From: Candidatus Poseidoniaceae archaeon
GTDB taxonomy: Archaea; Thermoplasmatota; Poseidoniia; Poseidoniales; Poseidoniaceae
Reading direction: 5' to 3'
Length of the DNA stretch: 64,000 nt
Assembly: GCA_949372645.1 (NCBI GenBank)
Contig: CASIAP010000001.1
Coordinates: forward strand, 17,802-81,801
In this document: positions 1-64,000 of the stretch, piece after piece
How positions within the stretch are numbered: position 1 is the first letter of the stretch
How the letters are laid out: each line of letters opens with the position of its first letter
Position numbers and translations under genes: made by a program
The notes under the pieces: generated by a model
Seen by the model: only the letters and a program-made list of their open reading frames with translations
What the model was told of the DNA's origin: nothing
Databases searched by the model: none

Positions 1-20
1 GATAATTTGTTCCTTCCATT

Positions 21-725
21 TCAATTTCCTCCATCGAGTGATTTTTGTGCTTGTTCCAAACGTTGTTCGAGATGCGTAATTCGCATTGAAATCATCATAT
101 GTCCAATGATAAAGATTGTAAATGAAAGAGCCCCAATAAGAAGAACAAGAGCCATGCTCGATTGCAATGATCCACCATCATCTCCTGCAGCGATGACCGG
201 GCCAGGGTGGCGTATTTGCCAAATGCGTGTCGCAACATAGGTCAGAGGTACAAGGATAAAACCATACAATCCAAAGGTCGAAAACGTATCTCGAGTTTCA
301 ACACCATCCGGTTGACTTTGACGGCCAAGGACTAAAAACAATGCAAGCAGGGTCAAAAGTCCAAAAGTGTTCAAGCGAACATCCGTCCAATCCCAAGGAG
401 TGCCCCATTCAGCAGCGCCCCAGACGCATCCAGACCAGACCGCCATCAAGCCACAAGCCAAACTCGCTTCTGCTCCTGCGACATGCAATCGCCAGCCGAG
501 AGGGCTTCGTTTGAAAAACCATAGAGCAGAGCCAGTAAATAAGACTCCAAAAGCAATGAAAGCAGCCCACGCTGAAGGCACGTGCCAATAAAAAATCCGT
601 TGTGCAGCAGGTGATTCAAAAGCATTAATGGAAACACTTGGTGCCCAGTTTAACCCCAAAAAGAGGGTTGACATGATGCCGGCAAACCCGATGCCAAGAC
701 ACATCTCCGGGACTCGCCGTCGCAT
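21..725 (-). CDS. ccmC: Cytochrome c-type biogenesis heme exporter protein C (CcmC), polytopic membrane protein
   Basis: 234 aa hydrophobic protein. It has the CcmC signatures FYWHVPSAW and the WWD-type tryptophan-rich motif WGTPWDWTDVRL. It lies downstream of the ccmA/B fusion on the same strand; the operon probably continues beyond the window start. Confidence 0.75.
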   Translation of the reverse strand: MRRRVPEMCLGIGFAGIMSTLFLGLNWAPSVSINAFESPAAQRIFYWHVPSAWAAFIAFGVLFTGSALWFFKRSPLGWRLHVAGAEASLACGLMAVWSGCVWGAAEWGTPWDWTDVRLNTFGLLTLLALFLVLGRQSQPDGVETRDTFSTFGLYGFILVPLTYVATRIWQIRHPGPVIAAGDDGGSLQSSMALVLLIGALSFTIFIIGHMMISMRITHLEQRLEQAQKSLDGGN

Positions 726-764
726 GGAAGGAACTGCTCAGCACTCCTTCTTGAACTTGGGTGT

Positions 765-2033
765 TCACAAAGTTCCTAAATATTCGACCACTAAGGCCCA
801 TGGTAGAATTAAAATTGGAAGTAACAACCTGATAAATACCGCATTTGGGCGCGCCAAACGCATGGTGCTCAATTCGATGAATCGAACGCACAACAAAGTT
901 ATCCAAAGAACACCTGCTCCAATGAGTGAAAGCTTCCAATTGAATGAATCAAGGAACAGGAAACATCCAAGTGCAGAGAGAGTAAACCCAAGAACTGGAG
1001 CGAAGAAATCAGCAGCAGGTAGTCGATTGACATGAGCTCTCCACCAATCAACAGCACGATGCTCCCTCATGAGATAGACGACTGGATCGCCTGCTAACCC
1101 TGCCGCAAAAGGGGCAGCAAGAATAAAACCGACGAGCATGTTCTTCTCGAGATTAATCGGGTCGATGAATGCTAAAAGTGTACCAAGTACTAACAATGCA
1201 GCAATTCCGTTACGTGCAATACCTGCACGTGTAGAACGAAGGTAGCGGTGTCCTGTTCTTGACGAGAGTAGACTTACATTCTCCTGCGTTCCAACAGCCT
1301 TCCATGGTTGACATTTGGGTTGTTCTTGATTCGTTTCTGATTCAAGGTCATGCAATCGAGTTGCACATTTCATCATCTCTGGATGGTGTGAAGCAATGAC
1401 AAAAGCGTGACCAGCCTCGCGCAATTGCCCGATGTCTGAAATCAATGCAGCAAGTGCGTCCTCATCCAAGCCAGAATCTGGTTCATCGAGTAGAATTAAA
1501 CGAGGTTGAGGCGAAAGCATGGCCGGTAAAAGACCAGCTATGACCGCCACTTTTCGAGCTTGACCACCGGATAACTGACCAATTCGGTCGGAACTCCGAT
1601 GCGCAAGTCCGTATGCGTCAAGAATTGGGAGAATATCTGTTTTCATTCCCGACAGAGAACAGACGGTGGTAAGGTGGTTTTCAATGGTTTCATCACCCAA
1701 TAAACCGTTGCTTTGAAGAGTTAATCCAAAGGGTTGTTTGGCAAGAGCTCTGCGACCTTCTGAATCGACAACTAATGAGCCATGGTGATGCACTGAACCT
1801 TTTTCCAGGGGCAGCAAACGTGCACAACTTTCGATAACCGTCGATTTTCCCGCTCCGTTTTTACCATGCAGCACAACAACATCTTTTGAAGCGACTTCAA
1901 GATTGAAACCGGTCAAGACGACACTCATGCCACGGCGGACCTCAACGTCCACGAGGCTGAGCAATGGTGCTGCCATGGATGTGCGAGATTGGAGACCGAC
2001 ATCAAACCTCCCATTCGTACTTTGTACAACCAT
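765..2033 (-). CDS. ccmA: Fused CcmA (ABC ATPase) - CcmB-like (heme exporter permease) protein
   Basis: N-terminal ABC ATPase with Walker A GKNGAGKST, signature LSGGQARK and Walker B ILLDEPDSGLD. C-terminal ~200 aa form several hydrophobic helices as in CcmB. Sits immediately upstream of ccmC. The true start may be an internal Met (e.g. MAAPLL...). Confidence 0.65.
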   Translation of the reverse strand: MVVQSTNGRFDVGLQSRTSMAAPLLSLVDVEVRRGMSVVLTGFNLEVASKDVVVLHGKNGAGKSTVIESCARLLPLEKGSVHHHGSLVVDSEGRRALAKQPFGLTLQSNGLLGDETIENHLTTVCSLSGMKTDILPILDAYGLAHRSSDRIGQLSGGQARKVAVIAGLLPAMLSPQPRLILLDEPDSGLDEDALAALISDIGQLREAGHAFVIASHHPEMMKCATRLHDLESETNQEQPKCQPWKAVGTQENVSLLSSRTGHRYLRSTRAGIARNGIAALLVLGTLLAFIDPINLEKNMLVGFILAAPFAAGLAGDPVVYLMREHRAVDWWRAHVNRLPAADFFAPVLGFTLSALGCFLFLDSFNWKLSLIGAGVLWITLLCVRFIELSTMRLARPNAVFIRLLLPILILPWALVVEYLGTL

Positions 2034-2041
2034 GAACTCAA

Positions 2042-3109
2042 ATGCGTGCTCTCATTAGGCTGTGCATGGCCACAGTCATGTCCTTGTTCGGTACATCCGA
2101 GTGGCTGCTGTTTGGGCTTTGGGTGGCCGCTATTGTTTGGCCGATAACCTATGCCATTCGGCATCGAACCTCATTAGCGCTGTCAATCACGGTTGGACTG
2201 CTTTTGGGATATTTGGTTCAGGTTCTTGGTCAGTTTGCATTTACCAATGGTTGGATTGATGGATGGCTTTGGTGGGATTATGTCTTGATTCCGAATCGAA
2301 TCAGTGGAGTTGCTTGGTTCCATACTTTCTTTTCTGCTGGATTTTTGCACAGTCCATCGAATGCATCTCACGTACTGGGTAATATTCTGGTTATTGCTTT
2401 GGTTGGTGTTCCGCTGGAACAGCGGCTTGGTACCCGTCGATTTGTTCTTGTCTATGCCCTCGGGTTATTCGGAGGTTCCTTTGCTTGGTTTTTGTTCAAT
2501 TTGACCTCTGGAAACCCCTCTTTGGGTGCTTCTGGTGCGGCGTTTGGACTGTTTGGCGCATACCTGGCAGGATGGCCTAAGGATGAGATACCTTTTCCGC
2601 TCATTTTAATACGCAAATGGCCTGTATTTTACCTTGCTTTGTTTTATTTTGCGATGGAGGTTTTCCGAGCCTATACGACACTTGGTCTCAACCAAGCTAG
2701 TGACGTAGCCCATATGGCGCACTTAGGCGGCTTTTTAGCGACCTATCTGTTACTCCCATTGATCGCTAAAAATGGACCTTATCCACTCGGTATCGAAGAC
2801 GGTGGACCGACCTCATCCAGCGGTGAACGTTCACGATTGAATCAAATTCGAAGTGTCATGGTTGACATGTCCAACGTCGTAGATCCTTGGACTGCACGTG
2901 ATATGGCGATTCCACGTTCTATCCGGGACCCTTTACGTAGCCTTTTGGCTTCTTCAGATGAACCGGAGACACGTTTGGCTTGGATGGAACATCTTGCCGA
3001 TGCAGCAGAATGTCCTGAATGTCAAGCCCCTCTTGGTGTTGTAGAACGAGCATCGGGCCCTCAAATGCAATGTTCGATTGAACCCGAACATCTCAATTGG
3101 CCAGAATGA
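2042..3109 (+). CDS. Rhomboid family intramembrane serine protease
   Basis: Six to seven TM helices. Catalytic GASGAAFG (GxSG) motif and downstream His in AHLGGFL. C-terminal soluble extension with CPEC...C. The start may be an internal Met (MATVMSLFG). Confidence 0.75.
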   Translation: MRALIRLCMATVMSLFGTSEWLLFGLWVAAIVWPITYAIRHRTSLALSITVGLLLGYLVQVLGQFAFTNGWIDGWLWWDYVLIPNRISGVAWFHTFFSAGFLHSPSNASHVLGNILVIALVGVPLEQRLGTRRFVLVYALGLFGGSFAWFLFNLTSGNPSLGASGAAFGLFGAYLAGWPKDEIPFPLILIRKWPVFYLALFYFAMEVFRAYTTLGLNQASDVAHMAHLGGFLATYLLLPLIAKNGPYPLGIEDGGPTSSSGERSRLNQIRSVMVDMSNVVDPWTARDMAIPRSIRDPLRSLLASSDEPETRLAWMEHLADAAECPECQAPLGVVERASGPQMQCSIEPEHLNWPE

Positions 3110-3126
3110 TTCTCCAAGACCTCCCT

Positions 3127-3142
3127 AGCCCCTTTAGGGGCT
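3127..3142 (+). terminator. Perfect GC-rich hairpin (AGCCCC-TTTA-GGGGCT) 18 nt after the rhomboid stop codon
   Basis: 6 bp GC stem with a 4 nt loop, read directly from the sequence. No oligo-T tract follows it, so a termination role is uncertain. It could instead be a regulatory element for the downstream subtilase gene. Confidence 0.25.
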
Positions 3143-3200
3143 GGGGAGTAGCCAAAGAAAGGATAGGCTCAAAGGCGGGACGGCACAGCAGCATATCGGA

Positions 3201-6200
3201 GTGGGTGGTTTGCAGTCGTCATCATCATGGAAATCTCAACGAATTTCACTCTTTTTGGTCATCGTTTTTTTGTTTGCAGACCTTGGAGTACTTGCGAATG
3301 AATCTGAAACAAATGTTTCAGAATCTCTCTCTCAACCTCTCTTTTCTGAACCTATATTGGTCGAAGGCTTACCGCCGTTAATGTGTGGTGAAGAACTGTG
3401 CTTACGCCCAATCCGAGATATCGATCGTGGCGATCGGGTCTCAGCAGAAGCAGTTCAATGGTGGCAATCTTACGGTCCCGACCTTGATTGGAACGGCATG
3501 GATGATCGTCTTCAACGGGTCTTAGCTGGTGAAGAATCTGTTTCACCCACAGCTCTTATTGGCCCTGATGGCCGGAAAACAGTGGCGATCGTTGTCGACT
3601 ATGCTTGGCGAGCCAATGACGCCGAAATAGAAACTCTACGAACGGTTCTTGATGCGCATGGCTGGGTTGGAGAAGAAGGTGGCGCATGGTTCCAACAGCT
3701 CATTGATATCGATTCGGTGGCTATCGATAAAGTCCCAGTTTCCGCTCTTATGGATCTTTATTCGTTATATGGCGTCGTGGTGATTGAAATGCAAAACCTC
3801 ATGATACCGTTCAATGATGTAGCTGCTAAAGCCTCTCGTGCTCGACCATCTGATGTCTATTCCGCAACTGCTTACGAACGTGATTACATTGGCGAGGGAA
3901 TTGTGATTGCCGTGCTCGATACTGGCGTTGACAATGAGCATGAATCATTAAATGACTTTGATGATGAAAGTGATGAGCCGGACGAAGACCCTCTCTCTTA
4001 CAATGATCACAAGTGGGTTGCTGGATATGACGCGACCTCTTCAGCTTCAAATCCTGATGGTTCACAAGATCCTGATGATGGAAACGGACATGGGACTCAC
4101 GTTGCCGGTTCAGCTGTTGGAACGGGTGATAGTAGTCGTATCCACATGGGGACTGCTCCTGGTGCCTATCTTGTCGATATCAAAGTTCTTACCGATGCAG
4201 GCGGTACAAATTCACAAGCTTCTCTCAACGGAATTCAATGGTTAATTAACAACCAAGATACCAATTGGGGTCACAATTCTTCCACTCGCGGAATTCAAGT
4301 TGCATCGATGTCCTTTGGCTCAGCCTCTACACCACTCAATCCCGAAGATCAAGGAGATAATGGTAGCGGCTCTGAGGCGCGACTGGTCAATGATGCAGTT
4401 AATGCATCCATCGTTTGTGTCGTTGCAATGGGTAACGATGGGACCAATCGAGTCCCCTCTCCAGCCAGTGCTGATAACGCTATTTCAATAGGTGCAGCGA
4501 CAGACCGCGGAAGCATCAACAGAACCAACGATAATGTTGCGGATTACTCAAACACTGGACCTCGTCTCGACGATGAGGATGACGATGAATGGGATGAACT
4601 GAAACCTGATATCACTTCATATGGTTCTTCGATTATGTCCGCTACCGCTCAAACCGGAACGTCCTTCCCAGGTCAACCAGCCAAACCTCTTGCTGGTTCA
4701 GATTATGATGAAAAAGATGGAACAAGTATGGCGACACCAATCGCTTCAGGTATCGTTGCCCTCATGCTCCAAGCCGATCCCTCTCTGGAACCACAAGAAG
4801 TCAAAGATATTCTACGAAACTCTTCGGAACAGCGAGGCAGCGTTAGTGAACCTGGCATCTCCGACCGTTGGAATGATGAATGGGGCTTTGGACTCATCGA
4901 TGCATCATGCGCCATCGATATGGTTTTGGAAAAGGCCTGTACGCCTCTTGAGGATGGTGGAGACATCCCACCTCCTCCGACCGGAAACGGTTCAGGTGAC
5001 CACGTTGATATGTCGAAGCCGAATAACGGTTCATGGTGGATTGAAGGAAACTTCGTACGGATAGCAGGCAATACACAAGCGAATGAAGATGGTGATGAGT
5101 ATACGAAAGTTCAGATACGAATAATGCAGTATCTTGAATCTGGAACCGTTCGAGAATTACAAAGTTGGATTGACACTGGTGGCGAGGTATCGTCTTGGTT
5201 CTTGGACGTCTCGGTCAAAGAAAGCTGGATACGTCAAGATGAAGATTATGTTTTGATTCTGGCTCGTGCGCTCACAGATGAAGGTGATGAATCAGCAATT
5301 GATGCCCGCCAGGTTAACCTTGCACGCATGGCTGTGACCATTGCAGGTCCGCCTTTGGGTACAGCAATCCAAGGCTCAGTTGATTTTAGCGGAACAGTTG
5401 AAGGAGTTCAACACGACTTACTCGAATATCGAGTAGATAACGGCGATTGGCTCGTGGGTGAAGAATTAACTTCAATGGAAGTAGGTTCACAAGACTGGTC
5501 TTTCTCATGGAACTCGAATTCTGTCGATGACGGTTCACACCGTTTCTCGTTTAGAATGGTCAATGAAAGCGGTGTGATGACCGATGATGTCCGTCGAACC
5601 TATTCGGTTGACAATCAACCTGCAGCTCCCGATTTCATGTTCCAAGGTTCTGTCGAAATAATGGACCAAGCCCTTCCGGTGTTTTCTGCGGTAGCAGGCA
5701 CTGTGTTAGAAGTTGACTTTACGGTTGGTAACGCTGGAGACTTAGATGCAAACGATGTCTTTGTGCAACTGGAGGCCACCGGTAGTCAATCCGCAACCTA
5801 TCCTCGAGAGTACAGAATATCGACTCTTAATGAAGGAGAAAGTCATCAGGTGACGCTCTATTGGTGGGCTACTGAACCAGGTACGCATGACGTCACCATC
5901 TCGATTGATCCAAACAACCAGCTTGGAGACCCAAACCCCAGTAACAATGTCTACACCTTCTCGTTTGAAGTTGAGGAGCGTCCCGTAGAAGCAATGCTGC
6001 GGTTTTTGCCAGGTTCGGTTACGACCAATCCTAAAGTCCCTCTACCAGGTAGTAATTTTGATATCGATATCCGTATTGACAACTTAGGTCAAACTGAAGC
6101 CACACAGTTAACTATGCGTCTAGCACGCTGGAATGGCGGTTGGGTTGAAGTAGGAGTTTCTAATATTTTGATTGTCCCTGGTTCGGACTCCAGTTCAGGT

Positions 6201-8147
6201 CAAAGCACCGGAGGATTCAGCGAAATAGGTCTTGAACTTGGCCATGCAAAATATCAAGTTACCTTAGAAGGTAATGGGGTTGAACCGGAATTTAGCATTC
6301 ACTACTTTACCGTGGTCATTGATGATGTGATACTTGGTTCTCAGGTGAGTATATCTCTGAGTTCAGGTGAAGTTCCAATTGATTTCATTGGTTTGGAGGA
6401 CGGTGGCCTTTTGTTCACCACTCGTGATGGAGAACTTCATGTTCGAACTACAACAGCTTCAATGGTAATGCAGGTTGATGTCATGCTTGAGCAAAAGTGG
6501 GGCGGTCAACTTACCACATACTTGCGAGATGATGGTTTGGTTCAAGCAGCATGGAATCGAAAGACCATCAGTCCAGATGGCTATACACTCACTGATATTG
6601 CGATGACTTCACTCACTCGTTTAGGTGAGAAAACTCCAGTCCATCATCAGATGCCTGCGATTAAATTATCTGAGGGGTCTTATTGGGGACTTGCGTTAGC
6701 AGAACATGATGATAAAATGATTTTAGCAGGATATCACCGAGATATTTCAACTGGAGGATCATGGCAAGACATCACTTCGATTTTCACCTTGGTATCATCG
6801 AATCCCGACAGTCAATCGTCTTGGAGTTCACCGAATATTGTGCTGTCGGATGTTCAAATACGTCCATCTCAAGGTGATGCTCTGGCAATCGGTTTGGGTG
6901 AAGAAAACTTACATATTCTCTATCAAGAAGAACGAAACGATGTCACTGGAATTGATCGTATTGGATTGATGTATACGCATGGTAATCCAGACTATGCCGC
7001 TTGGGGATTCCAGTCATCCATCGGTGATCACGCTCAGAAGGCGCAACTCGTTGTTCTTACAAACGGGAGTAAGGACGTCCTTGTTGCTTCTTGGATCGAA
7101 GGTCGTGGCAAAGATGCTATGGTCGCACACATTGTTACTGACAATGTATGGTCAGGTGAAGCAGAAAAAATAGGAGCACCTGGTGTGACGCATATCGAAT
7201 TGAATCCGACTTCCGATGGTGTTCAAATCTTCTACGATGAAATAAACGTATTTGGCCCAGTTACCCGATATGGCCTCTTATCTGATTCTTCACAAGGGCC
7301 AACCCTTGCTCTTTCAAACATTCTTACTGGAGGGTTTTTGAAAGGACATGCAGGAATGGAATTCGATGGAATTCTCCTACTTTCTTCTGCCAGCGGTTCA
7401 CTCAAAATGCGAACACTTGCTGATTTGGAAGGAGATTCCAAAGGACAAGACGAGTCAACATCCTTGCTCAATTCCCTGCTTGACCCTTTACCAGGGGATT
7501 ATGAAACGAAAGTATTGATTTTGGGTGTTGTATCTACTTTGTTCGTAGTGTTCCTTCTGATGATTGTTCATTCAGTTCGCTCATCTCGACGTCGTGAGGA
7601 GGAACTTGTCATTTTGGAATCAGGGCAAAACCAAGATGCAGATGCGTTAGAATTGCTTGTTGTTCCTGTCAAAGACGACGGACCACTGCTTGCCATCGAC
7701 ACGGAAACAGAAGATTTGGTCGTCGAGATGGATGACCAGTCAGTCTCGGCTATGTTGGATGATGAAGAATTGAGTTTGTCAGCCTCACTTGAAGCTAAAA
7801 ACGAATCCGGTGAAGGTAACTCCCGTCTCAATCGCCGTATGCAGCGAAAGCAACAGCGTGAGATTACTGAGATGGTTCAATCGATGAACACCTCACTTCC
7901 ACCACTTCCGGCTCTTCCTCTCACTGCTCCTGAACCAGCCCCATTGATTGCAGATTTAGCCGCTTTACCATTAATCCCACTTCCTGATGGGAGTCTACCA
8001 CCTCTTCTCGGGTTGCCACCTCTACCAATGATTCAGCCTCCTCAACGAGATGTGACGTGCCATGAATGTGCAGCTAAATTCACTGTGAAAGACATGACGC
8101 TCACCCGTGTGAGCTGTCCGATTTGTTCTGTGAAGGTTGATTGCTGA
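3201..8147 (+). CDS. Giant membrane-anchored subtilisin-like serine protease (peptidase S8) with C-terminal TM helix and cytoplasmic tail
   Basis: GTG start. Signal peptide ISLFLVIVFLFADLGVLA. S8 catalytic triad motifs DTGVDNEHESL, HGTHVAGS and GTSMATPIASG. A CARDB-like beta-sandwich motif (FTVGNAGDLDA). TM helix ILGVVSTLFVVFLLMIV followed by RSSRRRE. About 190 aa proline-rich tail ending in CHEC...CPIC. Confidence 0.85.
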   Translation: MGGLQSSSSWKSQRISLFLVIVFLFADLGVLANESETNVSESLSQPLFSEPILVEGLPPLMCGEELCLRPIRDIDRGDRVSAEAVQWWQSYGPDLDWNGMDDRLQRVLAGEESVSPTALIGPDGRKTVAIVVDYAWRANDAEIETLRTVLDAHGWVGEEGGAWFQQLIDIDSVAIDKVPVSALMDLYSLYGVVVIEMQNLMIPFNDVAAKASRARPSDVYSATAYERDYIGEGIVIAVLDTGVDNEHESLNDFDDESDEPDEDPLSYNDHKWVAGYDATSSASNPDGSQDPDDGNGHGTHVAGSAVGTGDSSRIHMGTAPGAYLVDIKVLTDAGGTNSQASLNGIQWLINNQDTNWGHNSSTRGIQVASMSFGSASTPLNPEDQGDNGSGSEARLVNDAVNASIVCVVAMGNDGTNRVPSPASADNAISIGAATDRGSINRTNDNVADYSNTGPRLDDEDDDEWDELKPDITSYGSSIMSATAQTGTSFPGQPAKPLAGSDYDEKDGTSMATPIASGIVALMLQADPSLEPQEVKDILRNSSEQRGSVSEPGISDRWNDEWGFGLIDASCAIDMVLEKACTPLEDGGDIPPPPTGNGSGDHVDMSKPNNGSWWIEGNFVRIAGNTQANEDGDEYTKVQIRIMQYLESGTVRELQSWIDTGGEVSSWFLDVSVKESWIRQDEDYVLILARALTDEGDESAIDARQVNLARMAVTIAGPPLGTAIQGSVDFSGTVEGVQHDLLEYRVDNGDWLVGEELTSMEVGSQDWSFSWNSNSVDDGSHRFSFRMVNESGVMTDDVRRTYSVDNQPAAPDFMFQGSVEIMDQALPVFSAVAGTVLEVDFTVGNAGDLDANDVFVQLEATGSQSATYPREYRISTLNEGESHQVTLYWWATEPGTHDVTISIDPNNQLGDPNPSNNVYTFSFEVEERPVEAMLRFLPGSVTTNPKVPLPGSNFDIDIRIDNLGQTEATQLTMRLARWNGGWVEVGVSNILIVPGSDSSSGQSTGGFSEIGLELGHAKYQVTLEGNGVEPEFSIHYFTVVIDDVILGSQVSISLSSGEVPIDFIGLEDGGLLFTTRDGELHVRTTTASMVMQVDVMLEQKWGGQLTTYLRDDGLVQAAWNRKTISPDGYTLTDIAMTSLTRLGEKTPVHHQMPAIKLSEGSYWGLALAEHDDKMILAGYHRDISTGGSWQDITSIFTLVSSNPDSQSSWSSPNIVLSDVQIRPSQGDALAIGLGEENLHILYQEERNDVTGIDRIGLMYTHGNPDYAAWGFQSSIGDHAQKAQLVVLTNGSKDVLVASWIEGRGKDAMVAHIVTDNVWSGEAEKIGAPGVTHIELNPTSDGVQIFYDEINVFGPVTRYGLLSDSSQGPTLALSNILTGGFLKGHAGMEFDGILLLSSASGSLKMRTLADLEGDSKGQDESTSLLNSLLDPLPGDYETKVLILGVVSTLFVVFLLMIVHSVRSSRRREEELVILESGQNQDADALELLVVPVKDDGPLLAIDTETEDLVVEMDDQSVSAMLDDEELSLSASLEAKNESGEGNSRLNRRMQRKQQREITEMVQSMNTSLPPLPALPLTAPEPAPLIADLAALPLIPLPDGSLPPLLGLPPLPMIQPPQRDVTCHECAAKFTVKDMTLTRVSCPICSVKVDC

Positions 8148-8156
8148 GGTAAAATA

Positions 8157-9977
8157 ATGTGTGGTATTTTTGCTTACTTAGGCCCTCGACAGGCGTCAAC
8201 TGTTTTGATTAATGGTTTGCGACGACTCGAATATCGCGGATATGACTCGACTGGTATTGCGGTAAAGGATGGGACAATTCAACTGCATAAGAAAGTCGGT
8301 AAAGTCGGTGATTTAGAAACAATCTTACCGACCCAAGTTCCAGGACATATTGGTATTGCTCACACTCGATGGGCTACGCATGGAATCGTCAATGATTCAA
8401 ATGCTCACCCTCATCAATCTGTGAATGGAAAAGTCGTTATCGTTCATAACGGGATTATTGAAAATACTCGCCAACTTCGTACCTCTCTAACGGTCCAGGG
8501 TGTCGAATTGCAGAGTGACACCGATTCTGAAGCGCTTGCACACATTATTGAGCGTGAACTCAGCGTGGATAATAACCCTGAAAAGGCAGTACGTCGTACC
8601 CTACATCTCGCTCGAGGTACATGGGGGCTGTGTGTCTTATTCCTTGAGCACGATGTAATCGTTTGCGCTCGTAACGGCTCCCCCCTCATCATTGGACAAG
8701 GTGATGATGAAATGTTTGTTTCAAGCGACCCTCATGCTTTGGCACCCTATACACATCGCGTCGTCTTCCTCGAAGATGGCGAAATAGCGACGCTTACGAG
8801 TACATCGATGAAACTTTCAACCTTGAAAGGTAAAGATTTCAATCCAAGCATCACTGTTCTGGAAGAGGATTGGGGTGAATCTGAACTTGGTGAATACCCA
8901 CATTTCATGTTGAAAGAGATTTATGAGCAACCTGATGCCTTGCGACATTGTATCAGTGGTCGACTTGATCGAGTTCAAGGTAATGGTCGACTGGGCGGTT
9001 TGGAATTAGAACCTCGTGATTTGGGTAAAGTCCCTCACGTTCGCCTTTTGGGCTGTGGGACTGCCTACAATGCTGCAGAAATCGGTCAAATCATGATCGA
9101 GAAATTAGCGCGTATTCCTGCAGTAGCCCATATCTCCAGTGAATTCCGACATAACGACCCCGTCATCAACCCGAATGCATTACATTTTGCAGTGACACAA
9201 TCTGGTGAAACTGCAGACACCTTGTCTGCTGTAAAAGAAATACACCTCAAAGGTGGAAGCGTGTTCGGAGTCGTCAATGTTGTCGGTTCCTCCATCGCTC
9301 GAGAGTGCGGGAAAGGTGTGTATATTCACTCCGGTCCTGAACAAGCTGTTGCATCGACCAAAGCCTTCTCGAACATGGTTGCGGCGTTATCGGTGTTTGC
9401 GCTTCAAATCGGGCGTTCTCGTTCAACCAGCAAAGAGCGAGGAAAACAACTCATTAATGGGCTACAGGAAATTCCACATTTGATTGAAGAATATCTCGAG
9501 AACCAAGGGCCGATTCTTGAAGCGGTTGAAATGATTAAAGACGCTAAATGTGTTCTGTTCCTTGGACGAGGGATTTCTGCGCCTGTCGCTAAAGAAGGAG
9601 CACTCAAACTTATGGAAATTGCCTACATCCCATGTCTGGCTTATCCTGCAGGAGAAATGAAACATGGACCAATTGCCTTGTTAGAAGAAGGCAGCCCAGT
9701 CATTTTCATTGCACCAAACGACCATGTCAAGATGAAGACGATTTCGGCAATCCATGAGTGTAAAGCACGTGGTGCACGTGTCATTTTGATTCATGAAAAG
9801 GGCGATGATATTGCCAATGAGGCCGATATCAGTATTCCAATTCCACCGGTTCATTCGCTTCTTTCACCATTGCTGACGGTGATTCCAATGCAACTCATTG
9901 CCTATCATACTGCTTTAGCACTTGGTTGCAACGTTGACCGACCTCGAAATCTTGCGAAATCGGTAACAGTCGAGTGA
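8157..9977 (+). CDS. glmS: Glutamine--fructose-6-phosphate aminotransferase (isomerising)
   Basis: N-terminal MCGIFAY (Ntn Cys2). Two SIS domains. C-terminal ...NLAKSVTVE. 606 aa, typical length. Confidence 0.9.
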   Translation: MCGIFAYLGPRQASTVLINGLRRLEYRGYDSTGIAVKDGTIQLHKKVGKVGDLETILPTQVPGHIGIAHTRWATHGIVNDSNAHPHQSVNGKVVIVHNGIIENTRQLRTSLTVQGVELQSDTDSEALAHIIERELSVDNNPEKAVRRTLHLARGTWGLCVLFLEHDVIVCARNGSPLIIGQGDDEMFVSSDPHALAPYTHRVVFLEDGEIATLTSTSMKLSTLKGKDFNPSITVLEEDWGESELGEYPHFMLKEIYEQPDALRHCISGRLDRVQGNGRLGGLELEPRDLGKVPHVRLLGCGTAYNAAEIGQIMIEKLARIPAVAHISSEFRHNDPVINPNALHFAVTQSGETADTLSAVKEIHLKGGSVFGVVNVVGSSIARECGKGVYIHSGPEQAVASTKAFSNMVAALSVFALQIGRSRSTSKERGKQLINGLQEIPHLIEEYLENQGPILEAVEMIKDAKCVLFLGRGISAPVAKEGALKLMEIAYIPCLAYPAGEMKHGPIALLEEGSPVIFIAPNDHVKMKTISAIHECKARGARVILIHEKGDDIANEADISIPIPPVHSLLSPLLTVIPMQLIAYHTALALGCNVDRPRNLAKSVTVE

Positions 9978-9980
9978 GTT

Positions 9981-10751
9981 TCACAAAATTGAGAACCGTT
10001 GTTCCTCTTCTTTCCAATTGAACGGCTTGTAACCAAGTCGATGGTTGGTATGTCGCATCTTGACAACGCCCATCTTTCGAGCGACATCATCACCCGATCG
10101 CTCCATGACCAAATGAATCACGCCATCTGCAAGATAGTCTTCAACACCGTATTCACCGAATTGTTTGTTATCTTCACCAGTCATCTCACAGATGAAGAAC
10201 GAGGTCAGTCCAAGACGTCGAACGGCTTCAAAGAGTCTGAAGATCTCATCTCGAGGGTTTTCCATCTTCGTGAGTGTGAAGAAAGCACCGAGTGAATCGA
10301 AAACAAGTAATTCAAAACCGATTGAATCCCGGTATGAAGTAAGTTGTTTGATGAGTTGACCCATCCAGTCGACCCGGCTACTCATGCCTTGTTCATCAAG
10401 TTGAACACGCAAATCGGAAAGATCGATAATCGCAATTCGGTTACTCACTCGCTTATCATCAATGTTCATTCCCATGTTCGACATGTGCGATCGAAGTGAA
10501 TCCTTTCCTTGTTCAAGTGTGACATATATCCCACTCGTTTCGCCATAAAGCACTGCATTGTATAGCATTGAAAAAGTAAGACTGGACTTCATTGCACCCG
10601 ATGCCCCAGCTACAATACAAATGTGTCCTTCTGGAATCCCACCTTGCATATTTTCGTCTAATCCTTCAATATGCGTTGGTATTCTTGTTACTCCACTCAT
10701 GCCGGCACCATGTTGGGGTATACGCTTTGATTCTTCAACCTCACCCTTCAT
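9981..10751 (-). CDS. KaiC-like / RecA-superfamily ATPase (COG0467 family) with degenerate Walker A
   Basis: IPTHIEGLDENMQGGIPEGHICIVAGASGAMKSS matches the KaiC/RadA-like N-terminus. Walker B LLVFDSLGAF. C-terminal VVKMRHTNH matches the family KMRGsxH motif. Walker A reads GASGAMKS instead of GxxGxGK[ST]. Confidence 0.6.
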   Translation of the reverse strand: MKGEVEESKRIPQHGAGMSGVTRIPTHIEGLDENMQGGIPEGHICIVAGASGAMKSSLTFSMLYNAVLYGETSGIYVTLEQGKDSLRSHMSNMGMNIDDKRVSNRIAIIDLSDLRVQLDEQGMSSRVDWMGQLIKQLTSYRDSIGFELLVFDSLGAFFTLTKMENPRDEIFRLFEAVRRLGLTSFFICEMTGEDNKQFGEYGVEDYLADGVIHLVMERSGDDVARKMGVVKMRHTNHRLGYKPFNWKEEEQRFSIL

Positions 10752-10826
10752 TTCTTTGCAAGTTAAAACTCATGAAAGCAAAAAGGACAAGTCATTCGTT
10801 CTGTTGGAGTCGCATGAGGGTGACGA

Positions 10827-11396
10827 GTGAACGTTTGGCTAGCATCACAATCTCCTCGTAGAGCAGCAATGCTTTCTCCACTTTTCACAGATCTCAAATG
10901 TGAAGGTTTTACTGATGTTGATGAAACTCCAACGCCTGGTAGCGTTGCCGCTCAAGTGTTGTCTATTTGTCAAAAAAAGTCTGAAGCAGTGCCTGATGGG
11001 CATGGCTTTGACCTTGTCATCGTTTGCGATACCTTACTTGCCGATCCAGATGATATGGATTCAACACTTGGAAAACCGAATGATGCAGTTGAAGCAGCCA
11101 TGATGTTACATCGACTCTCGGGGAGGCGACATCAAGTTTGGTCTGCTACCGGAATTCTTCTGCACGGTTCGTGGAAATTTTACGTTGAACATGCGATTGT
11201 CGAATTTCAGGCACTTACCGATGAACAATTGGTTGAGTTGGTCTTGAGTGAATCTTGGAAAGGAAAAGCAGGTGGTTATGATTTGGCAGGGCCCATGGGT
11301 GACTATGCTCGTCTCATTGACGGTCACGAATCAACGGTACTTGGAATCGCAGGAGAGGCAATGGAACTTTTCCGCACGTTCTCACTCGGGCATTAA
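10827..11396 (+). CDS. maf: Maf-like nucleoside triphosphate pyrophosphatase
   Basis: N-terminal LASQSPRRAAML Maf signature. 189 aa. Confidence 0.75.
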   Translation: MNVWLASQSPRRAAMLSPLFTDLKCEGFTDVDETPTPGSVAAQVLSICQKKSEAVPDGHGFDLVIVCDTLLADPDDMDSTLGKPNDAVEAAMMLHRLSGRRHQVWSATGILLHGSWKFYVEHAIVEFQALTDEQLVELVLSESWKGKAGGYDLAGPMGDYARLIDGHESTVLGIAGEAMELFRTFSLGH

Positions 11397-12002
11397 AGGG
11401 AGCAATCCCAATTCATGCCGTCCAACATCAACGATAACATCGATGCCTGGTAGTAATAGAAGTTTATCTTCTGCATCCAATGCAAATATCCCAACACCTG
11501 CTTCATTGCTCATCCGTTGAAGGTCTCTGCGGCAGACATTCTGATGAGTATCCATGTGTACCATTGGGCGTAAATCGACAATAATCGAGTCGCCATGAAG
11601 TACGCGCTTTGACATTTCCCGAGTAGGGATTCGATTCATTTCATCCGGCGAAACATACCTTAGGGCTCTTCTCGGGAGGGGGTTCTTCACTCTGACATGG
11701 GCGCCAAGGTCGTGAAACGCTTCACCTTCAGCAGTGAGTGGTCCTGACCAATTGTGTGGTAATGGTTTTATCGCGTGACGTGTCAATCTTTTTGTTTCAA
11801 GTTGAATTGTTTGCTCAGTAGGTGATTTTACATTGGCCTCTACAACATTCGGTTTGAACGTTTGTTGAGGTGAGAGCTTTGTTCCTGAAGCATTAGATAC
11901 AGCTGATTCAACTTTTCTTGTGCGTCTTTTCTCACCAGTGTGACCGTCAGGGTCAGGTAATCCAAAAAATTGCCACAAACTTCCCATTTTTCCACCGTTC
12001 AC
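11382..12002 (-). CDS. SepF-like (DUF552) putative cell-division protein
   Basis: The C-terminal ~80 aa (GDSIIVDLRP...RRDLQRMSNEAGVGIFALDAEDKLLLLPGIDVIV) follow the SepF pattern h-h-h-L...R..DF/L..G..yAL...l.L.P..V. The GTG start overlaps the stop of the upstream giant gene; an ATG (MGSLWQ) lies 15 nt further down. Confidence 0.4.
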   Translation of the reverse strand: MNGGKMGSLWQFFGLPDPDGHTGEKRRTRKVESAVSNASGTKLSPQQTFKPNVVEANVKSPTEQTIQLETKRLTRHAIKPLPHNWSGPLTAEGEAFHDLGAHVRVKNPLPRRALRYVSPDEMNRIPTREMSKRVLHGDSIIVDLRPMVHMDTHQNVCRRDLQRMSNEAGVGIFALDAEDKLLLLPGIDVIVDVGRHELGLLPLMPE

Positions 12003-15000
12003 AAATCGAGGTCATCAAGGAAACCTGACATATCTGTACTTGCAGAGGCGCTTGGAGTATTGTTAGTTGTCGGCTGTGCTGGGCTCTGTTGACCCATTTG
12101 TGCAGCAAGATACTGTTCACCGTAATGTTGCCATTGTTCCATGGTCCATCCATCCGGTAGTCCCGAAGACGGGAGGGCTGGACCGGTATGAACAGCTACG
12201 GGTTGAACTGATTGCTGGACTGTAGGTTCTGCAAATGCGCTCATTGCCGCCAAAGTATCAGCTGGTGAAGTGGCAGGTGCAGGTGCAGGTTGAGCATAGG
12301 GGTCGGCAGCAGGTGCAGGTTGAGCATAGGGGTCGGCAGCAGGTGCAGGTTGTGCATACATATCGTGTTGCGGTTGAGCAGCGGGTTGTGCATACATATC
12401 GTGTTGCGGTTGAGCAGCAGGTTCATTCATTGCATATGAAGGCTGAGCAGCCATTGTCGGTTCAATCGATGGAATGTCTCCAAATGCAGAATATTTCTCA
12501 TCCTCATCTTTGCCCCTCCCTCGGGTAAGTAAGAGGAACCCTGCGAGAATTACGACGATACCGGCAAGACTGACAATGATAGCGGTTGGAACGGACCCAA
12601 TTGTCGCACTAATGCTTTCAAAAATCCCCTCAGCAGGTTTTTCTGCAACGGTAAGGGTGATACTCGTAGTCGAAAACTCTCCGTCATCATCCGTGGCAGT
12701 GAGTGTAACTTCCCATTGTCCCGGTTTAAGGTCAGTGAGCGTATATTTTGCTCCAGTGTAATCAATCTCTCCAGTGAAATCTCCATCGAGGTTACTGTCA
12801 ATCAGATCACTGTCCCAATCGTATTGCAAAGTGAGTTTGTCACCTATGGTTTCTCGCGAATCTAATCCTGAAAGCGTGATGTTATCACCTTCCATGAGTT
12901 CAAACACATTGCTTGAATTGGTGATGGCTGCAGCTGGTGCGAGGTTTTGAACACTGATATTGACTGAAGTCATCGCTTGTGCTCCGTCATCATCGGTGAC
13001 CGTGGCTGTAATTTGACGTATTCCTCGTGTAGACCAGGCAGTGGTCAATTCCATGCCTTGTGCTTCACAATCATTGACAAAGTTTCCATCATTGTTGCCG
13101 TCGACCAATACATCGGTATCCCAGCACACTTCCAAACTGTCAAGGTCTGATGCAGTATCTGAGACTTGAACGCTCAAAGTGAGTTCATCGTCTTCAAATA
13201 TTGGAATAGTGGACCCAAGTCCAGTTATTGTTGGTGCAACATTCATGATATTGACCAGGGCTGTTCGAACTTCTGAGCGCGCCCCATCGTTGTCATAGGC
13301 CGATACTTGAATGGTTTGAAGACCAGCATTCGGCCATGAAACTGTTGCTGTTGAAGAGGGACCTTTGGTCGTTTCTGTCCAATTCGGTTCTAAATCTGAA
13401 GGCTTCCATTCAATGTTGATATCATCGCGGTCTGACAGTGTATCGCCTCCCACAATCCGTAGTAGAGCAACTTGATCTTCATCCAATTCCCATACACCCA
13501 TTGAATCTACAGTCAAATTGGTTCCACCATACCAGAGTTCAGGATATGCCAAGGTTGGTGCAATATTCAAGACATTCAAACTTGTAGTGATGGTTGTTGT
13601 ATCTCCATCATCATCGGTTGCTAGGGCAGTAATGTCGAGAGGACCTTCTCCCATCGGTGTAAAGGTGCATGTAGGTTGAGTCAATCCTTCTTGACAATTA
13701 AGGCCAGGCCAAGTGATGCTGACCTGCTGACCAGGAGGCGAAATACTGTCGATGTCGCCACTGTCCGTAGCATCGAGAGTAATTTCCGATTCAACATCAA
13801 TACTCTCGACCATACTGAGATTCAGATAAGGTGCTCGATTGAGGACTGTGACGTTCATTTCGAGAATATCTTCATCGAGTTCTTCATCATATACGATGAC
13901 CTTGACCATCCACTCACCATCATCGCTCCAATTCCATTGCGTTATACAATTTGGTGCATCAAGAACTTCAATGAGTCCAGGTTTGGACTCAAGTTCAAAT
14001 CGGCAATCAACATCTCCACCATCTTCATCGAAACTCCCTGATGCGTTAAGAATCACATTCTCAAAGGTATATTTTCCTTCATCAAAAGTAAAGACTCCAG
14101 TTGGTGCACGACCGATGAAAATATCGATACTTGCTTCATTGTTGGTTCGATTCGCATCTTCAGTGACCAATTCATCAGGGTCGACGGTGAACGAAAGAGT
14201 CTGGTCGCCGATAGCTGCATTAGCAGGAACTGTCCAGTTGACCGTAATACGTTGTTCACTGTACGATGGAATAGAAGGAACCGATTCACGAATACTTACC
14301 CCATCTGGAGTTATCACTTCGATTTCTGTCGCTGGAGAAGCTAAGACTCCTCGGTTTTGTGCAGGGATGGAGAAGGAAAGCATATCGCCAGGTAATGCCC
14401 CGTATCCAATCGCTTGGTTCAAAATGACCTCATCAGTACCTCGATATCGTGTTACAATAATTGAATCGCTTTGAGCAACCAAATCAATTGCAACCACATT
14501 GAGGTCGATGACAACCGTTGCAGCGCCGATGATCTCTGTTAGAGGGTCCCAGACAATGATCCCATTACTCGAGTAATCATCGCTCGAAGGGGTATTGTCC
14601 ATTCCATTGGTGACATTGAGTGTATACTCAAGCATCCCTGAACCATCAGTCGTTGGACTGGCAAGAAGATTTGTTGACTCATATCGTACTTGCATGTTCT
14701 TATTGCCTTGAGGTTGGGCACCTGGTGAGGTTTCATAGATGACTGAAACAGTTTGCTCGGAATTCGGGAGCGTAGCCAAGAATTGCAGGTCTACGTCGAC
14801 GACAACATTTCGAGCGCCAGGATTTGAAGTGGCTTGAACGCCCCATGAATCAGCAGGTGAATATGATTTTAGTAACCAATCGATGGTGAATCCGGCAGCG
14901 TTCGAGATGCGTATCCATGAATTGAAACGGACAGCAGGGCAATACCAGTTGAATCCCGCTGAAACACCCGTCTCGTTCCACTCATTGATTTTGTATGAAT

Positions 15001-15745
15001 CATCGCAACCAGTGTAAGATACGGAATTACTGCTGTCACCTGGGACTCCATTGGCGGTGATCTGCCAACTGTTGTTTTCAGGCCCTTGTGTGTCGAATTC
15101 TGAAGGGTCAAAATAATCTGAACTCCCACTCACACCAGTCGATGAATAAAACGGCATATACCATTGGTCACCTGTGTGAATTGGGAAATCATTTCTTTCT
15201 TTGGGAGGTTCATACATGGTGTCAAAAGTGATTTCAGCAATGTCCTGTTCCAAGAACCCAAGATTGAACGGGCGGAATTTGACATCGAGTTTGAATTCTG
15301 AGTTTACTTGCGCTAAGTCACGAACACGAATCAAATCTTCGCCTTCATAGCCGATGTTAAGGCGGCCGGAAACCCCTTCTAAGGTTGCCCCACTGTTCCC
15401 TGAGGTGAAATCACCATCGATTTCAACTTTGTAAACGAGTGTCTGGGTACCATCGGTGGTGGTGAATAAAATATCGGTCACCTTGTAGGTTGTATCACCA
15501 GTTAGCGTGTTGAGTGATGCGGACACATTGGCTTGAGCAATCAATTGGGCGACATCGAATTTCGTCTCATAGACCCACTCATCTCCGATTCTCCATGTGG
15601 GGACATCTTTTTCGGTATCCCAACCTTCTGCTGATTGAACATTATGTTCTGAAAGAGTAAGTGTGTGATGAGAAATCATACCCGTTAACGGAGCAGCCAA
15701 CATTAACAAAATCAATCCTAAGACGACAGGTCGAAAGCGAATCAT
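11999..15745 (-). CDS. Giant surface protein A (1248 aa): signal peptide, PKD-like/beta-sandwich repeats, single C-terminal TM anchor, ~250 aa cytoplasmic tail with Pro/Gln-rich tandem repeats and a C-terminal LPDGWTMEQWQHYGEQY motif
   Basis: Signal peptide VVLGLILLMLAAPLTG. Multiple ATDDDG.../TVxV PKD-like modules. TM helix IIVSLAGIVVILAGFLLL followed by TRGRGKDEDE. Paralog of the gene immediately upstream. Confidence 0.7.
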   Translation of the reverse strand: MIRFRPVVLGLILLMLAAPLTGMISHHTLTLSEHNVQSAEGWDTEKDVPTWRIGDEWVYETKFDVAQLIAQANVSASLNTLTGDTTYKVTDILFTTTDGTQTLVYKVEIDGDFTSGNSGATLEGVSGRLNIGYEGEDLIRVRDLAQVNSEFKLDVKFRPFNLGFLEQDIAEITFDTMYEPPKERNDFPIHTGDQWYMPFYSSTGVSGSSDYFDPSEFDTQGPENNSWQITANGVPGDSSNSVSYTGCDDSYKINEWNETGVSAGFNWYCPAVRFNSWIRISNAAGFTIDWLLKSYSPADSWGVQATSNPGARNVVVDVDLQFLATLPNSEQTVSVIYETSPGAQPQGNKNMQVRYESTNLLASPTTDGSGMLEYTLNVTNGMDNTPSSDDYSSNGIIVWDPLTEIIGAATVVIDLNVVAIDLVAQSDSIIVTRYRGTDEVILNQAIGYGALPGDMLSFSIPAQNRGVLASPATEIEVITPDGVSIRESVPSIPSYSEQRITVNWTVPANAAIGDQTLSFTVDPDELVTEDANRTNNEASIDIFIGRAPTGVFTFDEGKYTFENVILNASGSFDEDGGDVDCRFELESKPGLIEVLDAPNCITQWNWSDDGEWMVKVIVYDEELDEDILEMNVTVLNRAPYLNLSMVESIDVESEITLDATDSGDIDSISPPGQQVSITWPGLNCQEGLTQPTCTFTPMGEGPLDITALATDDDGDTTTITTSLNVLNIAPTLAYPELWYGGTNLTVDSMGVWELDEDQVALLRIVGGDTLSDRDDINIEWKPSDLEPNWTETTKGPSSTATVSWPNAGLQTIQVSAYDNDGARSEVRTALVNIMNVAPTITGLGSTIPIFEDDELTLSVQVSDTASDLDSLEVCWDTDVLVDGNNDGNFVNDCEAQGMELTTAWSTRGIRQITATVTDDDGAQAMTSVNISVQNLAPAAAITNSSNVFELMEGDNITLSGLDSRETIGDKLTLQYDWDSDLIDSNLDGDFTGEIDYTGAKYTLTDLKPGQWEVTLTATDDDGEFSTTSITLTVAEKPAEGIFESISATIGSVPTAIIVSLAGIVVILAGFLLLTRGRGKDEDEKYSAFGDIPSIEPTMAAQPSYAMNEPAAQPQHDMYAQPAAQPQHDMYAQPAPAADPYAQPAPAADPYAQPAPAPATSPADTLAAMSAFAEPTVQQSVQPVAVHTGPALPSSGLPDGWTMEQWQHYGEQYLAAQMGQQSPAQPTTNNTPSASASTDMSGFLDDLDL
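12279..12416. repeat. Imperfect tandem DNA repeats (2 x 30 nt + 2 x 36 nt) inside the tail-coding region of surface protein A
   Basis: gcaggtgcaggttgagcataggggtcggca occurs twice in tandem, then two 36-42 nt variants. It encodes QPQHDMYAQPAA / ADPYAQPAPA repeats. Confidence 0.8.
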
Positions 15746-15800
15746 ATAACTCCGAAAGCGTTCTCCTACTTGAATACTCGATTTACCCGTTCAAAAGCAA

Positions 15801-17681
15801 TCAAGGGTGTGAAGATTGAGCCTCGGTATATTGATGGCCATAATGTGACCATTGCTCCTGAGTCCAACCCTCGGGCAATCCTCCTTCTGGCAGAGGTAAG
15901 CCTTCAGATTCAATCACCGGTTCTACAGATGTTGCGATTGGTTCAGTATCCTCTTCAGGTTCTGAGAGTGTGGTTTCTTGAGGCACGTCAAAGGTGGTCG
16001 TGAACATTTGGTTGGAAGGAGGTGCCTTAGGGCGGCGTGATTGTGCTTCATCGACCAATGATTGTTTTTCAAATACCTGTTCTGACAGGTCTTCTCCTTC
16101 AAGTCCACCTTGTTGCCAAGCCTCATCATCCGGATTCGCTTTTTTCCGACGTGTAATTAATGCGAGAAGAATCAAGGTGAGCAACAAGAGTCCGATTTGT
16201 GCTAAAGGATTAGCTTCATCTCCAATCAACGCTGCACCGAATTCTTCGATTGTAGTTCGCTCAGGTGGAGCAACCTCGACGACCATCGTCGACTGGCCAG
16301 GTCGCTCAGGATTTTCATCCCATGCCATTGCTTTAACACGAACAGTTCCAGCCTTGAGGAACCGATGGATGACGGTTGAACCAACCAAATCAGCATCGTT
16401 GTCTTTAATTCCATCACCGTTGCTATCAACTGTGATATCTAAGTCCCACACAATGGTTAGCCCCTCCAAGTCATTCAGAGAGTCAATGGTTTGCTCTGCA
16501 CTCAGTACGCAGTCTCTGTATGCAATACAGTCGATGTTTTTCAAACGAACAATCGGTGGCATATTGAGTACTTCAATTACGAGTACTTCACTTGATTGTG
16601 CTCCATCATCATCGGTGACATGATAGATGATGGTGTGAGTACCACTTCGATTCCACGCATATTCGAGAATATCTCCTTTGATGTCACAATCATCATCGGC
16701 TCCACCAAGGTCATCACTGTCGATCCCTGGGTCGATATCCCAACATTTGACTAAGGATTCAATATCACTTTGGGTGTCAGTAGAATTCCCTTCAATGGTA
16801 ATACTTTGACCTTCAGCTATCGGTAAAAGAGAGACCAGCGGTTCGATAACAGGAGGGACATTTCGAATGTTAATCCATCGTTCTTCAACAAGACTTGCTT
16901 CACCATCTGAGTCGCTAACTTCCAAACGAATGGTATGAAGACCAGCGGTATCCCATTGCATTGGGAAGGTTGAGGTGCGTCCTGAAAAGGAATACATGAG
17001 GGAAGGCTGCTGGCCATCAGGCCACCAGGTATGCGTTAAGCCTTCGAGGTCATCAATCGAATCAAGAGCTTGACCCTTGACCACAATGCTTTCATCCTCA
17101 TCTAATTGCCAGATCTGTTGTTCATCACTTTGGATAAATTGATTGTTCTTCTGTAATGCGATGGACGCACTGTGTGGGGCGATATTGGTGAAACGAATGT
17201 CGAATGTAGCGGCAGTCGTTTCATAATCATCATCGGTGGCAACCGCAGTGAAGGTATGCCAACCTTCAGTCGGTGCAGTTGTTGTGCAAACTCGAGTATA
17301 GTAGCCTTCCTTGCACAAGGCATCTGGCCAATGAACATCGACAACACCAGGCCAAACCTCTTCAGAATCTGAATCATTAGCAAATGCATAGAGTGTGATT
17401 GGATGCTCAACCTTCGCTTCATTACGAGCGCTCATGATACCGATTTGTGGATGTCTGTTTCCAATTGATACCAACATGGTCGCCTTCTGTTCATCACGTT
17501 CTTCATCAATCACCGTTACTTCTACGGGGTAATTGCCATCATCCATCCATGTCCAATTGACTAAACAGGATGGAGAAGTAATCTTTTGCCACGCCCAGTT
17601 ACGTGAACCATCATCATACGGGATGTTAAAGAGGCAAGACACCTCACCACCATCGGCGTCAAAACTCTCCATCTGCAACAA
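15801..17681 (-). CDS. Surface protein B, C-terminal segment: PKD-like repeats, TM anchor, cytoplasmic tail ending LPEGWTQEQWSHYGHQY
   Basis: The ORF opens with TTG. SFDADGGEVSC aligns with SFDEDGGDVDC of protein A directly after the frame break. TM helix LLLLTLILLALI followed by TRRKKANPDDE. Confidence 0.55.
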   Translation of the reverse strand: MLQMESFDADGGEVSCLFNIPYDDGSRNWAWQKITSPSCLVNWTWMDDGNYPVEVTVIDEERDEQKATMLVSIGNRHPQIGIMSARNEAKVEHPITLYAFANDSDSEEVWPGVVDVHWPDALCKEGYYTRVCTTTAPTEGWHTFTAVATDDDYETTAATFDIRFTNIAPHSASIALQKNNQFIQSDEQQIWQLDEDESIVVKGQALDSIDDLEGLTHTWWPDGQQPSLMYSFSGRTSTFPMQWDTAGLHTIRLEVSDSDGEASLVEERWINIRNVPPVIEPLVSLLPIAEGQSITIEGNSTDTQSDIESLVKCWDIDPGIDSDDLGGADDDCDIKGDILEYAWNRSGTHTIIYHVTDDDGAQSSEVLVIEVLNMPPIVRLKNIDCIAYRDCVLSAEQTIDSLNDLEGLTIVWDLDITVDSNGDGIKDNDADLVGSTVIHRFLKAGTVRVKAMAWDENPERPGQSTMVVEVAPPERTTIEEFGAALIGDEANPLAQIGLLLLTLILLALITRRKKANPDDEAWQQGGLEGEDLSEQVFEKQSLVDEAQSRRPKAPPSNQMFTTTFDVPQETTLSEPEEDTEPIATSVEPVIESEGLPLPEGGLPEGWTQEQWSHYGHQYTEAQSSHP

Positions 17682-19392
17682 GTTGAATTCTCTCGAGGGT
17701 CAGCGCTGAAGCATTATTGATTTGAGGCGTTGGAAGACGGCCAACGAACATCGAGAGTTCTGCATAATCGTTCGTTGAGTTGGCATCAGCCGAGTTGACT
17801 CCATCTGGATCTGCTTGCCATGATACGGGGACGATTCCAATTGCTTGGTCGCTTGGAACCGTCCAAGTGAAATTCACTTTGTGAGCTTCATAAGTGGCTA
17901 GAGATGGAAGAGGGTGTGTTGAGATTTGGCCATCGGGATGCGTAATCGTCATCGTTGTAGGAGTGCTTGAAGTAATTCCACGGTTTTGAACAGCCACTTC
18001 AATCAGCAATACATCACTCGGTAATATATTCCAACCCGATAAAGAATTGAGTTCGCTTACTACGCCACTTCGGTTACGCAATACCTTGGCAAATGAATCA
18101 CTTGAAATCAAATCGAGTCCGACTAAATATTCATCCAGTGTCAATGTAGTTGAACCAACAGCATTGCCAAATGATGACGAACTTGAAGGCTGAACTCTTG
18201 CCACAATCCCATGACTTGCCCAATCGAGTGCGGAACTGGAAGAGTCCCTTGCATCACCCATGTCGAGAACAGCATAGGCACTTCCGTTACTTGCAGTGGT
18301 CACCGATACAACTTGGTTCATCGCTTCATGACGGAGTTCCAAAGGAATACCAGTCGTGGTTGAGAAACAATTCGAAGATGCATTTACCCATACCGGCATT
18401 GGCGTATTGAGTGCAGTAAGGTCTGCATCTAAATCAACCACAAGACATTCATCACGAGTCCCAGGATTGCTGTATTGGTCGACACCAATCGAATCCATAG
18501 GAATGTATCTCTTGAGACGGAAGTCGATGACGAGTCCAATATCATCTTCTGTGTGGAGCCAAGCAAAGTTTCTCGCTTCTGGGCAATACCATTGATATCC
18601 GTTTTGGTCACCATCACTGTTGATGGATGTTAGTTCATACGAGGCATTACAACCTCCATATGCAATAGTTTCTCCATAACTGTTGCGAGGTTTACCAATG
18701 CTTGTCACCTCCCAAGTCGTACTGTTGGTGTCTGTGGTTGGAGGTGGGAATGGTGTGATGTAATCACTCGAACCTGACCAAGCAGAAGAAGCGGTTGTTG
18801 TTGTTGTCCATTGTTCATTGGCTCGAAGAGGAAAGTCGTAGACTTCTTTCACAGGACTGTAGGTATTTGTTATCGTGATGTCGCCAAGTACTTGTGCCAG
18901 ACTTGAGAGTCCAAATGGAACGAATCGAATGTATAATTCCAAGTCGCTGCGCATTGACGACAAATCGCTCACTCGAAGGTATTCTGTTTGTTCAAAGGTA
19001 ATGTAGACGTTGCCACTGTAACCGTCGAGCGAAACACCTGATTTGTCAAAGTTAGCAGATGTACGTAATGTATATGCAAGAACAGACATGTTGTCGACAG
19101 TACGTTCAGTTATGGCAATAACTTCGGCAGTCGTATCACCATCGATTTCACCAACCGTTGCTTGAACACCTGAATCAGTGACTAATTTCGTTGGGTCAAA
19201 TGTTCCAGAATAGATCCATTTGTCACCGATTTTCCACGTGGGCACGTCACTGACTCCTGGGTCCTGTGATGAAAATCGAACAGCAGGGGCATCTTCCAAG
19301 GGTGGAGAAAAAAGCATCGGTTGCATCGAAGCAAAACACAACAGCAAAACCAGCATCAAAGGAGATACAAGTCGTAACGAGGCTTTGCCCAT
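17659..19392 (-). CDS. Surface protein B, N-terminal segment (paralog of protein A); frame interrupted at 17659-17700
   Basis: Signal peptide LMLVLLLCFASMQP. DVPTWKIGDKWIY... is collinear with DVPTWRIGDEWVY... of protein A. It ends in a TGA, and the homology continues in another frame. Confidence 0.55.
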   Translation of the reverse strand: MGKASLRLVSPLMLVLLLCFASMQPMLFSPPLEDAPAVRFSSQDPGVSDVPTWKIGDKWIYSGTFDPTKLVTDSGVQATVGEIDGDTTAEVIAITERTVDNMSVLAYTLRTSANFDKSGVSLDGYSGNVYITFEQTEYLRVSDLSSMRSDLELYIRFVPFGLSSLAQVLGDITITNTYSPVKEVYDFPLRANEQWTTTTTASSAWSGSSDYITPFPPPTTDTNSTTWEVTSIGKPRNSYGETIAYGGCNASYELTSINSDGDQNGYQWYCPEARNFAWLHTEDDIGLVIDFRLKRYIPMDSIGVDQYSNPGTRDECLVVDLDADLTALNTPMPVWVNASSNCFSTTTGIPLELRHEAMNQVVSVTTASNGSAYAVLDMGDARDSSSSALDWASHGIVARVQPSSSSSFGNAVGSTTLTLDEYLVGLDLISSDSFAKVLRNRSGVVSELNSLSGWNILPSDVLLIEVAVQNRGITSSTPTTMTITHPDGQISTHPLPSLATYEAHKVNFTWTVPSDQAIGIVPVSWQADPDGVNSADANSTNDYAELSMFVGRLPTPQINNASALTLERIQLVADGEF

Positions 19393-19447
19393 GGTTGGCC
19401 ACGTTCGGTATAGAACATCAAGACTTCTCTTGAAATCTGTTGTAGAT

Positions 19448-20062
19448 TCAAAGAAGGTCGGCTAATTCGTCCTTGATGATTTCAACAGCTTCCAAGATTT
19501 CGTCTTTGTGACGAGCCCCGGTAATCACCATCTTTCCGCTTCCGAAAATCAAACAAACAACCTTTGGATAATCAAGGCGATAAATCAAACCTGGGAATTG
19601 TTCTGGTTCGTATTCAACTTTGTCGAAAGGCAAGTGGAACGTCAAGTTGTTCAAATTGAGTTTACGAGGGACACCAGCTTGTGGTTCGTTGGTGAACTTG
19701 TCCTTCCCATCGTAATCTTCAGGATAGTGGAGAGCATAGGTAGCAACCATGTTTTGAACTTCAATTTCAACTTGGTCAAGATCCCAAGTTTCGATTCCAG
19801 CAGCACGAAGGTCATCGATCATTCGCTCAATACCAACTTTGATATTATCTTCATTCTTTCCACCGGTGCAAACAGCACGGCCAGAACGGAACATGAGAAT
19901 AGCAAGTTTAGGGTCGACAACACGGTAAACAACACCTGGGAATTGTTCAGGCTCGTATTCACAATTCAGCTGGATAGCAATATCCGGCAAATCTAGTTCT
20001 TCAGCGACTCGGGTGCTCGCAACGACGTTAACCACAGTTAGACGTTCTTCATCAGTTGTCAT
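19448..20062 (-). CDS. tbp: TATA-box binding protein (transcription factor TFIID/TBP homolog)
   Basis: Two TBP direct repeats (VVASTRVAEELDL...FPGVVYRV...AILMFRSGRAVCTGGK and its second copy ...FPGLIYRL...VCLIFGSGKMVITGAR). The start is called at the MTTDEERL Met; the ORF track extends 17 codons upstream to 20113. Confidence 0.85.
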   Translation of the reverse strand: MTTDEERLTVVNVVASTRVAEELDLPDIAIQLNCEYEPEQFPGVVYRVVDPKLAILMFRSGRAVCTGGKNEDNIKVGIERMIDDLRAAGIETWDLDQVEIEVQNMVATYALHYPEDYDGKDKFTNEPQAGVPRKLNLNNLTFHLPFDKVEYEPEQFPGLIYRLDYPKVVCLIFGSGKMVITGARHKDEILEAVEIIKDELADLL

Positions 20063-20083
20063 AGTTGGGCCATATATAACGAC

Positions 20084-20094
20084 TATATAAAAAG
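20084..20094 (-). promoter_or_regulatory. TATA box (TTTTTATATAG on the coding strand) about 22-31 nt upstream of the tbp ATG; likely leaderless transcript
   Basis: Coding-strand sequence CCTTCTTTTTATATAGTCGTTATATATGGCCCAACT-ATG. This is a canonical archaeal TTTAWA-type box with a second TATAT 17 nt upstream of the ATG. Confidence 0.4.
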
Positions 20095-20142
20095 AAGGCA
20101 GGCACCATAGCACTTATCGACGTGAAAAAGAAGAGACTACGA

Positions 20143-21552
20143 CTATGCCTTTGGTTTCGTAGTCCATAATGGTAAATTTTTGGATTCATCAATGGATAAG
20201 CCGACGTTACCAAATTTGGAAATGAGTGTTCTTCCACCTGCCAATTCAATGGCTTCACTGGTTTGTTTCGGGTTGGTAGTCAAAGCGACCATACAACCAC
20301 CTCCGCCGGCACCGGTAAGTTTGGCGCCCAATGCAGTAGGAGCTGCAGCACGAATCAGGTTTTCCAACTCGGGACAAGATACACCGAGGCCTTGTAACAT
20401 GATTTGATTCTCACTCATCGCCCTTCCCACTCCGGCGTAATCTCCTTCTCGCAAGGATTGAATTCCCCGACGAGCAATCATACCAATGGTTTCAATTTCT
20501 TTCATTCGTTCAGGATGTGCTTCAATCGTTGCAGCTACTTTGGCGACTTGGTGGGATGTCGGTGCATGGACTCCTGTATTACCGATGACCAAAAACATCT
20601 CTTCGGTAGATTTCGGCAAGTCGATTGAATGTAAATGCCAGATTCGTTCACCCTCTGGCATTTCAAGGCGTCGCGTATAGAGATATTCTTCATCAGATTC
20701 AAGGGAATCTGAAAGAAGAACAATACCGCCATGAGCGCACGTTGAAGCATCCATCGGTGAAGCCCTACCACCTTGTGCAACCGCTTCGACCGAATGAGCG
20801 AGTAAGGCGCACTCATCAAGATCTACAACGCTTTCATCAGTGACATAGTGGTTTGTGTCCCCATCTTCGCCGCTTCGAAAAGCATTGATTTCTTGGTCTT
20901 CAACGGAATACAACTCCTTATTCTCAAAGTGACTTGAATAACCTTCAGCCCAGGAATTTGTGTTTTGTGGCTGGCCGGCTGCATTGAACCATCGACCTCG
21001 TGCTGTTCTCAACGCAGCACTTGCAGCAACAGAAAGTGCAGCAGAAGAACCCAGTCCAGATGCAGGCGGAATGTCCCCACTTATCTGGATGACAAGGTTT
21101 GGTGCACCTTGATGATGTTGCCATAATCTATTTCGTAAAGCTTGAACGTGTGGATGTCGTTTTGGATTGAATTGCATTCCATCAATTTTCCAAGACTCAC
21201 TTTCGGAGCCTAATGTCTCAATCGAGACTGAAATACGTTGCTCGATAGCGACCGCCACTGCAGGTTGCCCATAGACTACAGCATGCTCTCCAAAGAGAAT
21301 GCATTTTCCTGGAGCGCTCGCTGTTACTCGTCCCAAACAATCCCCCTCATGTTCACCAGCACCTTTCGCTTCATATCCCTTGTTCTTAGTCGATGGTCTT
21401 TGAGTCGGAATTGTCGGTGCATTGAAGGTTTGAACTTGTCTGCCACTGGCTATGGGAATCTTTCCCTTGAGCTGATATGAGATGGAACATCCATTGACAA
21501 TGACATATGGCCCCGTATCCGGGTGGGTCATACTCCTTCTTCTCGGAGGCAT
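20143..21552 (-). CDS. mvk: Mevalonate kinase (GHMP kinase family) with N-terminal extension and internal insertion
   Basis: GHMP motifs PGKCILFGEHAVVYG, SGLGSSAALSVAASAA and KLTGAGGGGC. The start may be the internal Met MTHPDTG (21531). It overlaps the divergent Fe-S oxidoreductase ORF start. Confidence 0.75.
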   Translation of the reverse strand: MPPRRRSMTHPDTGPYVIVNGCSISYQLKGKIPIASGRQVQTFNAPTIPTQRPSTKNKGYEAKGAGEHEGDCLGRVTASAPGKCILFGEHAVVYGQPAVAVAIEQRISVSIETLGSESESWKIDGMQFNPKRHPHVQALRNRLWQHHQGAPNLVIQISGDIPPASGLGSSAALSVAASAALRTARGRWFNAAGQPQNTNSWAEGYSSHFENKELYSVEDQEINAFRSGEDGDTNHYVTDESVVDLDECALLAHSVEAVAQGGRASPMDASTCAHGGIVLLSDSLESDEEYLYTRRLEMPEGERIWHLHSIDLPKSTEEMFLVIGNTGVHAPTSHQVAKVAATIEAHPERMKEIETIGMIARRGIQSLREGDYAGVGRAMSENQIMLQGLGVSCPELENLIRAAAPTALGAKLTGAGGGGCMVALTTNPKQTSEAIELAGGRTLISKFGNVGLSIDESKNLPLWTTKPKA

Positions 21553-23527
21553 TTCAGGTTCCTTTTTCCTCTATCAAGTTGTCAAAGCCTCTCGATTAGT
21601 TCTCATAGGTTCACCTGACAAGCGTTTCGATAACTGGGGGGCAAGAATCAAAGAGGTTCTTACCGGTTGGCTTGGACAGAAAAAAGTTCTCAAAGACCGT
21701 GTAGCAGGCGTTATTCACGTCCTCATGTTCTGGGGCTTTCTCATGCTATCAACCGATATGTTTGACTTGGCCACAGCGAATTGGTTTTCACATAACATCC
21801 TGCCAAGCTTTGTCCGGGGCCCTTGGAATCTCGTCGTTGAGACCGGTTACACCATTGCACTCATCGGCTGTGTTGCTGCATTGGTTCGTCGACTCATCTT
21901 TACACCTGAAAAACTGAAGGGAAAATCTCAACTTGAAGGTAATTTTATTCTTGTGCTCATCATGACCATCACCGTAACAGCGTTCTTTGTTGAAGCAGGT
22001 GAATCTACAGTATCATCAACTTGGGAACCGATTGGCTCATGGGTTGCTTCGAGTTTGGTTCCAAGCACAACATTAGTTGTTGGCGCCTATTGGATGCACA
22101 TGCTTGCCATATCCACGTTCTTGTTCCTCATTCCTCTTTCAAAGCACATGCACCTGGTGATGGCCTTTCCAAACGTCTTCTTTCATGATATGCGCCCAAT
22201 GGCTGCAATGGAGCCACTTGCTCGTGGTGAGGATGGAAAAGCAGTGCCTCTTGATGACCTCGATATTGAATCCTTTGGAACAGTAAACTACACCGATTTG
22301 ACTTGGCGAAACCTCATCGATGGTTGGGCTTGCACTTCCTGTGCCCGTTGCCAAGACGTTTGTCCTGCTTATGCCTCTGGGAAATCGTTGAATCCAATGC
22401 AAATTATTCACGATGTTCGTCATTATGCAAACGATAACGCGAGCACTTTACTTGCTGGAGAAACTCCTGCACAAGACATCATCGCTCGTTTCGGTGAAGA
22501 TGCCATTTGGGCGTGTACGACTTGTCACGCTTGTGTTGAAGCGTGTCCAATTTACATTGACCATGTTCCAAAATTAACCGATGCACGACGTCACTTGATG
22601 ATGGAGCGTATGGAATTTGATGAATCCGTTGAAGACACGGTCATGCCACTTATGGCTATGATTGAGAACCTTGAATCCGATTCAAATCCTTATGGATTAC
22701 CTTCTCACGAACGTGGCGACTGGGCAGAAGGTCTTGATGTCAAAGTCGCAGAACCAGCAGAATACATTTACTTCGCAGGCTGTGCAGCATCCTTCGATGA
22801 GCGAAACAAGAAAGTGGCTCGTGATACAATCAGTATCATGAAAGAGGCTGGCCTTGATGTTGGAATCCTCGGAATGGAAGAAGGTTGCAGTGGTGATGCT
22901 GCCCGTCGTGCAGGGAATGAATATCTCTTCCAGATGCTTGCAGAAACCAATTTGTCAACGTTTGAAGATATTGGTGTGAAAAAGATCGTAGCCTCCTGTC
23001 CTCATTGTTTCCACACCCTTGGAAAAGAATACAAGGACTATGGTGGAGAAGACATCGAAGTGATGCACCACTCACAACTCATCAGTCACCTGCAGCAAGA
23101 AGGAAAGTTACCTGAACCGAAGCATGACGGTTCAGTGACCTACCACGATCCATGTTACCTCGGTCGAATCGGTGGCGAAGTCGATGCACCTCGAGATGCC
23201 ATTGGTGGCGTCGATGTTGAAGTTGGTCGCCATGGAAAGGAATCGTTCTGCTGCGGTGCTGGTGGAGCACAAATGTGGATGGAAGAACATGTTGATGATG
23301 AGCATGACCGTGTCAACGTAATCCGCTCAAAGGAACTGGCAGAAACCGGTGCTGACACCGTTGCTGTTGGATGTCCATTCTGTTCAACGATGGTGACCGA
23401 TGGATTGAGTGCGATTGGTTCTGAGATGGAAGTCAAAGATATCGCTGAAATTGTTTGGGAACAAATCAAAGCAAACGATGCTGCAATCGAAGCAAAAAAG
23501 GCTGAAGTCGAACCAGCAGAAGCCTGA
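21482..23527 (+). CDS. Membrane-bound Fe-S oxidoreductase: N-terminal 5-6 TM (NarI/HdrE-like) domain fused to HdrD/GlpC-like domain with two 4Fe-4S ferredoxin motifs and two CCG domains
   Basis: Ferredoxin-type motifs CTSCARCQDVCP and CTTCHACVEACP. CCG-type cysteine motifs ASCPHCFHTL and CCGAGGA...GCPFCSTM. Hydrophobic N-terminal 230 aa. Confidence 0.65.
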   Translation: MEHPLTMTYGPVSGWVILLLLGGISGSFFLYQVVKASRLVLIGSPDKRFDNWGARIKEVLTGWLGQKKVLKDRVAGVIHVLMFWGFLMLSTDMFDLATANWFSHNILPSFVRGPWNLVVETGYTIALIGCVAALVRRLIFTPEKLKGKSQLEGNFILVLIMTITVTAFFVEAGESTVSSTWEPIGSWVASSLVPSTTLVVGAYWMHMLAISTFLFLIPLSKHMHLVMAFPNVFFHDMRPMAAMEPLARGEDGKAVPLDDLDIESFGTVNYTDLTWRNLIDGWACTSCARCQDVCPAYASGKSLNPMQIIHDVRHYANDNASTLLAGETPAQDIIARFGEDAIWACTTCHACVEACPIYIDHVPKLTDARRHLMMERMEFDESVEDTVMPLMAMIENLESDSNPYGLPSHERGDWAEGLDVKVAEPAEYIYFAGCAASFDERNKKVARDTISIMKEAGLDVGILGMEEGCSGDAARRAGNEYLFQMLAETNLSTFEDIGVKKIVASCPHCFHTLGKEYKDYGGEDIEVMHHSQLISHLQQEGKLPEPKHDGSVTYHDPCYLGRIGGEVDAPRDAIGGVDVEVGRHGKESFCCGAGGAQMWMEEHVDDEHDRVNVIRSKELAETGADTVAVGCPFCSTMVTDGLSAIGSEMEVKDIAEIVWEQIKANDAAIEAKKAEVEPAEA

Positions 23528-23547
23528 GCAACCGATGAGGTGGCACA

Positions 23548-24504
23548 GTGGTATCGAAGCTTTCTCAAAGCGCTTTACTCGCTTGGTACGCTGAAACAAA
23601 ACGAGATTTACCTTGGCGTCATACCAGCGATGGTTGGAAGATTCTTCTCTCTGAAATCTTACTTCAGCAAACTCAAGTCAGTCGAGGTATTGGCTATTGG
23701 CTAAAATTGGTCGAACGCTTTCCAACACCGCAATCTATGGCAGAGGCAGAGGTCGATGAAGTTCTCCTTCTCTGGCAAGGTGCAGGCTACTATAGCCGTG
23801 CTCGAAGATTGCATGCATTGGCTCGTCAGGTTTGTCTTCCTTCAAGCGAAGGAGGCTTCGATGGTGTCTTGCCTACAGCTTCAGTTCAACTGCTCCAGTT
23901 ACCTGGAGTTGGTCCCTACACGGCATCTGCTGTTGCCAGCATCGCCTATGGCGAACCTGTAGCCTGTGTTGATGGTAATATTCGTCGTGTGATGGCGCGA
24001 CAAACGAAATCAGTAAATCCTTCAGTAAAGGAAGTTGACCATTGGGCGGAAAAACACCTCTTCAAGCCTGATGCAGGAGATTGGAATCAGGCTGTGATGG
24101 AACTGGGTGCAACTGTATGCACACCGAAGCGGCCGAAATGTGACGACTGCCCGATTGCCTCAAGTTGCTCAGGTCGACACGAGGCCACTTCCTATCCCGA
24201 AGCCAAAAAAGTCAAGCGGAAGCGACTTGACCTCATGTGTGAACTTCGTTACGATTCATCTGGACTTCCTCAGCTTGTTCAAAGAGGAGAAAATGGAATT
24301 CTTGCAGGGCTTTGGGGGCCAAGAATGGCAGAGCACATTGAGATAGAGTCATTAGAATTCATTGGAGAGGTGAAGCATGTTCTTTCACACAGAGATATTT
24401 TTGTTCAAGTCTGGCTTGGTCACTGTCAAAACGGAATCGATCCAGAAACCGTTGCACTTTCATCATTAGATCGAAAGATACTCGCACTCGGGACAGGAAA
24501 CTGA
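23548..24504 (+). CDS. mutY: A/G-specific adenine DNA glycosylase (MutY family, HhH-GPD with 4Fe-4S cluster loop)
   Basis: EILLQQTQV MutY motif. HhH-GPD LPGVGPYTASAV. Cys4 FeS loop CTPKRPKCDDCPIASSC. C-terminal NUDIX-like domain. Confidence 0.75.
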   Translation: MVSKLSQSALLAWYAETKRDLPWRHTSDGWKILLSEILLQQTQVSRGIGYWLKLVERFPTPQSMAEAEVDEVLLLWQGAGYYSRARRLHALARQVCLPSSEGGFDGVLPTASVQLLQLPGVGPYTASAVASIAYGEPVACVDGNIRRVMARQTKSVNPSVKEVDHWAEKHLFKPDAGDWNQAVMELGATVCTPKRPKCDDCPIASSCSGRHEATSYPEAKKVKRKRLDLMCELRYDSSGLPQLVQRGENGILAGLWGPRMAEHIEIESLEFIGEVKHVLSHRDIFVQVWLGHCQNGIDPETVALSSLDRKILALGTGN

Positions 24505-24511
24505 ACTGAAC

Positions 24512-25240
24512 TCAAGAGACCAATTCATCCTTTGACAGATTCTTTGCTTTCAAGTCTGGTTCAAAGGCAGCGAGTGTAATAATCAAACCAATAAACAAAA
24601 TATATTCTGCCATGGCCGCATAATTAATCGCTGATTGAATTGTGTCAAGTCTATGCAACAAAGTGTCTCCATTGCTCAATTCATCCTGGTTCGAGCCAAT
24701 GAAGAAGATCAAAATTAGATTCATGGCAATTAAGCCAAATACAGCCATTCCCAATCCAATACGGCGGAGTTTTTTACCAGAGGTTTCTGTACTTTCAACG
24801 AGAAGATGGGTCGAAGTACCCCAAATGAGTCCTCCTACAAAAACGAAAAACGCTACGACACAATGCCATAAAAGCGCATCATACATGTTGACATATCCCA
24901 AAACAATTATTGCTACGCCAGTTGTTATTCCTGAATAAAAAGAGATACGAGTCTGCTTTGTTTTATCGGAGGATAGAAACAGGAGTCTGAAGCGATATGC
25001 GATGATACAAAGAACACCACCACTGATGGTGAGTCCTGTCGTGAAAATCCATCGCTCAAGTCCTGGATGATCTGCTTCGGAAATGAAAAAGGGCAGAGTG
25101 CGAGCATTTCCACTCAGAGCGTGAATCAACATTGAAAGGGCAACAGTAAGTAACGGCAAGAGCCAACCAATTCGTGCAAGAACATGGTCGGCGATCTCGA
25201 AACCTGCAACTTCAATGCCATTCTCACACTCAAGATTCAT
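24512..25240 (-). CDS. Hypothetical polytopic membrane protein (6-7 TM)
   Basis: Hydropathy only. It overlaps the upstream reductase gene by 11 nt on the same strand, suggesting an operon. Confidence 0.4.
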   Translation of the reverse strand: MNLECENGIEVAGFEIADHVLARIGWLLPLLTVALSMLIHALSGNARTLPFFISEADHPGLERWIFTTGLTISGGVLCIIAYRFRLLFLSSDKTKQTRISFYSGITTGVAIIVLGYVNMYDALLWHCVVAFFVFVGGLIWGTSTHLLVESTETSGKKLRRIGLGMAVFGLIAMNLILIFFIGSNQDELSNGDTLLHRLDTIQSAINYAAMAEYILFIGLIITLAAFEPDLKAKNLSKDELVS

Positions 25241-26267
25241 TCGAAAAGGCCTCCACAGTGTCGGTTATACAGGCTTCAAACGATTCCCATTCCATGCCCA
25301 ATACATCAGTTGCTTTCTTTGAGGAGAGATTTGCATCTCCTTTGAAATATCCTTTGACGGCTTTTCGAGTCATACGGCGTTCAGCTCCAAATATGCCCAT
25401 CAACCAATCTTGGAAGACGACAATGAACATCAATGAACGAGGAACAGCATGCCGTGGAGATTTCGTTTCAGGGTATTGCTCACGTATTGTACGGCACACA
25501 TCAGCGATTGTTTTGTTTTTGTGAGGCGCAACAATGAATCGGCCTTTTGCTTCATCGACTTCGAACGCTCGGCGATGAGCCCGTGCAACATCTCGAACAT
25601 GGACAATCGGAAGTGGGATTTTTGGAGCAAGTGGGAATTTGCCTTGGATGGCATCAGGGAAATAATCAACGCTGGGGGTTGGTTTTGCAAAGCCTCCACC
25701 GAGAACTGCACCTGGATTGATGACGCGTAAATCGAGTCCGTGCTTTTTCGCTAATTCCCAAGCGAGTCTTTCCGATTCGGTCTTGGCTACCGTATAGGGC
25801 GATGAGCGTAGAGTCTGCCAATCCTCTTCGGTTTTTTCACGGCCTTTCGGGAGTGACCCAATAGCTGCAACACTGGAGGTGTAAATCACTCGCGGAATCT
25901 TGGCTTGTTTGGCTGCTGTAAGCAAATGCGTCGTACCTTTATTGGCCGTATCGATAATGATTTGAGCATTCTTTGAATTTGAATAGACTGTTGCGGTATG
26001 GAATAAAGCATCACAACCCGACAGTTTTTCAGCCCACCCGTCTGCATCCAATACATCACCTTCAACCAACACAAGACGAGATTCACAATCCAAATCGAGT
26101 GCATGCTGACGGACATGGTCAACCTTCTGAGGGTCTGAAAGACTTCGAACAGACCCAATCACGTTGTAGCCATGTTCAAGCAAGTCTCGAACGATATGGT
26201 TACCAATATGGCCGTTAACACCGGTGACAAAAATGGTCGTCGAAACAGCCTCATTCCCATCTTTCAT
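25230..26267 (-). CDS. NAD(P)-dependent epimerase/reductase, extended SDR family (cinnamoyl-CoA / dihydroflavonol reductase-like)
   Basis: N-terminal Rossmann VTGVNGHIGNHIVRDLL. SDR catalytic YTVAKTESE (YxxxK). Confidence 0.65.
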   Translation of the reverse strand: MKDGNEAVSTTIFVTGVNGHIGNHIVRDLLEHGYNVIGSVRSLSDPQKVDHVRQHALDLDCESRLVLVEGDVLDADGWAEKLSGCDALFHTATVYSNSKNAQIIIDTANKGTTHLLTAAKQAKIPRVIYTSSVAAIGSLPKGREKTEEDWQTLRSSPYTVAKTESERLAWELAKKHGLDLRVINPGAVLGGGFAKPTPSVDYFPDAIQGKFPLAPKIPLPIVHVRDVARAHRRAFEVDEAKGRFIVAPHKNKTIADVCRTIREQYPETKSPRHAVPRSLMFIVVFQDWLMGIFGAERRMTRKAVKGYFKGDANLSSKKATDVLGMEWESFEACITDTVEAFSNES

Positions 26268-26324
26268 GCCATCCCCACATGGTAATGTGTCTTAACCTTC
26301 AAGTGAGGCTGTTCACACCGCTGG

Positions 26325-27824
26325 TTGAATCCCATGCCCATTCGACTGCACGACACCCGAAGGAGAGACAAAGTCGAATTTACGACTATGGAACCTGGAA
26401 AAGTATCGATGTATGTCTGTGGTGTAACTGTTTACGACCGTTGTCATTTAGGGCATGCTCGTTGTTATCTCGCATTCGATTTGATTCATCGCTGGCTAGA
26501 AGTCTCGGGTTTTGACGTTCATTATGTTCAAAACTTCACCGACATTGATGACAAAATCATTCAACGTGCAAACGAGTTAGGTGGCGATTGGAAAAAGTTG
26601 GTTGATGATAACATTGCCACGTATTACGAAGATATGGATGCACTCAATATTCTTCGAGCAGATGATTATCCACGATGTACCGATTACGTCGATGACATGA
26701 TCCGAATCACTCAGGACCTTATCGACAAAGGCCATGCATACCAAACTGATGAAGGCGTCTATTTTCATATTGATTCTGCACCTGAAAAATACGGTGCACT
26801 TACCGGCCAAAACATCGAAGCAGTTCGTTCAGGGGCTGGAGGCCGAGTTGGAGCCACAGGTTCAGCAAAGAAAGATCACAAGGATTTCGCACTTTGGAAA
26901 ACAGCCAAACCAGGTGAGCCAACTTGGGATTCTCCTTGGGGCCCAGGACGTCCGGGATGGCACATCGAATGCACCGCTATGTCGATGGATTACTTCGGTG
27001 CTCAATTTGATATTCACGGTGGGGGCCACGATTTACGTTTCCCTCATCACGAAGCAGAAATCTTCCAAGGTGAATGCCACACAGGATGCAGTCCAGTCGT
27101 TCACCACTGGTTGCACAATGGTTTTGTCAACATCGATGGCGAGAAAATGAGTAAGTCACTTGGGAACTTTTGGACGATTCAAGATATTCTTGAGAAAGTC
27201 GATGCAATGGTTCTCCGCTTCTCGCTCATTAATGCGCATTACCGTTCTCCGATTGACATGAATGAAACCATACTCAAGGATGCTGAACGAAACTACAACC
27301 GTCTGCTTGAAAACTATGTCCGGGCGTTGAAAATCTCAATCATCGAACCCTCTCCAGTTGATTTGCCCAAAGCCGATATCACAAGTTCACAACCACTTTC
27401 ACGCACTTTAGGAATGCTCGAAAAAATGGCTGAAGGATTTGCTCAGGCAATGGATGATGACTTCAACAGCCGTGAAGCAATCGCAAAGGTTTTGGGCGCA
27501 GTACGAGAAATTGGTAAAACACTCGACAGTAGTTTAGACCAAGCTGATAATCATGCATTTGCACGGTATGCTGTAGACTGGCTCGAAGAAACAGCAGGAG
27601 CAGTTCTTGGCGTTCTTCCTTCACGTGAAATGGCACTTGCCGAACCTGAAGAAGATCCACGCCGTGTTGCAGTTGCTGATGAAGTAGAGTTACTCTTAGT
27701 GGCTCGTGGTGAAGCACGAACGACCAAGGATTGGCCGAAGGCCGATGAAATCCGTGACCAGCTCAAAGCAATGGGTGTCGTCGTAAAAGATACGCCCGAT
27801 GGACCTGCATGGTCTCTCGAGTGA
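26325..27824 (+). CDS. cysS: Cysteinyl-tRNA synthetase
   Basis: [14 protein letters not shown] variant [16 protein letters not shown]. Zinc-binding Cys positions and a C-terminal anticodon-binding domain. Confidence 0.9.
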
Positions 27825-27825
27825 A

Positions 27826-30573
27826 TCACTCTTCTTCATCTGAAGTTGGTGGACTCATTTTCATTGGTGGTAGGGCAGGAACAAATCCAGCAACGTTTCC
27901 ATCAAGCAGAGTTGCTCCATCCAATGCGTCATCATCCCACATTTTTTCAATTAATGCCCCTTGATTCAAATTGAGTTCATCCTTTTTGCCTCTCGATGCG
28001 AACAGCAAGCCTCCAGCGAGGAAAATGACAGCGGCAAAGAGAAGATATTTTGCTCTGTTTTCTGGGCTGTCTGAAGAACTTGAATCTGCATCACTGGTGC
28101 CTTGATCTTTATCAATACATTCTCCCGAAAAAGTATACGTGAGAGAAGGACAATCATTATCTGTACCGCCAGTTGTATCTGTACCGCCAGTTGTATCAGT
28201 GCCGCCAGTTGTATCAGTGCCGCCAGTTGTATCTGTACCGCCAGTTGTATCTGTACCGCCAGTTGTATCTGTACCGCCGGTGTTGTCATTACCACCAGTG
28301 TTGTCATTACCACCAGTATTGGATGAGTCTGTAGTCAAGTCAACATTGGCACCGGTGCGGTCACCATCGGCATCCATTGAGATGTCATAGAAGGTATAAA
28401 GTTTCGAAAGGTCGATATGGGTGTTCGCCCAAGTTGAGCGGTTGATGACATCGAAGTATCGTTCATCACCAGTCGTGAAAATTGGGTCGACCGTTATGTT
28501 TCTGAGTTGCGAGACTCCCGTGTTTGCTGAATTCTTGCCGTCGAATGCCGTGTTAAGGTACGATTGAACTTCTGCATCAGTACTCCATGCCACACCTTCT
28601 GGTGCAGTCCAGTGTTCACGGATATCGGAGACATCGTTTCGCATAGCCATTGCCATACCAGCTTCAATCTCTACCCAAGTTTGTGAGCCATCGACAACAG
28701 TCGTAGAAGTGATGTCAAGTGCTTTTGAAACACCACCGCCAGTAATTGGTTCCCAGTCATCACCCTTGAGCGCAGTCATGATGTCTTGGTCACCAAACAG
28801 TGCCTTTCCGTTCACGACAGTGAGGCGAACATCAGCATCAATAGCCTCAATGAGATTTCGATACGGATCGTCGTGGAAGGTATCAATGACCACGAGGTCT
28901 GCTACCATTCCAGTTTTGATTTTCCCAACATAATCTTGCCATTGAGCAGCAGCGGCAGGGTTTGATGTGACCATTTCCACCATTTGATAATTGGTGAAAT
29001 ACGATTCCATGATCTCACTGTTCCAAAGGTCGGCAGTCTTGAGTTCATGCAAATTATTTTTCGAACCACTTGGACCCCAATCAGGTGCTAAAGATATTTT
29101 GATGCCAGCCTTGTCAGCTGCACGTACATCGGTTGTGTTTCCATAAAGCAGGAGATTGGAGAGTGGTGACCACACCAATTTAGAGCCAACAGCACCCATT
29201 GATTCAAATTGTGATGGCGTAAGTGCTGTACCGTGAATTATAACAGTAGGTTCAGCGAGAAGACCCTTGGTTTTGAGTAAATCAAATTCATTCCTGCTGG
29301 TTTGGTCAACACCTTCTGACAAGTGTATGTACCATGCTTCAATATCACCATCATTGAAATCAGCAATTTTGCCATCGGAATTATAATCCGATTCATACCA
29401 TGAACATACTGCGCAAGTGACGCCTTTCTCTTTTCCAAAATTATACAATTCTACGTTTCGTGAAAGAGTGCTATCCCATGCGTCATTGCCGGATGGGGAA
29501 CCCTGAACTGCAGTGACACCGCCCGAAATTGCTTGGACTTCGGCGTACTTCATTTGTTCAGTTGCCAAGCCCCATTGACTGTTCGATTGAACGTTGTTTT
29601 TCATCCAAGTGATGCTCGGTTGGTAGTCGTAGTTGTTCCCCCACTGACCACGATTGGTGTAGCCGCCTTCGGCTGATCTTTGAGATTCAGAGAGGTGAAC
29701 ATCAAAATCCCACAGAGGAATGTGATTGTAGTGCATGTGGTTGTGCAAGTCAATCAGTCCAGGATAAATTGTGCCGTTGGTTTCTATGACGACAGCATTG
29801 GTTAAATCAGCAGTAAATGGTATTGAAGAACTGGATGACCAAACTGCATCAATCATGCCGTCTCGAACCAAAACATTGCCTTGGTTTAAGACGCTGTTTT
29901 CGCCTTCCATGGTGACGACTCGACCCTTGAGGAGGTATGCATCAGATGAGGAGGTATCAGCTACTTTGAAACATTTCACGATGTTGAGGGCAACACTTGA
30001 GTCCGGGTCGTTTGGGCCCCAACCTGGTGAAGGGTCTACTTCAACAGCATTACCGGATGAGTCAATCACAATGGAATTGCCGTAAAATCCGAATTCCTTA
30101 GGAATTGTCATAGAGTTCGAAATGCTATTCGATGTGTCAGTAACCGTGACTGTTTCCATTTCAAAATAGCTCAATATAATATCTGAATCAGCGCTAAAGA
30201 CAGCTATTCTTTGGTCCGGTTCCATCACCGTATTCCAAGCAAGTTGGCAAGGTGGACTGCCGGACGAGGAGCTGAGTACCCAATCCGAAACATTGACTGG
30301 AAAAGAACCAGTGTTCCATAATTCGATGAATTGGTCCGAATACTTACCGTAATCACCGTCGTTGTTCCAATCGACTGCATTGTATATGTTCGTATTAGTT
30401 GCATTCGATTTCAACTGGTTTGGGCTTCTGAAAAGTTCGGATACTACGATTGTTGAATCACGGGCACTCACTTCTGAACTCTCATTGAATTCATACGGGT
30501 CAGGATTCGATGGAATCAACGGTGCAAGAAACAGAACGAGGACTAGAAGTGTCGTCAGTTGGGCGAGGCGCAT
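27826..30573 (-). CDS. Membrane-anchored extracellular amidohydrolase-family protein with (TTGGTD)n linker, C-terminal TM and short cytoplasmic tail
   Basis: Signal peptide starts at MRLAQLTTLLVLVLFLAPLIPS; the ORF track extends to 30684. Metal-dependent amidohydrolase motif IDLHNHMHYNH. Thr/Gly repeat. TM helix YLLFAAVIFLAGGLLFA followed by SRGKKDE. Confidence 0.6.
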   Translation of the reverse strand: MRLAQLTTLLVLVLFLAPLIPSNPDPYEFNESSEVSARDSTIVVSELFRSPNQLKSNATNTNIYNAVDWNNDGDYGKYSDQFIELWNTGSFPVNVSDWVLSSSSGSPPCQLAWNTVMEPDQRIAVFSADSDIILSYFEMETVTVTDTSNSISNSMTIPKEFGFYGNSIVIDSSGNAVEVDPSPGWGPNDPDSSVALNIVKCFKVADTSSSDAYLLKGRVVTMEGENSVLNQGNVLVRDGMIDAVWSSSSSIPFTADLTNAVVIETNGTIYPGLIDLHNHMHYNHIPLWDFDVHLSESQRSAEGGYTNRGQWGNNYDYQPSITWMKNNVQSNSQWGLATEQMKYAEVQAISGGVTAVQGSPSGNDAWDSTLSRNVELYNFGKEKGVTCAVCSWYESDYNSDGKIADFNDGDIEAWYIHLSEGVDQTSRNEFDLLKTKGLLAEPTVIIHGTALTPSQFESMGAVGSKLVWSPLSNLLLYGNTTDVRAADKAGIKISLAPDWGPSGSKNNLHELKTADLWNSEIMESYFTNYQMVEMVTSNPAAAAQWQDYVGKIKTGMVADLVVIDTFHDDPYRNLIEAIDADVRLTVVNGKALFGDQDIMTALKGDDWEPITGGGVSKALDITSTTVVDGSQTWVEIEAGMAMAMRNDVSDIREHWTAPEGVAWSTDAEVQSYLNTAFDGKNSANTGVSQLRNITVDPIFTTGDERYFDVINRSTWANTHIDLSKLYTFYDISMDADGDRTGANVDLTTDSSNTGGNDNTGGNDNTGGTDTTGGTDTTGGTDTTGGTDTTGGTDTTGGTDTTGGTDNDCPSLTYTFSGECIDKDQGTSDADSSSSDSPENRAKYLLFAAVIFLAGGLLFASRGKKDELNLNQGALIEKMWDDDALDGATLLDGNVAGFVPALPPMKMSPPTSDEEE
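28139..28330. repeat. 15-nt tandem repeat (about 10-12 units, ccgccagttgtatc[ta]gta) encoding TGGTD/TGGND linker
   Basis: Direct reading of the sequence. In-frame on the minus strand within the amidohydrolase gene. Two 3' units are variant (ccaccagtgttgtcatta). Confidence 0.85.
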
Positions 30574-30663
30574 GATGTGGCCTTTGGCAGTGAGCACATG
30601 AACTCGTCGCTTTGACAACCTCGAACGGACATGTTGAAGTATCGCCGATTTTGAAACGATTTC

Positions 30664-31044
30664 ATGGCCTCCGTGGAGATTCATGAACCCGAGTTTTCCG
30701 ACATCATCGATAACAATTCAATCGTGCTCCTTGACTTTTGGGCCGAGTGGTGTGGGCCATGCAAAGCCTACGGGCCGGTTTATGAACGGGTTTCAGAAGA
30801 ATTCCCAGATGTCGTCTTTGGAAAAATCGATACCGAAGCAGAACCTATGTTAGCCAAATCTTTCAATGTACGCTCGATTCCTACGACTGTTGCATTCAAA
30901 GATGGCATCGGTGTTTTCATGCAACCAGGTGCACTCCCTGAAGATGCACTTCGTGATTTGGTTGCGAAACTTACTGAATTGGATATGGATGAAGTTCGAG
31001 CCGAAATGGAAACTCAAAAAGCGGCTCAAGAAGAGAAAGAATGA
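30664..31044 (+). CDS. trxA: Thioredoxin
   Basis: WAEWCGPCK active site. 126 aa. Acidic C-terminal extension. Confidence 0.8.
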   Translation: MASVEIHEPEFSDIIDNNSIVLLDFWAEWCGPCKAYGPVYERVSEEFPDVVFGKIDTEAEPMLAKSFNVRSIPTTVAFKDGIGVFMQPGALPEDALRDLVAKLTELDMDEVRAEMETQKAAQEEKE

Positions 31045-31071
31045 ACTTCACCGTCTGACCAAACAGCCGGT

Positions 31072-32913
31072 GTGTTCAAAAAACACCTGCGCCCCCCTTG
31101 GTACATGAACTTCCGGCCTTGGCTCATTTTATTCGTCCTAATGGCGACCAGTTTATCGGGATGTTTCGGTGAGCAAACGGTAGATGAAGGCGGTGTGACT
31201 GCTCCTTATGACGTCTATCCGGAGCCTTGGGACCGCACTGAAATGCAATATGTAGAGTCGGATATTTATTCCCGAGTCACCGTCAATGGTAGTTACGGGA
31301 TTGATGCAGTTCAATCCATCTTTGTTTCAGTCCCCTCCATCACCGCTGCTGACGGCGGCTCTGGTGTTACCGGTGACGCTCAAGTCCATCTTGGATTATG
31401 GCTACCAGTGATTGAAGGATGTGATTGGACTTCTGCAAACCTTTCCGCTGAATGTCAAGTTCCAGTGATTGCAGAAGTTGGTCCGTATTACAACGATGGA
31501 GATGTCGACGCACTTACACCAGCAGACCGACTTGGTAAATTTTTGATTGAGAATTACGTTCCACACGGATACGGTGTTGCTCAAGTTTCAGTCTTTGGAA
31601 CCGGTGATTCAAACCACTGTATGGATTTGATGGGTACAGATGAGCAACGTGGTATCGATGCCGCTGTTACCTGGCTTGGTACTCAAGCATGGTCCAATGG
31701 CAATGTCGGAATGATTGGAAAATCGTACGACGGCTCAACTCCATGGCAAGCAGCTACTTTTGGTAACCCTCATCTGGCTACGATTGTCCCAATGTCGGGA
31801 TTGATTGGCGTGCATGAACTGATGTGGAGAAACGGAAGTATGGAAGCACGTGGCATGATTATGCATAACGGTGTCTATGGCTCCTTCGGAATCGATGGAG
31901 ATGCTGAAGATCCTGAAAATGTGTGTGAAGGATACCTCGAAGGCTACGTCAATGGACCTGCTGCCTATCTCTCTGGAGGAATGGTCGATTATGCAGGAAA
32001 TACATACTGGACTGAGCGTTCTTTCCTCGACCGTGTGGTCGAGAATTACAATGGCTCAGTGTACATTATTCAAGGTATGCAAGATTGGAATGTTGACCCG
32101 CACATGGCCTTCCCGACTCATCAAATTGTTGCGGATGCAGGAATTGAAACAAAGACGCTAGCAGGCCAATGGAATCACAATTATCCTGACCGTCAAGACC
32201 ACTCTGGCTTACCTGTCGGTGAAGGTGCTGAAGCATTCCCTTACACACAACGCTGGGATTGGGCTGACGAGATGCTGTATTGGTTCGATTGGTATCTCAA
32301 AGGCGAAGGCCGAGCACCAACCTTAGGTGTAGAGATGCAGGATAACCGTGGTGGCTGGAGGTTTGAAACAACCTATCCTGCTCTCGATACAGAATATCTC
32401 GCCATTCGTGGTGACGAAATGAGCCCAAGCGGTGCTTCATTGGGTGTGACCTCTTTCGATCCTATTGACCTCGTCTATGGGCCGTTTGATTACGATGTCT
32501 ACATTGCTGGAATGCCTACATTCCACATGGCAGTGACTCCGCATACTACCAACAGCGGTCATGCTTTCCTTGAGATGACCGATGAATCGGGAATGCATCT
32601 TGGACACGCAGTCATGGATTTCAGATTTGCAGACGGTGGTAGAGATGGTGACTTAGCCATAGTTCCGTTTTCCACAGTCATGGCTCAAATGGAATTCATG
32701 CCGATGGATATTTTCCTCGAAGCAGGTGAATCAATTTACATTACGCTTACGCAGACTGGTGATGATTACGTCCCTTCTCCGGCTGCTATCGGTGGTTATA
32801 CCATTAATTGGGCAGCCTCGACCATGACTCTACCTTTGGTGAACCGCACATGTGCTGATTTGTTTCAAGCACCAATGCATGACTATGGTATGGAATCAGG
32901 GCGTCTTTGCTGA
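31072..32913 (+). CDS. Secreted lipoprotein, S15 / CocE-NonD family hydrolase (X-Pro dipeptidyl-peptidase-like)
   Basis: Lipobox LSGCFGE. Nucleophile elbow GKSYDGS. Alpha/beta hydrolase N-domain followed by a C-terminal beta-sandwich, typical of CocE/NonD. Confidence 0.6.
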
Positions 32914-34365
32914 TTCATCAAACATCATCAAAATATCACGGAACAGTGTTTGGGCATGACCCTCACTTCGCTCAACCAATCGTTTGACAATCAGTTCAGG
33001 TGTTGAACGGGCCAAATGATTTCTCTTTGGAGTTCGGTCTACCATTAACTCCAAGTTCGCATCGAGACCTGTTGCTTCAATCCCATCAACCCGTAGATCA
33101 TCTCGACCAGTGGCTTTGATAATGGCTGGTGCTAAATGGGTCACGAGCATCATGGTTGTATCATCTTGAGCTTCAGCAGCCAGTAACATTCCAGCAATTA
33201 TTCTGGCTCCCGCTCCCGGTTCCGTGATGGCTTCAAGCTCGTCAGCAAGAATCAATTTAGGTGTAGGGTCGCTTACGACGTTGGCTAATTCAACCAATGT
33301 TTGTTCCAATGCACCAGCACTCTGCGTACCACCTGCTTTTGCTAAGATGTGCAAAGCATCGACTTGGCCAACACGGGCGGAATCTGCAGGCACCGGTAAT
33401 CCCATGTGAGCAAGAATACATGTGTGGGCGAGTAACTCGAGAAGAGTTGTCTTTCCACCAGAATTAGCGCCGGTGAGAAGTGCCAGTGATTGTTGGTCTT
33501 CTGTGTCTCCAGCATACCCAAGTCCGTAGGTGACCGGATCGGGTTGGCATCCCAAAAGCAGATGCCGGCCTTGTTCAATATAGATTCCATGTTCAACTAA
33601 ATCGGGCATGACACATTGCCGATCGATTGCCCACTGTGCAATACAGACCCACTGGTCAAAACCGATGAGTGAACGAACCGCTTCTTCACACCGTTCACGT
33701 AGTGGACCTAACTTCTTTGCCAAAATGAGCATGTGTTCAATTTCACCCGTCTTAAGTTTGGTTTCCAATGCATTATCGATTTCATCAAGAGTTTTCCGAT
33801 TGATTTTGGCTGGCCATTGTGATGAGAATATGTCGTAAGGACATCGAACACCCGTGCCTTCAAGCATCTGGACCAAGGTCTGTTTTGCTTTTTCCATCGC
33901 TTCTGTGATGACGTCCTTTGTGGCTTCTTGTAATTTCCGTTGGAAGGCGGCACCGTCTGAAAGTGCTTCAAGTAATTCAGCACCGCTAAGGTCCATTTTG
34001 GCATCATCCATCGCTTGTGCAACTTCCGAATTGACTTGCTCTTCCAGGGACTTCGCTGTTTTCCAAAGCCGATCTTTGACATCGGCCATAATGTCCAAAT
34101 CTCCTTGGTCATCAATACTCATGAGTATCTCGGGTAAATGTTCAAAACCTACGATGAGGTCATTCAATTCATTGATGAATGGATGTTTATCAGTTGTTTT
34201 CCTGCTCATTTGCACGAGGTCGGCGAGTACCGTAAGCGTTCGTATGTTATGTCGAAACCAGTCAATTGTTCGTTCAGGGAGAATTAATTCCGAATTGTTG
34301 GCATTTGGTAGTATCACCCATCCATCTGGAGTATCTGCAGGTGCTCCAGAACCAATCCATGTCAC
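32896..34365 (-). CDS. MutS-family ATPase (MutS domain V) without Smr nuclease domain
   Basis: Walker [10 protein letters not shown]. Walker [15 protein letters not shown]. Upstream motif [19 protein letters not shown]. The ATG overlaps the stop of the upstream HhH ORF (ATGA). Confidence 0.65.
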
Positions 34366-34916
34366 TCGATTTGAATACCGTATAGTCCTTCCAAGTTTCT
34401 CCTTCTCCAGGTTGCAATACCCTGCACCACTTTCTTGAAAGTTTCAAGCGGCTCTTTGCAGACGACCACTCGCTCATATCGTTCGCTGTTGAAACGAGTT
34501 TGCCGAAGGTTATGGAACAGTTTACTGAGAGTATTCATGTTTTCAGCATTTTTATGTGCATAATTCATGGCATGACTTACTTTCAGTCTACGTTCGGCTG
34601 GATTTTCAATGGGCATCAATAATTGCATTCGTTCACGTGTTGCAGCACATGAGGCAAAGGACACAATATCTTGCAGTAAAGAGCGATGCAAGCGTTCAGC
34701 CTCTTTGGTCGCTAAGAACGAGCCTGATTGACCGGCAACCATTCGAGCAAGCGTCAAAGCTCGCTTTGGCGACACGCCATCGATTTCGGCAATACGGGCA
34801 ATGTCACCTGATTTTAGCGAAGCAATTGCTTCACTTTCTCCCCCAAAGTGGTCGGTTATTTTTTGTGCAAGTCGTTCGCCAACTCCGGGTAGTGTACTCA
34901 GAACCATACTCGACAT
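34362..34916 (-). CDS. Helix-hairpin-helix DNA-binding protein, translationally coupled to the MutS-family ATPase
   Basis: HhH motifs LPGVGERLAQKI and IAEIDGVSPKRALTLARM. 184 aa with no other recognisable domain. Confidence 0.45.
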   Translation of the reverse strand: MSSMVLSTLPGVGERLAQKITDHFGGESEAIASLKSGDIARIAEIDGVSPKRALTLARMVAGQSGSFLATKEAERLHRSLLQDIVSFASCAATRERMQLLMPIENPAERRLKVSHAMNYAHKNAENMNTLSKLFHNLRQTRFNSERYERVVVCKEPLETFKKVVQGIATWRRRNLEGLYGIQIE

Positions 34917-34987
34917 CGTTTGTCAAAGGCTTTTGAGGATATTGCTCAAACACCCACCTTGAGGGGTTTAACTGGACAGATACGCCT

Positions 34988-36391
34988 TCACGAATCGTTC
35001 GGCAATTCGAGTTCAACAGCAAACAACGGGTCAGGGTCGGTTGAATCGTGGTAAGCAACGACAACTCCACCATCATTGAGGATGGCGAGTGAAGCGAAAT
35101 CAAATCGGATATCATTTCCAGCACCGGAGGTTGAATCCAAGTCACCTTGGCCGATGTAGGTCAACGTATCAGGTGACATATCTTCCGAATATCCACGCAC
35201 ATGGTAGACCATGTCGACATCAGGACCGTCAGTGCTTTGATAGCGGATATTGAGAATAAAGAGGTCTAAATCACCATTGGCCTGAAATTCCCATTCTTCG
35301 ATGGAAGAAGAAACTGAGCTCATATCGTAGGTGTGGTTTTGCCATGTCATGGCTCCGTCAATCGACATGTAATGGGTAAAGGTCGTTCCAGAATTCTCAA
35401 CACAATGAAGCGTTCCTGCAGAATCAAAGTGACAATATTCGGAAGGGAATTGAACTTCAAGTTCATTCCACGATAAGGTGGTGTCCATGTAAGCTGCATT
35501 TCCATTTGTGTAGTAACTTGGGAAGATGAGTCCACCTGTTGGCATAGGGAAGGCTCGCATTTCCTTGTGTGGTTTGTTGACATCGTAATAGGAGGTGAGG
35601 CCATCTTCAGTGAAATTAAGGTCGAGTTCGATGATTGGATCATTTGAATCTCTCGCAGTAAATTGGAATGGATAATAATTCAATCCATCAACACTAATTT
35701 GGCCACCTGCATCGAGACTTTGATGCCAAAAGTTGGAGACAACAATGCTTGCCCAATCACCACTTCCAATTGAAGATGAAATCGGACCAACCACTTCAAC
35801 TTGCCATGAGCGGTCGTAGAAGGGTTCAGTCAATCGATTGTAACACCATTTCCACTCGTCTTCAGATTCATCATACAAGATGGCATAGAATTTGTCAATT
35901 TTCCCATCGGCTCCAACATATGGGAACCAGGACATGGAGATGATATCTCCATTTGTGGCTTGAACAATACTGCCTTCTCCAAGACCTTCTTGACCAGAAT
36001 TGGTTGGAATTGCAGTTACGCATTGACCAAGAGCTGGAAGGAATCCTGGGACATAGGTGTCCCAAGCATGGCCTCTGTCTTCGCTAAAGACTGGATATTC
36101 TCCACCAATGTTGAGGATATGTCCTTCAATGGTTGTAGCAAGATAATGTTCACAACAGTTTCCGCCTTTACTTGCATCAAAGACTGCCCAACTGGTATTG
36201 GTCGATTGATTGGTTCGTAAATCAACGGTCATAAACATTCGAGCATCTTCATGTTGAATTTGGTCGACCATTTCGTACGAGTCCCAAAGAGATACCATCT
36301 CTTCTTTCTCGACGAGGTCTTCTCCACCGCCAAAACAGCCTGCCAATACAGTGGAGGCTACCAACAGTATGGACAATGCGATGCGTTGCAT
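34988..36391 (-). CDS. Secreted lipoprotein with Asp-box (BNR) motif; putative beta-propeller glycosidase/sialidase-like
   Basis: Lipobox LAGCFGGGED. One clear Asp-box SIDGAMTW. Otherwise no confident family assignment. Confidence 0.35.
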   Translation of the reverse strand: MQRIALSILLVASTVLAGCFGGGEDLVEKEEMVSLWDSYEMVDQIQHEDARMFMTVDLRTNQSTNTSWAVFDASKGGNCCEHYLATTIEGHILNIGGEYPVFSEDRGHAWDTYVPGFLPALGQCVTAIPTNSGQEGLGEGSIVQATNGDIISMSWFPYVGADGKIDKFYAILYDESEDEWKWCYNRLTEPFYDRSWQVEVVGPISSSIGSGDWASIVVSNFWHQSLDAGGQISVDGLNYYPFQFTARDSNDPIIELDLNFTEDGLTSYYDVNKPHKEMRAFPMPTGGLIFPSYYTNGNAAYMDTTLSWNELEVQFPSEYCHFDSAGTLHCVENSGTTFTHYMSIDGAMTWQNHTYDMSSVSSSIEEWEFQANGDLDLFILNIRYQSTDGPDVDMVYHVRGYSEDMSPDTLTYIGQGDLDSTSGAGNDIRFDFASLAILNDGGVVVAYHDSTDPDPLFAVELELPNDS

Positions 36392-36452
36392 GAAACTGCG
36401 TAGCGTCTCATCTCTTTGAAGGCGTCGCTAGGACAAGATGCCGGTAAATGGC

Positions 36453-39400
36453 CTATTTGACGGTAAACCAAACAGAAGTCCCGTCGACTTCAAAAGTTTC
36501 AGCATCGGCTGAATGAGTTTCAGAATCCGAATGGAATACAGCTGCAGCAGCACGTGTTTCGGATACGATCCATTCACGGTCTTGCTCGAACATTTCAGGT
36601 GCATTCTTGCTCCAAATTTCCAAATCAATGGTTGCTTCAATGGCGAGGTTGAGGTTCTTTCGCATAGCTTGAATACGTCGAGTAATGTCTCGAGCCAATC
36701 CTTTGGAAAGCAGTGCAGGTGTATCGTTCATGTCAAGGACGAGGCCGATCTGTTGTGCCTCATCTCCTTGACCAATGGTAACCGTTGAGGCAGCAAAGCC
36801 TTCTCGCTCAACACGTCTAACTTCGACATCGGTCTCTTCGATTTTAACGCCTAATACTTCACAAGTTCCGGCCTGAATTGAGGCAAACATTGCCGTAGGG
36901 TCAGCAGCATTCTTGATTTCATTTGCTACGGCATTGACTTCACTGCGTGCTTTGGGCGCAAGTGCACGGAAATTAGGAGCGAGTTCGATTTGTTGGAATC
37001 GGTCAAGGTCAGTTTCAACAGCAATCATTTCCACATTCAATTCCTCAGCAAGAATATCGTGAAATTCTTCCATATCGGTCCCTGATACAATCCATCCTTG
37101 AGAACAAGGCAAGCGTTGTCTTCGTCCTGCCTCGACTCGAATACGTCGACCGACTTCAGCAAGTTCTCGAACCAAGGCCATGGTCGCTTCAAGGGTCATG
37201 TCTTGAGGCGGGAGGTTCTCAGTTTCAGCAGCATCATCTTCATCCCAATGGTCTGCAGTTGCCCCTTCAAGTGAACCTGGGACGCCAAGTGGCCAAGCTG
37301 CTTGATGAACCGTTTCTCCAGTGAGGTTTCGATGAATCGTATCGACCATGAAAGGACTTACAGGTGCAATAAGACGGCACACGGTTGTCAAGATTTCATG
37401 CAAAGTGTGTTGACATGCCACTTTGTCCATAGTTTCAGCATCATCCCAAAGTCGACGTCTGCTGCGGCGGACATACCAATTGGAGACATCGTTGACGATG
37501 AAGTCTTCGAGGTCACGGCAAGCCTTGTGGAAATTCCAGCTTTTGAAATCGGCATGATAGTTCCGAGCAGTTGTGGCCAATCGAGATAAGATCCATCGGT
37601 CAAGTGACGGGCGAGAACTTACTTCAGATGAGGAGAGTTCAGGGTCGAAACCATCGATAGCAGCATAATCTGCATGGAACTTGTAAATATTCCAAAGGGT
37701 CAAGAACATCTTTGCATAGGTTTCACGAACGCCATTCGAATCAAACTTGAGTGGATTCCATGGTGCACCTGCAGTGACCATGTACCAGCGTGTAGCATCG
37801 GCTCCTTCTCGATTAAAGTGGTCCCAAGGGTCGACGATGTTTCCTTTTGACTTGGACATTTTCTTTCCTTCTGCATCTAAAATAAGTCCAAGACTCAAAC
37901 AACGCTTGTAAGCGGGTTTGTCAAAGACCGCTGTTGAAACAGCAAGAAGCGTGTAGAACCATCCACGGGTTTGGTCAACACCTTCACAGATATAGTCGAC
38001 AGGGAAAGAGGCATCGAATGTTTCGTTTTCTTCAAATGGATAATGCCATTGAGCGAAAGGAGCACAACCCGAGTCAAACCAACAATCCATGACAAAGGGT
38101 TCTCTGTGCATTGGTTTTCCATCATCTGAAAGGAGTGTATAGCCATCGACCACTGGTCGGTGAAGATCAACGTCATCAGGGCATTCTGGATTTTCAATAC
38201 CAGCAGCAACAGCCTTCGCTATTTCTGCTTGAAGTTCAGCAATTGAACCGATACATTTCATGTTCCCTTCATCGTCTCGCCAGACCGGAAGTGGAGTTCC
38301 CCAATACCGTTCACGTGAAATCGCCCAATCTTTGACATTACGCAACCATTCTCCAAATCGACCTTCTCCGACCCAATCAGGTGCCCATTCAACTTCACTG
38401 TTGAATTCAAGGAGACGTTCTTTGACAGCAGTCATTCGAACAAACCATGAATCCATGGCGTAGTAGAGCAATGGATGGTCGGTTCTCCAACAATGTGGAT
38501 AGTCGTGCAAATACGCTTTCTCTCGGTAAAGCAAACCGCTTTCAGGTCCTTTGCCGTTACTTCCGCCAGAAGCTGAAAGAAGTTCAATGACCGTTTGGTC
38601 ACAATCTTTGACGTAGCGTCCATCGAGTTCAGGGTGCGTACCGGTGAGGAAAGCCCCGTCCATCCCGACTGTGTGATGTGCAGGGAGTCCTGCAGCCATA
38701 CCGAGATTGTAATCGTCTTCACCATACATGACAGCAGTGTGTACGACACCAGTTCCGTCGGTTGTCGTGACCCAGTCCGCTTCAAGAACGGTCCAAGCAG
38801 TGGTTGAATCGCCACGAGGTACAGCCTCTGGGAACAGCGGCTCATACGCTTTTCCAACCAATGAGGAACCAGGGAATTCTTCGAGGACTTCGACATTATG
38901 TCGGAGAACTTCTTTCATCAGTTCTTTTGCCAAAATGATTTCTTCTCCAACAGAAGCACCACCAGCTCCAATCCAATTCTCTGCTTGTTCAGTTACCCGT
39001 GCACGAACATAAGTGACTTCAGGTCCAACAGCTAATCCAACGTTACCAGGGAGTGTCCATGGTGTTGTTGTCCATGCGAGGATACTTGCAGCATCATCGA
39101 TGAGTTTGAATTTTACATAGACGGACGGTTCTTCAACTTCTTTGTATCCAAGAGCAACTTCATGGCTTGAATAGGAGGTTCCAGTTTGAGGGCAGTAAGG
39201 AAGAACTTTGTAGCCTCGGTACAACAAACCTTTGTCGAACATTTGCTTCATTGCCCACCAGCACGATTCAACATAATTATTGTCAAGCGTGACGTAGGGG
39301 TTGTCCAAATCGACCCAATAGGCCATTCGTTCGGTCATTTCTCTCCAAGCAGATTCATAGGTCCATACCGAATCTCGGCAGGCTTGATTGAAATTATCCA

Positions 39401-39785
39401 TTCCAAATTCATGAATCGCTTCATTTGACTTCAAATCCATTTTCTTTTGAACTTCGATTTCAACAGGTAAGCCATGCGTATCCCATCCTCCTTTTCGTTC
39501 AACACGGAAGCCTTCCATCGTCTTCCATCGGCAAACAAGATCTTTGTAGGCACGAGCAACAACGTGGTGGATTCCAGGCTTTCCATTGGCCGTTGGTGGC
39601 CCTTCAAGGAAGATAAACGGCGCCCCATTTCGATTTGATTCAATGGATTGTTGGAATGCATTTTCCTTTTTCCATGCTTCTAACAAGGCAGTCTCGAGTG
39701 CAACAGCATCGAATTCACCAGCAGACTTTGGGCGTGCCATAGCCATGCGAGACGCGTTTTTGTCTTGAACCTCACCCCTGTTCAA
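36453..39785 (-). CDS. ileS: Isoleucyl-tRNA synthetase
   Basis: 1110 aa. HIGH-region PPTANGKPGIHHV. KMSKSKGN. Editing CP1 domain and C-terminal extension. Confidence 0.9.
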   Translation of the reverse strand: MNRGEVQDKNASRMAMARPKSAGEFDAVALETALLEAWKKENAFQQSIESNRNGAPFIFLEGPPTANGKPGIHHVVARAYKDLVCRWKTMEGFRVERKGGWDTHGLPVEIEVQKKMDLKSNEAIHEFGMDNFNQACRDSVWTYESAWREMTERMAYWVDLDNPYVTLDNNYVESCWWAMKQMFDKGLLYRGYKVLPYCPQTGTSYSSHEVALGYKEVEEPSVYVKFKLIDDAASILAWTTTPWTLPGNVGLAVGPEVTYVRARVTEQAENWIGAGGASVGEEIILAKELMKEVLRHNVEVLEEFPGSSLVGKAYEPLFPEAVPRGDSTTAWTVLEADWVTTTDGTGVVHTAVMYGEDDYNLGMAAGLPAHHTVGMDGAFLTGTHPELDGRYVKDCDQTVIELLSASGGSNGKGPESGLLYREKAYLHDYPHCWRTDHPLLYYAMDSWFVRMTAVKERLLEFNSEVEWAPDWVGEGRFGEWLRNVKDWAISRERYWGTPLPVWRDDEGNMKCIGSIAELQAEIAKAVAAGIENPECPDDVDLHRPVVDGYTLLSDDGKPMHREPFVMDCWFDSGCAPFAQWHYPFEENETFDASFPVDYICEGVDQTRGWFYTLLAVSTAVFDKPAYKRCLSLGLILDAEGKKMSKSKGNIVDPWDHFNREGADATRWYMVTAGAPWNPLKFDSNGVRETYAKMFLTLWNIYKFHADYAAIDGFDPELSSSEVSSRPSLDRWILSRLATTARNYHADFKSWNFHKACRDLEDFIVNDVSNWYVRRSRRRLWDDAETMDKVACQHTLHEILTTVCRLIAPVSPFMVDTIHRNLTGETVHQAAWPLGVPGSLEGATADHWDEDDAAETENLPPQDMTLEATMALVRELAEVGRRIRVEAGRRQRLPCSQGWIVSGTDMEEFHDILAEELNVEMIAVETDLDRFQQIELAPNFRALAPKARSEVNAVANEIKNAADPTAMFASIQAGTCEVLGVKIEETDVEVRRVEREGFAASTVTIGQGDEAQQIGLVLDMNDTPALLSKGLARDITRRIQAMRKNLNLAIEATIDLEIWSKNAPEMFEQDREWIVSETRAAAAVFHSDSETHSADAETFEVDGTSVWFTVK

Positions 39786-39902
39786 TCAAGTAAAAATGAA
39801 CATTGCGGTCGTTTGGGAATCAAACGGAAGAACCTTTGACAATCAAAGAACTTGAAAATGGTTCGGGGTATGTTTGAAGTCCTTTAACCGATAGGGGAGA
39901 GT

Positions 39903-42900
39903 ATGACGGGTTCTTCATCGCGCCGTGGGGCATTGCTCCTCAGCCTCTTGATGCTCTTTGGTGGCCCGTTGCAAACCATGTTGACCGATGGCACTTCTCC
40001 ATCCCCAAATTCGGTCTTTTTGGAAGAAGAAGAAACGATTCTTTTCGCTGGCGTTGGGGATGACGCTATCATTCAGTTGCCGGGTTCAGGTTCATATTCA
40101 GACTCATTTACAATTGAGGTTCCAAGTAATGCACCAGTAACTGATTTGCATCTTTCGATGGTACCTTCCGTCGATATCACTCATCAAGGCTTTGTTTGGG
40201 AAGATAATGCCATTTGGTCACACAGCAGTGCACTCAATAACGGTACATTTGGACAAAACAATGTGTTGACAGGAAACGGGGCAGGAACGCTTTGGGATTT
40301 TAACACCAATGCAGCAGGTTGGACTTTTTCGAATACATATGCAAGCCGTGTAACCTCTCCAGCTTGCGGTTTGAACGGGACCGGGACCACAGGTGGTTCG
40401 ATTCGCACCTATGCTGGATCAACCTATGCGACTTCACCAGTGAATGATTTTTCTGGAGTTTCAGCTATGCCACTGCATGTTTGGGTTCGTGAAGGCTCCA
40501 GTGGTTGCGGTGAGGAACCTGATACTGGGGAAGATTTGCAAATCCAATATCGCACTACCAGTAATACTTGGACGACCCTCCACACCTTCTCTGGTGCTCC
40601 AACTAGTTCAGGCTCAGCAACGCAGTACATGACCAATTTACCTGCTGCTGCCCTTCACACCAATACTCAGGTTCGTTTCCATCAAACTTCAGGTTCAGGG
40701 ACCTGTTGTGATTTTTGGTTTATTGACGATGTGCACTTTGCAACCCCTCCCTCTGCGGAATGGACTAGTCCAACGATAGGTTTCGCTACAAGTTCCTTCC
40801 AAGATGTCGAACAAGGGCCATGGGCTCCAGTTTACATCAATGCAGATGTTCCAAGCGGTGCAAGCCTTAACTGGACGGTTATTGATACCTCGACTGGACT
40901 TGCTATACCAGGGATGAAGGGAAGTCTTACAGATCAACCCCTCCAAACCACTGATACTGCTTGGATTCCACTCAATGCCTTGGATTGGCAAACCGTCACT
41001 TCAATCCGTTTGAATCTGTATTTTGAGCCATCTGCAAATGGTCAAATGGCGAGTATCCATTCAATCAGTGGCGATGGAAGTTATGCATTATCATTTGATA
41101 ATGATCCTTTACTCAAAGGCTGGACTTTCAAGGGCACCCCCTTGTATGATTCGTTTAGCACTTCAGTGACTGGTTTTGAAAATGATTCGATGACGTCTCC
41201 ATGGTTCTCTGCTTCAGCCGCACTTGCTGAGATTCATGTCGATGCTTCAACCCTTTTCACTCAAACCCAAATCCGCACATCATTGCATACGAATTGGACG
41301 AACATCACACTCCCCTACTCGATGAGCTTGTTAGGAAGTGAAGGCTCTGTTGGTTCCTATCAAGTTCAATTTGTCGCAGATGCAAACAACACCTCCAATG
41401 CTTGGGAGGTCCTTGAATTCAAAACAGGTACTTTTGGTGGACTACAACCTACAGCGCCAGCAATTGATTTCGCTCGTGATGATGCTTTAGAATGGGGCGG
41501 AAGTGACGTACGTGTTGGCTCTTGGGGCTGGCAAGACCGTTTCGAAAACGGCCAAAACTCGATTGCTGCTAATCCTGGCATCAGTGGGAGTTCTACGGTG
41601 AAGGCTTGGATTCCTGCAACCAATCTCAGCAGTTTTTGTTTTAGTGCCTTATCCAGTAACGGAAACTTGGCATCGATAAATTTGGTTCACAATGGCATAA
41701 CTGTTGCCAATTGGACCGTTGAAACTGGTTCGAGTTATTTTGTTCTCGACCAAAACCAACTCACTGAATTGAATGCTGCTCTACTCGGGTCAACTTCTTT
41801 GGTAAGTGCGCTTGGGACGTATTTCACTGAAGTTGAGTTTGAAGTGTATGGTTCCGGTAATGTGACATTAGCAGGTCTCGGTGTGCCTTATGAGGCATCA
41901 GATTCCCTAATGGCGGCTGTCGATTCTACCTTCGTTTTGGAAATGAATGGAGCTCGTTATGGGTTGCCAGCCCTCGGAGGAATGCATCACATTCCATTGC
42001 AACTTACTTCGGAAACAGCTGGAGGCCTCCACATTACTCTTGAAGGCTTGAACAATTCATTGAGTGTTCAATTAGTCGGGGTGAATATGCATACTGATGC
42101 TACAATATTGACCCCAAGTCAACGTTGGCAAACAATGGAAACCAACTTTCTTTTTGCTGACGCCTCTCCCTCAACTGCACGGCTTGATGTGATTGGAGGG
42201 GGATATTCAGCAACATGGCTGCTGCCTCTTAACGGTGGAACTCCAGTAGGTACTGGAGATTCAGCACTTGTGGAATTACATCCTACAGCTGCGGTGACCA
42301 GCGTTGAAAGCGGAACTTCACTGTCCATGAACATCACGTTCAGAATAAATCCTTCTTGGGATGATTCAGATACGATTCAAGTCTCTTCACGGTTATTGCT
42401 CTCAAATGGGGTGTTCTCAATTCCAGCAAGATATACTTGGGGCGGAATGGGCTCACAAGGCTTTGAAAATGATTTGGAAATAAAACAAGTCATGTTCTCT
42501 GATTCATCTCATACTGAACTGGACCCGAGTGATTATTATCTCAAAGCAGGTTCAACCATTCAAATTGGAGTTCGAATTGGCTTTGAAGGCATGGATACAC
42601 TCGATGCATTCGCAGATGGTGATGCGGTTGTGGAATTCTATCGAGGAGAGAACCTTGTTGCGAATACGACCACACTCGATGGTAACATGTGGAACATCAC
42701 TGATTCTGTTCCGTTTTCTTTCGGTATCGCCGTTTGGCATTTTGAAATAAAATCAATCAACGGCTCAGGGACGACGCCTGATGCGGTATTCTCACGAACG
42801 TTCCACATCGATTCGATTACTCCACAAGTACTCGACTCAAATATGGAACGATACGATCACCGAATCCCTTCGTCGACTCAAACGATTCAAATTCAAATAT

Positions 42901-45065
42901 CCGATCAGCCAATTCTCCCTCAAAATATTCAGGCCATGGTCTGGAGAGAATGGATTGATGATGATAATTTTAATCATTGGCCAGATGAAAATGAATACCA
43001 TCCTCTTAACCTGTTTATTCCAAATGACCTTTCCTCACTTATCGGTCAATATACCTTGATGATGGATGATACTGGAGGAAGTATCGGTCAGAAAGTTTCA
43101 GTTTACCTGACCGGTACCGATCAGGCAGGTCATACACTGGAGAACGGTGGTACCAATGTTTCCGGTGAACATCTGTTTATGTATCAATTAGCAACAGACG
43201 GCCCTCCAGCAGTTACTGCGAATGCATTCTCCATTGATGGCGGCAAAAAGCCTTGGTTACATCCACAGACACCCTATACCTTTGAAGTTGATATTTCCGA
43301 ACCAAACGGTGGTTCTGACTTCTCTACCGTTGTCGTTGAATTAGCATCCAATCAAGGCAGTGATTCACTTCCAATCCTATGGGACTTCCTGACTGGTAAT
43401 TGCACAACAACAAGCCCCCATGTCTTGATTGAAGAGTGTGAAATGCGAGGGGCGAATGGCCCTGCTGACCCCTATGAACGGGATATGACTCTACATATCG
43501 AAGTGAAATTAGCATGGACCACTCCGGACTTGGGTGAAACTCGAAGAGAACCTGGAATCAGAGTGATTGATAGAGCAGGTCAAGAAGTCTTCCTTGCTTT
43601 CCCTGAACATCGCTGGCGCTTCTCTGCAGCAATGGAAGTTCCTGACGAAAGTGTAAATCTTATACTCTCCCAAGGGACTTTACTTGAGGACGGTGCTCGC
43701 TTAGCACCCAACAGTCCATTGGAAGTCTCTGGAAGTATTGTCTTCTCAGAAACAGGACTTACCCCTCAATTTGATTGCCAAGTTGATATTTTATTCGCCG
43801 GCTCAACGACATCAACCAGTACGCTTGAAGGAATTTGGTCAGTCGCTTTACAAGCACCCTCCTCAACGATGACAATACCGATGACTTGGAGCGTCGGATG
43901 CCTTCAAGGACAAGGCATTGATGCAACGAATCAAGAAACCTCAGTTCGTTGGATTATTGTCGATGGGACAGGTCCAGAACCCGTTGAAGTTTCGAACCCT
44001 CGCCCTGCCTCTGTTTTGAAAGCGGAATCACATGAAGTTCGTATTCTTCTTTCTGAAGCAGGTGGCTTAGATGTTGATTCACTTGAATTAGTTTGGTGGG
44101 TCGAAGAGAAAGCTACAGGTGACCGCTTGCGGAACGGAATTGAACCGCTCACCTTGATCGGCTCAGATCTCTCCGGATTACGTTTGGAAGTCGTCAGCTC
44201 AATTGATTTGAGCGAGATTACGCCTGAAATGTTAGAAAATCGTCTTGCTGTTCACATTTTGGTCACTGGAAGAGATCTGGCTGACAATGAAGTGCTCGGA
44301 CTGGGCGGATCTCCTGCTGGAACTCCTGTTGGCGTTTGGGATATGGTTTGGCTCAAACCGGAATATACACTACAAGGCTCTTCGATCACTTATTCTCGTT
44401 TACTGGTTGAAGTTGGCCAAACTTCCATTGTGACAGCCTATGTTGAAAACACAGGAACCCTCAACGGTTCAGTTAGTGTGATCTTTACCGAAGTGCTTGG
44501 AGACGGGACTCGTTCGATGCTTCGTAGCATGACGGTTGAAGTTCCAGAAGGCGGTATTATACCTGTTTCTGCTGATTGGAATCCCTCCGGACCTGGTTTG
44601 CAGTGGGTCGAAGTTCTGTTAGAAACCGGTTCGACTTCTATTGGCCCATCGATTGATGTCCGACCGCAACGTGAAGAATCTTTTTCGGAGAGTGTCTTTG
44701 GTGGTGTGAATCCCGTCTTGGGAACTTTTGCAGCAATTCTCTTCCTCTCTATTGTCCTTACAGGTTTGGTTTGGGCAAGACGTATGACCTTGAACCGTGG
44801 CTCGAAATATGAAGATAATTGGGATGAATATTCATCTGAATTTGAAGAGGATGAAGATGAATACGACGATGAAGGCGATGAGATGGACACATCTCTCTCG
44901 ACCTCTTCTGTTGCCGCAGTCTCAGTTACTGCGGTGGAGACATCAGTATCGGATGAAGAAACAGATTGGGTCATGGGTTCCGATGGCTACTGGTGGTATC
45001 ATGATAAAGTTACCAATGAATGGTGGTACAAGAATGCTGAAGGCGAAATTGTACAACACAAGTGA
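39903..45065 (+). CDS. Giant surface protein (1720 aa): signal peptide, many N-glycosylation sequons, CARDB-like module, C-terminal TM anchor, acidic cytoplasmic tail ending in a WW-like domain
   Basis: Signal peptide ALLLSLLMLFGGPLQT. TM helix LGTFAAILFLSIVLTGLVWA followed by RRMTLNRGSK. Tail ...DEDEYDDEGDE...TDWVMGSDGYWWYHDKVTNEWWYKN. Confidence 0.7.
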   Translation: MTGSSSRRGALLLSLLMLFGGPLQTMLTDGTSPSPNSVFLEEEETILFAGVGDDAIIQLPGSGSYSDSFTIEVPSNAPVTDLHLSMVPSVDITHQGFVWEDNAIWSHSSALNNGTFGQNNVLTGNGAGTLWDFNTNAAGWTFSNTYASRVTSPACGLNGTGTTGGSIRTYAGSTYATSPVNDFSGVSAMPLHVWVREGSSGCGEEPDTGEDLQIQYRTTSNTWTTLHTFSGAPTSSGSATQYMTNLPAAALHTNTQVRFHQTSGSGTCCDFWFIDDVHFATPPSAEWTSPTIGFATSSFQDVEQGPWAPVYINADVPSGASLNWTVIDTSTGLAIPGMKGSLTDQPLQTTDTAWIPLNALDWQTVTSIRLNLYFEPSANGQMASIHSISGDGSYALSFDNDPLLKGWTFKGTPLYDSFSTSVTGFENDSMTSPWFSASAALAEIHVDASTLFTQTQIRTSLHTNWTNITLPYSMSLLGSEGSVGSYQVQFVADANNTSNAWEVLEFKTGTFGGLQPTAPAIDFARDDALEWGGSDVRVGSWGWQDRFENGQNSIAANPGISGSSTVKAWIPATNLSSFCFSALSSNGNLASINLVHNGITVANWTVETGSSYFVLDQNQLTELNAALLGSTSLVSALGTYFTEVEFEVYGSGNVTLAGLGVPYEASDSLMAAVDSTFVLEMNGARYGLPALGGMHHIPLQLTSETAGGLHITLEGLNNSLSVQLVGVNMHTDATILTPSQRWQTMETNFLFADASPSTARLDVIGGGYSATWLLPLNGGTPVGTGDSALVELHPTAAVTSVESGTSLSMNITFRINPSWDDSDTIQVSSRLLLSNGVFSIPARYTWGGMGSQGFENDLEIKQVMFSDSSHTELDPSDYYLKAGSTIQIGVRIGFEGMDTLDAFADGDAVVEFYRGENLVANTTTLDGNMWNITDSVPFSFGIAVWHFEIKSINGSGTTPDAVFSRTFHIDSITPQVLDSNMERYDHRIPSSTQTIQIQISDQPILPQNIQAMVWREWIDDDNFNHWPDENEYHPLNLFIPNDLSSLIGQYTLMMDDTGGSIGQKVSVYLTGTDQAGHTLENGGTNVSGEHLFMYQLATDGPPAVTANAFSIDGGKKPWLHPQTPYTFEVDISEPNGGSDFSTVVVELASNQGSDSLPILWDFLTGNCTTTSPHVLIEECEMRGANGPADPYERDMTLHIEVKLAWTTPDLGETRREPGIRVIDRAGQEVFLAFPEHRWRFSAAMEVPDESVNLILSQGTLLEDGARLAPNSPLEVSGSIVFSETGLTPQFDCQVDILFAGSTTSTSTLEGIWSVALQAPSSTMTIPMTWSVGCLQGQGIDATNQETSVRWIIVDGTGPEPVEVSNPRPASVLKAESHEVRILLSEAGGLDVDSLELVWWVEEKATGDRLRNGIEPLTLIGSDLSGLRLEVVSSIDLSEITPEMLENRLAVHILVTGRDLADNEVLGLGGSPAGTPVGVWDMVWLKPEYTLQGSSITYSRLLVEVGQTSIVTAYVENTGTLNGSVSVIFTEVLGDGTRSMLRSMTVEVPEGGIIPVSADWNPSGPGLQWVEVLLETGSTSIGPSIDVRPQREESFSESVFGGVNPVLGTFAAILFLSIVLTGLVWARRMTLNRGSKYEDNWDEYSSEFEEDEDEYDDEGDEMDTSLSTSSVAAVSVTAVETSVSDEETDWVMGSDGYWWYHDKVTNEWWYKNAEGEIVQHK

Positions 45066-46846
45066 CGTATTGGAGTGATACAATGGGTCGAATGATTGGT
45101 CTTTTACAAGTTGATCCAACCGTCGGTGACTTGACTGGCAATGCACAACGTCTTGAGCACCTTGCTCATTTAGCATCGCAAAATGGTGCTGATATTGGCG
45201 TCACCACGGAATTAGCCATTTCAGGTTACCCGCCTCGTGACTTACTTCTTCAAGATGAATTCATCCGCTTAGCCCAACAAACAGCAAGTTCTCTTCAGGT
45301 ATCAATTCCTGTTCTTGTTGGTTCTCCAATCGAGGCTCAATCGAGTCGTCAATTACCAGGCAATGGTGTGGTTCGGGCGGGTTCCAATGAAGGGTTCTCA
45401 GGTGATGGGAACTCTCATGTCGTCGCTCGAAAACAACTCTTACCAACCTATGATGTCTTTGATGAGGCACGTTATTTTCAACCTGACAATCGGTCAGGAA
45501 TCGCTCGGACAATTGCACAACTTGACCTTGGGGTCACCGTTTGTGAAGATGCATGGCAAGCTGCGGGTTTGACCCCCTCTGCTTATTCAGCAGATCCGAT
45601 TGAACATCTAGCGGAATGGGGACTTCAAGGCGTACAATTAGACGCAACTGTCAACCTTTCAGCCTCTCCTTACCATGCAGATAAATTGAGTTCACGAATC
45701 CATGTGTGCCGAACTGCTGCACGTATTCTCGGGCATCCGTTCTTGCTCGCAAATCAAGTCGGCGGTAATGATGATTTACTGTTTGATGGAAATTCACTGG
45801 TCGCTTGGCCTGATGGTCGTGTTGTTGTCGCTCCTGCTTGGCAAGAAGGGGTACTCATTGTCGATATTGATGATGCAAAGAATTGCTCTTGGATTGCCTC
45901 ACAATCCGCTGACGCTTTGTGTATTGGAAGTGATCAAATCCGCCACCTCTCGGCTGAAGATAAGGGTCATGAATACGACAAAGAATTACTTGAAGACCTC
46001 ACTGATGCAGTAGTGGCTGGACTTTCAGATTATTGCCGAAAATCAGGAATCTCTTCAATTGTCTTAGGTCTTTCAGGTGGTATTGATTCTGCTGTTGCTG
46101 CATGTGTTGCTGCTGCTGCTGTTGGCCCAGAGAACGTTATGGCATTAGCTATGCCAAGCCGCCATTCATCGCAGCACTCCCTTGATGATGCCCATCATAC
46201 TGCTGAAGCACTTGGAATTTCTTTTGATACTATACCGATTGATTCGTTCCATGCATCGGTTGAGGACTCAATCGGAGAGGTACTCTCCAATGGTCATCCT
46301 GTCGCATCCGAAAATTTGCAAGCACGATTGCGTGGTCTTCTTGTCATGGCTCATGCGAATGCTCAAGGTCGAATGGCAATTGCTACCGGGAATAAATCTG
46401 AATTGGCTCAAGGATATTGCACTCTGTATGGCGATATGGCTGGCGGATACGCTCCGCTTGGCGATCTTTACAAGATGCAAGTTTACGGTATTGCAGATAT
46501 TTTCAATAGCCGTGCAGAACATAACGGTCGAGTTGCCCCGGTGAATCCTTCGACTCGAACCAAACCCCCTTCAGCAGAACTCGCTCCTGACCAAAAAGAC
46601 GAAGATTCTCTCCCTCCATATCACCTCCTGGATGAGATTCTCTATTCACACATCGAAGAAGGGTTAGATGCACAATCCATTGCTGACAAAGGATTTGATC
46701 GAGACATGGTGGTAGAGGTTCTCACTCGATTAGAACGCAGTGAACACAAACGGTGGCAAATGTCTCCAGCGCCTCGCGTTTCTTCTCGTGCTTTTGGGCA
46801 GGGATGGCGACGCCCACTTGCTTCACGCCATGATTGGCGTCATTGA
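45062..46846 (+). CDS. nadE: Glutamine-dependent NAD+ synthetase (N-terminal nitrilase/CN-hydrolase domain + NadE domain)
   Basis: CN-hydrolase domain. PP-loop SGGIDSAV. The start is probably MGRMIGLLQV. Confidence 0.85.
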   Translation: MTYWSDTMGRMIGLLQVDPTVGDLTGNAQRLEHLAHLASQNGADIGVTTELAISGYPPRDLLLQDEFIRLAQQTASSLQVSIPVLVGSPIEAQSSRQLPGNGVVRAGSNEGFSGDGNSHVVARKQLLPTYDVFDEARYFQPDNRSGIARTIAQLDLGVTVCEDAWQAAGLTPSAYSADPIEHLAEWGLQGVQLDATVNLSASPYHADKLSSRIHVCRTAARILGHPFLLANQVGGNDDLLFDGNSLVAWPDGRVVVAPAWQEGVLIVDIDDAKNCSWIASQSADALCIGSDQIRHLSAEDKGHEYDKELLEDLTDAVVAGLSDYCRKSGISSIVLGLSGGIDSAVAACVAAAAVGPENVMALAMPSRHSSQHSLDDAHHTAEALGISFDTIPIDSFHASVEDSIGEVLSNGHPVASENLQARLRGLLVMAHANAQGRMAIATGNKSELAQGYCTLYGDMAGGYAPLGDLYKMQVYGIADIFNSRAEHNGRVAPVNPSTRTKPPSAELAPDQKDEDSLPPYHLLDEILYSHIEEGLDAQSIADKGFDRDMVVEVLTRLERSEHKRWQMSPAPRVSSRAFGQGWRRPLASRHDWRH

Positions 46847-47712
46847 TGCTTGGAATGAATCAAAAGGGCCTTCTCAATCCGCAGGTCATGGAGGGAATGG
46901 TTACCAATGTTGCAGGTTACCGTTTTGTTGACCTTCCTGACCGTGATGCTTTACGAGAACCTTTTCGTGCCATCTGCGAAAAAGCAGGACTGAAAGGAAC
47001 TATTTTACTTTCTTTTGAAGGTATTAATTTCTTTTTGGCAGGCTCTCCATCTTCGGTTGACCAGTATCTAGAATTCCTTGAACAAGATTCACGTTTTTCT
47101 CAAATCCGTCTCAAATACTCCTCGACTGAATACCAACCCTTCAATCGGATGAATGTCCGTCTTAAAAAAGAAATTATTTCTCTAGGACTTGATCATATCA
47201 AGCCTGCAGAACGCACAGGTGAAGAAATCACTCCGACAGAATTCAAACAGTGGCTGGATGAAGGCCGGGAAGTTGCTATTATCGACACCCGGAACGATTA
47301 TGAAATCCGATTAGGCACATTTGAAAATGCTCAGAATCTAAACCTTAAATCGTTTCGAGCGTTTCCTAAAGCCATTGAATCACTCCCTGAATCGATGAAA
47401 GATACACCTGTGGTTATGTTTTGCACTGGTGGGATTCGGTGTGAGAAAGCAAGTGTTGTCATGATGGATGCAGGGTTCTCAAATGTTAAACAACTCAAAG
47501 GTGGAATCCTCGGTTATTTCGAAGAAGTCGGCGGTGAACACTGGGATGGAGATTGCTTTGTGTTCGACCATCGTGTTGCTCTTAGTGCAGAACTTGAACA
47601 GACCGAAGTTGTGCAATGTTTTGCGTGCCGTCAGCCTGTAACTGTTGAAGAACAACAATCACCAGAGTACATCATCGAGGTGTCATGTCCTCATTGCATT
47701 CATTTGCGGTGA
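46834..47712 (+). CDS. trhO: Rhodanese-domain tRNA uridine(34) hydroxylase TrhO/YceA-like
   Basis: Active-site loop CTGGIRCEKAS. The N-terminal domain is collinear with YceA. C-terminal CxxC...CPHC zinc ribbon. The true start is probably MVTNVAGYRF. Confidence 0.7.
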   Translation: MASLMLGMNQKGLLNPQVMEGMVTNVAGYRFVDLPDRDALREPFRAICEKAGLKGTILLSFEGINFFLAGSPSSVDQYLEFLEQDSRFSQIRLKYSSTEYQPFNRMNVRLKKEIISLGLDHIKPAERTGEEITPTEFKQWLDEGREVAIIDTRNDYEIRLGTFENAQNLNLKSFRAFPKAIESLPESMKDTPVVMFCTGGIRCEKASVVMMDAGFSNVKQLKGGILGYFEEVGGEHWDGDCFVFDHRVALSAELEQTEVVQCFACRQPVTVEEQQSPEYIIEVSCPHCIHLR

Positions 47713-49122
47713 TTACAACCAAATAAGCCAGTCACCAGTTCGTTCACCGTGACTCCATACATGAATTTCATGGCCCCGTACACCGTCGTGTGAGATGAAG
47801 ATGAGATGATGCTCTGTGAGCATGAGTTCACCGTAGGTACCTGAGGCAGAATTGTTATTCACGCCTGGCCATGGATCGTAGGCTAGGCTTGGCAGTCCAT
47901 CATTTTGTATATGCCATAATGAAGAACCACTTTCAATTCCATCTCTTTGGCCAGAAGCAAGGAAAAATAAATGCTCTCCATAGGATGCAAAACCGAGAAT
48001 ATTCGAACTGGCCATACCTGCTCGTAAATCTGTTTCCACTCGAGTACCATTGACTGTTCCATCGCTTGAACAAATTTCATGGGCCACACTGGGTGCGACA
48101 CAATCAAACCAAACACGTTGTTGATGGAGAATTCCACCAGCCCAATCGCCAGGCGCGACGATGATTGTTGACAAGATTTGAGTATTGCCTGATGAGAGAT
48201 TGTGAGACCACACTTGAGGGTCAACACCTGACGTCAGTGCATCGAATACCAAGAGGCTTCCAAGTTGATGGATTCCTAAATATTCCGCTACATGCGTAGT
48301 TGGGTTTCCAGTTCCTTGATGCTGGAGAGTGGTGAGCCAGTTTTGACTTCCATCGTCACCTAACCGAACTAATTGCCGTCCATTTTGAGATTCTGCAACC
48401 AGTACCAACCCACCTTCAATGATCGTCGGAGCATTAGGCTGACTCGCACCTGAGGGGTTGAGATCCCAACTTTGAAATTCAGCATCAAGCGTGATGAGAT
48501 AAGGTTCGATGTCATTTTGGGCTTTGGCTGAGAACCATAAATGGGTCGAATTCGAATGAAGCATTTCGGTTGCAAACGTTACCATTCCAAATGAGAAGGT
48601 ATCGAGGTTCTGTTGTTGAGCTGCTGAAAAGCCAGGATGTGAAAACACCGTGTTGAGATTAATCCCATCGGTCCACATCAAAGCATCGTTGGCAGTATTG
48701 ACGACAACACCTTGGCCCCATGGAACCAGATGAGCTGAACTTGTCAGCGATAGAGAATCACCGTTACTCACTACACGTTTTGTGCCGCTACTCGTGGCAT
48801 CACTCACCCATAATTGTCGTCCATGAACACCATCGTCAGCATCAAAGAAGACCCGTTCACCATACATTGTTGGAACCGAAGTGATTCCAAGGAATTGCCC
48901 AGGTAATGCATCACCATTTGGATTAATGTCAAGTAAGAACTGGGTTGAAGACTCGAAACCTTGACTGACCCAAAGTTCACATCCATCGTTTCCATTGACT
49001 CCTGCAGTCAGAAGTCGTTGTTGCTCAACCATCCATGCCATTGCATCGCAATTCGTAGTCAATCCATCGCTCAGCCTGTTGCGAAATCTGAAATTGGCCC
49101 ATACAGAAGGGCAGTGCTGCAA
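47713..49122 (-). CDS. ELWxxDGT-repeat (beta-propeller-like) protein; no own signal peptide; possibly the C-terminal part of the upstream gene
   Basis: Repeated (C/Q/E)(E/L)(L/I)WVS(D/Q)G / HVWSHGERTG motifs. The ORF opens with TTG and overlaps the upstream ORF by 52 nt in another frame. Confidence 0.45.
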   Translation of the reverse strand: MQHCPSVWANFRFRNRLSDGLTTNCDAMAWMVEQQRLLTAGVNGNDGCELWVSQGFESSTQFLLDINPNGDALPGQFLGITSVPTMYGERVFFDADDGVHGRQLWVSDATSSGTKRVVSNGDSLSLTSSAHLVPWGQGVVVNTANDALMWTDGINLNTVFSHPGFSAAQQQNLDTFSFGMVTFATEMLHSNSTHLWFSAKAQNDIEPYLITLDAEFQSWDLNPSGASQPNAPTIIEGGLVLVAESQNGRQLVRLGDDGSQNWLTTLQHQGTGNPTTHVAEYLGIHQLGSLLVFDALTSGVDPQVWSHNLSSGNTQILSTIIVAPGDWAGGILHQQRVWFDCVAPSVAHEICSSDGTVNGTRVETDLRAGMASSNILGFASYGEHLFFLASGQRDGIESGSSLWHIQNDGLPSLAYDPWPGVNNNSASGTYGELMLTEHHLIFISHDGVRGHEIHVWSHGERTGDWLIWL

Positions 49123-49982
49123 ATCTGGATACTGCTTCTCACCTCATCGTCATGCAATTGCCCATCGAAAGCCAGACCTTTGCCCAATCCATCATCGACA
49201 CCAAATCGAAGCACGAGCCCTGAAGGGCATACCGCAGGAGAGGGCTGAAGATGTTCAACCAAAGCCGGCGCACCTTGGCTACCTGGCTCGCCTTGTGCAC
49301 CGTCCATACCAGCCTGGCCATTGATGCCATTACTGCCAACTAAACCGTCACATAACGCCTCACTCGAGGCGATTTCCTCTTGATTGAGTTGACCATTTCC
49401 ATCCGCATCAATTCCACTGTGGATGAGGATGCCACCCATCGGACAGGTAAGGTTGCCGATGTTCAATTCTTCAATTTCAATTCGACTTAAATCGGGTTGC
49501 AGTGTATGGCCGGGATTGCCTTGCGGTCCCGAAAGGCCTTCTTTACCATGGCAAACTTTCGTTGAAGAAGTGACCTCTTCTTCATCGAGGTAACCATTTG
49601 CATTGAGATCGTTACCGATATAAATTTCAGCACCACCTTCAGTACAAATCGAATCTGCAACCCGTCCTTCGGTTCGGACCAGCATTTCATGAGCATCATC
49701 ACCGGCGTTCCCTTTTTGCAAAGGGAGTGAATCGATTTGAACAAGCGAATAGGTCGAAAAGGTAAGCGCCAACACTATGATGAGGGTTTGAATGAGAGAG
49801 AATACAAACTTTCGTTTCGGTTTTATCTGAGCACTCGGGTTTGGTTTTCGTTGCTGCCTCATCTGGAGACTTGGCACTACTTTGGGGCCATGGTTGAGCG
49901 CAGGTTCTCCTGCAATAGTTGCGTCGACATCCATTGTTGGGGGGGTTGACATGAATTGACTAAAAACCGTCAAGGGTATCAA
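49071..49982 (-). CDS. Signal-anchored protein with EF-hand-like Ca-binding loops and short collagen-like G-X-Y runs
   Basis: TM helix FVFSLIQTLIIVLALTF. Loops DLNANGYLDEEE and DADGNGQLNQEE. G-X-Y runs GKEGLSGPQGNPG and GSNGINGQAGMDGAQGEPGSQGAP. Confidence 0.45.
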   Translation of the reverse strand: MIPLTVFSQFMSTPPTMDVDATIAGEPALNHGPKVVPSLQMRQQRKPNPSAQIKPKRKFVFSLIQTLIIVLALTFSTYSLVQIDSLPLQKGNAGDDAHEMLVRTEGRVADSICTEGGAEIYIGNDLNANGYLDEEEVTSSTKVCHGKEGLSGPQGNPGHTLQPDLSRIEIEELNIGNLTCPMGGILIHSGIDADGNGQLNQEEIASSEALCDGLVGSNGINGQAGMDGAQGEPGSQGAPALVEHLQPSPAVCPSGLVLRFGVDDGLGKGLAFDGQLHDDEVRSSIQICSTALLYGPISDFATG

Positions 49983-49998
49983 AACCTCCGGTTAAAAC

Positions 49999-51855
49999 AT
50001 GTTTGAAGGGTTTTTCGACATGTACGAGTCTTGTTTTGAAAGGGGTGAGTTCAAGGGCGTCCTTTATCTGCACAGATTCATGGACCTACCTGAGCGCCTT
50101 GCGGCACAATTAGCTGGTGAGGAAGGCCCAACTCGCCAAAAAGCGGCTCGATTGGTTGTTGACTTGGCAGTTACTGCTGGGGCAGAAGGTTTTGTCAAGG
50201 TCGATCATGCCCACGTTTCCGGTGTTTCTGTAATCACTGGTGGACATGGCTTGCGTCGCTTTTTGTCGGACCTCTCCAGTTCAGGTGATGGCAAAGTAAC
50301 GATTCCTACTACCCTGAATTCCGCAGGTTGCGATAAAGAGAAAATGAAAGAGATGAATATTGATTGGCCTGATTTTCTCGAACAACAATTTGAAATTGTT
50401 GAAGCCTATTCGGATTTAGGGATTCAAGCCACCCTTTCTTGCACACCTTATGACCGAGGGGTCGATGACGAAAGTGGAATTGCTTCATGGGCAGAATCCA
50501 ATGCAGTCTGCTTTTCAAATACCTGGACTTCCTTAATCACCAATCGTGAATCAGGTCTCTCCGCATTAGCGACAGCACTCACCGGTTTCGCACCTCGATG
50601 GGGTCTTCACCTCGAGAAAAACCGTCAGCCAAATATTCATGTTCGTGTGGATTGTGAACTCGATACCCTTTCGGATTGGTCAGTGCTTGGTGATTGGATT
50701 GGAAAGCAAGTACTTCCTGGGTGGAATGTACCTTGGGGGCCAATGCCGTTCATTCAAGGCCTTCCTTCTCGAGCGAGCTTTGCTCGGAAAAAGGCACTTA
50801 CAGCAGCGGCAGCGAATTATGGCTCGCCAATGCTTTGGGCAGAAGGTCTCTCAGCTGACCCACCCTTAGCACGTGATGAAGATGGCCAATGGATTGCTCC
50901 AGTGGCTGGCTGGCAAGGTGAACTGGTGTTTACTGCTGCCGATTTACAGGCACGCTATGCCGACTTAGCGCCGACAGGACAAGTTGATCTTGTCGTGATT
51001 GGTTGTCCGCAAGCCAGTCTTGAGGAAATCCGAATCACCGCAGCAGCAGTCCGTTCCCATGCTGAAATGGGCGATAAAATACCTGACCAAAGGCTCTGGG
51101 TGTTCACAAGTGGTGAGAATTATGAATTAGCATTGGCAGATGGGAGTATCGAGTTACTTGAGAGTGCAGGTGCCGTGATTTTACAAGACACCTGTCCAGA
51201 AGTCACACCTTACAATCGGGCGCATTACAATCATTTGTTGACCAATTCACTCAAGGCTGAACATTATCTTACCAGCGGTTTGAATCGTCTCCCAACTAGT
51301 GTGATGCCTATCCTCGATTGTGTTGCCCACGCCTTTGACCCCGAGTTGTCGGCAGGACCTCGTCCACTTTTGAATTCGAAAGCACAACCTCAACACGCCA
51401 GTACTAAAACGCACCAATCAGAAAACATCGTTCTGACTGGAGCTCCTTTGCAGAGTCAAGATGACTATTGCATCACCGGACCTGCCATGGTTACTGATGT
51501 TCCCATCACCTACCTTGGATATGTCAACCGTGATACCGGTGTTATCGAGGAAACAGGCCACCCACTCGATGGTAGGACGATTGAAAATACCATTCTCATC
51601 TATCCAAAGGGTTCAGGTTCAACTGTAGCGCCTTTTGTTTTGATGGGATTATTGTATACGGGAAAGGGGCCAAGTGCCATTGTTAATCGTGATGTTTGTC
51701 CGCTGACTTTACCCGCTTGCTCGCTGTTAGGATTACCTTATGGTCATGGTTTCGATCAAGATCCTTGCATGACCATTAACGATGGAGACCTCATTGAACT
51801 CAAATCTGAAAGTGGCATTGTTACTCTTACTGTCTTGGAACGAGCAATGAGGTGA
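49999..51855 (+). CDS. Aconitase X family protein, fused catalytic (DUF521) + swivel (DUF126) domains; candidate phosphomevalonate dehydratase or hydroxyproline dehydratase
   Basis: Collinear with AcnX large subunit (LAGEEG...DHAHVSGVS...TTLNSAG...SCTPY...WAESNAVCFSNT...RWGLHLEKNR). The C-terminal ~140 aa resemble the small subunit. Confidence 0.7.
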   Translation: MFEGFFDMYESCFERGEFKGVLYLHRFMDLPERLAAQLAGEEGPTRQKAARLVVDLAVTAGAEGFVKVDHAHVSGVSVITGGHGLRRFLSDLSSSGDGKVTIPTTLNSAGCDKEKMKEMNIDWPDFLEQQFEIVEAYSDLGIQATLSCTPYDRGVDDESGIASWAESNAVCFSNTWTSLITNRESGLSALATALTGFAPRWGLHLEKNRQPNIHVRVDCELDTLSDWSVLGDWIGKQVLPGWNVPWGPMPFIQGLPSRASFARKKALTAAAANYGSPMLWAEGLSADPPLARDEDGQWIAPVAGWQGELVFTAADLQARYADLAPTGQVDLVVIGCPQASLEEIRITAAAVRSHAEMGDKIPDQRLWVFTSGENYELALADGSIELLESAGAVILQDTCPEVTPYNRAHYNHLLTNSLKAEHYLTSGLNRLPTSVMPILDCVAHAFDPELSAGPRPLLNSKAQPQHASTKTHQSENIVLTGAPLQSQDDYCITGPAMVTDVPITYLGYVNRDTGVIEETGHPLDGRTIENTILIYPKGSGSTVAPFVLMGLLYTGKGPSAIVNRDVCPLTLPACSLLGLPYGHGFDQDPCMTINDGDLIELKSESGIVTLTVLERAMR

Positions 51856-51859
51856 TGAG

Positions 51860-52858
51860 ATGGCTGGACTGAAAATTCTTGTCACGGGTGGTGCAGGGTT
51901 TATTGGTTCCTCATTATGCGAACGCTTGATTGGTGAGGGGAATTCCGTTTTAGCCTATGATTCTCTCTTTCGGGGCAGTGAGTCGAATCTTTTTACTCTT
52001 CAGGGACATCCTAATTTTCAATTCATGCAGGGTGATGTCCGGGATGTCGACCGTTTAGATGAGGCGATTGAACACTTGGGTGGAGTCGAAGTCATCTATC
52101 ATCTTGCTGCAGTGAATGGAACAAAGTGGTTTCACGAAGCCGCCCATTCAGTTATCGATGTCAATATCAATGGAACCCTTCGAACATTAGAGTTAGCGAT
52201 GGCGCATGATGCGCGATATGTGCTCGCATCATCGCCGGAAGCCTTCGGAGAGGCTTTGCGACAACCGATTCAAAACGGTAATGAAATGACATTTACCGAC
52301 CCTTCTCTTCACCAACGCCATTCCTATGGCGCCAGTAAATACCTCGATGAGGTGGCGTGCCAACATGCAGCCCGTGACGGGTTGGACGTTCGAGTAGTGC
52401 GCCCTTTCAATGTCTATGGGCCTCGTCTTCTTGGTGATGAATATGGCCAAGTCGTTGCGATATTTTTCCAAGCAATCCTTTCCAATGGCACTGTTCAGTT
52501 GCATAACGGTGGTAATCAAACCCGCTCTTTTACGTGGATAGATGATGCGGTTGAGGGCTTCATCCTCGCAGGGCTTCAAGAAAACAGTCTCAACGGAGCG
52601 TCCCTTTCTGGTTGCGCTTTAAACATTGGAGCAACCGAAGAAATTACGATTCGTGATTTACAAGAAACTATTTTTTCGATGGTTTCTAACGATGCTTCAT
52701 GGAAGAATGAATTGCCAGAAGTCGAGATTGTTGAGGGATATCATGGAGATGCAATCCGCCGCCTACCGGATTGCAGCCAGGCGGAAGCATTCGTTGGATG
52801 GAAACCGAAAGTCTCTTTGGAACAAGGCCTACTGCAAATGTGGTCGACCTTACGCTGA
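51860..52858 (+). CDS. NAD-dependent sugar epimerase/dehydratase (extended SDR, UDP-glucuronate decarboxylase / dTDP-glucose dehydratase-like)
   Basis: VTGGAGFIGS Rossmann motif. Catalytic YGASK. Confidence 0.75.
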   Translation: MAGLKILVTGGAGFIGSSLCERLIGEGNSVLAYDSLFRGSESNLFTLQGHPNFQFMQGDVRDVDRLDEAIEHLGGVEVIYHLAAVNGTKWFHEAAHSVIDVNINGTLRTLELAMAHDARYVLASSPEAFGEALRQPIQNGNEMTFTDPSLHQRHSYGASKYLDEVACQHAARDGLDVRVVRPFNVYGPRLLGDEYGQVVAIFFQAILSNGTVQLHNGGNQTRSFTWIDDAVEGFILAGLQENSLNGASLSGCALNIGATEEITIRDLQETIFSMVSNDASWKNELPEVEIVEGYHGDAIRRLPDCSQAEAFVGWKPKVSLEQGLLQMWSTLR

Positions 52859-52861
52859 ATT

Positions 52862-53728
52862 CTATTTGGAACTGTAGTGCTTGAGGACCTTTTTACCCCA
52901 TGAATCGGGTGCAGGTGTGAGCCGGTCATGGCCATGCTGACACAAGACATCCAGTCCTTCTGCCGGCAATGCCTCTTCTGTTGTCCATAGTCCTGTGACT
53001 CGTAATACTGCCAGGCGAGCAACAGCGTCAGGAAGTGACCTGTCCTCGAGATACTCAACCTCCAAGGCGGCCACTGCTTCGTTGATGAGCAACGGGTCAA
53101 GGTGGTTAGGGGTAAATCCAGCGAGATTCCATTCACTTTCTCCTTCTGGAACCGGGCGAGCAGTTTCATCGATTGCCTCAACAGTGGAATGAGAACTTGG
53201 CATCAAGTGAAGGATGGCTTTTTTGGTTGAGCGAAGGTTGTGAAGCGTGTCTCTGTACCGTCCTTCACGGTTACAACTGAATGAGGCAATCAACAGAGGA
53301 GGTCCTGTTGAAACGGCCATGACCGAAGTATACGGTGCGAGATTTTTGTTTCCATGTTCATCTTGAGTCGAAGCGATGACCAATGGGCGTGGAGACAAGA
53401 GGCCTGATAACCAACCAGCTCGATGAGCATGTTCAAGTTCGTTGACGTCGATTCGTTGAGCACCTTCCATAGTTTTGGTTGGGAGTGGGGTGAACCAGTT
53501 GTCCAAAGTTCCATTCTTTATCTCTTCAATAGCATGAGTATTGAATTGAATATAGGATTTCCAAGACTCAGTCTGTTTTTCATCCCCCCGCTCAGTTTTC
53601 CGAGTGATCGAATCCTCTGCATAGCTGTTGCAGCGCTTTAGATAATCCAGAACAATTCCTTTTCGGTCCATATCCTCACCTCGCATCATTGCTTGCTGAT
53701 TCTCTTTTGAGTTGGAGTTGCTTTTCAT
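52862..53728 (-). CDS. Flavin reductase-like (FMN-binding split-barrel) protein with N-terminal extension
   Basis: RPLVIASTQDEHGNKNLAPYTSVMAVSTGPPLLIASF matches the flavin reductase-like domain. The true start is probably an internal Met. Confidence 0.55.
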   Translation of the reverse strand: MKSNSNSKENQQAMMRGEDMDRKGIVLDYLKRCNSYAEDSITRKTERGDEKQTESWKSYIQFNTHAIEEIKNGTLDNWFTPLPTKTMEGAQRIDVNELEHAHRAGWLSGLLSPRPLVIASTQDEHGNKNLAPYTSVMAVSTGPPLLIASFSCNREGRYRDTLHNLRSTKKAILHLMPSSHSTVEAIDETARPVPEGESEWNLAGFTPNHLDPLLINEAVAALEVEYLEDRSLPDAVARLAVLRVTGLWTTEEALPAEGLDVLCQHGHDRLTPAPDSWGKKVLKHYSSK

Positions 53729-54188
53729 CGTATGTATTCCGCATCATCAAAAAAACAGCAGGGTTTCCCACCCACACTTCATTGTCGGGAATGTTACGTG
53801 TGAGAGTTGAGCCAGCACCGAGAACCGCATTCTGGCCAACTGAGCATCCAGCAATGACCGTTGCTCCCCCGCCAATCACGGCATCGCTCTGGATGTGAAC
53901 AGGTTGCCATTGCAGTGGGTTTCCAGAAGGTGGATATTTGTCATTCAGTAGTGTGGCGTTTGGGCCAAGGAATACTCGGTCACCCAATACACATGCATCT
54001 GCAACGTATGCCCCGCCTTGAATGCGGCAATTATCACCAAGGATCACTTTGCGACCAATATGAACCAATGCACCAATGGAACAATTCTCTCCAATACTGG
54101 TGTCTTTGCCAATGTGGCAAGGTGGCCATGCAACACTCCCTCTTTCGAGTTCAAGCCGTTGGCCGCTGACGGCTCTATCCTCGTTCAT
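53676..54188 (-). CDS. Left-handed beta-helix (hexapeptide repeat) sugar N-acetyltransferase
   Basis: Repeated [LIV]G-x-x-x-x-[LIV] hexapeptides (IGENCSIGALVHIGRKVILGDNCRIQGGAYVADACVLGDRVFLG). Confidence 0.65.
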   Translation of the reverse strand: MNEDRAVSGQRLELERGSVAWPPCHIGKDTSIGENCSIGALVHIGRKVILGDNCRIQGGAYVADACVLGDRVFLGPNATLLNDKYPPSGNPLQWQPVHIQSDAVIGGGATVIAGCSVGQNAVLGAGSTLTRNIPDNEVWVGNPAVFLMMRNTYDEKQLQLKRESASNDAR

Positions 54189-54196
54189 TCAATCCC

Positions 54197-54724
54197 TCAT
54201 TCAGTTAAACCGAGTTCACGAAGGAGCATTCCAACGTGTCCTTTGGCTTTGACATTGTAGCGGAGCCAAGAAAAAGTGCCATCCGGAGCAATGACAAAAG
54301 TCGAGCGCGAACAACCCATGTATTCTCGGCCGTAATTCTTCTTGAGTCGCCACGTACCATATGCCTCATGCAGTTCACCCTCTGTGTCCATTAAAAGAGG
54401 AAAATTGAGTTCCTTTTTGGTGATGAATTTCCCATGAGACTTTTCAGAGTCCTTCGATACTCCCAGGACGATATATCCTTCTTGAGTTAATCGAGCCATA
54501 TTGTCTCGGAAGTCACATGCCTGGGTGGTACACCCTGGTGTCGAGTCACGTGGATAAAAATACAGAATCACTGTTTTTCCAGCTTTTGAATATGCTGCTA
54601 AGTCGTGATCTATACCATCGGAATCTTTACAATCAAACGGTGGAGCTTCTTGGCCAATTTCGTGCGTTGTTGTCTCGCTCATACCTTTGGCACCCGTTCG
54701 AAGGTCATGAAGCATTGCATTCAC
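54197..54724 (-). CDS. bcp: Thioredoxin-dependent thiol peroxidase (peroxiredoxin, Bcp type)
   Basis: Active site PGCTTQACDF (PxxxTxxC) with a resolving Cys 5 residues downstream. 175 aa. Confidence 0.8.
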   Translation of the reverse strand: MNAMLHDLRTGAKGMSETTTHEIGQEAPPFDCKDSDGIDHDLAAYSKAGKTVILYFYPRDSTPGCTTQACDFRDNMARLTQEGYIVLGVSKDSEKSHGKFITKKELNFPLLMDTEGELHEAYGTWRLKKNYGREYMGCSRSTFVIAPDGTFSWLRYNVKAKGHVGMLLRELGLTE

Positions 54725-54825
54725 CCATATTTTTCGAATTCCGGGCGTTTACAGCGTGTTTCGGACTCTCCTTCACTCTTCAATGAGTCGTTTATGCAGA
54801 GTGGGTTGTCAAACTATCAAAACGG

Positions 54826-55314
54826 GTGAATCGCTGCTTGACGACCGATTCTTTCAATAACCGGGGGGTGCTAAGTGGGGCTATGGTGGCGCCGCGTATG
54901 TCTCGAAGATGTCGACGCTACTCGAAGCAGATTCTGCGTGCAAATACCAAGGTCGATCTGCAAACAATAGCCAGTGTCATCCAAACAGATATGGATAAGC
55001 GCAATCTCTCCTATGACGAGGCGCTAACGCTTGGCAACATTATCCAAAGCCGAGCCGATCAGTTGCCTGGCGATGCTATCGTTTACGCAATATCGGATCG
55101 TGATGCGTATCGACGAACATTAGAATTATACTTACGAGACGCACTCCTAACTCGAACTGAACAGATGCTTCTTTGGGAAGAACGCCGCCGCCTTGGGATC
55201 TCTGAAACGGAACATGAACGTTTGCTCGAACAACTTCTCCTTCAATGGCGAAGTCAAGGTAAGAAGGTCACAATCGCTCGTTTCGACACACCCGGGGGTG
55301 GCGCATCTGCTTAA
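54826..55314 (+). CDS. Hypothetical small basic/charged protein immediately upstream of, and overlapping the start of, a giant surface-protein gene
   Basis: ORF only. Arg-rich N-terminus, helical C-terminus, no TM. Probable start at MVAPRMSRR. Confidence 0.3.
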   Translation: MNRCLTTDSFNNRGVLSGAMVAPRMSRRCRRYSKQILRANTKVDLQTIASVIQTDMDKRNLSYDEALTLGNIIQSRADQLPGDAIVYAISDRDAYRRTLELYLRDALLTRTEQMLLWEERRRLGISETEHERLLEQLLLQWRSQGKKVTIARFDTPGGGASA

Positions 55315-58300
55315 CATTAAAATCAACCAGTCAGCCTTAGCAACTCTTCTCGTGTTACTGTTCATCATCCCTTCACTCTCACCAATCGTCGACGCGAGCG
55401 ATGCTGAGGAGCCAAGTACAGCAGGGCGCAGTTCATTACTCGATTTCACTTTCGGAGCAGCTTTGCAACTTGGCGGCTCAGGATCTGCGATCAATAACTC
55501 GATGATGTATCTCGAACCTGGTACGCATACTATCACAGTCAATACGACTGCTGAAGGCAACGGTCAAGATCGATTTTGGCTCCAACTCCAACACAAAGGA
55601 TCACCACTACTCGGGTTTTCCGACGTAGGCTCTCCGATTATGATGGGCACAATAACTGGCAATGGAGGAAAACAATACCTCCCTCTCACCTCTTTCACAT
55701 GGGAGGCTACACCAGGAGCGGGGCAGGAATTGCAGGTTAAAATCCGATCTGACCTCGAAGCCGGCAATGAACTTTTAAATAATATCCAACCTCTTGGCAT
55801 CCCTTTTTCAGTGGAAAACCTGCACTTTGGCTCAGTAGTCCAAGATGACATCGAGGAACCTAAATCTCACCCGAACGGTTTTACCGGCATCATGTTGCCG
55901 AATGCAATTACGAATCTCACGGCTACAGTCTCAAATGATGGCGTTAAATCGATTTCTGCACAAATGGTCGTTACGATCACTCAGCTTTTCCCAGTCCCCC
56001 CGACTCCTGTGACGCTCACGCTGTTTTCAAACTCGAAGAGTCTCGAACCGGGTGCATATCCTACCACACCTCTCTCGGTCCAAGAGTCGGGCGTGCTCTA
56101 TGTCGAGCTTGATTCTACGAGTTTTGCCGGGGGTAGTGTTTGGGAATTTAAGGCAGAAGTTAACTACCTTGGAACTGCATGGAATTGGACAGAAACTGTT
56201 GAGTCTACCTTTGTTAAATTTTCCGATTATAACGCTGAGGTGCTTGAACCCTCGGTCTTGGTTGGCGAACCCGGGGAAACAGTTGTGATGACATTCATAC
56301 TCAAAAACACCGGGACAAAAGCAGATGGCTTTGATACCGATCTTTCTCAACAATTGAACTGGACGATGGCCGACACAGGCGTGTCCTCTGTAGTCCCACC
56401 GGCTAATACTGCGAGTTCTGTCGTACTTGTGCATGTGACTATAGTAATTCCCGCAAATGCTTCGCGAGGCGATTCAAACAAAATTACACTCAACTTCACC
56501 TCCACTTATGGTACTTTGAATGGGACGAATTACGTGATTAATGCAATAGGTAGAGTCATGGTTGGTGATTTCTTCAACGGTTCTGTAGCTATTACGAAAC
56601 CATCGAACCCAAAAACCATTGCTCCTGGCGGTTCACAATATTTCACGGCCACAATTAGTAATACGGGCAGCGTAGCTACTGCATTCACCCTCTCAGCAGG
56701 TCTTTCAGTAAATGCATTGAACTGGACCGTTGAACTCTCAAATCCGACAACAGCGTATATCTTACCCGGTGGCACTAATATCGTCCAAATCACAGTATCA
56801 GCGCCTCCAATACAGAGTCCGATGGTTATCGGCTCGCATACTATGGCCTTCGAATCGCTCAATGTTTGGATTCAATCTCAACCGATTGGAGGAGGCATAC
56901 CCGTCACCGATCAGGTGCCCCTTTCAGTCAAACCAATCATCACAGTCGATCCGGGGTTGAATGCTGAGCCTTACGTGATATCCGCTGAAGAACTTTATGC
57001 AATGAAGTCTGGAACACAGTTTAATCATATAGCGGAATTAAACCTTCGCGTCTTTAACAATCTCCCTCAAATTCTAACGGCTAACGATATTGGAAATGTC
57101 ACGGCCATCATTACACTGAACACGAATTTCACCGCCAGTAACGGTGGTGGTTTCGCAGAAGCAGACCGATGGAATGTAAGTATTGTGAACCCCGTCTACC
57201 GAAGCGACAAGCCGGAGTTTAGTGACGATGCAGAGATCATTATCTTCGGTCCTCCTATGAATGAATTCCCTCTTGCTGGAACTCTTTCGATTGAAGTAAC
57301 CATTACTTCGACACTTAGCACCGTTCTTCGAAATGCTGGTGTTGAAGCGCCCTCGATTACCCAGATCTATACCATTATCATCCCACCAATCGTCGAAGGC
57401 TCTTTCACCCAGTCAACCATTGACGCTGGACCCTATGATGTCGCAGTTGGTGCAGCAAACAGCTTTGGTATGCGTTTCGAAAATACCGGGAACGATGCGG
57501 CTTCTTATCGTTTACGAGTTATCGAAAACCTCCTCCCTCAAAACTGGTCAGCAAACTTTAGTGAAGCTGATACATTCATCGAAAACCTCACTTCAGACTT
57601 GGCCGATGGAAATATGGATTCAGTCCTCCCAGAAGGCACCCCAGGCAAGAGTTACACGCATACACGAGTTGTGATGTTTAACATCCAAACCGATCCTCTG
57701 GCACCCTCCAATTCGATTCAACCTATCACCGTTCGAATTGAAGATCCAATTACTGGGCAAATCATCGGTGATGAATTTGTATTCAATGTGATTGTCGGCC
57801 AAATCTATAACGCCACACTTTCTCCAACGAATCAAACATTTACCATGACCGAGGTGCAGCAAAACTTTGCCACCGTGTTTATTCGTAACACTGGTAATGC
57901 TCCGACTGACTTTTCGATTAGCCTGGATACAACAGATGCCGGCAACATTAATTTCGAAATTGTGAAGCCACTCAATAAGCGATTATACATCGCAGCAGGA
58001 TTCGAAGAAGAGATTCGTATCAAAATGACTGCAAATGCTGGTGCAAATGCCAATGACTTTTACATGTCGACAATCCGAGTAACTGACGATCTTGGCGAAA
58101 TAGATATATCCGCTAATATCGTTGCAAATATATCTACTCAATCGAATTATACCATTTCGGCTCCAGAACAAATCTCAGTCACACCAGGGATGCAAGAGAA
58201 AGTCGACTACACCGTCACGAACATCGGTAATGCTCTTGGGCAAGTACAGGTCAAATACGAAGTTGAAAACATGACTCTTTCAGTGGATTCAGTATATCAC

Positions 58301-60400
58301 TCGATTCAAATGGGTCAAAACATATCGGATCAAGTGATTATCTCTGTTCCAAGTCTTGGTGGAGAGCAATCATTGATTCAAGGGGATGTGTTTGACCTCA
58401 CCATCACCGTTCATAATGCCTCCAATCCTGCGATCGAATATTCGAAGAAAATCGTGAGATTATTGGTCCAACCACTTTTCTTAGTTGAATCGTATGATTG
58501 GCCTTCCGTCATGGAATTCAAGCCGAGGTCCGATCGCCAATGGGAAGTGACCTTTACGAATACTGGGAACCAAGATGTAACAGTGAATCTATTGTATGCA
58601 ATTACCCGTCCAGGTCTTAGTAACTTGTCGTTGGACTGGGGAATGAATGCTGGGGCAGCTACACAAATTGTCTTGCCTCGTAATACTCCAGTTGTTCACA
58701 CCTTCGGAGTAATGGGGAATGTTCTCGAGCCTCTCTTGACGACAACCGCTGACCTCACTTTGTATCTTGTTCCAGTTAATACTTCGATCGAAGGGAGTGG
58801 CGAATTCACCACGCAATTGGTAATGTCGAGATTGTTCTCTCCATTTGATATCGATCTTAAGCCCAAACTGGACGATGGCCCAGTTGATATCGACCTCAGC
58901 TACACTCACATACCAATTACTAACGGTTCTAAAGCCACCTATTCACTTGAATTGTGCAAATCTGTACGCCTGAGGGACATCTCAGCTCTTGGACAGAACC
59001 CAATCAATTACTCTTGGAATTTCACTCTTGTCCAAGAAAGAACTGATGCCCCAGCTATCGAGACCCGTCTGAATTTAGAGCAGGAATGTGGTAGTACTTC
59101 GTTTGGTCCGACCTCAAGGTATGTATTCCCCGAAGTTGAACCTTGGAATCCTTCAACCTTTACTATCATCGCCGATATACCGAATCGCGGTAGTATACTT
59201 CCCGGTGATGGATGGGACTTAACGTTCCGTCTGTATCACCTAGATGAGCATTCGAATTATACTCAATACTCAGAAGAGACCTTCACTATTCTCTTGGCAG
59301 TATTTGCCGACCCAGCGATTAACGAGGTCACATCCTCCAATTCCTTTGAAGAGGGAATTGAAAGTGTCATTGATGTTGTTGTTCAAAATATAGGTTCTGC
59401 TAAAGCACTCGACGTAGTAGTTTCTCTGCACTGTGATGGATTGATTGTATCTACCAAAGACGGTGAATCTCCCAATTTGATAACCGGCAGTGTTACTGGC
59501 GGTATTGAAAAAGTCATGATCAAAGAATTTGCTCCTGGTGCCACTCAGACATTACAATGGATTGTCACATCGGAATCGATTGATTGGTGGTCTCAGAGCA
59601 AAGATGCCTCGTGCACTGCAAAGCTCAACGCCTCTTACATGGATGGTAACAACATTGACAATGATGAATTCGTGCTTGAATCGGAAGTGGCTTCTTGGTC
59701 ACCAGGTGTTCAAAATAGTTTCATTGCATGTGTCATCAGCCTACTAGTATCGTTCATCTTATTCCGCCTAACTGCACAAAATGATAATTTCCGTCTCCTT
59801 GGAATTTATGCAGGAGTTATTGGTCTTGGATTCTCTTTCCATATCTTTGCAGAAGCATGGTGGGGCTTTGTGATTCTAGCCCTTTCGGCGATTTGGATTT
59901 GGAGAGTAACTTGGGGGAGTACTGAAGAATTCAGATTACTCCATGAAGATTACCAACGTGCACGAAAAGGTGTATCGACTTTGTATGCCGATCACTTTGA
60001 GGAACTTTCGAACACTCGTCGCCAATTGAGTGTGATCTTAGCTGTGCCAGTTCTTGGTATGCTCGCCATTATTCTGGGAGTAAACCCGAACCAACCAAGA
60101 ATTCCAGTTGACCAAACCAATATCATTAGCCTAGTTGCTTATGTTGGAGTGATAATTCTTGGAGTTTGGGTTCTTATTAAGCGCGCTGATACGATGTATG
60201 GTTCATTGTATGGCCGACTTACTGATATTGAAGTGAAGTCGGTTCGGCTCGAGAGAGATCTCGGCGACCCTGCCCGTTTGTTCAACGAACTCGCAGCTGA
60301 TGGTTTGAACCTCGACGAAATTTTCGGAGATGCGGACCCTTCACGCCCTCTCACTACCGATGCAACTTCTTCGAACGAGGAGGTGAATGACGATGCCTGA
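55298..60400 (+). CDS. Giant CARDB-repeat surface (glyco)protein with C-terminal 4-helix membrane anchor
   Basis: Probable GTG start giving signal peptide MAHLLNIKINQSALATLLVLLFIIPSLSPIVDA; the ORF track opens at 55193. At least five xxxNTGNxxxxF/Y CARDB-like motifs (e.g. FILKNTGTKADGF, ISNTGSVATAF, RFENTGNDAASY, FIRNTGNAPTDF, TFTNTGNQDVTV). Dozens of N-x-S/T sequons. Four TM helices in the last ~250 aa. Confidence 0.7.
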   Translation: MAHLLNIKINQSALATLLVLLFIIPSLSPIVDASDAEEPSTAGRSSLLDFTFGAALQLGGSGSAINNSMMYLEPGTHTITVNTTAEGNGQDRFWLQLQHKGSPLLGFSDVGSPIMMGTITGNGGKQYLPLTSFTWEATPGAGQELQVKIRSDLEAGNELLNNIQPLGIPFSVENLHFGSVVQDDIEEPKSHPNGFTGIMLPNAITNLTATVSNDGVKSISAQMVVTITQLFPVPPTPVTLTLFSNSKSLEPGAYPTTPLSVQESGVLYVELDSTSFAGGSVWEFKAEVNYLGTAWNWTETVESTFVKFSDYNAEVLEPSVLVGEPGETVVMTFILKNTGTKADGFDTDLSQQLNWTMADTGVSSVVPPANTASSVVLVHVTIVIPANASRGDSNKITLNFTSTYGTLNGTNYVINAIGRVMVGDFFNGSVAITKPSNPKTIAPGGSQYFTATISNTGSVATAFTLSAGLSVNALNWTVELSNPTTAYILPGGTNIVQITVSAPPIQSPMVIGSHTMAFESLNVWIQSQPIGGGIPVTDQVPLSVKPIITVDPGLNAEPYVISAEELYAMKSGTQFNHIAELNLRVFNNLPQILTANDIGNVTAIITLNTNFTASNGGGFAEADRWNVSIVNPVYRSDKPEFSDDAEIIIFGPPMNEFPLAGTLSIEVTITSTLSTVLRNAGVEAPSITQIYTIIIPPIVEGSFTQSTIDAGPYDVAVGAANSFGMRFENTGNDAASYRLRVIENLLPQNWSANFSEADTFIENLTSDLADGNMDSVLPEGTPGKSYTHTRVVMFNIQTDPLAPSNSIQPITVRIEDPITGQIIGDEFVFNVIVGQIYNATLSPTNQTFTMTEVQQNFATVFIRNTGNAPTDFSISLDTTDAGNINFEIVKPLNKRLYIAAGFEEEIRIKMTANAGANANDFYMSTIRVTDDLGEIDISANIVANISTQSNYTISAPEQISVTPGMQEKVDYTVTNIGNALGQVQVKYEVENMTLSVDSVYHSIQMGQNISDQVIISVPSLGGEQSLIQGDVFDLTITVHNASNPAIEYSKKIVRLLVQPLFLVESYDWPSVMEFKPRSDRQWEVTFTNTGNQDVTVNLLYAITRPGLSNLSLDWGMNAGAATQIVLPRNTPVVHTFGVMGNVLEPLLTTTADLTLYLVPVNTSIEGSGEFTTQLVMSRLFSPFDIDLKPKLDDGPVDIDLSYTHIPITNGSKATYSLELCKSVRLRDISALGQNPINYSWNFTLVQERTDAPAIETRLNLEQECGSTSFGPTSRYVFPEVEPWNPSTFTIIADIPNRGSILPGDGWDLTFRLYHLDEHSNYTQYSEETFTILLAVFADPAINEVTSSNSFEEGIESVIDVVVQNIGSAKALDVVVSLHCDGLIVSTKDGESPNLITGSVTGGIEKVMIKEFAPGATQTLQWIVTSESIDWWSQSKDASCTAKLNASYMDGNNIDNDEFVLESEVASWSPGVQNSFIACVISLLVSFILFRLTAQNDNFRLLGIYAGVIGLGFSFHIFAEAWWGFVILALSAIWIWRVTWGSTEEFRLLHEDYQRARKGVSTLYADHFEELSNTRRQLSVILAVPVLGMLAIILGVNPNQPRIPVDQTNIISLVAYVGVIILGVWVLIKRADTMYGSLYGRLTDIEVKSVRLERDLGDPARLFNELAADGLNLDEIFGDADPSRPLTTDATSSNEEVNDDA

Positions 60401-61493
60401 TTCTACTTCTTTAGAGAAGAACTCGAGTGAATTGCCTGAATTCCAAGCGGGCATGGATACCCCTCCAACTCCTCCTTCATCGGAAATCCCGCCTCTACCG
60501 CCTTCATCGCAAACCCCACCTCCGCTACCTCCATCGGCTGACTCACAGGCACATGATGAAGCAGCATCGCCTGCTCAGCCAGATGATGAAGCATCGCCTG
60601 CTATGACTGAAGAAGTAATGGCACTGTCTCAACAACTCGAGACGATGGTCATGGGCGTGGCCCAACAAGACACCAATTCATTAGCAGGTACTGAACTTGA
60701 AATTGGTGAAGCAAGACGATTCCTCCATTCGCATAAACTTCGACATGCAATGGCCAGTGTAGCCAAAGCTGAAGCATCACTCATTGAACTCGAAGAAGAT
60801 GTGTTGTATCTTCGACGTAACATTGCTATGTTACATCGCCTGTTAAACGAAAAGAAAGTGAGTGAACGAGATATCGAAACGATCCTTATTCGTCTTCGTA
60901 GCGCCACTGGTGCTGCTGAAATTGGAGATGTGGGTGGTGCAGCAGGAGAAGTTGAATTCCTCGTTGATGATTTGATTGGTGGAAACACATCGACGCTCAA
61001 TCCCTTTTTGTTCCGTCACTTTTGGATGGGCTTAGAAACACGATGGCCTGCTGGCGGTGACGAAGGAGTTCTTGTTGTCCGCATCATCAACGATGGGCCA
61101 GTGGCTATGCCGCCTATGCGTCTTGCTCCTCCCGTCCCTGAGGGTTGGACTTCTACCCCAACTTCAGTTGACCTTCCAACCATTGCACCAGGGGGAAATC
61201 TTCCTGTTCGGTTCAATGTGGCTACGAATCGACGCCAATCCACCGATGAAGTACCGCTCTCGCGTAAACTCGCCATTTCGACCGGTTATGAAATTCGAAC
61301 CGGTGAAGTCTTCCTTACCATTCGGGCTCAGAACCGCTCAATGGAGCCTATCTCGGATGTTCTCCTCTCACCATGGTTCCCACCCGGTTATACCTCTGAT
61401 ACGATTCCTTTTGTGGAGCGACTTGCTCCAGACGAAGTGGCCATCATTCGAATGCCACTTCGTATCAACATGAATTCAGGAGGTCATTCCTGA
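60387..61493 (+). CDS. Cytoplasmic proline-rich / coiled-coil protein with C-terminal beta-sandwich-like domain, encoded between the giant surface protein and the archaellin genes
   Basis: N-terminus TPPTPPSSEIPPLPPSSQTPPPLPPSAD. Predicted coiled coil (ALSQQLETMVMG...LYLRRNIAMLHRLLNEKK). No signal peptide or TM. The start overlaps the upstream gene by 14 nt. Confidence 0.5.
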   Translation: MTMPDSTSLEKNSSELPEFQAGMDTPPTPPSSEIPPLPPSSQTPPPLPPSADSQAHDEAASPAQPDDEASPAMTEEVMALSQQLETMVMGVAQQDTNSLAGTELEIGEARRFLHSHKLRHAMASVAKAEASLIELEEDVLYLRRNIAMLHRLLNEKKVSERDIETILIRLRSATGAAEIGDVGGAAGEVEFLVDDLIGGNTSTLNPFLFRHFWMGLETRWPAGGDEGVLVVRIINDGPVAMPPMRLAPPVPEGWTSTPTSVDLPTIAPGGNLPVRFNVATNRRQSTDEVPLSRKLAISTGYEIRTGEVFLTIRAQNRSMEPISDVLLSPWFPPGYTSDTIPFVERLAPDEVAIIRMPLRINMNSGGHS

Positions 61494-61540
61494 ATCAATC
61501 CTATTCCACCCCTTCTAGGGTGATTATAAAAGGTGAAATT

Positions 61541-62113
61541 ATGAAAGAAAATACAAACGAAAAAAGCGATAATCTCGCAGCGATTGGTATTGGTGCCATG
61601 ATTGTCTTCATCGCACTGATTTTGGTAGCAGCAGTTGCAGCCGCAGTCATTATTCAGACGGCAGAAAAATTACAACAAAATGCTCAAACGACTGGTTCAG
61701 AGACAACAGACATGCTGTCTTCCAAAATCATTGTAATGAGTGTCATTGTTTCTGAAAGTGGAACTGATCCATCACTCTACATCACTTTTGAACTCGCCCC
61801 AGGCTCTGCAGATATCGCTCCAATTAATGTGGATTGGTCCATTATTTGCCCTGAAGGTGCTGCATTCGGCAACTTTAACGCTGCTAGTGCAGTTGGAACA
61901 GATGCTTCTGTTGCGAATGGCAACGGTCTGTTGGTTGCACACACCACTTACACCATGGAAATCGTAACTGGAACGGGGGCGGGTAATCTTAGAGAATGTG
62001 GACCGGCAGCAGATGCCGATCATACTCTGCTGATTCAATCGAAGGCCGGTGGCTTTACGTTTGAAACTTTGAATTATGGCTCAGATATTAGTACAGGATC
62101 GGTGGTCGTATGA
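61541..62113 (+). CDS. flaB1: Archaellin (archaeal flagellin) 1
   Basis: Class III signal peptide followed by the conserved hydrophobic N-terminus AAIGIGAMIVFIALILVAAVAAAVIIQTAEKLQQNAQTTG. The ORF track starts at GTG 61520; ATG 61541 is preferred. Confidence 0.85.
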   Translation: MKENTNEKSDNLAAIGIGAMIVFIALILVAAVAAAVIIQTAEKLQQNAQTTGSETTDMLSSKIIVMSVIVSESGTDPSLYITFELAPGSADIAPINVDWSIICPEGAAFGNFNAASAVGTDASVANGNGLLVAHTTYTMEIVTGTGAGNLRECGPAADADHTLLIQSKAGGFTFETLNYGSDISTGSVVV

Positions 62114-62721
62114 AGACTGAAGCACGAGAGATCCAAGATGACAAGTTTGCAGCGATTGGTATTGGTGCTATGATTGTGTTTATCGCATTGATTTTGGTAG
62201 CAGCAGTTGCCGCCGCAGTCATTATCCAAACCGCAGAAAAACTCCAACAGAATGCGCAAACAACCGGTGAGGACACATCTAAAAATTTGGCAGGAAAACT
62301 CTTGGTCAATGCTGGTTTTGTGTCCACTGGAGAACAGACCGGATTTAACGCTGGAGATTCATACACATTGTATGTTCGTCTTGCACCCGGTAGTAAACCT
62401 GTGAAGATTTCGGAAATTACCTTCCAACTCATGTGTTCAAGTGGCATCATTGAAGGTACATTTGGAACCCCAACCGGCGGACAAATCGCCTTGCTCGACG
62501 ATGGTATCATACTCCAGGGTGCTGTAGAGTTACAACCCGGACAACCTTACGTTCTTTGGATTCTTGCTGTCGGCGGAGGAGCCGATTGCGGACCAGAACA
62601 ACCGACCGTCGATGGTGGTCGAGACACAACGGTTCAACTCTATCTGCATGTAGGGACTGGTGGGACGACTTACGAAGTCCTCACACTTGGTTCAGATGTA
62701 GCAGGCTCAGAGGTGATTTGA
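62110..62721 (+). CDS. flaB2: Archaellin (archaeal flagellin) 2
   Basis: Same conserved N-terminal 40 aa (about 88 percent nt identity with flaB1, mostly synonymous differences). Divergent C-terminal domain. ATGA start/stop overlap with flaB1. Confidence 0.85.
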   Translation: MKTEAREIQDDKFAAIGIGAMIVFIALILVAAVAAAVIIQTAEKLQQNAQTTGEDTSKNLAGKLLVNAGFVSTGEQTGFNAGDSYTLYVRLAPGSKPVKISEITFQLMCSSGIIEGTFGTPTGGQIALLDDGIILQGAVELQPGQPYVLWILAVGGGADCGPEQPTVDGGRDTTVQLYLHVGTGGTTYEVLTLGSDVAGSEVI

Positions 62722-62762
62722 GACATCTTGGCTTCGGCTAAGATTGTTAAGGAGGAATATGT

Positions 62763-63599
62763 ATGGCATGGCCTTTTAGTAAAAATACAAACCAAAACCA
62801 AGATGCAGATGCAGCTCTTACGGAAGAACGCCTCAAAATTATGGCAAATATTGCCATTGAGCAGGTACCTCTTCCAGAAGAAGGAGAACTCAACCCTGAA
62901 GATGCGTGGACTATTAACCCTGGAGTCACCATGGCTCGCCTCAACAGTATAGGTAGTGTACCTACCGTTGCTGCAAGTCTTTCACCCGCTACTGCGGCCC
63001 CTACCCAAGTGAACACAACCGTGGACACTTCTGGGCTTGAGCGACTCATCAGTAATCGTCTTGATATGGTTGAAGATGTCCTACGCATGGTAGAAGTTCG
63101 ATTGAATGAAAGTCCGTCAGGAGCTCAAGGTGAATCGCATCATGAAGGTGATGGTGATCATTCCGCTCTTGGTGGCGATACTATCGTGACGGCTTCTGGT
63201 GAAGTGATTAATGTCCCTGGAACCGACCGAATGATGGGTACAGATGAAGCTCCACTCGTGGAACTGTACGAAGCACAAGCCTTGGCAGCAAATCCATTTT
63301 TACACGCACCTTCCTTTGGTGCGACCGCTGACTCAAATCAAGTCGGTGCACCTACAATTTCTGCCCTCTTGCTCGACAATATGTCGGGTATGGCAGCAGT
63401 GAGTTTTGCCCAAAAAGCAATGGCTTCCGGTATGCTTTCAGACGAGGAAGGTCGAAAGGTACTGGCTATTGTTCAACTTGCAGAACCAGGTCAATCAGAA
63501 GCAGCCCTCGACGATCATTTGACGCACAAGGAGTTGCTCACGTTTTCATCGCTTGTAAGTTCATGGCGAAACGTGAAATCACTTCGAGGTGAAGTCTGA
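62763..63599 (+). CDS. Archaellum-operon protein of unknown function (possibly FlaC/D/E-like accessory protein)
   Basis: Position between the archaellins and a FlaF/G-like gene. Good SD AAGGAGG 7 nt upstream of the ATG. Soluble, acidic, no TM. Confidence 0.3.
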   Translation: MAWPFSKNTNQNQDADAALTEERLKIMANIAIEQVPLPEEGELNPEDAWTINPGVTMARLNSIGSVPTVAASLSPATAAPTQVNTTVDTSGLERLISNRLDMVEDVLRMVEVRLNESPSGAQGESHHEGDGDHSALGGDTIVTASGEVINVPGTDRMMGTDEAPLVELYEAQALAANPFLHAPSFGATADSNQVGAPTISALLLDNMSGMAAVSFAQKAMASGMLSDEEGRKVLAIVQLAEPGQSEAALDDHLTHKELLTFSSLVSSWRNVKSLRGEV

Positions 63600-63600
63600 C

Positions 63601-64000
63601 ATGGGCGCTTCGGTTGGGGTTGGAGGTCTCATTATTGGGATCTCTATGTTGGTGGTCTTTTCTATGGCTGTTACGACATTGAGTAATCAAACGGCTACTT
63701 CAATGGAAGCTTTAGAATCCGCTCAAACTCCCAATCCGATCATCACCATAAATAACGCCAATGTGACCTTATTTGCCGTGAATTCAATACAAGTGACATT
63801 TGGAGGTGCAAGCAACAGTTATGATGCCGGCTTCCTCACATCTGAAAGTTGTGAAGGATTCAATGCGAGTTTTACTGTTGCTACTGGCGTTATTGAAAAC
63901 AATGTCGTCGTTAACAGTGCAGGAAGTTGTCTCGAAGTCCCTACAGACATGGTTGTTGAAAACCAAGCGGATGAAGGTGCAACTTTCCTGGTTGATACCA
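63601..64000 (+). CDS. FlaF/FlaG-family archaellum protein (partial, runs off the window end)
   Basis: N-terminal hydrophobic helix MGASVGVGGLIIGISMLVVFSMAVTTL typical of FlaF/FlaG, then a beta-rich soluble part. Starts 2 nt after the preceding stop. Confidence 0.5.
   Translation, partial: MGASVGVGGLIIGISMLVVFSMAVTTLSNQTATSMEALESAQTPNPIITINNANVTLFAVNSIQVTFGGASNSYDAGFLTSESCEGFNASFTVATGVIENNVVVNSAGSCLEVPTDMVVENQADEGATFLVDT

Follow-up and report, generated by a model that had tools for sequence, protein, structure and literature searches.

The ligand consensus is PPLP for class II WW domains, φPxφP for SH3 domains, and [F/L]PPPP for EVH1 domains. The PROSITE-type signature of the WW domain itself has two tryptophans 20-22 residues apart, with a proline two residues past the second, and GYF domains have the signature GPF-x4-M-x2-W-x3-GYF within a beta-beta-alpha-beta-beta fold. 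TonB-type spacers are EP/KP dipeptide repeats that are conserved in composition. Among prokaryotes, bitopic proteins of the GltJ/ZitP type offer examples of a proline-rich sequence that is read, with micromolar affinity, by a dedicated domain (PMC11135422; PMC5182065). The Myxococcus GltJ/AglZ system contains a membrane protein in which a cytoplasmic zinc ribbon and a flexible linker are combined with a reader of proline sequences (PMC11135422). Polyproline binding has also been reported for a heimdallarchaeal profilin (PMC8410842), and such reading therefore exists in Archaea. Finally, the apicomplexan proteins TRAP and AMA1 are type-I surface proteins, shed by rhomboid proteases, which have a conserved acidic cytoplasmic tail (PMC3406075).

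Here we analyze a stretch of 64,000 nucleotides from a Candidatus Poseidoniaceae archaeon (hereafter, the window). Poseidoniales are among the most abundant archaea of the surface ocean but, because they are uncultivated and known from marine metagenomes, almost nothing is known of their cell biology. A sequence-only reading of the window had proposed that PPLP and xPY motifs in the tails of its surface proteins, and in one cytoplasmic protein, are ligands of WW-like elements in the same set of tails. We find that the motifs in the tail of the Poseidoniales subtilase are conserved across the order, and that half of the other proline stretches singled out in that reading are unconserved low complexity.

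Results

The proline-rich stretch at 7890-8045 on the forward strand translates in frame as TSLPPLPALPLTAPEPAPLIADLAALPLIPLPDGSLPPLLGLPPLPMIQPPQ and forms part of the tail of a membrane-anchored subtilase (Table 1). Pfam identifies Peptidase_S8 (E 8e-50) and CARDB (E 1e-14) in the encoded protein, which has two hydrophobic segments, an N-terminal signal (residues 15-33) and the sole C-terminal transmembrane segment. Because the latter is immediately followed by the basic stretch HSVRSSRRREEE, the 192-residue tail, including its proline stretch, is predicted to lie on the cytoplasmic side, in agreement with what had been proposed. Moving away from the anchor, the tail comprises an acidic region, a strongly basic helix, 1-6 copies of [G/E/D]-L-P-P-[L/P]-P separated by spacers, and a C4 zinc ribbon. 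In the AF2 model of the tail, the proline motifs have no secondary structure (pLDDT 45-55, with tail residues 110-155 being of low confidence), and this disordered segment sits between the confidently predicted helix and the confidently predicted ribbon; the model as a whole (pTM 0.23) does not indicate a compact tail.

Table 1. Positions of the features discussed in the text, numbered from the first nucleotide of the window.
Feature	Position	Strand	Remarks
Rhomboid protease gene, directly upstream of the subtilase	2042..3109	+	Pfam Rhomboid E 5e-21
Rhomboid CxxC...C...H extension, about 110 aa	2882-3106	+	Conserved; taken to be cytoplasmic
Membrane-anchored subtilase gene, 1648 aa	3201..8147	+	ORF; signal peptide, S8 peptidase, CARDB, large ectodomain, one C-terminal TM segment, 192-aa tail
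Subtilase C-terminal TM anchor, aa 1438-1456	7512..7568	+	Kyte-Doolittle mean 3.09; basic juxtamembrane flank HSVRSSRRR (positive-inside, read off the sequence)
Basic tail helix, NSRLNRRMQRKQQRE...	7818..7895	+	R86, R89, R90, R93 invariant (alignment A2); AF2 helix at tail residues 84-109, pLDDT 82-95
Proline-rich segment	7896..8036	+	LPPLP 7896-7910, LPLIPLP 7965-7985, LPPLL 7995-8009, LPPLP 8013-8027
C-terminal C4 zinc ribbon, PPQRDVTCHECAAKFTVKDMTLTRVSCPICSVKVDC	8037..8144	+	Four Cys invariant; AF2 four strands, pLDDT 89-96
Protein A tail module, GPALPSSGLPDGWTMEQWQHYGEQYL	12107..12184	-	Consensus GPP[LIV]PxxGLPxGWTMEQWx[HY]YGxQ[YW]L
Protein A QPQHDMYAQPAA / PAADPYAQPA repeats	12278..12412	-	Recent tandem repeats; PY not conserved
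Protein B tail module, GLPLPEGGLPEGWTQEQWSHYGHQYT	15825..15902	-	Same family as the protein A module
Amidohydrolase tail motif, FVPALPPM	27862..27885	-	Consensus F[VI]P[AS][PL]PP, usually followed by a hydrophobic residue
39903 protein, C-terminal 34-aa aromatic beta-meander ('WW-like' element of the sequence-only reading)	44961..45062	+	No proline in the tail
60387 N-terminal proline tract, TPPTPPSSEIPPLPPSSQTPPPLPPS	60459..60536	+	Lineage-specific low complexity

The subtilase has 49 homologs, all from Poseidoniales, and the tail architecture is kept in 40 orthologs spanning 97% to 31% identity. A profile search with the tail module against 1.84 billion representatives gave just 83 matches, nearly all of them whole or partial tails from this family, and the tail architecture is unchanged in every match as long as a complete subtilase (1634-1686 aa). 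Save for a few weak, multi-stretch matches to unrelated zinc-ribbon repeat proteins, the module was found on no other protein family in this search. This type-I membrane-anchored subtilase family is restricted to Poseidoniales (Marine Group II archaea).

The zinc ribbon has the CxxC-x(n)-CxxC pattern and two beta-hairpins of the MJ0042/ZitP type, with four invariant cysteines and four strands in the AF2 model. Its score against Zn_ribbon_4 (PF13717) is 12.7 bits (E 0.13), below the family cut-off of 30.3, and its Foldseek match to ZitP (2nb9) is weak (E 4, rmsd 1.6 Å over 37 columns). Foldseek searches of the PDB with the tail models of the subtilase and the 39903 protein gave nothing at E<0.001. 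The subtilase ribbon thus bears a weak resemblance to generic zinc ribbons.

PPLP is more frequent than amino acid composition predicts. PPLP is present four times in the window proteome (40 ORFs, 20,861 residues) versus an expected 0.24, the four copies being divided between the tail of the subtilase and the N-terminal end of the 60387 protein. When the residues of each stretch are shuffled, the subtilase still shows an excess of LPPL (3 vs 0.39, p=0.004) and PPLP (2 vs 0.39, p=0.046), as does the 60387 protein of PPLP (2 vs 0.22, p=0.009). Per-segment shuffles over 40 orthologs gave 109 observed copies of LPPL versus 6.0±2.3 and 77 of PPLP versus 8.0±2.7, and LPP[LP]P was counted 152 times in 81 distinct subtilase tails versus 5.9±2.4 after shuffling, an excess of approximately 25-fold, all of these statistics being drawn from related orthologs so that independence is overstated. 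At least one LPP[LP]P copy is present in 71 of the 81 tails. Orthologs from 97% to about 31% identical retain the element, as do distant representatives, in whose lineages [D/E/G]LPPPP replaces the LPPLP type; one subclade has only degenerate LPxLP/LPPP versions. Copy number varies from 0 to 6, and the proline segment is 41-86 aa in length.

Between the window and an 86%-identical relative (L002), the 15 motif codons exhibit 11 synonymous and 0 non-synonymous differences, a 15-codon spacer has 9 non-synonymous differences, and the zinc-ribbon codons have 18 synonymous and 0 non-synonymous differences. Within the tail, constraint is strongest in the ribbon and the basic helix. In addition, TRF detects no DNA tandem repeat in the proline segment, and the leucine codons differ between motif copies. 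Two LPPLP copies and one LPPLL copy, which conform to the core consensus, lie in a disordered, predicted cytoplasmic segment, and both the shuffles (152 vs 5.9±2.4) and the codon differences (11 synonymous, 0 non-synonymous) reveal conservation beyond composition. These data show that purifying selection at the protein level maintains LPP[LP]P as a short linear motif, and that composition or repeat slippage does not explain its copies. A strict polyproline-II register of the leucines was considered and rejected, the LPPL spacings being 6, 7, 8, and 9, with only 40 of 72 being multiples of three.

The genes for the subtilase and proteins A and B form one conserved gene cluster in six loci (the window, L001, L002, L027, L028, and L110). 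We also observed a conserved module in the A and B tails, which the sequence-only reading had overlooked. This module, GPP[LIV]PxxGLPxGWTMEQWx[HY]YGxQ[YW]L, is represented by 112 distinct instances in metagenome loci, over which the residues of the GPP[LIV]P element are conserved at 82% (G), 93% (P), 81% (P), and 100% (final P). The fact that its proline element and Trp helix belong to one 26-residue module suggests packing within a single chain. The 'PPLP-x0-2-G-LP' arrangement of the module recurs in 37 of 81 subtilase tails. The type of subtilase motif showed no co-variation with the GPPLP of protein A, which is retained in L110 even though the motif of the subtilase there is degenerate. 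The G-x6-M-x2-W-x3-G pattern of the A/B module is GYF-like in spacing only, and the GYF reading stays a mere resemblance because no GYF or GYF_2 match is obtained at E≤10 in Pfam or the PDB. A SepF identity for the small ORF that follows protein A was similarly dropped, having no Pfam, NCBIfam, or PDB support.

A different picture emerges for the tandem units of protein A, which had been taken for PY ligands. These are DNA tandem repeats according to TRF (30 nt x2.7 at 98%; 36 nt x2.2 at 95%), with four copies in the window versus six in L002 and none in L001, L027, and L028. PY is missing from 33 of 39 distinct A-type linkers, and the residue preceding the tyrosine in relatives is P, M, I, T, or V. 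All three marks of slippage-derived low complexity, namely a DNA tandem repeat, variable copy number, and loss in distant orthologs, are therefore found. Moreover, neither PPxY nor LPxY is present in any tail, the protein A units being DPYAQP/DMYAQP, and the proposed PY ligands are not supported. Only the nearest orthologs of the 60387 protein (P0050-P0062; core identity at least 75%) share its proline tract, those at 63-72% identity having acidic, proline-poor N-termini instead; with no DNA repeat detected by TRF, loss in distant orthologs is the only one of these marks seen for this tract. The protein A PY/MY repeats and the 60387 tract are ordinary fast-evolving low-complexity sequence. As for the suggested coupling to the archaellum, we found nothing in its favor beyond the gene adjacency of 60387.

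The 20 complete tails of amidohydrolase orthologs (59-90% identity) all carry F[VI]P[AS][PL]PP, whereas the downstream MSPP is not conserved. All of the peptides quoted in the sequence-only reading do lie within ORFs, although two of its nucleotide ranges, those of the protein A repeats and the 60387 tract, were out of frame and are corrected in Table 1. Its own caveat, that the proline stretches might be unconserved linkers without PPLP enrichment, describes the protein A repeats and the 60387 tract correctly but fails for the subtilase motifs, the amidohydrolase F[VI]P[AS][PL]PP, and the A/B GPPLP element, which orthologs conserve.

The elements proposed to be WW-like were the C-terminal beta-meander of the 39903 protein and the A/B 'GLPxGW' module. 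The former is nearly invariant among the 77 distinct homolog tails that have it, and contains 8 aromatic residues in 34; such a sheet is probably too small to enclose a core. AF2 predicts four strands (66-68, 74-78, 83-87, and 93-96; pLDDT 81-87) rather than the three-stranded sheet of about 35 residues that defines a WW domain, and Foldseek matches it best to single propeller blades (E≥0.4), the top 50 matches containing no WW domain. Pfam searches at E≤10 with five tails and the A/B module gave no match to WW (PF00397), nor did a PDB profile search with the 39903 tail. Against PDB profiles, the A/B module matches ITCH (E 0.65) through its 'GLPEGW' first strand only, over 10 residues, and Salvador at E 9. 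A regular expression for W-x20-22-W-x2-P found no match in any tail and did match the YAP and Pin1 controls; the tryptophans of the 39903 module are spaced W-x17/18-WW, without proline. Membership of the WW family is thus ruled out for both elements by HMM, signature, and predicted fold. A scan of 38 window proteins turned up none of the domains WW, SH3, GYF, EVH1, or profilin, and no Pfam or NCBIfam family matched the subtilase (LPP[LP]P)n-zinc-ribbon module, the A/B module, or the 39903 beta-meander. A literature search for work tying Poseidoniales to proline-rich motifs, zinc ribbons, rhomboids, or LPPLP returned nothing relevant.

The rhomboid protease gene adjoins that of the subtilase in 8 of 8 loci, and its C-terminal extension matches no Pfam family. 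The rhomboid, or its CCCH domain, is one candidate for the partner of the subtilase tail, or for its sheddase. Further candidate partners encoded in the window are a small ORF at 11382-11987 and a KaiC-like ATPase at 9981-10751.

Discussion

We give an even chance to the explanation that the subtilase tail is a conserved module with multivalent polyproline-II docking motifs for a cytoplasmic partner other than a canonical WW domain, the docking itself being what we infer from the conservation of the motifs. The LPP[LP]P copies would serve as the docking sites and the zinc ribbon would provide a second contact, so that motifs and ribbon together would tie the surface protease to this partner, for which the cytoplasmic CCCH domain of the upstream rhomboid protease is a candidate. 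Counting against docking, the variable copy number, the variable segment length, and the degenerate subclade are also compatible with a spacer role. On the same side stand the failure to find a reader among the 38 window proteins and the lack of co-variation with the GPPLP of protein A in L110.

Indeed, the proline segment might be a mere extended, semi-rigid polyproline-II spacer, comparable to that of TonB, which holds the zinc ribbon off the membrane while its motif goes unread. We regard this as unlikely, even though the low-confidence AF2 prediction for tail residues 110-155, with no secondary structure, the wide variation in length and copy number, and the stronger constraint on the ribbon and the basic helix are what such a spacer would lead one to expect. 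A spacer, however, should keep its composition rather than its order, yet LPP[LP]P is far above its shuffled expectation and the motif codons undergo synonymous change only while the spacers between them vary freely. Furthermore, a soluble spacer would not usually be expected to expose ten to fifteen leucines.

It is improbable, in our estimate, that these motifs belong to a eukaryote-like adaptor logic at the inner membrane face of the non-Asgard Poseidoniales, in which the orphan LPP[LP]P motifs of the subtilase engage aromatic surfaces of other molecules and those of A and B pack within their own chains. Candidates for such surfaces would be the helices of A and B, the 39903 meander with its 34 residues, and the CCCH domain of the rhomboid. 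Within A and B, GPPLPxxGLP would pack on the Trp/Tyr helix GWTMEQWxHYGxQYL to give a PP-fold or Trp-cage-like mini-domain. The effect would be to bring surface enzymes and adhesins into clusters, or to gate shedding by the rhomboid.

An intramolecular switch, in which the zinc ribbon docks onto its own LPPLP linker in a closed state until displaced by a partner, is suggested by GltJ, which has the same list of parts and a cytoplasmic ZitP-like ribbon that binds the flexible linker of the same protein (PMC11135422). That the subtilase ribbon weakly resembles ZitP in fold points in the same direction. We nevertheless think such a switch distinctly improbable given that the linker is of low pLDDT and has no secondary structure in an AF2 model that does not indicate a compact tail, that the MJ0042/ZitP similarity is under every threshold, and that the subtilase tail has no GYF domain.

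The original proposal, that the PPLP motifs are ligands of the WW-like aromatic elements in the 39903 meander and the A/B GWTMEQW helix and so bring about tail-to-tail clustering, is likewise a long shot. The two aromatic elements are extremely conserved, the aromatic-rich 39903 sheet would seem too small for a core, the subtilase, A, and B genes are clustered in six loci, and 'PPLP-x0-2-G-LP' is common to the A/B module and many subtilase tails. Set against these points, the only WW match in Pfam at E≤10 or PDB profiles is the 10-residue one to ITCH, the W-x20-22-W-x2-P signature is absent from the tails, and the 39903 fold is predicted to be four-stranded with propeller blades as its best matches. 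In addition, the A/B proline element shares a module with the Trp helix and may pack within its own chain, L110 speaks against co-variation, and PPxY is absent throughout. The last alternative, that all of the proline stretches are functionless, neutral low complexity made by slippage, accounts for the 95-98% identical, copy-variable DNA repeats of protein A and for the restriction of the 60387 tract to its closest relatives. It fails, however, for the motif of the amidohydrolase and the GPPLP element of A and B, and in the case of the subtilase segment it is refuted by the lack of DNA repeats together with the distribution of synonymous and non-synonymous changes; overall, it is highly improbable.

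In Poseidoniales, large surface proteins have tail elements that are strongly conserved, lie outside Pfam and NCBIfam families, and are predicted to face the cytoplasm; these elements are clonable handles on the positioning, clustering, or shedding of the proteins. If the motifs are read by a partner, they would represent a rare instance of proline-motif/reader signalling in a non-Asgard archaeon and would bear on how far such interaction logic predates eukaryotes. If they are unread, the analysis still sorts conserved tail motifs from low complexity made by slippage.

The docking explanation invites comparison with several described systems. The core of the motif is shared with eukaryotic WW class II, SH3, and EVH1 ligands and with profilin-binding FH1 tracts, in that LPPLP fits both PPLP and φPxφP and distant orthologs have [D/E]LPPPP, and so is the occurrence of multiple conserved copies with variable spacers in a disordered, predicted cytoplasmic segment. 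The subtilase differs in that no reader was found among the 38 window proteins, that the flanking residues are G, E, or D rather than the basic residue needed by SH3 ligands, and that the host is a non-Asgard archaeon. The heimdallarchaeal profilin, in turn, is Asgard and actin-linked. With GltJ and ZitP the subtilase tail shares a small cytoplasmic CxxC...CxxC ribbon and a long flexible linker, although those proteins are bacterial and have the module at the N-terminus, whereas that of the subtilase is C-terminal, has proline motifs inside the linker, and has no GYF domain, and the similarity of the ribbons is not significant in sequence or fold. TonB-type proteins, too, join their membrane anchor and a small domain at the C-terminus through an extended proline-rich link, but the subtilase tail conserves the order of a five-residue hydrophobic motif. 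Finally, although the tails of TRAP and AMA1 are not homologous to that of the subtilase, and cleavage of the latter by the rhomboid would be a matter of analogy, these apicomplexan proteins appear to offer a parallel in the pairing of a type-I surface protein with a rhomboid protease, the gene for which is next to that of the subtilase in all eight loci.

A conserved proline motif array in the subtilase tail

In-frame translation of positions 7890-8045, in the tail of the membrane-anchored subtilase, gives exactly the proline-rich peptide quoted in the sequence-only reading; its other quoted peptides are also present, two of their nucleotide ranges being slightly out of frame. This stretch is a conserved short linear motif array, not a plain linker. 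The C-terminal 549 residues of the subtilase match 49 Poseidoniales proteins in which, from 97% down to 31% identity, the tail keeps one order of elements: basic juxtamembrane stretch, acidic stretch (containing DDGPLLAIDTExEDLVV), basic helix (GEGNSRLxRRMKRKQQRE), proline-rich segment and zinc ribbon (QRDVTCxECxAKFTVKDMTLxRVxCPICS). The proline-rich segments of 40 orthologs together contain 109 copies of LPPL, whereas 2000 shuffles that preserve composition average 6.0±2.3 and never exceed 16; PPLP is found 77 times versus 8.0±2.7, and the commonest hexamers are GLPPLP and LPPLPG. A whole-tail profile searched against 1.84 billion representatives retrieves only 83 proteins, nearly all of them tails or tail fragments of this subtilase family; full-length matches all have 1634-1686 residues and identical architecture, and a few weak multi-stretch matches are unrelated zinc-ribbon repeat proteins. 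Distant tails carry [D/E/G]LPPPP[S/G/T]P in place of LPPLP, and across 81 distinct tails LPP[LP]P is found 152 times versus 5.9±2.4, with at least one copy in 71.

Codon comparison with L002, a locus carrying an 86%-identical relative, shows 11 synonymous and no amino-acid changes in the 15 motif codons, and likewise 18 and none in the zinc ribbon, as against nine amino-acid changes in the 15-codon spacer between motifs. Because the motif codons change only synonymously, leucine codons differ among motif copies and the segment is free of DNA repeats according to Tandem Repeats Finder, the LPP[LP]P motif is maintained by protein-level selection and not by recent slippage. In the AF2 model the tail starts with a juxtamembrane helix, followed by an acidic region that is disordered. 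The basic helix (pLDDT 82-95) and the four-stranded zinc ribbon (pLDDT 89-96) are predicted with confidence, and the proline segment between them is unstructured (pLDDT 45-55). Foldseek matches of the model to generic zinc ribbons (eS27, LysW, ZitP) are all non-significant. The unstructured segment is compatible with one main rival explanation, that it is purely a spacer, and the selection on its motifs argues for something more. Multivalent docking of a putative cytoplasmic partner is the likeliest function of the array, a reading to which we give roughly even weight.

The surface proteins and their other proline stretches

The window has a G+C content of ~46% and encodes archaellins (Pfam Arch_flagellin, E 4e-22) and a TATA-binding protein; the proteins homologous to its own come from Marine Group II, under the labels Poseidoniales, Poseidoniaceae or Thalassarchaeaceae. 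Five large proteins share a common plan: after an N-terminal signal comes a long ectodomain, then a single C-terminal transmembrane segment and finally a tail, 56-192 residues long, whose first residues are basic. From hydropathy and the positive-inside rule, the tails are predicted to be cytoplasmic. Protein B, the paralog of PKD/CARDB protein A, is divided into two ORFs overlapping by 23 nt, orthologous genes elsewhere being called at ~1140-1170 aa; the split reflects a frameshift or assembly error, or marks a pseudogene.

Features of the window and their positions
Feature	Position (strand)	Description
Rhomboid	2042-3109 (+)	C-terminal extension
Subtilase	3201-8147 (+)	signal, ectodomain, C-terminal transmembrane segment, tail
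KaiC-like ATPase	9981-10751 (-)	single-domain
Small conserved ORF	11382-11987 (-)	starts M[AG][NS]LWQFFGLPDPEG
PKD/CARDB protein A	11999-15745 (-)	signal, ectodomain, C-terminal transmembrane segment, tail
Protein A C-terminus	12002-12022 (-)	LLDDLD[L/F]
Protein B, paralog of A	15801-17681 (-)	transmembrane-plus-tail half
Protein B, paralog of A	17659-19392 (-)	signal-peptide half
Amidohydrolase	27826-30684 (-)	signal, ectodomain, C-terminal transmembrane segment, tail
18-nt tandem repeat	28158-28321 (-)	x6.7, 96% identity; (TGGTD/TGGND)n stalk
39903 protein, 1720 residues	39903-45065 (+)	signal, ectodomain, C-terminal transmembrane segment, tail
39903 tail	44772-45062 (+)	juxtamembrane and C-terminal elements
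ELWxxDGT-repeat protein	47713-49122 (-)	NCBIfam TIGR04534, E 3e-23
Neighbouring gene	49071-49982	DUF7151 and collagen-like repeats
60387 protein	60387-61493 (+)	weak NEW3/CARDB-like domain

Across the window proteome (20,861 residues) PPLP is observed four times versus 0.24 expected, always in the subtilase tail or the N-terminus of the cytoplasmic 60387 protein. Shuffling within the proline stretches gives p ~0.004-0.05, and the excess in the window taken alone is suggestive, not decisive. The proline tract of the 60387 protein, (TPPPPPSS)n/PPPLPP, occurs only in its closest homologs (P0050-P0062); the remainder of its 634 homologs, whose core is 63-95% identical, have acidic, proline-poor N-termini. 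The 60387 protein is highly conserved, lacks a transmembrane segment and has no match among known archaellum components; the start of its gene overlaps the end of one encoding a multi-pass membrane protein of 1735 aa, and two archaellin genes follow directly downstream.

The MSPP quoted from the amidohydrolase tail is unconserved among 20 complete orthologous tails (59-90% identity), all of which carry F[VI]P[AS][PL]PP and a juxtamembrane DELNLNQEAxIEKMWDD, and most of which have acidic residues in a row at the C-terminus, typically SEEE. The tandem-repeat stalk of this protein sits just outside its membrane anchor. Similarly, the xPY ligand motif proposed for protein A does not hold: its PY/MY units are tandem DNA repeats (2.7 copies of a 30-nt unit at 98% and 2.2 copies of a 36-nt unit at 95%), with six copies in L002 versus four in the window and none in orthologs from the comparison loci L001, L027, L028 and L110. 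PY is lacking in 33 of 39 distinct A-type linkers, and the recurring tyrosine element, [D/Q]xYA[Q/P/A], varies before the tyrosine (x = P, M, I, T or V). Neither PPxY nor LPxY occurs in any tail of the window surface proteins.

A conserved proline element overlooked by the sequence-only reading is the 26-residue tail module of A and B, GPP[LIV]PxxGLPxGW[T/S]MEQWx[H/Y]YGxQ[Y/W]L, found in five syntenic genomes. This unit thus holds the "ligand-like" PPLP and, beside it, the "Trp-rich" element, and the two may pack on each other in the style of the pancreatic-polypeptide fold. A metagenome scan with patterns that left out the GPP positions gives >600 matches, of which 509 are confirmed; in 112 distinct instances, positions -11 to -7 are G (82%), P (93%), P (81%), [LIV] (100%) and P (100%). 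Both copies in the window are degenerate (GPALP, GLPLP). A-type proteins also end with a nearly invariant acidic-hydrophobic LLDDLD[L/F] in all sampled lineages.

Candidate readers and gene neighbourhood

At the end of the 39903 tail stands a 34-residue element, DWVMG[S/A]DGYWWYHDKxTNEWWYK[D/N]xxG[E/D]IV, with hardly any variation among the 77 distinct homologous tails bearing it, although the ectodomains share only 45-50% identity. AF2 predicts a four-stranded beta-meander (pLDDT 81-87), a modelled fold that appears to resemble a single propeller blade. A second nearly invariant element, YDWDEYSSE, is juxtamembrane, and both are much more conserved than the ectodomain. For this tail Pfam gives no WW match at E≤10, a PDB-sequence profile search returns only chance laccase matches, the best Foldseek hits are single propeller blades (E≥0.4) with no WW domain in the top 50, and the WW signature expression fails where YAP and Pin1 controls pass. 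The A/B module has no Pfam match and aligns with solved WW domains only through GLPEGW (E 0.65-9). Membership of the WW family is thus unsupported for both elements; a WW-like working mode, in which an exposed aromatic sheet or helix binds polyproline-II, may apply. No WW, SH3, GYF, EVH1 or profilin domain is found among 38 window proteins scanned. The suggested WW network has partial support at most: the ligand-like motifs stand, and the PY motifs and WW domains do not.

In all eight loci, the window and seven comparison loci (L001, L002, L027, L028, L108, L109 and L110), the rhomboid gene is followed by those for the subtilase, GlmS, the KaiC-like ATPase and Maf; L110 has one additional gene, placed between the subtilase and GlmS genes. 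Six of the eight continue with the small ORF, A and B. The rhomboid gene is immediately upstream of the subtilase gene in every case, distant LPPPP-type lineages included, and in L108 the two genes overlap by 10 nt. The conserved C-terminal extension of the rhomboid, ~110 residues long (DPW...DExETRxAW[ML][ED]...CPxC...C...H.xWP, with conserved Trp residues), which we take to be cytoplasmic, matches no Pfam family. This invariant adjacency and the conserved, unassigned extension suggest a protease-substrate or protease-partner pair; by association, the rhomboid is a candidate partner or sheddase of the subtilase.

The KaiC-like ATPase has weak similarity to ArlH (E 4e-15, below the cut-off). 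The small ORF adjoins the A-type gene in 35 of 42 A-type loci among L001-L107 and begins 4-11 nt past its stop codon, which makes co-translation of the two likely. The small ORF lacks a transmembrane segment and matches nothing in Pfam, NCBIfam or PDB; these searches give no support to its SepF-like appearance.

Comparison with known systems

We found no description of the Poseidoniales tail modules in the literature. The subtilase motif fits the PPLP, φPxφP and LPPPP classes of eukaryotic polyproline-II ligands, a match that does not identify the reader, and polyproline reading in Archaea is represented by a Heimdallarchaeal profilin (PMC8410842). The nearest prokaryotic precedent for the subtilase tail is Myxococcus GltJ, in which a GYF domain that binds a proline-rich sequence of AglZ forms a switch together with a flexible linker and a cytoplasmic ZitP-like zinc ribbon (PMC11135422). 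A comparable zinc ribbon/linker switch is the other main rival to multivalent docking by the subtilase tail.

What the first reader, a model, noticed from the sequence alone, without database searches (positions are those of the whole stretch)
12108..12166. Conserved C-terminal cytoplasmic motif GLP[DE]GWT.EQW.HYG.QY shared by paralogous giant surface proteins A and B (also near 15815-15890)
Both tandem paralogs end their otherwise divergent cytoplasmic tails with the same motif: A has GLPDGWTMEQWQHYGEQY and B has GLPEGWTQEQWSHYGHQY. The opening LPxGW is the canonical start of WW domains. The Trp spacing is compressed relative to a true WW and resembles a shortened version of the Trp-rich module in the 39903 giant (DGYWWYH...NEWWY). 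Selective conservation of only this tail segment suggests a functional role such as a sorting signal, partner docking, or anchoring to a cytoplasmic scaffold. The downstream Pro-rich protein also contains VPEGWT.
Basis: seen in the sequence. Interest (0 to 1): 0.6.

Follow-up and report, generated by a model that had tools for sequence, protein, structure and literature searches.

The report
Poseidoniales surface-protein cytoplasmic tail module
The shared motif is real and belongs to a nearly invariant, undescribed ~26-residue module on the cytoplasmic tails of many membrane-anchored surface proteins of marine Group II archaea (Poseidoniales); it is probably a docking handle for a conserved intracellular partner, and one carrier is tightly linked to the cell-division protein SepF.

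Summary
Protein A (11999-15745, minus strand) and its tandem paralog B (15801-19392, minus strand, split by a 1-nt insertion) share only a 38-residue block in otherwise unrelated tails.

The motif is the core of a longer signature: G-P-P-[LIV]-P-x-x-G-L-P-x-G-W-[TS]-M-E-Q-W-x-[HY]-Y-G-x-Q-[YW]-L.
- It is kept in 119 of 120 A homologs down to 54% identity and in all B orthologs seen.
- A profile finds 634 clusters among 1.84 billion representatives.
- A scan of species genomes gave at least 529 confirmed matches. All 80 retrieved carry Poseidoniales or generic archaeal MAG labels.
- At least six unrelated ectodomain families carry it, always on the cytoplasmic side, about 30-150 residues from a TM helix.

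It is not a WW domain. Only GLPxGW resembles one; the rest is predicted helical. Pfam, NCBIfam, PDB and the literature have nothing for it.

New context: the gene 11 nt downstream of A is a structurally SepF-like protein. All 48 A orthologs, and no other carrier, end in LLDDLD[LFI], which resembles the SepF-binding half of archaeal FtsZ tails.

Best reading: a docking module for a conserved cytoplasmic partner. A divisome link is plausible but unproven.

The parts
11999..15745 (-). Protein A, 1248 aa: signal-like N-terminus, conserved N-terminal region, CARDB and PKD repeats, one TM helix, cytoplasmic tail
   Evidence: ORF and translation. Pfam CARDB and PKD. 455 homologs, named ones Poseidoniales / Euryarchaeota MAGs.
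12524..12592 (-). TM helix of A (residues 1052-1074, VPTAIIVSLAGIVVILAGFLLLT), followed by RGRGK
   Evidence: Hydrophobic stretch in the translation.
12185..12523 (-). Variable Pro/Gln/Ala-rich linker of the A tail (residues 1075-1187), with AQPAPAADPY repeats
   Evidence: Unconserved among 97 non-redundant A tails. Across carriers, linkers are 30-152 residues (median about 60) and rich in P/A/S/Q/E.
12098..12184 (-). Tail module of A, extended form GPALPSSGLPDGWTMEQWQHYGEQYLAAQ (residues 1188-1216).
   Evidence: and the logo. AlphaFold2 gives pLDDT about 78 over the core, with a helix starting at the Met after GWT.
12002..12019 (-). Extreme C-terminus of A, LDDLDL: an acidic-hydrophobic peptide specific to A orthologs
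   Evidence: 48 of 48 carriers directly upstream of the SepF-like gene end in LLDDLD[LFI]-type sequence; 0 of 69 other carriers do. It resembles the 'LDDFI' half of the M. smithii FtsZ C-terminal domain that binds SepF (PMC8178401).
15801..17681 (-). Protein B, 3' part (626 aa): PKD repeats, TM helix, tail
17659..19392 (-). Protein B, 5' part (577 aa): signal-like N-terminus, N-terminal region paralogous to A (32-35% identity), CARDB
17658..17673 (-). 1-nt insertion that splits B into two reading frames in this window
   Evidence: Alignment with L082, where B is an intact 1196-aa gene.
16152..16208 (-). TM helix of B (PLAQIGLLLLTLILLALIT), followed by RRKK
15816..15899 (-). Tail module of B, LPLPEGGLPEGWTQEQWSHYGHQYTEAQ. 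It lies 4 residues before the stop codon.
11385..11987 (-). SepF-like protein (201 aa). Its start codon lies 11 nt after the stop codon of A.
   Evidence: It is always directly downstream of A, with a 4-13 nt gap, in 48 of 48 loci. The AlphaFold2 core has pLDDT 80-88. The top Foldseek hits in the PDB are all SepF: 3zie, 3zig, 8hzt, 6scp, 7al1.
11958..11987 (-). Invariant N-terminal MGSLWQFFGL of the SepF-like protein, a probable membrane-targeting amphipathic helix
   Evidence: Invariant in 20 and 30 orthologs. Predicted helix at residues 4-7. SepF domain plan as described in PMC8178401.
11706..11762 (-). Extra invariant segment in the SepF-like linker, LPHNWSGPLTAEGEAFHDL. It resembles the first two strands of a WW domain.
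   Evidence: Invariant columns W80, G82, P83, F91, H92, D93. Weak, non-significant alignment to YAP1 WW domains (E about 1.2-1.7).
11406..11666 (-). SepF-like alpha/beta core, including a helical turn between strand 2 and helix 2
   Evidence: Secondary structure of the model. Foldseek TM-scores normalised to the target of 0.72-0.79 against archaeal SepF-like proteins.

Best explanation
The motif is the core of a self-contained cytoplasmic module of about 26-30 residues. It is specific to Poseidoniales as far as sampled. It consists of a Pro-rich segment (GPP[LIV]PxxGLPxGW) followed by a Thr/Ser-capped amphipathic helix rich in aromatic residues (TMEQWx[HY]YGxQ[YW]L).

The module hangs on a disordered, acidic, Pro/Gln-rich tether of 30-150 residues from the cytoplasmic end of many membrane-anchored envelope proteins. 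I propose that it is a docking handle. The hydrophobic helix face packs against the module's own Pro-rich segment, giving a small hairpin like the pancreatic-polypeptide fold. The conserved polar face (E, Q, H/Y, Q) is read by one conserved, membrane-proximal cytoplasmic partner. Many different surface proteins are thereby tied to the same intracellular hub.

The best candidate hub is the division machinery. Protein A is in an operon-like arrangement with a SepF-like protein. A also carries, 52 residues after the module, a terminal LLDDLDL peptide that looks like the SepF-binding part of archaeal FtsZ tails.

Shown: the existence, extent, conservation, distribution and topology of the module; the predicted helix; the A to SepF-like linkage; and the restriction of the terminal peptide to A.

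Inferred: the hairpin fold, docking to a partner, and the identity of that partner.
For: 1. Extreme conservation in an otherwise free-drifting tail. 19 of 26 positions are near-invariant in 258 distinct sequences, while linkers are unconserved.
2. Reuse on at least six unrelated ectodomain families: 634 profile hits among 1.84 billion representatives and at least 529 confirmed matches in species genomes.
3. Always cytoplasmic and TM-tethered. 49 of 50 carriers of at least 180 aa have a predicted TM helix. The module is N-terminal in the type II protein P0256 and adjacent to a SAP (DNA-binding) domain in several proteins.
4. AlphaFold2 places a helix from the residue after GWT, with pLDDT about 78 over the core. 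The variable helix positions (+9, +13, +17) fall on one stripe, so roughly three quarters of the helix surface is constrained.
5. The module is net acidic and lacks Lys/Arg, which argues against lipid binding.
6. Synonymous sites between A and B are saturated, so selection acts on the peptide.
7. For the divisome link: the SepF-like gene lies 4-13 nt after A in 48 of 48 loci. The LLDDLD[LFI] terminus is in 48 of 48 A orthologs and 0 of 69 other carriers. The fold is SepF-like. The FtsZ C-terminal residues LDDFI bind the SepF groove through Asp-Arg/Lys pairs (PMC8178401), and R153, R154 and K175 are invariant in the SepF-like protein.
Against: - No partner has been identified and no interaction computed or measured.
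- The hairpin packing is inferred from sequence pattern alone. The Pro-rich part has lower confidence (pLDDT 56 for residues 1-10), coordinates were not inspectable, and Foldseek found no structural match.
- The SepF adjacency and the FtsZ-like terminus concern only A. B and the other carrier families lie among housekeeping genes with no shared neighbour. The divisome link may therefore say nothing about the general module.
- The A terminus lacks the archaeal FtsZ 'GID' motif.
- SepF membership of the neighbour rests on predicted structure only. Pfam SepF gives E of 0.05 at best and hhalign gives 9.6% probability.
- The FtsZ tail of Poseidoniales could not be retrieved for comparison.
- Conserved synteny across the whole region (Maf, KaiC-like, GlmS, S8 protease) shows low rearrangement, which weakens adjacency as evidence.
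Confidence: 0.5

Rival explanations
1. Self-association module. The aromatic helices of neighbouring tails zip together, homotypically or heterotypically (for example A with B). This would cluster envelope proteins into a lattice from the inside, with no separate partner protein.
For: - A and B are tandem paralogs that both carry the module, and several carriers coexist per genome.
- The W / Y-G / Y-W / L stripe with an invariant mid-helix Gly would allow close helix-helix packing.
- Pancreatic-polypeptide-type hairpins are known to dimerise (general knowledge).
Against: - Near-invariance of polar positions (E6, Q7, Q14) and of the Pro-rich part across all families is more than a zipper needs.
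- A helix of two to three turns is weak on its own.
- Very different proteins carry it: a protein with a subtilase-like region, SAP-domain proteins and multi-pass proteins. They are not obviously parts of one lattice.
Confidence: 0.17
2. Transient recognition signal rather than a stable tether. The module would be a tag read by a cytoplasmic or membrane-bound machine for targeting, membrane-insertion quality control or regulated turnover of large envelope proteins. Candidate readers are LonB, the proteasome-PAN system, or a rhomboid-linked pathway.
For: - It is usually at the extreme C-terminus; most carriers end 21-24 residues after P-x-G-W.
- It is exposed on a flexible linker.
- It is shared by many envelope proteins regardless of ectodomain.
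- A rhomboid protease gene lies in the window at 2042-3109.
Against: - The module is internal in A (52 residues from the end) and N-terminal in P0256, so a free C-terminus is not required.
- Degrons and targeting signals are rarely this long or this invariant.
- No processing enzyme is linked to it genomically.
Confidence: 0.15
3. Membrane-interface anchor. The Trp/Tyr-rich amphipathic helix lies on the inner leaflet and pins the tail back to the membrane.
For: Trp and Tyr favour membrane interfaces. The helix has a wide hydrophobic arc (M5, W8, Y11, G12, Y15, L16).
Against: - The module is net acidic with no Lys/Arg.
- Invariance of Gly, Pro and Gln positions is not needed for lipid binding.
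- A 30-150 residue tether to re-bind the same membrane has no obvious purpose.
- The neighbouring SepF-like protein shows what a membrane-targeting helix looks like in this lineage (MGSLWQFFGL), and it is different.
Confidence: 0.07
4. Degenerate, shortened WW domain that binds Pro-rich ligands.
For: GLPxGW matches the N-terminal hook of the SAV1 and ITCH WW domains. The tails are Pro-rich and contain PPLP and PY-like strings.
Against: - The matches are not significant (E = 0.13-0.3) and stop after 9 residues.
- The Trp-Trp spacing is 4 residues.
- No WxxP follows.
- A helix, not a beta-sheet, is predicted.
- There is no Pfam WW hit.
Confidence: 0.03

Closest known systems
WW domain (Pfam PF00397)
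   Same: It opens with GLPxGW, is small, rich in Trp and Tyr, and sits in a Pro-rich context.
   Different: There is no second Trp 20-22 residues on, no WxxP, a helix is predicted instead of a three-stranded sheet, and there is no HMM match. It is not a member.
Pancreatic-polypeptide fold (aPP / NPY / PYY) and the Trp-cage miniprotein
   Same: About 30 residues. A Pro-rich polyproline-like stretch, a turn, then an amphipathic helix whose aromatic residues could interdigitate with the prolines. Compare aPP ...FYDNLQQYL with ...WxxYGxQYL here.
   Different: The resemblance was recalled from memory and is structural only. Those are secreted vertebrate hormones or designed peptides, with no homology. 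The packing was not verified here.
C-terminal peptide of FtsZ (CTD), which binds SepF, FtsA and ZipA
   Same: A short, highly conserved peptide at the end of a long disordered linker that docks onto a membrane-proximal partner. A's own terminus, LLDDLDL, resembles the LDDFI / DLDV half that binds the SepF groove (PMC8178401).
   Different: The module sequence is unrelated. It sits on many membrane proteins rather than on one cytoskeletal protein. A's terminus lacks the archaeal GID motif. Binding is untested.
Haloarchaeal CdpA and bacterial ZipA (membrane anchors of the division ring)
   Same: The same design: a membrane anchor, a long disordered cytoplasmic linker and a small C-terminal domain. 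CdpA co-purifies with SepF, FtsZ2 and CdpB1/2 (PMC12126565).
   Different: CdpA is a multi-pass haloarchaeal protein with no large ectodomain and an unrelated C-terminal domain of unknown role. A and B are 1200-aa surface proteins. No sequence relation was found.
Archaeosortase / PGF-CTERM-type C-terminal sorting signals
   Same: A lineage-specific C-terminal signature shared by many surface proteins of an archaeal group.
   Different: Those signals are a short motif, a TM helix and a basic stub, and they are cleaved at the membrane. Here the module lies 30-150 residues beyond the TM in the cytoplasm, and it can be N-terminal.

Membership tests
WW domain (PF00397) | Two signature Trp residues 20-22 residues apart, the second followed by xxP | tested here: not met
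   The Trp residues are 4 residues apart (GW-xxxQ-W) and no WxxP follows, in 258 sequences.
WW domain (PF00397) | Three-stranded antiparallel beta-sheet | tested here: not met
   AlphaFold2 predicts a helix over residues 20-38 of the 66-mer, starting right after GWT, and no strands.
WW domain (PF00397) | Match to the family HMM or to solved WW domains | tested here: not met
   No Pfam hit at E up to 10. The PDB profile search gives only GLPxGW, with E = 0.13-0.3.
WW domain (PF00397) | N-terminal LPxGW hook | tested here: met
   G-L-P-x-G-W is invariant.
Pancreatic-polypeptide fold | Amphipathic alpha-helix preceded by a turn and a Pro-rich N-terminal segment | tested here: met
   Predicted helix. 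Pro at -8, -7, -5 and 0, and a hydrophobic arc M5/W8/Y11/G12/Y15/L16.
Pancreatic-polypeptide fold | Prolines of the polyproline helix interdigitate with helix aromatic residues (tertiary packing) | not testable with these tools
   Model coordinates could not be inspected. pLDDT is only 56 for the first ten residues. Foldseek returned no matches.
Pancreatic-polypeptide fold | Sequence homology to the hormone family | tested here: not met
   No Pfam hit.
SepF (for the neighbouring gene 11385-11987) | C-terminal alpha/beta core: five-stranded sheet flanked by two helices | tested here: met
   AlphaFold2 gives a beta-alpha-beta-alpha-beta-beta-beta core with pLDDT 80-88. The top 7 Foldseek hits in the PDB are SepF or SepF-like, with probability 1.00 and target-normalised TM-scores of 0.72-0.79.
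SepF (for the neighbouring gene 11385-11987) | N-terminal amphipathic membrane-targeting helix plus a flexible linker | tested here: met
   Invariant M[GA]xLWQFFGLP with a predicted helix at 4-7, then residues 18-64 at pLDDT below 50. Domain plan as described in PMC8178401.
SepF (for the neighbouring gene 11385-11987) | Archaea-specific helical turn between strand 2 and helix 2 | tested here: met
   Helical turn at residues 140-142, between strand 134-138 and helix 146-163. Feature described in PMC8178401.
SepF (for the neighbouring gene 11385-11987) | Significant match to the SepF sequence family (PF04472) | tested here: inconclusive
   Pfam SepF matches 3 of 20 orthologs at E of 0.05 at best. 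hhalign against bacterial SepF aligns helix 1 and strand 2 in the right register, but with only 9.6% probability.
SepF (for the neighbouring gene 11385-11987) | Binds the FtsZ C-terminal peptide and membranes | not testable with these tools
   Requires biochemistry or multimer prediction.
FtsZ-CTD-like SepF ligand (for the LLDDLDL terminus of A) | Acidic-hydrophobic core (LDDF / DLDV type) at the end of a disordered tail | tested here: met
   LLDDLD[LFI] is at the extreme C-terminus in 48 of 48 A orthologs. Compared with LDDFI / DLDV in PMC8178401.
FtsZ-CTD-like SepF ligand (for the LLDDLDL terminus of A) | Archaeal 'GID' motif | tested here: not met
   No GID in any A terminus.
Archaeosortase-type C-terminal sorting signal | Signature motif immediately followed by a TM helix and a short basic stub at the extreme C-terminus | tested here: not met
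   The module lies 30-152 residues after the TM helix, in the cytoplasm.

The most novel reading that the evidence does not exclude
Poseidoniales have a lineage-specific system that couples the cell envelope to the FtsZ/SepF division machinery. A conserved pair of 1200-aa surface proteins (B and A) is co-expressed with SepF. A's tail ends in an FtsZ-tail mimic that occupies the SepF groove. The shared tail module, perhaps read by the extra WW-like segment unique to this SepF, recruits many other envelope proteins (adhesin-like proteins, a protein with a subtilase-like region, SAP-domain DNA tethers) to the same hub. This could serve mid-cell insertion of new envelope or act as a trans-envelope anchor of the ring.
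Probability: 0.2. Interest if true: 0.8.

Novelty: new variant of a known kind. Interest (0 to 1): 0.6.

Why it matters
Marine Group II archaea are among the most abundant planktonic archaea and remain uncultured. Almost nothing is known about their envelope or how they divide.

A near-invariant cytoplasmic module shared by many of their surface proteins points to an unknown intracellular hub that organises the envelope. It is small enough to synthesise and use as bait.

The strict B-A-SepF gene arrangement and the FtsZ-tail-like end of A offer a concrete, testable route to the first envelope-divisome connection in this group. Such membrane anchors of the archaeal division ring have so far been described mainly in haloarchaea.

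Practically, the 26-residue signature is a sharp marker for annotating Poseidoniales envelope proteins. It deserves a family model.

Tried and rejected
- Pfam on both tails at E up to 10: nothing. NCBIfam on A and on the SepF-like protein: nothing relevant.
- PDB sequence profile search with the module: only the GLPxGW hook of WW domains, not significant.
- Foldseek with the 66-residue tail model: no matches, as expected for a short, partly disordered model.
- Full-text literature search for the motif strings, and for Poseidoniales with SepF or surface proteins: nothing on the module.
- Scan of viral contigs for the module, in case viruses of these archaea borrow it: 55 pattern matches, none confirmed.
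- Search for a shared neighbour of the other carrier families. They sit next to thermosome, TFIIB, Phe-tRNA ligase, adenylate kinase and similar genes, with no common partner.
- Search for FtsZ in the window and in 80 loci, to compare its tail with LLDDLDL: none present.
- Sequence-level proof that the neighbour is SepF: PDB profile search found no SepF, Pfam was weak, and hhalign gave low probability. Only the structure comparison was clear.
- Gene conversion as the cause of A/B identity: rejected by the codon comparison.
No similar Trp-rich tail occurs in the 80 loci.
- Covariation between the module and the SepF-like protein: not attempted, because both are nearly invariant and the phylogeny would confound it.
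Full report
**1. What is in the sequence**

The window comes from a Poseidoniales (Marine Group II) archaeon. Homologs of protein A are labelled Poseidoniales, Poseidoniaceae or 'Euryarchaeota archaeon' metagenome-assembled genomes, and one homolog is 100% identical.

Protein A is encoded at 11999-15745 on the minus strand (1248 aa). It has a signal-like N-terminus, a CARDB domain, PKD repeats and one TM helix at residues 1052-1074, followed by a 174-residue tail.

Protein B lies directly upstream on the same strand and is a paralog, 32-35% identical over the N-terminal 577 residues. In this window B is split into 17659-19392 and 15801-17681 by a single extra base at 17658-17673. In a relative whose A protein is 89% identical, B is an intact 1196-aa gene.

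**2. It is more than chance**

- BLASTP of the two tails aligns a single 38-residue block (61% identity, E = 2e-14) and nothing else.
- A 32-column profile built from A homologs plus B, searched against the six-frame translation of the window, scores 64.9 and 59.6 bits for A and B. The next best score is 4.5 bits.
- Of 19 identical residues in the block, only 7 use the same codon, two of them the single-codon Trp. Synonymous sites have diverged, so the identity is held by selection on the peptide and not by recent gene conversion.

**3. Conservation in orthologs**

- Of 120 listed A homologs (54-100% identity), 119 carry the motif. The exception is a 767-aa fragment lacking the C-terminus. In all 119 the motif starts exactly 54 residues from the end.
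- Along 97 non-redundant A tails the linker is unconserved. The conserved parts are the block GP.LP..GLP.GWTMEQW..YG.QYLAAQ, a QP dipeptide and the last six residues.
- In 80 loci fetched from species-representative genomes, the B then A tandem recurs in both Poseidoniaceae and Thalassarchaeaceae, and both genes keep the motif.

**4. The motif is a widespread module**

The profile searched against 1.84 billion representative proteins gave 634 hits at E up to 1e-3 and 140 at E up to 1e-10.

The best 150 all carry a longer signature, confirmed on 258 distinct sequences: G-P-P-[LIV]-P-x-x-G-L-P-x-G-W-[TS]-M-E-Q-W-x-[HY]-Y-G-x-Q-[YW]-L. Nineteen near-invariant positions fall within 26 residues. 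The regex used to collect these sequences fixes P, G, W and YG, so those positions are invariant by construction. The others are not.

The best 80 are all Poseidoniales or generically labelled archaeal metagenome-assembled genomes.

Clustering the ectodomains of 117 carriers gives at least six unrelated families. Pfam finds PKD, CARDB, cadherin-like and Ig-like domains, or nothing.

No viral contig carries the module. Whether it exists outside Poseidoniales could not be settled, because only the top hits are returned.

**5. Topology and context of the module**

- Of 50 carriers of at least 180 aa, 49 have a predicted TM helix, normally upstream of the module. The one carrier with no predicted TM is shorter at the N-terminus than its relative P0232 and lacks that protein's N-terminal TM segment.
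- The linker between the TM helix and the module is 30-152 residues (median about 60). It is rich in P, A, S, Q and E.
- Most carriers end 21-24 residues after P-x-G-W, which is right after the helix.
- In P0256, a type II membrane protein, the module is N-terminal. It sits between a SAP domain and the TM helix. In P0232, P0242 and P0253 it precedes a SAP domain.

The module is thus always on the cytoplasmic side, whichever end that is.

**6. Shape of the module**

AlphaFold2 on the last 66 residues of A, with 37 aligned tails, gives mean pLDDT 61. It gives about 78 over residues 11-30 and predicts a helix from the Met after GWT (residues 20-38). The remainder is disordered.

On a helical wheel, M5, W8, Y11, G12, Y15 and L16 form a wide hydrophobic arc. 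E6, Q7, H/Y10 and Q14 form a conserved polar side. The only variable positions (+9, +13, +17) form one stripe.

That pattern fits a helix buried on most sides. My inference is that one side packs on the module's own Pro-rich segment, like the pancreatic-polypeptide fold, and the other side faces a partner. The packing itself could not be checked, and Foldseek found nothing.

The module is acidic and lacks Lys/Arg, which argues against lipid binding.

**7. Not a WW domain**

- Only GLPxGW resembles the WW hook (SAV1 and ITCH, E = 0.13-0.3).
- The Trp spacing is 4 residues, WxxP is absent, a helix rather than strands is predicted, and Pfam finds no WW.
- The VPEGWT site at 61134 scores 3.9 bits, and the GYWWYHDKVTNEWWY tail of the 39903 protein does not match.

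**8. An unexpected neighbour**

The 201-aa gene at 11385-11987 starts 11 nt after the stop codon of A. In all 48 loci that contain an A ortholog, this gene follows with a gap of 4-13 nt.

It has no Pfam or NCBIfam family, but its structure is SepF-like:
- AlphaFold2 gives a beta-alpha-beta-alpha-beta-beta-beta core at pLDDT 80-88.
- The top Foldseek hits in the PDB are all SepF or SepF-like: 3zie, 3zig, 8hzt, 6scp, 3zih, 7al1. Probability is 1.00 and target-normalised TM-scores are 0.72-0.79.
- It has the SepF domain plan. This is an invariant N-terminal amphipathic MGxLWQFFGLP, a disordered linker, the core, and the archaea-specific helical turn between strand 2 and helix 2.

Sequence-level evidence for SepF membership is weak.

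Unusually, its linker contains an invariant segment LPxxWxGPxTxDGExFHDL. This aligns weakly with the first two strands of the YAP1 WW domains (E about 1.2-1.7). That is a lead only.

**9. A second, A-specific signal**

All 48 carriers directly upstream of the SepF-like gene end in LLDDLD[LFI] or close variants. None of the 69 other carriers does.

Among the representatives, every acidic-ended carrier that includes enough ectodomain to compare (12 of 31) matches the A ectodomain, down to 32% identity. The other 19 are short C-terminal fragments.

In M. smithii, the FtsZ C-terminal residues LDDFI (DLDV in C. glutamicum) lie in the SepF groove between helix 2 and strand 3. They are held by Asp-Arg/Lys ion pairs (PMC8178401). 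The SepF-like protein here has invariant R153, R154 and K175 in the corresponding elements.

I infer that A's terminus is an FtsZ-tail-like ligand for its neighbour. It lacks the archaeal GID motif, however, and binding is untested.

**10. How it most likely works**

The general module is best read as a docking handle on a flexible tether. It would tie many envelope proteins to one conserved, membrane-proximal cytoplasmic partner (confidence about 0.5).

The division machinery is the leading candidate (about 0.2). The reasons are the A to SepF coupling, the extra conserved segment in this SepF, and the SAP-plus-module proteins that would link DNA to the same hub.

The design matches known ring anchors such as haloarchaeal CdpA and bacterial ZipA: a membrane anchor, a long disordered linker and a small C-terminal domain (PMC12126565).

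The rivals are self-association of tails, a transient targeting or turnover signal, a membrane-interface helix, and a degenerate WW domain. The other carrier families have no shared gene neighbour, so the divisome link cannot yet be extended from A to the module in general.

**11. Verdict**

The WW reading and the two side resemblances are wrong. The module is undescribed in Pfam, NCBIfam, the PDB and the searched literature.

It is a new, lineage-specific variant of a known kind of thing, a conserved cytoplasmic docking element. It has an intriguing and testable link to SepF.

Noticed in passing
window 17658-17673 (minus strand): Protein B is split into two frames by one extra base (GATGGAGAGTTTTGAC here, GATGG-TAGTTTTGAT in relative L082, where B is an intact 1196-aa gene). 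This is either an assembly error or a very recent pseudogene; the downstream 626-aa part is otherwise undamaged.
   Followed up: partly
window 11385-11987 (minus strand): A 201-aa protein with no family annotation is structurally SepF-like. It follows A by 4-13 nt in 48 of 48 loci. It may be the SepF of Poseidoniales, which sequence models miss.
   Followed up: yes
window 11706-11762 (minus strand): The linker of the SepF-like protein holds an invariant segment LPxxWxGPxTxDGExFHDL resembling the first two strands of a WW domain (YAP1, E about 1.2-1.7, not significant). Canonical SepF linkers are not conserved.
   Followed up: partly
window 12002-12019 (minus strand): A ends in LDDLDL. This acidic-hydrophobic terminus is present in all 48 A orthologs next to the SepF-like gene and in none of 69 other module carriers. 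It resembles the SepF-binding half of FtsZ tails.
   Followed up: yes
window 3201-8147 (plus strand), last ~90 residues: The 1648-aa subtilase/CARDB surface protein ends in a different conserved C-terminal module: a Pro-rich stretch (LPPLPGLPPLP) followed by a zinc-ribbon-like C.EC...CPICS. The same ending is found in 11 related loci.
   Followed up: partly
window 39903-45065 (plus strand), last ~35 residues: After its TM helix and an acidic linker, the 1720-aa protein ends in a distinct Trp-rich string, GYWWYHDKVTNEWWYKNAEGE. It is unrelated to the module studied here and was not found in the 80 related loci.
   Followed up: partly
window 9981-10751 (minus strand): A single-domain KaiC-like ATPase (256 aa) is unusually conserved, 75-99% identical across Poseidoniales loci where the SepF-like protein is only 40-75% identical. 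It keeps its place two genes beyond A. Function unknown.
   Followed up: no
P0232, P0242, P0253, P0256 (relatives, not in the window): Membrane proteins combine the tail module with a SAP (helix-extension-helix, DNA-binding) domain. In P0256 both lie N-terminal to the TM helix. These may be membrane-chromosome tethers using the same docking handle.
   Followed up: partly
window 27826-30684 (minus strand): A 952-aa amidohydrolase-domain surface protein has a long TGGTD repeat stalk, a TM helix and a short acidic tail without the module.
   Followed up: no
window 61520-62721 (plus strand): Two tandem genes have archaellin or pilin-type N-termini (AIGIGAMIVFIALILVAAVAAAVIIQTAE), suggesting the start of an archaellum or pilus cluster.
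   Followed up: no
L013, L016, L017 and related loci: A second carrier family of about 1150 aa is always followed by a thermosome (Cpn60/TCP-1) gene. Other carrier families sit beside TFIIB, Phe-tRNA ligase or adenylate kinase. Module carriers are scattered among core genes.
   Followed up: partly

Follow-up and report, generated by a model that had tools for sequence, protein, structure and literature searches.

A conserved, putatively cytoplasmic protein encoded between a giant multi-Ig membrane protein gene and the archaellin genes of Marine Group II (Poseidoniales)

The ring or scaffold component of the archaellum varies between archaeal lineages (PMC8978795). The crenarchaeal one, ArlX (FlaX), is a lineage-specific, largely helical/coiled-coil protein that is encoded in the arl cluster, lies on the cytoplasmic side and carries a single N-terminal alpha-helical transmembrane (TM) domain (PMC8978795). 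It forms oligomeric rings of ~30 nm and binds ArlH and ArlI. Non-crenarchaeal arl clusters encode instead the euryarchaeal accessory/switch complex ArlC/D/E (FlaC/D/E), whose genes lie between the archaellin genes and arlF/arlG. These proteins are soluble, lack a TM helix, bind ArlH and CheF, and localise at the motor, where the composition of the polar cap is not known (PMC7534055). How the stator is anchored in the S-layer-less Thermoplasmatales is an open question (PMC12448462), and Poseidoniales have been reported to lack the chemotaxis genes to which ArlCDE connect (PMC6461757).

A cluster of the kind described here is drawn as a "putative MGII motility operon" in Fig. 4 of Tully 2019 (PMC6336850), with syntenic, orthologous, unannotated proteins in, just upstream and just downstream of the operon, conserved across MGIIa. 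The existence of our target gene as a conserved "hypothetical" was thus already pictured. The account of the operon in that paper, as far as that figure and its description go, gives the gene no domain analysis, name or function, and does not extend to its coupling to a giant gene, its presence in MGIIb-type lineages or the RNA hairpins reported below.

The window (the whole stretch of 64,000 nucleotides analysed) contains the following features, all on the + strand.

54883-55314, +: small conserved cytoplasmic protein, ~143 aa from ATG 54883, outside assigned families; first gene of the cluster in Poseidoniaceae
55193-60400, +: giant partner gene, listed with 1735 aa; precedes the target directly wherever the flank suffices
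60379-60386, +: Shine-Dalgarno (SD) sequence GGAGGTGA of the target, within the giant gene's final codons (E-E-V-N)
60387-61493, +: target ORF, 368 aa; 366 aa from the probable start, ATG 60393
60387-60596, +: acidic Pro/Ser-rich N-terminal tail, aa 1-70, disordered by prediction (pLDDT <50) and composition
60597-60977, +: conserved helical domain, aa ~71-197; two long and two shorter helices predicted by AF2
60996-61046, +: family signature LNPFLFRHFWMGLETRW at the helix/sandwich junction, aa 204-220, by conserved residues
61020-61466, +: predicted C-terminal Ig-like beta-sandwich of NEW3/NPCBM_assoc (CARDB-like) type, aa 212-360 (Pfam, AF2)
61474-61495, +: inverted repeat ATTCAGGA-GGTCAT-TCCTGAAT with perfectly matching 8-nt arms; overlaps the final codons and stop codon of the target
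61506-61523, +: small hairpin in the target-arlB1 spacer, conserved in Poseidoniaceae
61532-61536, +: conserved SD GGTGA, 5 nt upstream of the arlB1 ATG
61541-62113, +: archaellin arlB1 (Pfam Arch_flagellin, 3.6e-22)
62110-62721, +: archaellin arlB2 (Pfam Arch_flagellin, 1.3e-19)
62722-62748, +: hairpin with UUCG loop, downstream of arlB2 and ahead of the gene that follows
62763-63599, +: weakly ArlC-like cytoplasmic ORF, 278 aa, without TM helix, in the ArlC/D/E position
63601-64000, +: 5' part of an ArlF-like gene continuing beyond the window; arlG, arlH, arlI and arlJ follow in relatives

The ORF at 60387-61493 is real, as the original prediction had it: it is in the ORF listing (368 aa) and has conserved homologues, 634 of them at E<=1e-3. 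This is a small family: at 50% identity, a set of 1.84 billion representative proteins yields 61 clusters of it, and all its taxonomically placed members belong to Poseidoniales or Thermoplasmatota. The core is 67-84% identical across Poseidoniaceae, a conservation similar to that of ArlH/ArlJ and far above that of the archaellins, ArlF/G and the ectodomain of the giant protein. The target was said not to be one of FlaC-J and, indeed, it has no Pfam or NCBIfam Arl/Fla match at E<=1. Judged from its sequence, it is a real, well-conserved protein without family assignment.

The target is strictly syntenic with the arl genes in Marine Group II (Poseidoniales). Wherever a locus has sufficient flank, the order is giant, target, archaellin, and the conserved order continues as giant, target, arlB, ArlC-like, ArlF, ArlG, ArlH, ArlI, ArlJ. 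All 84 loci found via the target, with junction-signature patterns as the probe, keep this position (80 of them in species-representative genomes, the other 4 obtained by contig look-ups), and so do 9 loci of distant relatives from three deep sub-families with 20-35% identity. Among metagenome loci chosen independently via the ArlC-like gene, the target is present in 54/54 and the giant gene in 37/37. No copy away from the arl cluster was found among the loci examined. The association with the archaellin genes and the giant surface-protein gene that had been proposed for this non-canonical gene is therefore borne out, absence or variable placement in relatives having been named as what would refute it. 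We define a "giant + partner" module by the LNPFxFxxFWxGxxxRW motif, helices followed by a sandwich, a gene that abuts the 3' end of the giant gene and precedes arlB, and a giant partner that is a 1400-1735-aa multi-Ig membrane protein; the locus shows all these features. Since its position beside the giant gene and the archaellum genes is constant, the target most likely belongs to the motility or attachment apparatus, as a lineage-specific accessory part not described before. The Poseidoniales that carry it are uncultured organisms.

The protein is predicted to have three parts, a disordered tail, a helical domain and an Ig-like beta-sandwich. The tail is rich in proline (24%), with a net charge of -11, and contains two SS(E/Q)xPP(P)LPP units (aa 30-49, nt 60474-60533). 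The PPLPP repeats that had been pointed out are thus present, but they are not a feature of the family: the tail varies in length and sequence, is unalignable among homologues and is missing from distant relatives, so that they belong to a lineage-specific low-complexity segment. In the AF2 model (mean pLDDT 75.7, pTM 0.57, a moderate confidence at which the inter-domain arrangement is not fixed) the helical span covers about aa 73-198, with helices at 3-45, 49-85, 90-108 and 112-128 of the core (core numbering; +70 gives the full protein) and pLDDT of 65-78. The MGIIb relatives carry a 54-aa TPR-like insertion within this domain. A central coiled coil had been predicted, and the region is helical in the model, with a heptad signal at aa ~120-160 whose crude a/d-position score of 0.70 is barely above the shuffle 95th percentile of 0.66; generic coiled-coil Pfam families (EzrA, Spc24, Tropomyosin) match 4-7 of the 32 family members. 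However, AF2 folds the region as helical hairpins rather than as one long coil.

The junction signature follows; in core numbering, its residues P136, F137, F142 and W150 do not vary among 32 diverse members. For the C-terminal part, the beta-sandwich that had been anticipated was recovered by AF2 and Foldseek as a predicted Ig-like sandwich, which profile searches place near the NEW3/CARDB type. AF2 places 11 strands at aa 212-360 with pLDDT of 80-92. Pfam PF10633 (NPCBM_assoc/NEW3) matches aa 224-280 with E 8e-5 and 23.2-24.0 bits (gathering score 24.4); it is matched by 29/32 family members at E<=1 (best 2.6e-6) and is annotated for several homologues in the source databases. The sandwich shares with NEW3/NPCBM_assoc and CARDB domains the x-V-x-N-x-G ... 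P-x-G-W pattern, and it matches the C-terminal domain of PDB 9fyn, a GH20 enzyme (E 2.4e-4). Foldseek returned only generic Ig-like sandwiches, without homology to solved structures beyond generic Ig folds. The NEW3/CARDB examples seen here, namely the ectodomain repeats of the giant protein and the 9fyn domain, are surface-exposed or secreted, whereas the target sandwich is fused to a helical domain in a protein without export signal. Cytoplasmic Ig-like sandwiches are also found in the appendage ("ear") domains of adaptin, COPI and BBSome. Weak Pfam Alpha_adaptinC2 matches occur in 10/32 members, and Foldseek matches to these appendages have TM-scores of 0.15-0.22 with E of at least 1e-3, a likeness of generic fold that indicates neither common descent nor motif binding. 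Helices joined to an Ig-like sandwich are an architecture typical of protein-protein adaptors, and this weak similarity fits it.

The target has neither a TM-like nor a signal segment, as had been stated: its highest 19-residue Kyte-Doolittle mean is 0.94, against 2.8-3.3 in the TM segments of its neighbours. We infer from this a cytoplasmic location. The protein would resemble ArlX in being lineage-specific, largely helical and cytoplasmic, and in its place in the arl cluster, directly upstream of arlB in all loci; by analogy, it may share the proposed role of a scaffold around or next to ArlH/I/J. Compared by description rather than by sequence, it differs from ArlX in lacking a TM-like segment and in carrying an Ig-like sandwich, which has not been described for ArlX. 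Without a TM helix, any membrane attachment would have to be supplied by the giant partner.

The target could also be an extremely diverged ArlD/E-type protein, a canonical euryarchaeal component moved upstream of the archaellins. It is cytoplasmic in appearance and without TM helix, like ArlC/D/E (PMC8978795), and the rest of the cluster contains no recognisable ArlD/E gene. We nevertheless hold this to be very unlikely, as neither PF05377 (FlaC_arch) nor PF04659 (Arch_fla_DE) matches the target or is among the best 25 of the 46 families matched by 32 scanned members, hhalign gives a probability of 2% against the cluster's own ArlC-like family, and the sandwich is of the NEW3/CARDB type found in the repeats of the giant protein. 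Its position upstream of arlB1, coupled to the giant gene, is also unlike that in every described arl cluster. The canonical ArlC/D/E slot is filled here by the 278-aa ORF (62763-63599), whose orthologues match FlaC_arch with E of 0.006 and 0.08; the same hhalign result rules out this ORF as a relative of the target. Further downstream, the L001 orthologue of the ArlF-like gene matches NCBIfam ArlF (2.2e-5), the next gene ArlG (2.2e-17), and ArlH/I/J Pfam domains are called in the clusters of relatives.

The upstream neighbour encodes a giant protein with an N-terminal signal/anchor, a ~1400-aa ectodomain built from NxGN...W Ig-like repeats of CARDB/NEW3 type, ~5 C-terminal TM helices from aa ~1504 (nt ~59702), and a highly conserved ~40-aa cytoplasmic loop and ~70-aa cytoplasmic tail. 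The ectodomain is fast-evolving, like a surface protein; the loop STEEFRLLHEDYQRARKGVSTLYADHFEEL and the segment after TM5, YGxLYGRLTDIEVKxxRIERDLGDPARL, are better conserved. The SD of the target shares its bases with the codons for EEV(N/R)(D/E)D, the conserved C-terminal motif of the giant protein. This SD directly adjoins the first ATG (60387) and lies 6 nt upstream of the second (60393), and Met3 is the invariant aligned start in an alignment of 50 homologues; spacing and alignment point to ATG 60393, 6 nt downstream of the first ATG, as the probable true start. The 14-nt overlap that had been reported with the 1735-aa ORF 55193-60400 holds for the ORF as listed but not for this start, from which the overlap is 8 nt, ATGCCTGA, the same as in relatives; the reported 47-nt gap between the target end and the archaellin ATG (61541) agrees with the coordinates. 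An SD within the 3' end of the giant gene is also present in loci L001, L004, L085, L087 and L089, and the overlap is 8, 8, 4 or 0 nt across the lineages examined. The SD inside the final codons and the start/stop overlap indicate translational coupling of the target to the giant gene.

Evolutionary rates link the target more closely to the giant gene than to any of the arl genes. Across 51 loci, with the ArlH/I/J signal removed, target-core distances correlate with those of the giant ectodomain (r=0.84) and TM/tail region (r=0.63), against r of 0.21-0.45 for the small protein, arlB1/B2, ArlC-like, ArlF-like and ArlG; arlB1, the other flanking gene, gives r=0.33. A shared recombination history of adjacent genes can suffice for such covariation, and binding is not required.

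Our preferred reading, to which we give about an even chance, pairs the target, on the cytoplasmic side, with the giant membrane protein in an archaellum-linked scaffold. The mechanism that we infer includes binding, oligomerisation and motor contact. The target would be made in step with the giant multi-Ig protein through translational coupling, would dock on its conserved cytoplasmic loop and tail via the Ig-like sandwich and/or the helical domain, and would self-associate through its long helices. The resulting layer would be a membrane-proximal scaffold tying the giant protein to the ArlH/I/J motor, in a role analogous to that of the crenarchaeal ArlX ring or the ArlC/D/E-polar-cap layer of other Euryarchaeota. 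Against this reading, the Pfam, NCBIfam, PDB and hhalign comparisons found no homology to ArlX, ArlC/D/E or motor proteins, and an ArlX/ArlCDE-type role may already be filled, since the ArlC-like gene occupies the canonical position.

A somewhat less probable but serious possibility is an adhesin/surface-protein module, made up of the small gene, the giant gene and the target, that shares location and regulation with the archaellum and serves particle attachment. The target would then anchor the giant protein on the cytoplasmic side, assist its assembly as a chaperone or act in its turnover, without mechanical link to ArlH/I/J. Such a module predicts strict arl co-occurrence equally well. It agrees with the coupling and co-evolution of the target with the giant gene and not with arl genes, with the surface-protein-like speed of the ectodomain, and with the argument that the MGII "flagella" operon serves adhesion (Rinke et al., PMC6461757). 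However, in all loci examined the module shares the strand of the archaellins and directly precedes them, with no copy found off the arl cluster, whereas an independent adhesin would be expected in non-archaellated MGIIb too; moreover, the target core and the giant protein's cytoplasmic parts match the motor proteins in degree of conservation.

The spacers bear on the same question. All 78 Poseidoniaceae spacers, which comprise 46 different sequences, contain the target-arlB1 hairpin, and it shows compensatory changes. It was not found in the MGIIb-type loci examined, where the target-archaellin spacer has TATA-like A/T-rich stretches. The hairpin downstream of arlB2 has in other lineages a 13-15-bp stem of -20 to -30 kcal/mol. 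Because conserved hairpins bracket the archaellin genes, small, giant and target possibly form a transcription unit separate from the motor genes. The archaellin genes may thus be a separate expression unit, and co-transcription of the target with flaB is not implied. This separation, by a hairpin or by the A/T-rich spacer of MGIIb, also speaks for the adhesin module. In L087 and L171, both of them MGIIb loci, the giant gene is not preceded by the small gene.

A gene followed at once by a covarying, conserved hairpin and the archaellin SD might be suspected of regulating archaellin expression, and signalling systems commonly pair a transmembrane protein with a cytoplasmic one. The target could bind the spacer hairpin or an mRNA-processing factor, or sequester a transcription factor according to the state of the giant protein. 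We consider this improbable. Domain and structure searches detected no domain for nucleic-acid binding, no kinase or receiver domain and no other domain associated with signalling; the target also occurs in MGIIb-type lineages that lack the hairpin, which is limited to Poseidoniaceae; and in its size and the conservation of its core the protein is more like a structural one. Although the sequence does not decide between the "scaffold or regulator" of the original prediction, the coupling to and rate covariation with the giant gene, together with the lack of a nucleic-acid-binding domain, favour a structural partner.

Palindromes resembling the inverted repeat at the end of the target were seen in several other loci.

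The gene lying between the giant surface-protein gene (55193..60400, plus strand, 1735 aa) and the archaellin genes exists as predicted, and its conservation rules out a spurious open reading frame. Its coding region and Shine-Dalgarno (SD) sequence are:

60387..61493, plus strand: open reading frame of 368 aa
60379-60386, plus strand: SD sequence GGAGGTGA, abutting the first ATG and 6 nt before the second ATG (60393)

The distance of 47 nt from its end to the first archaellin ATG (61541) was confirmed, and the two downstream genes match Pfam Arch_flagellin (3.6e-22 and 1.3e-19). The archaellin SD, GGTGA, lies 5 nt ahead of its ATG. An overlap of 14 nt with the giant gene, up to its TGA, is obtained when counting from the first ATG, but the true start, to judge from the sequence, is most likely 60393, because of the spacing of the SD to the second ATG and because 50 aligned homologues invariably begin at the Met in position 3. 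The overlap would therefore be 8 nt (ATGCCTGA), as called in relatives. At the other end of the gene, a perfect 8-nt inverted repeat (ATTCAGGA ... TCCTGAAT, 61474-61495) covers the last codons and the stop codon, and the conserved C-terminal SGGxS of the protein may partly reflect a nucleotide-level constraint imposed by this repeat.

A word-indexed search with the 368-aa protein retrieved 634 homologues, all unnamed or "hypothetical", the labelled ones being from Poseidoniaceae. These labels place the organism of the window in Marine Group II (Poseidoniaceae). When 1.84 billion cluster representatives were searched exhaustively with a profile, the family comprised only 61 clusters; no relatives outside it were found among these 1.84e9 proteins, except one repetitive 4467-aa Ig-repeat protein (E 1e-6) that we regard as domain-level noise. 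Full-length members at the greatest distance (281-347 aa, 20-35% identity) lack the N-terminal tail and, where labelled, are from Thalassarchaeaceae or "Thermoplasmatota". The protein defines a new family without a Pfam model, usable as a marker of archaellated Poseidoniales. The window contains no paralogues of this protein, of the giant protein's transmembrane (TM) domain or of the small protein encoded upstream of the giant gene.

The predicted absence of a signal peptide and TM helices was borne out by hydropathy, the maximum 19-residue Kyte-Doolittle mean being 0.94 versus 2.8-3.3 in the TM segments of the neighbours. Residues 1-70 (24% Pro, 17% Ser, net charge -11, AF2 pLDDT <50) hold two SS(E/Q)xPP(P)LPP units. 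The homologous tails are not alignable, range from ~30 to ~130 residues and from Pro-rich to purely acidic, and are missing from distant sub-families. The PPLPP repeats of the original prediction are thus present in this protein but not conserved in the family, and the tail is a lineage-specific disordered extension rather than a family feature.

For the core (aa 71-368), AF2 modelling with a more diverse alignment gave a mean pLDDT of 75.7 and a pTM of 0.57. Long helices are predicted at aa ~73-115 and 119-155, followed by shorter ones at 160-178 and 182-198. In this model the region of the proposed central coiled coil folds as helical hairpins, and a crude heptad score peaks at 0.70 (aa 120-160), barely above the 95th percentile of shuffles (0.66). 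MGIIb relatives (MGII, Marine Group II) carry a 54-residue insertion with TPR-like helices inside the helical domain. The C-terminal beta-sandwich-like domain agrees with an 11-strand beta region predicted at aa 212-360 (pLDDT 80-92), which resembles Pfam NPCBM_assoc/NEW3 slightly below the gathering score; the same match was found in 29 of 32 family members, and 10 of the 32 also touch Alpha_adaptinC2. Pfam and NCBIfam scans of the protein gave nothing beyond this sub-threshold NEW3 match and generic coiled-coil matches, and neither nucleic-acid-binding nor signalling domains were detected. Conservation is highest in the junction motif LNPFLFRHFWMGLETRW.

A sequence-profile search of the PDB returned a sole match, the NEW3-like C-terminal domain of the GH20 enzyme 9fyn (E 2.4e-4). 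Foldseek against the PDB found no match below 1e-3 with the first model and nine matches at E<=1e-3 with the better one (best 4.2e-5). Since all of them are generic Ig-like sandwiches (transglutaminase C-terminal barrels, adaptin/COPI/BBSome appendages, TRAP-beta) with TM-scores of 0.15-0.22, none is informative.

The view that the protein is not one of the canonical FlaC-J components was supported: it has no Pfam or NCBIfam match to ArlC/D/E, and comparison with the ArlC-like family of the same cluster gave an hhalign probability of 2%, so it is not a paralogue of that gene either. With respect to ArlX, whose defining feature is a TM helix (PMC8978795), the protein differs in lacking one and is therefore not ArlX-like in this feature.

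The position of the gene ahead of flaB is fixed in relatives. In 84 loci in which it was found (80 from species-representative genomes and 4 from contig look-ups), gene order is constant wherever the contig reaches: small 143-aa protein, giant protein, 368-aa protein, arlB1 and arlB2, proteins of ~280, ~234 and ~168 aa, ArlH, ArlI and ArlJ. The ~280-aa product is cytoplasmic and matches FlaC_arch weakly (E 0.006 and 0.08), and is therefore considered ArlC-like; the ~234-aa protein matches NCBIfam ArlF (2.2e-5) and the 168-aa protein ArlG (2.2e-17). With these three genes named, the cluster has the canonical euryarchaeal arl layout plus an extra module at its head. The cluster contains no recognisable ArlD/E homologue. 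In the window, the diverged ArlC-like protein is the 278-aa ORF at 62763-63599, whose orthologues match FlaC_arch weakly at the conserved LLDLYEAQxLAxNPFL, and the gene cut by the window end (63601-64000) is ArlF-like.

Three deep sub-families (nine loci) keep the order from the giant gene through the 368-aa protein and archaellin to ArlHIJ, with overlaps between the first two of 8, 4 or 0 nt. In a reverse test, 80 metagenome loci were fetched through the ArlC-like gene; their ArlC-like proteins all share at least 67% identity with that of the window, which confines this sample to Poseidoniaceae. The gene was present in 54/54 of those with enough upstream sequence, and the giant gene in 37/37 with room for it. 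No homologue was found away from an arl cluster. The small protein (54883-55314, ~143 aa) is cytoplasmic and highly conserved, with the motif AISDRDAYRRTLELYL..LLTRTEQMLLWEERRRLGIS and no match in Pfam, NCBIfam or PDB; its gene is the first of the cluster in Poseidoniaceae and in the lineages of the MGIIb-type loci L085 and L089 (50-81% identity), but no copy precedes the giant gene in L087 and L171, both MGIIb loci.

The gene is also closely coupled to the giant gene, within whose last codons its SD lies in every lineage. In Poseidoniaceae these nucleotides (window 60377-60400) are dual coding, the conserved C-terminal EEV(N/R)(D/E)D of the giant protein being encoded by the SD and start codon of the downstream gene. 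The giant protein has the following parts:

Membrane and outer parts: N-terminal signal/anchor; ~1400 residues of repeated NxGN...W Ig-like domains; ~five TM helices
Cytoplasmic parts: ~40-residue loop STEEFRLLHEDYQRARKGVSTLYADHFEEL at aa ~1570-1608; ~70-residue tail YGxLYGRLTDIEVKxxRIERDLGDPARL... at aa ~1667-1735

Its TM/cytoplasmic region is better conserved (51-71% identity) than its ectodomain (36-61%). Among Poseidoniaceae, identity is 86-90% for ArlI, 71-84% for ArlH and ArlJ, 67-84% for the core of the 368-aa protein, 70-81% for the small protein and 64-77% for the ArlC-like protein, and lower for archaellins, ArlG, ArlF-like and the giant ectodomain. When pairwise protein distances were regressed on the mean ArlH/I/J distance (51 non-identical complete loci), the residuals of the 368-aa protein correlated best with those of the giant protein (r=0.84 for the ectodomain and 0.63 for TM/tail); for the other cluster genes r was 0.21-0.45 (0.33 for the flanking arlB1; all Mantel p ~5e-4). 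The two proteins therefore form one evolutionary unit, although covariation is not by itself proof of binding, since adjacent genes share recombination history. A derivation of the sandwich from the giant protein's repeats was rejected (BLASTP E 0.16, hhalign probability 9.8%); the two share only the generic NEW3/CARDB motif (NxG...GW), with no specific relationship. The window encodes other very large predicted surface proteins (3201-8147; 11999-19392, minus strand; 39903-45065), including a 1648-aa S8 subtilase with a CARDB domain and a 1720-aa protein without family assignment, as well as three PKD/CARDB paralogues whose genes form a tandem array on the minus strand; the giant arl-linked protein shows no relationship to the other large ones.

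RNA hairpins flank the archaellin genes at two sites:

61506-61523, plus strand: hairpin in the spacer before arlB1, found in 78/78 Poseidoniaceae loci (46 distinct sequences)
62722-62748, plus strand: hairpin between arlB2 and the ArlC-like gene, at the same position in ~85 other loci

The first lies in a spacer of 42-86 nt and was scored with a register-aware script. Its fourth inner pair shows compensatory changes (G-C, C-G, A-T, T-A), its stem keeps an unpaired or mismatched (bulge) A or C, and it is followed by GGACGAG, an A-rich run and the SD GGTGA. It is absent from the MGIIb-type loci L085-L089, whose spacers hold TATA-like A/T-rich stretches. RNAalifold yielded no structure from a MAFFT alignment, in which the stems, being of variable length, were out of register, and Rfam had no match in 60000-64000. 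A scan for sigma-70 promoters and intrinsic terminators, uninformative for an archaeon, gave fewer matches than shuffles; a metatranscriptome paper (PMC9723583) contains nothing on these genes. The second hairpin is much stronger and occurs in nearly all lineages, in most of them as a 13-15-bp stem (-20 to -30 kcal/mol) of diverse sequence and kept structure, ending at or overlapping the SD of the next gene, the window's own copy being shorter (-11.6 kcal/mol). This bracketing suggests differential mRNA stability or attenuation. The archaellin genes thus look like a separately tuned expression unit, and co-transcription of the 368-aa protein's gene with flaB should not be assumed.

Of the proposed role as an archaellum- or surface-protein-associated scaffold, the strict association with the arl genes and the coupling to the giant gene are shown, while the role itself is inferred. 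The 368-aa protein is most likely soluble and produced jointly with the giant membrane protein as its partner. It would dock on the conserved cytoplasmic loop or tail of the latter and oligomerise through its long helices, giving a membrane-proximal scaffold linked to the archaellum that might contact the motor. Tentatively, both proteins could belong to the structure of the archaellar machine in Poseidoniales as a hitherto unrecognised component, a stator assembly or transmembrane anchor whose ectodomain would resist torque or fix the motor in the envelope, with the 368-aa protein as a cytoplasmic scaffold around ArlH/I/J, replacing ArlX, ArlD/E and the polar cap, or S-layer anchoring. The main rival is that the small, giant and 368-aa proteins form an adhesin module co-regulated with an attachment filament, the last serving the giant protein only; use of the filament for attachment was proposed by Rinke et al. 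(PMC6461757). The scaffold model fits reports that the scaffold around the archaellum motor differs by lineage (PMC8978795), that polar-cap components are not known (PMC7534055) and that stator anchoring in the S-layer-less Thermoplasmatales is an open question (PMC12448462).

Among the planktonic archaea of surface ocean waters, MGII are reportedly the most abundant (PMC6461757), and the archaellum cluster is the genomic trait used for separating their motile or particle-attached clades from free-living ones. A giant Ig-repeat transmembrane protein with a conserved cytoplasmic partner, tied to arl across the whole order, is a candidate for a lineage-specific motor scaffold or polar cap and for stator anchoring; if the module were an adhesin instead, filament and adhesin expression would be linked in particle colonisation. 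We regard the locus as an arl cluster extended by a module specific to the lineage. The operon picture of Tully (2019) already places conserved unannotated genes within and beside the MGII "motility operon" (PMC6336850), so that, on that picture, the gene itself was already on record. The new findings are its domain anatomy, its confinement to the order and its invariance there, down to lineages of 20-35% identity, the way it is coupled to and co-evolves with the gene of the giant transmembrane protein, its exclusion from ArlC/D/E and ArlX, and the RNA structures flanking the archaellin genes.

One deep lineage (L085, positions 778-5221, and also L172 and L173) carries two extra genes between those of the small and giant proteins, both products having an N-terminal TM helix. 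One is of 277 aa; the other, of 1054 aa, combines a very long Glu/Lys-rich stretch that resembles a coiled coil (E/K/L/R-rich) with an LIWDNxNDLDL... (DUF2135-like) domain present in three copies. A mechanosensitive-channel gene follows arlJ in this lineage.
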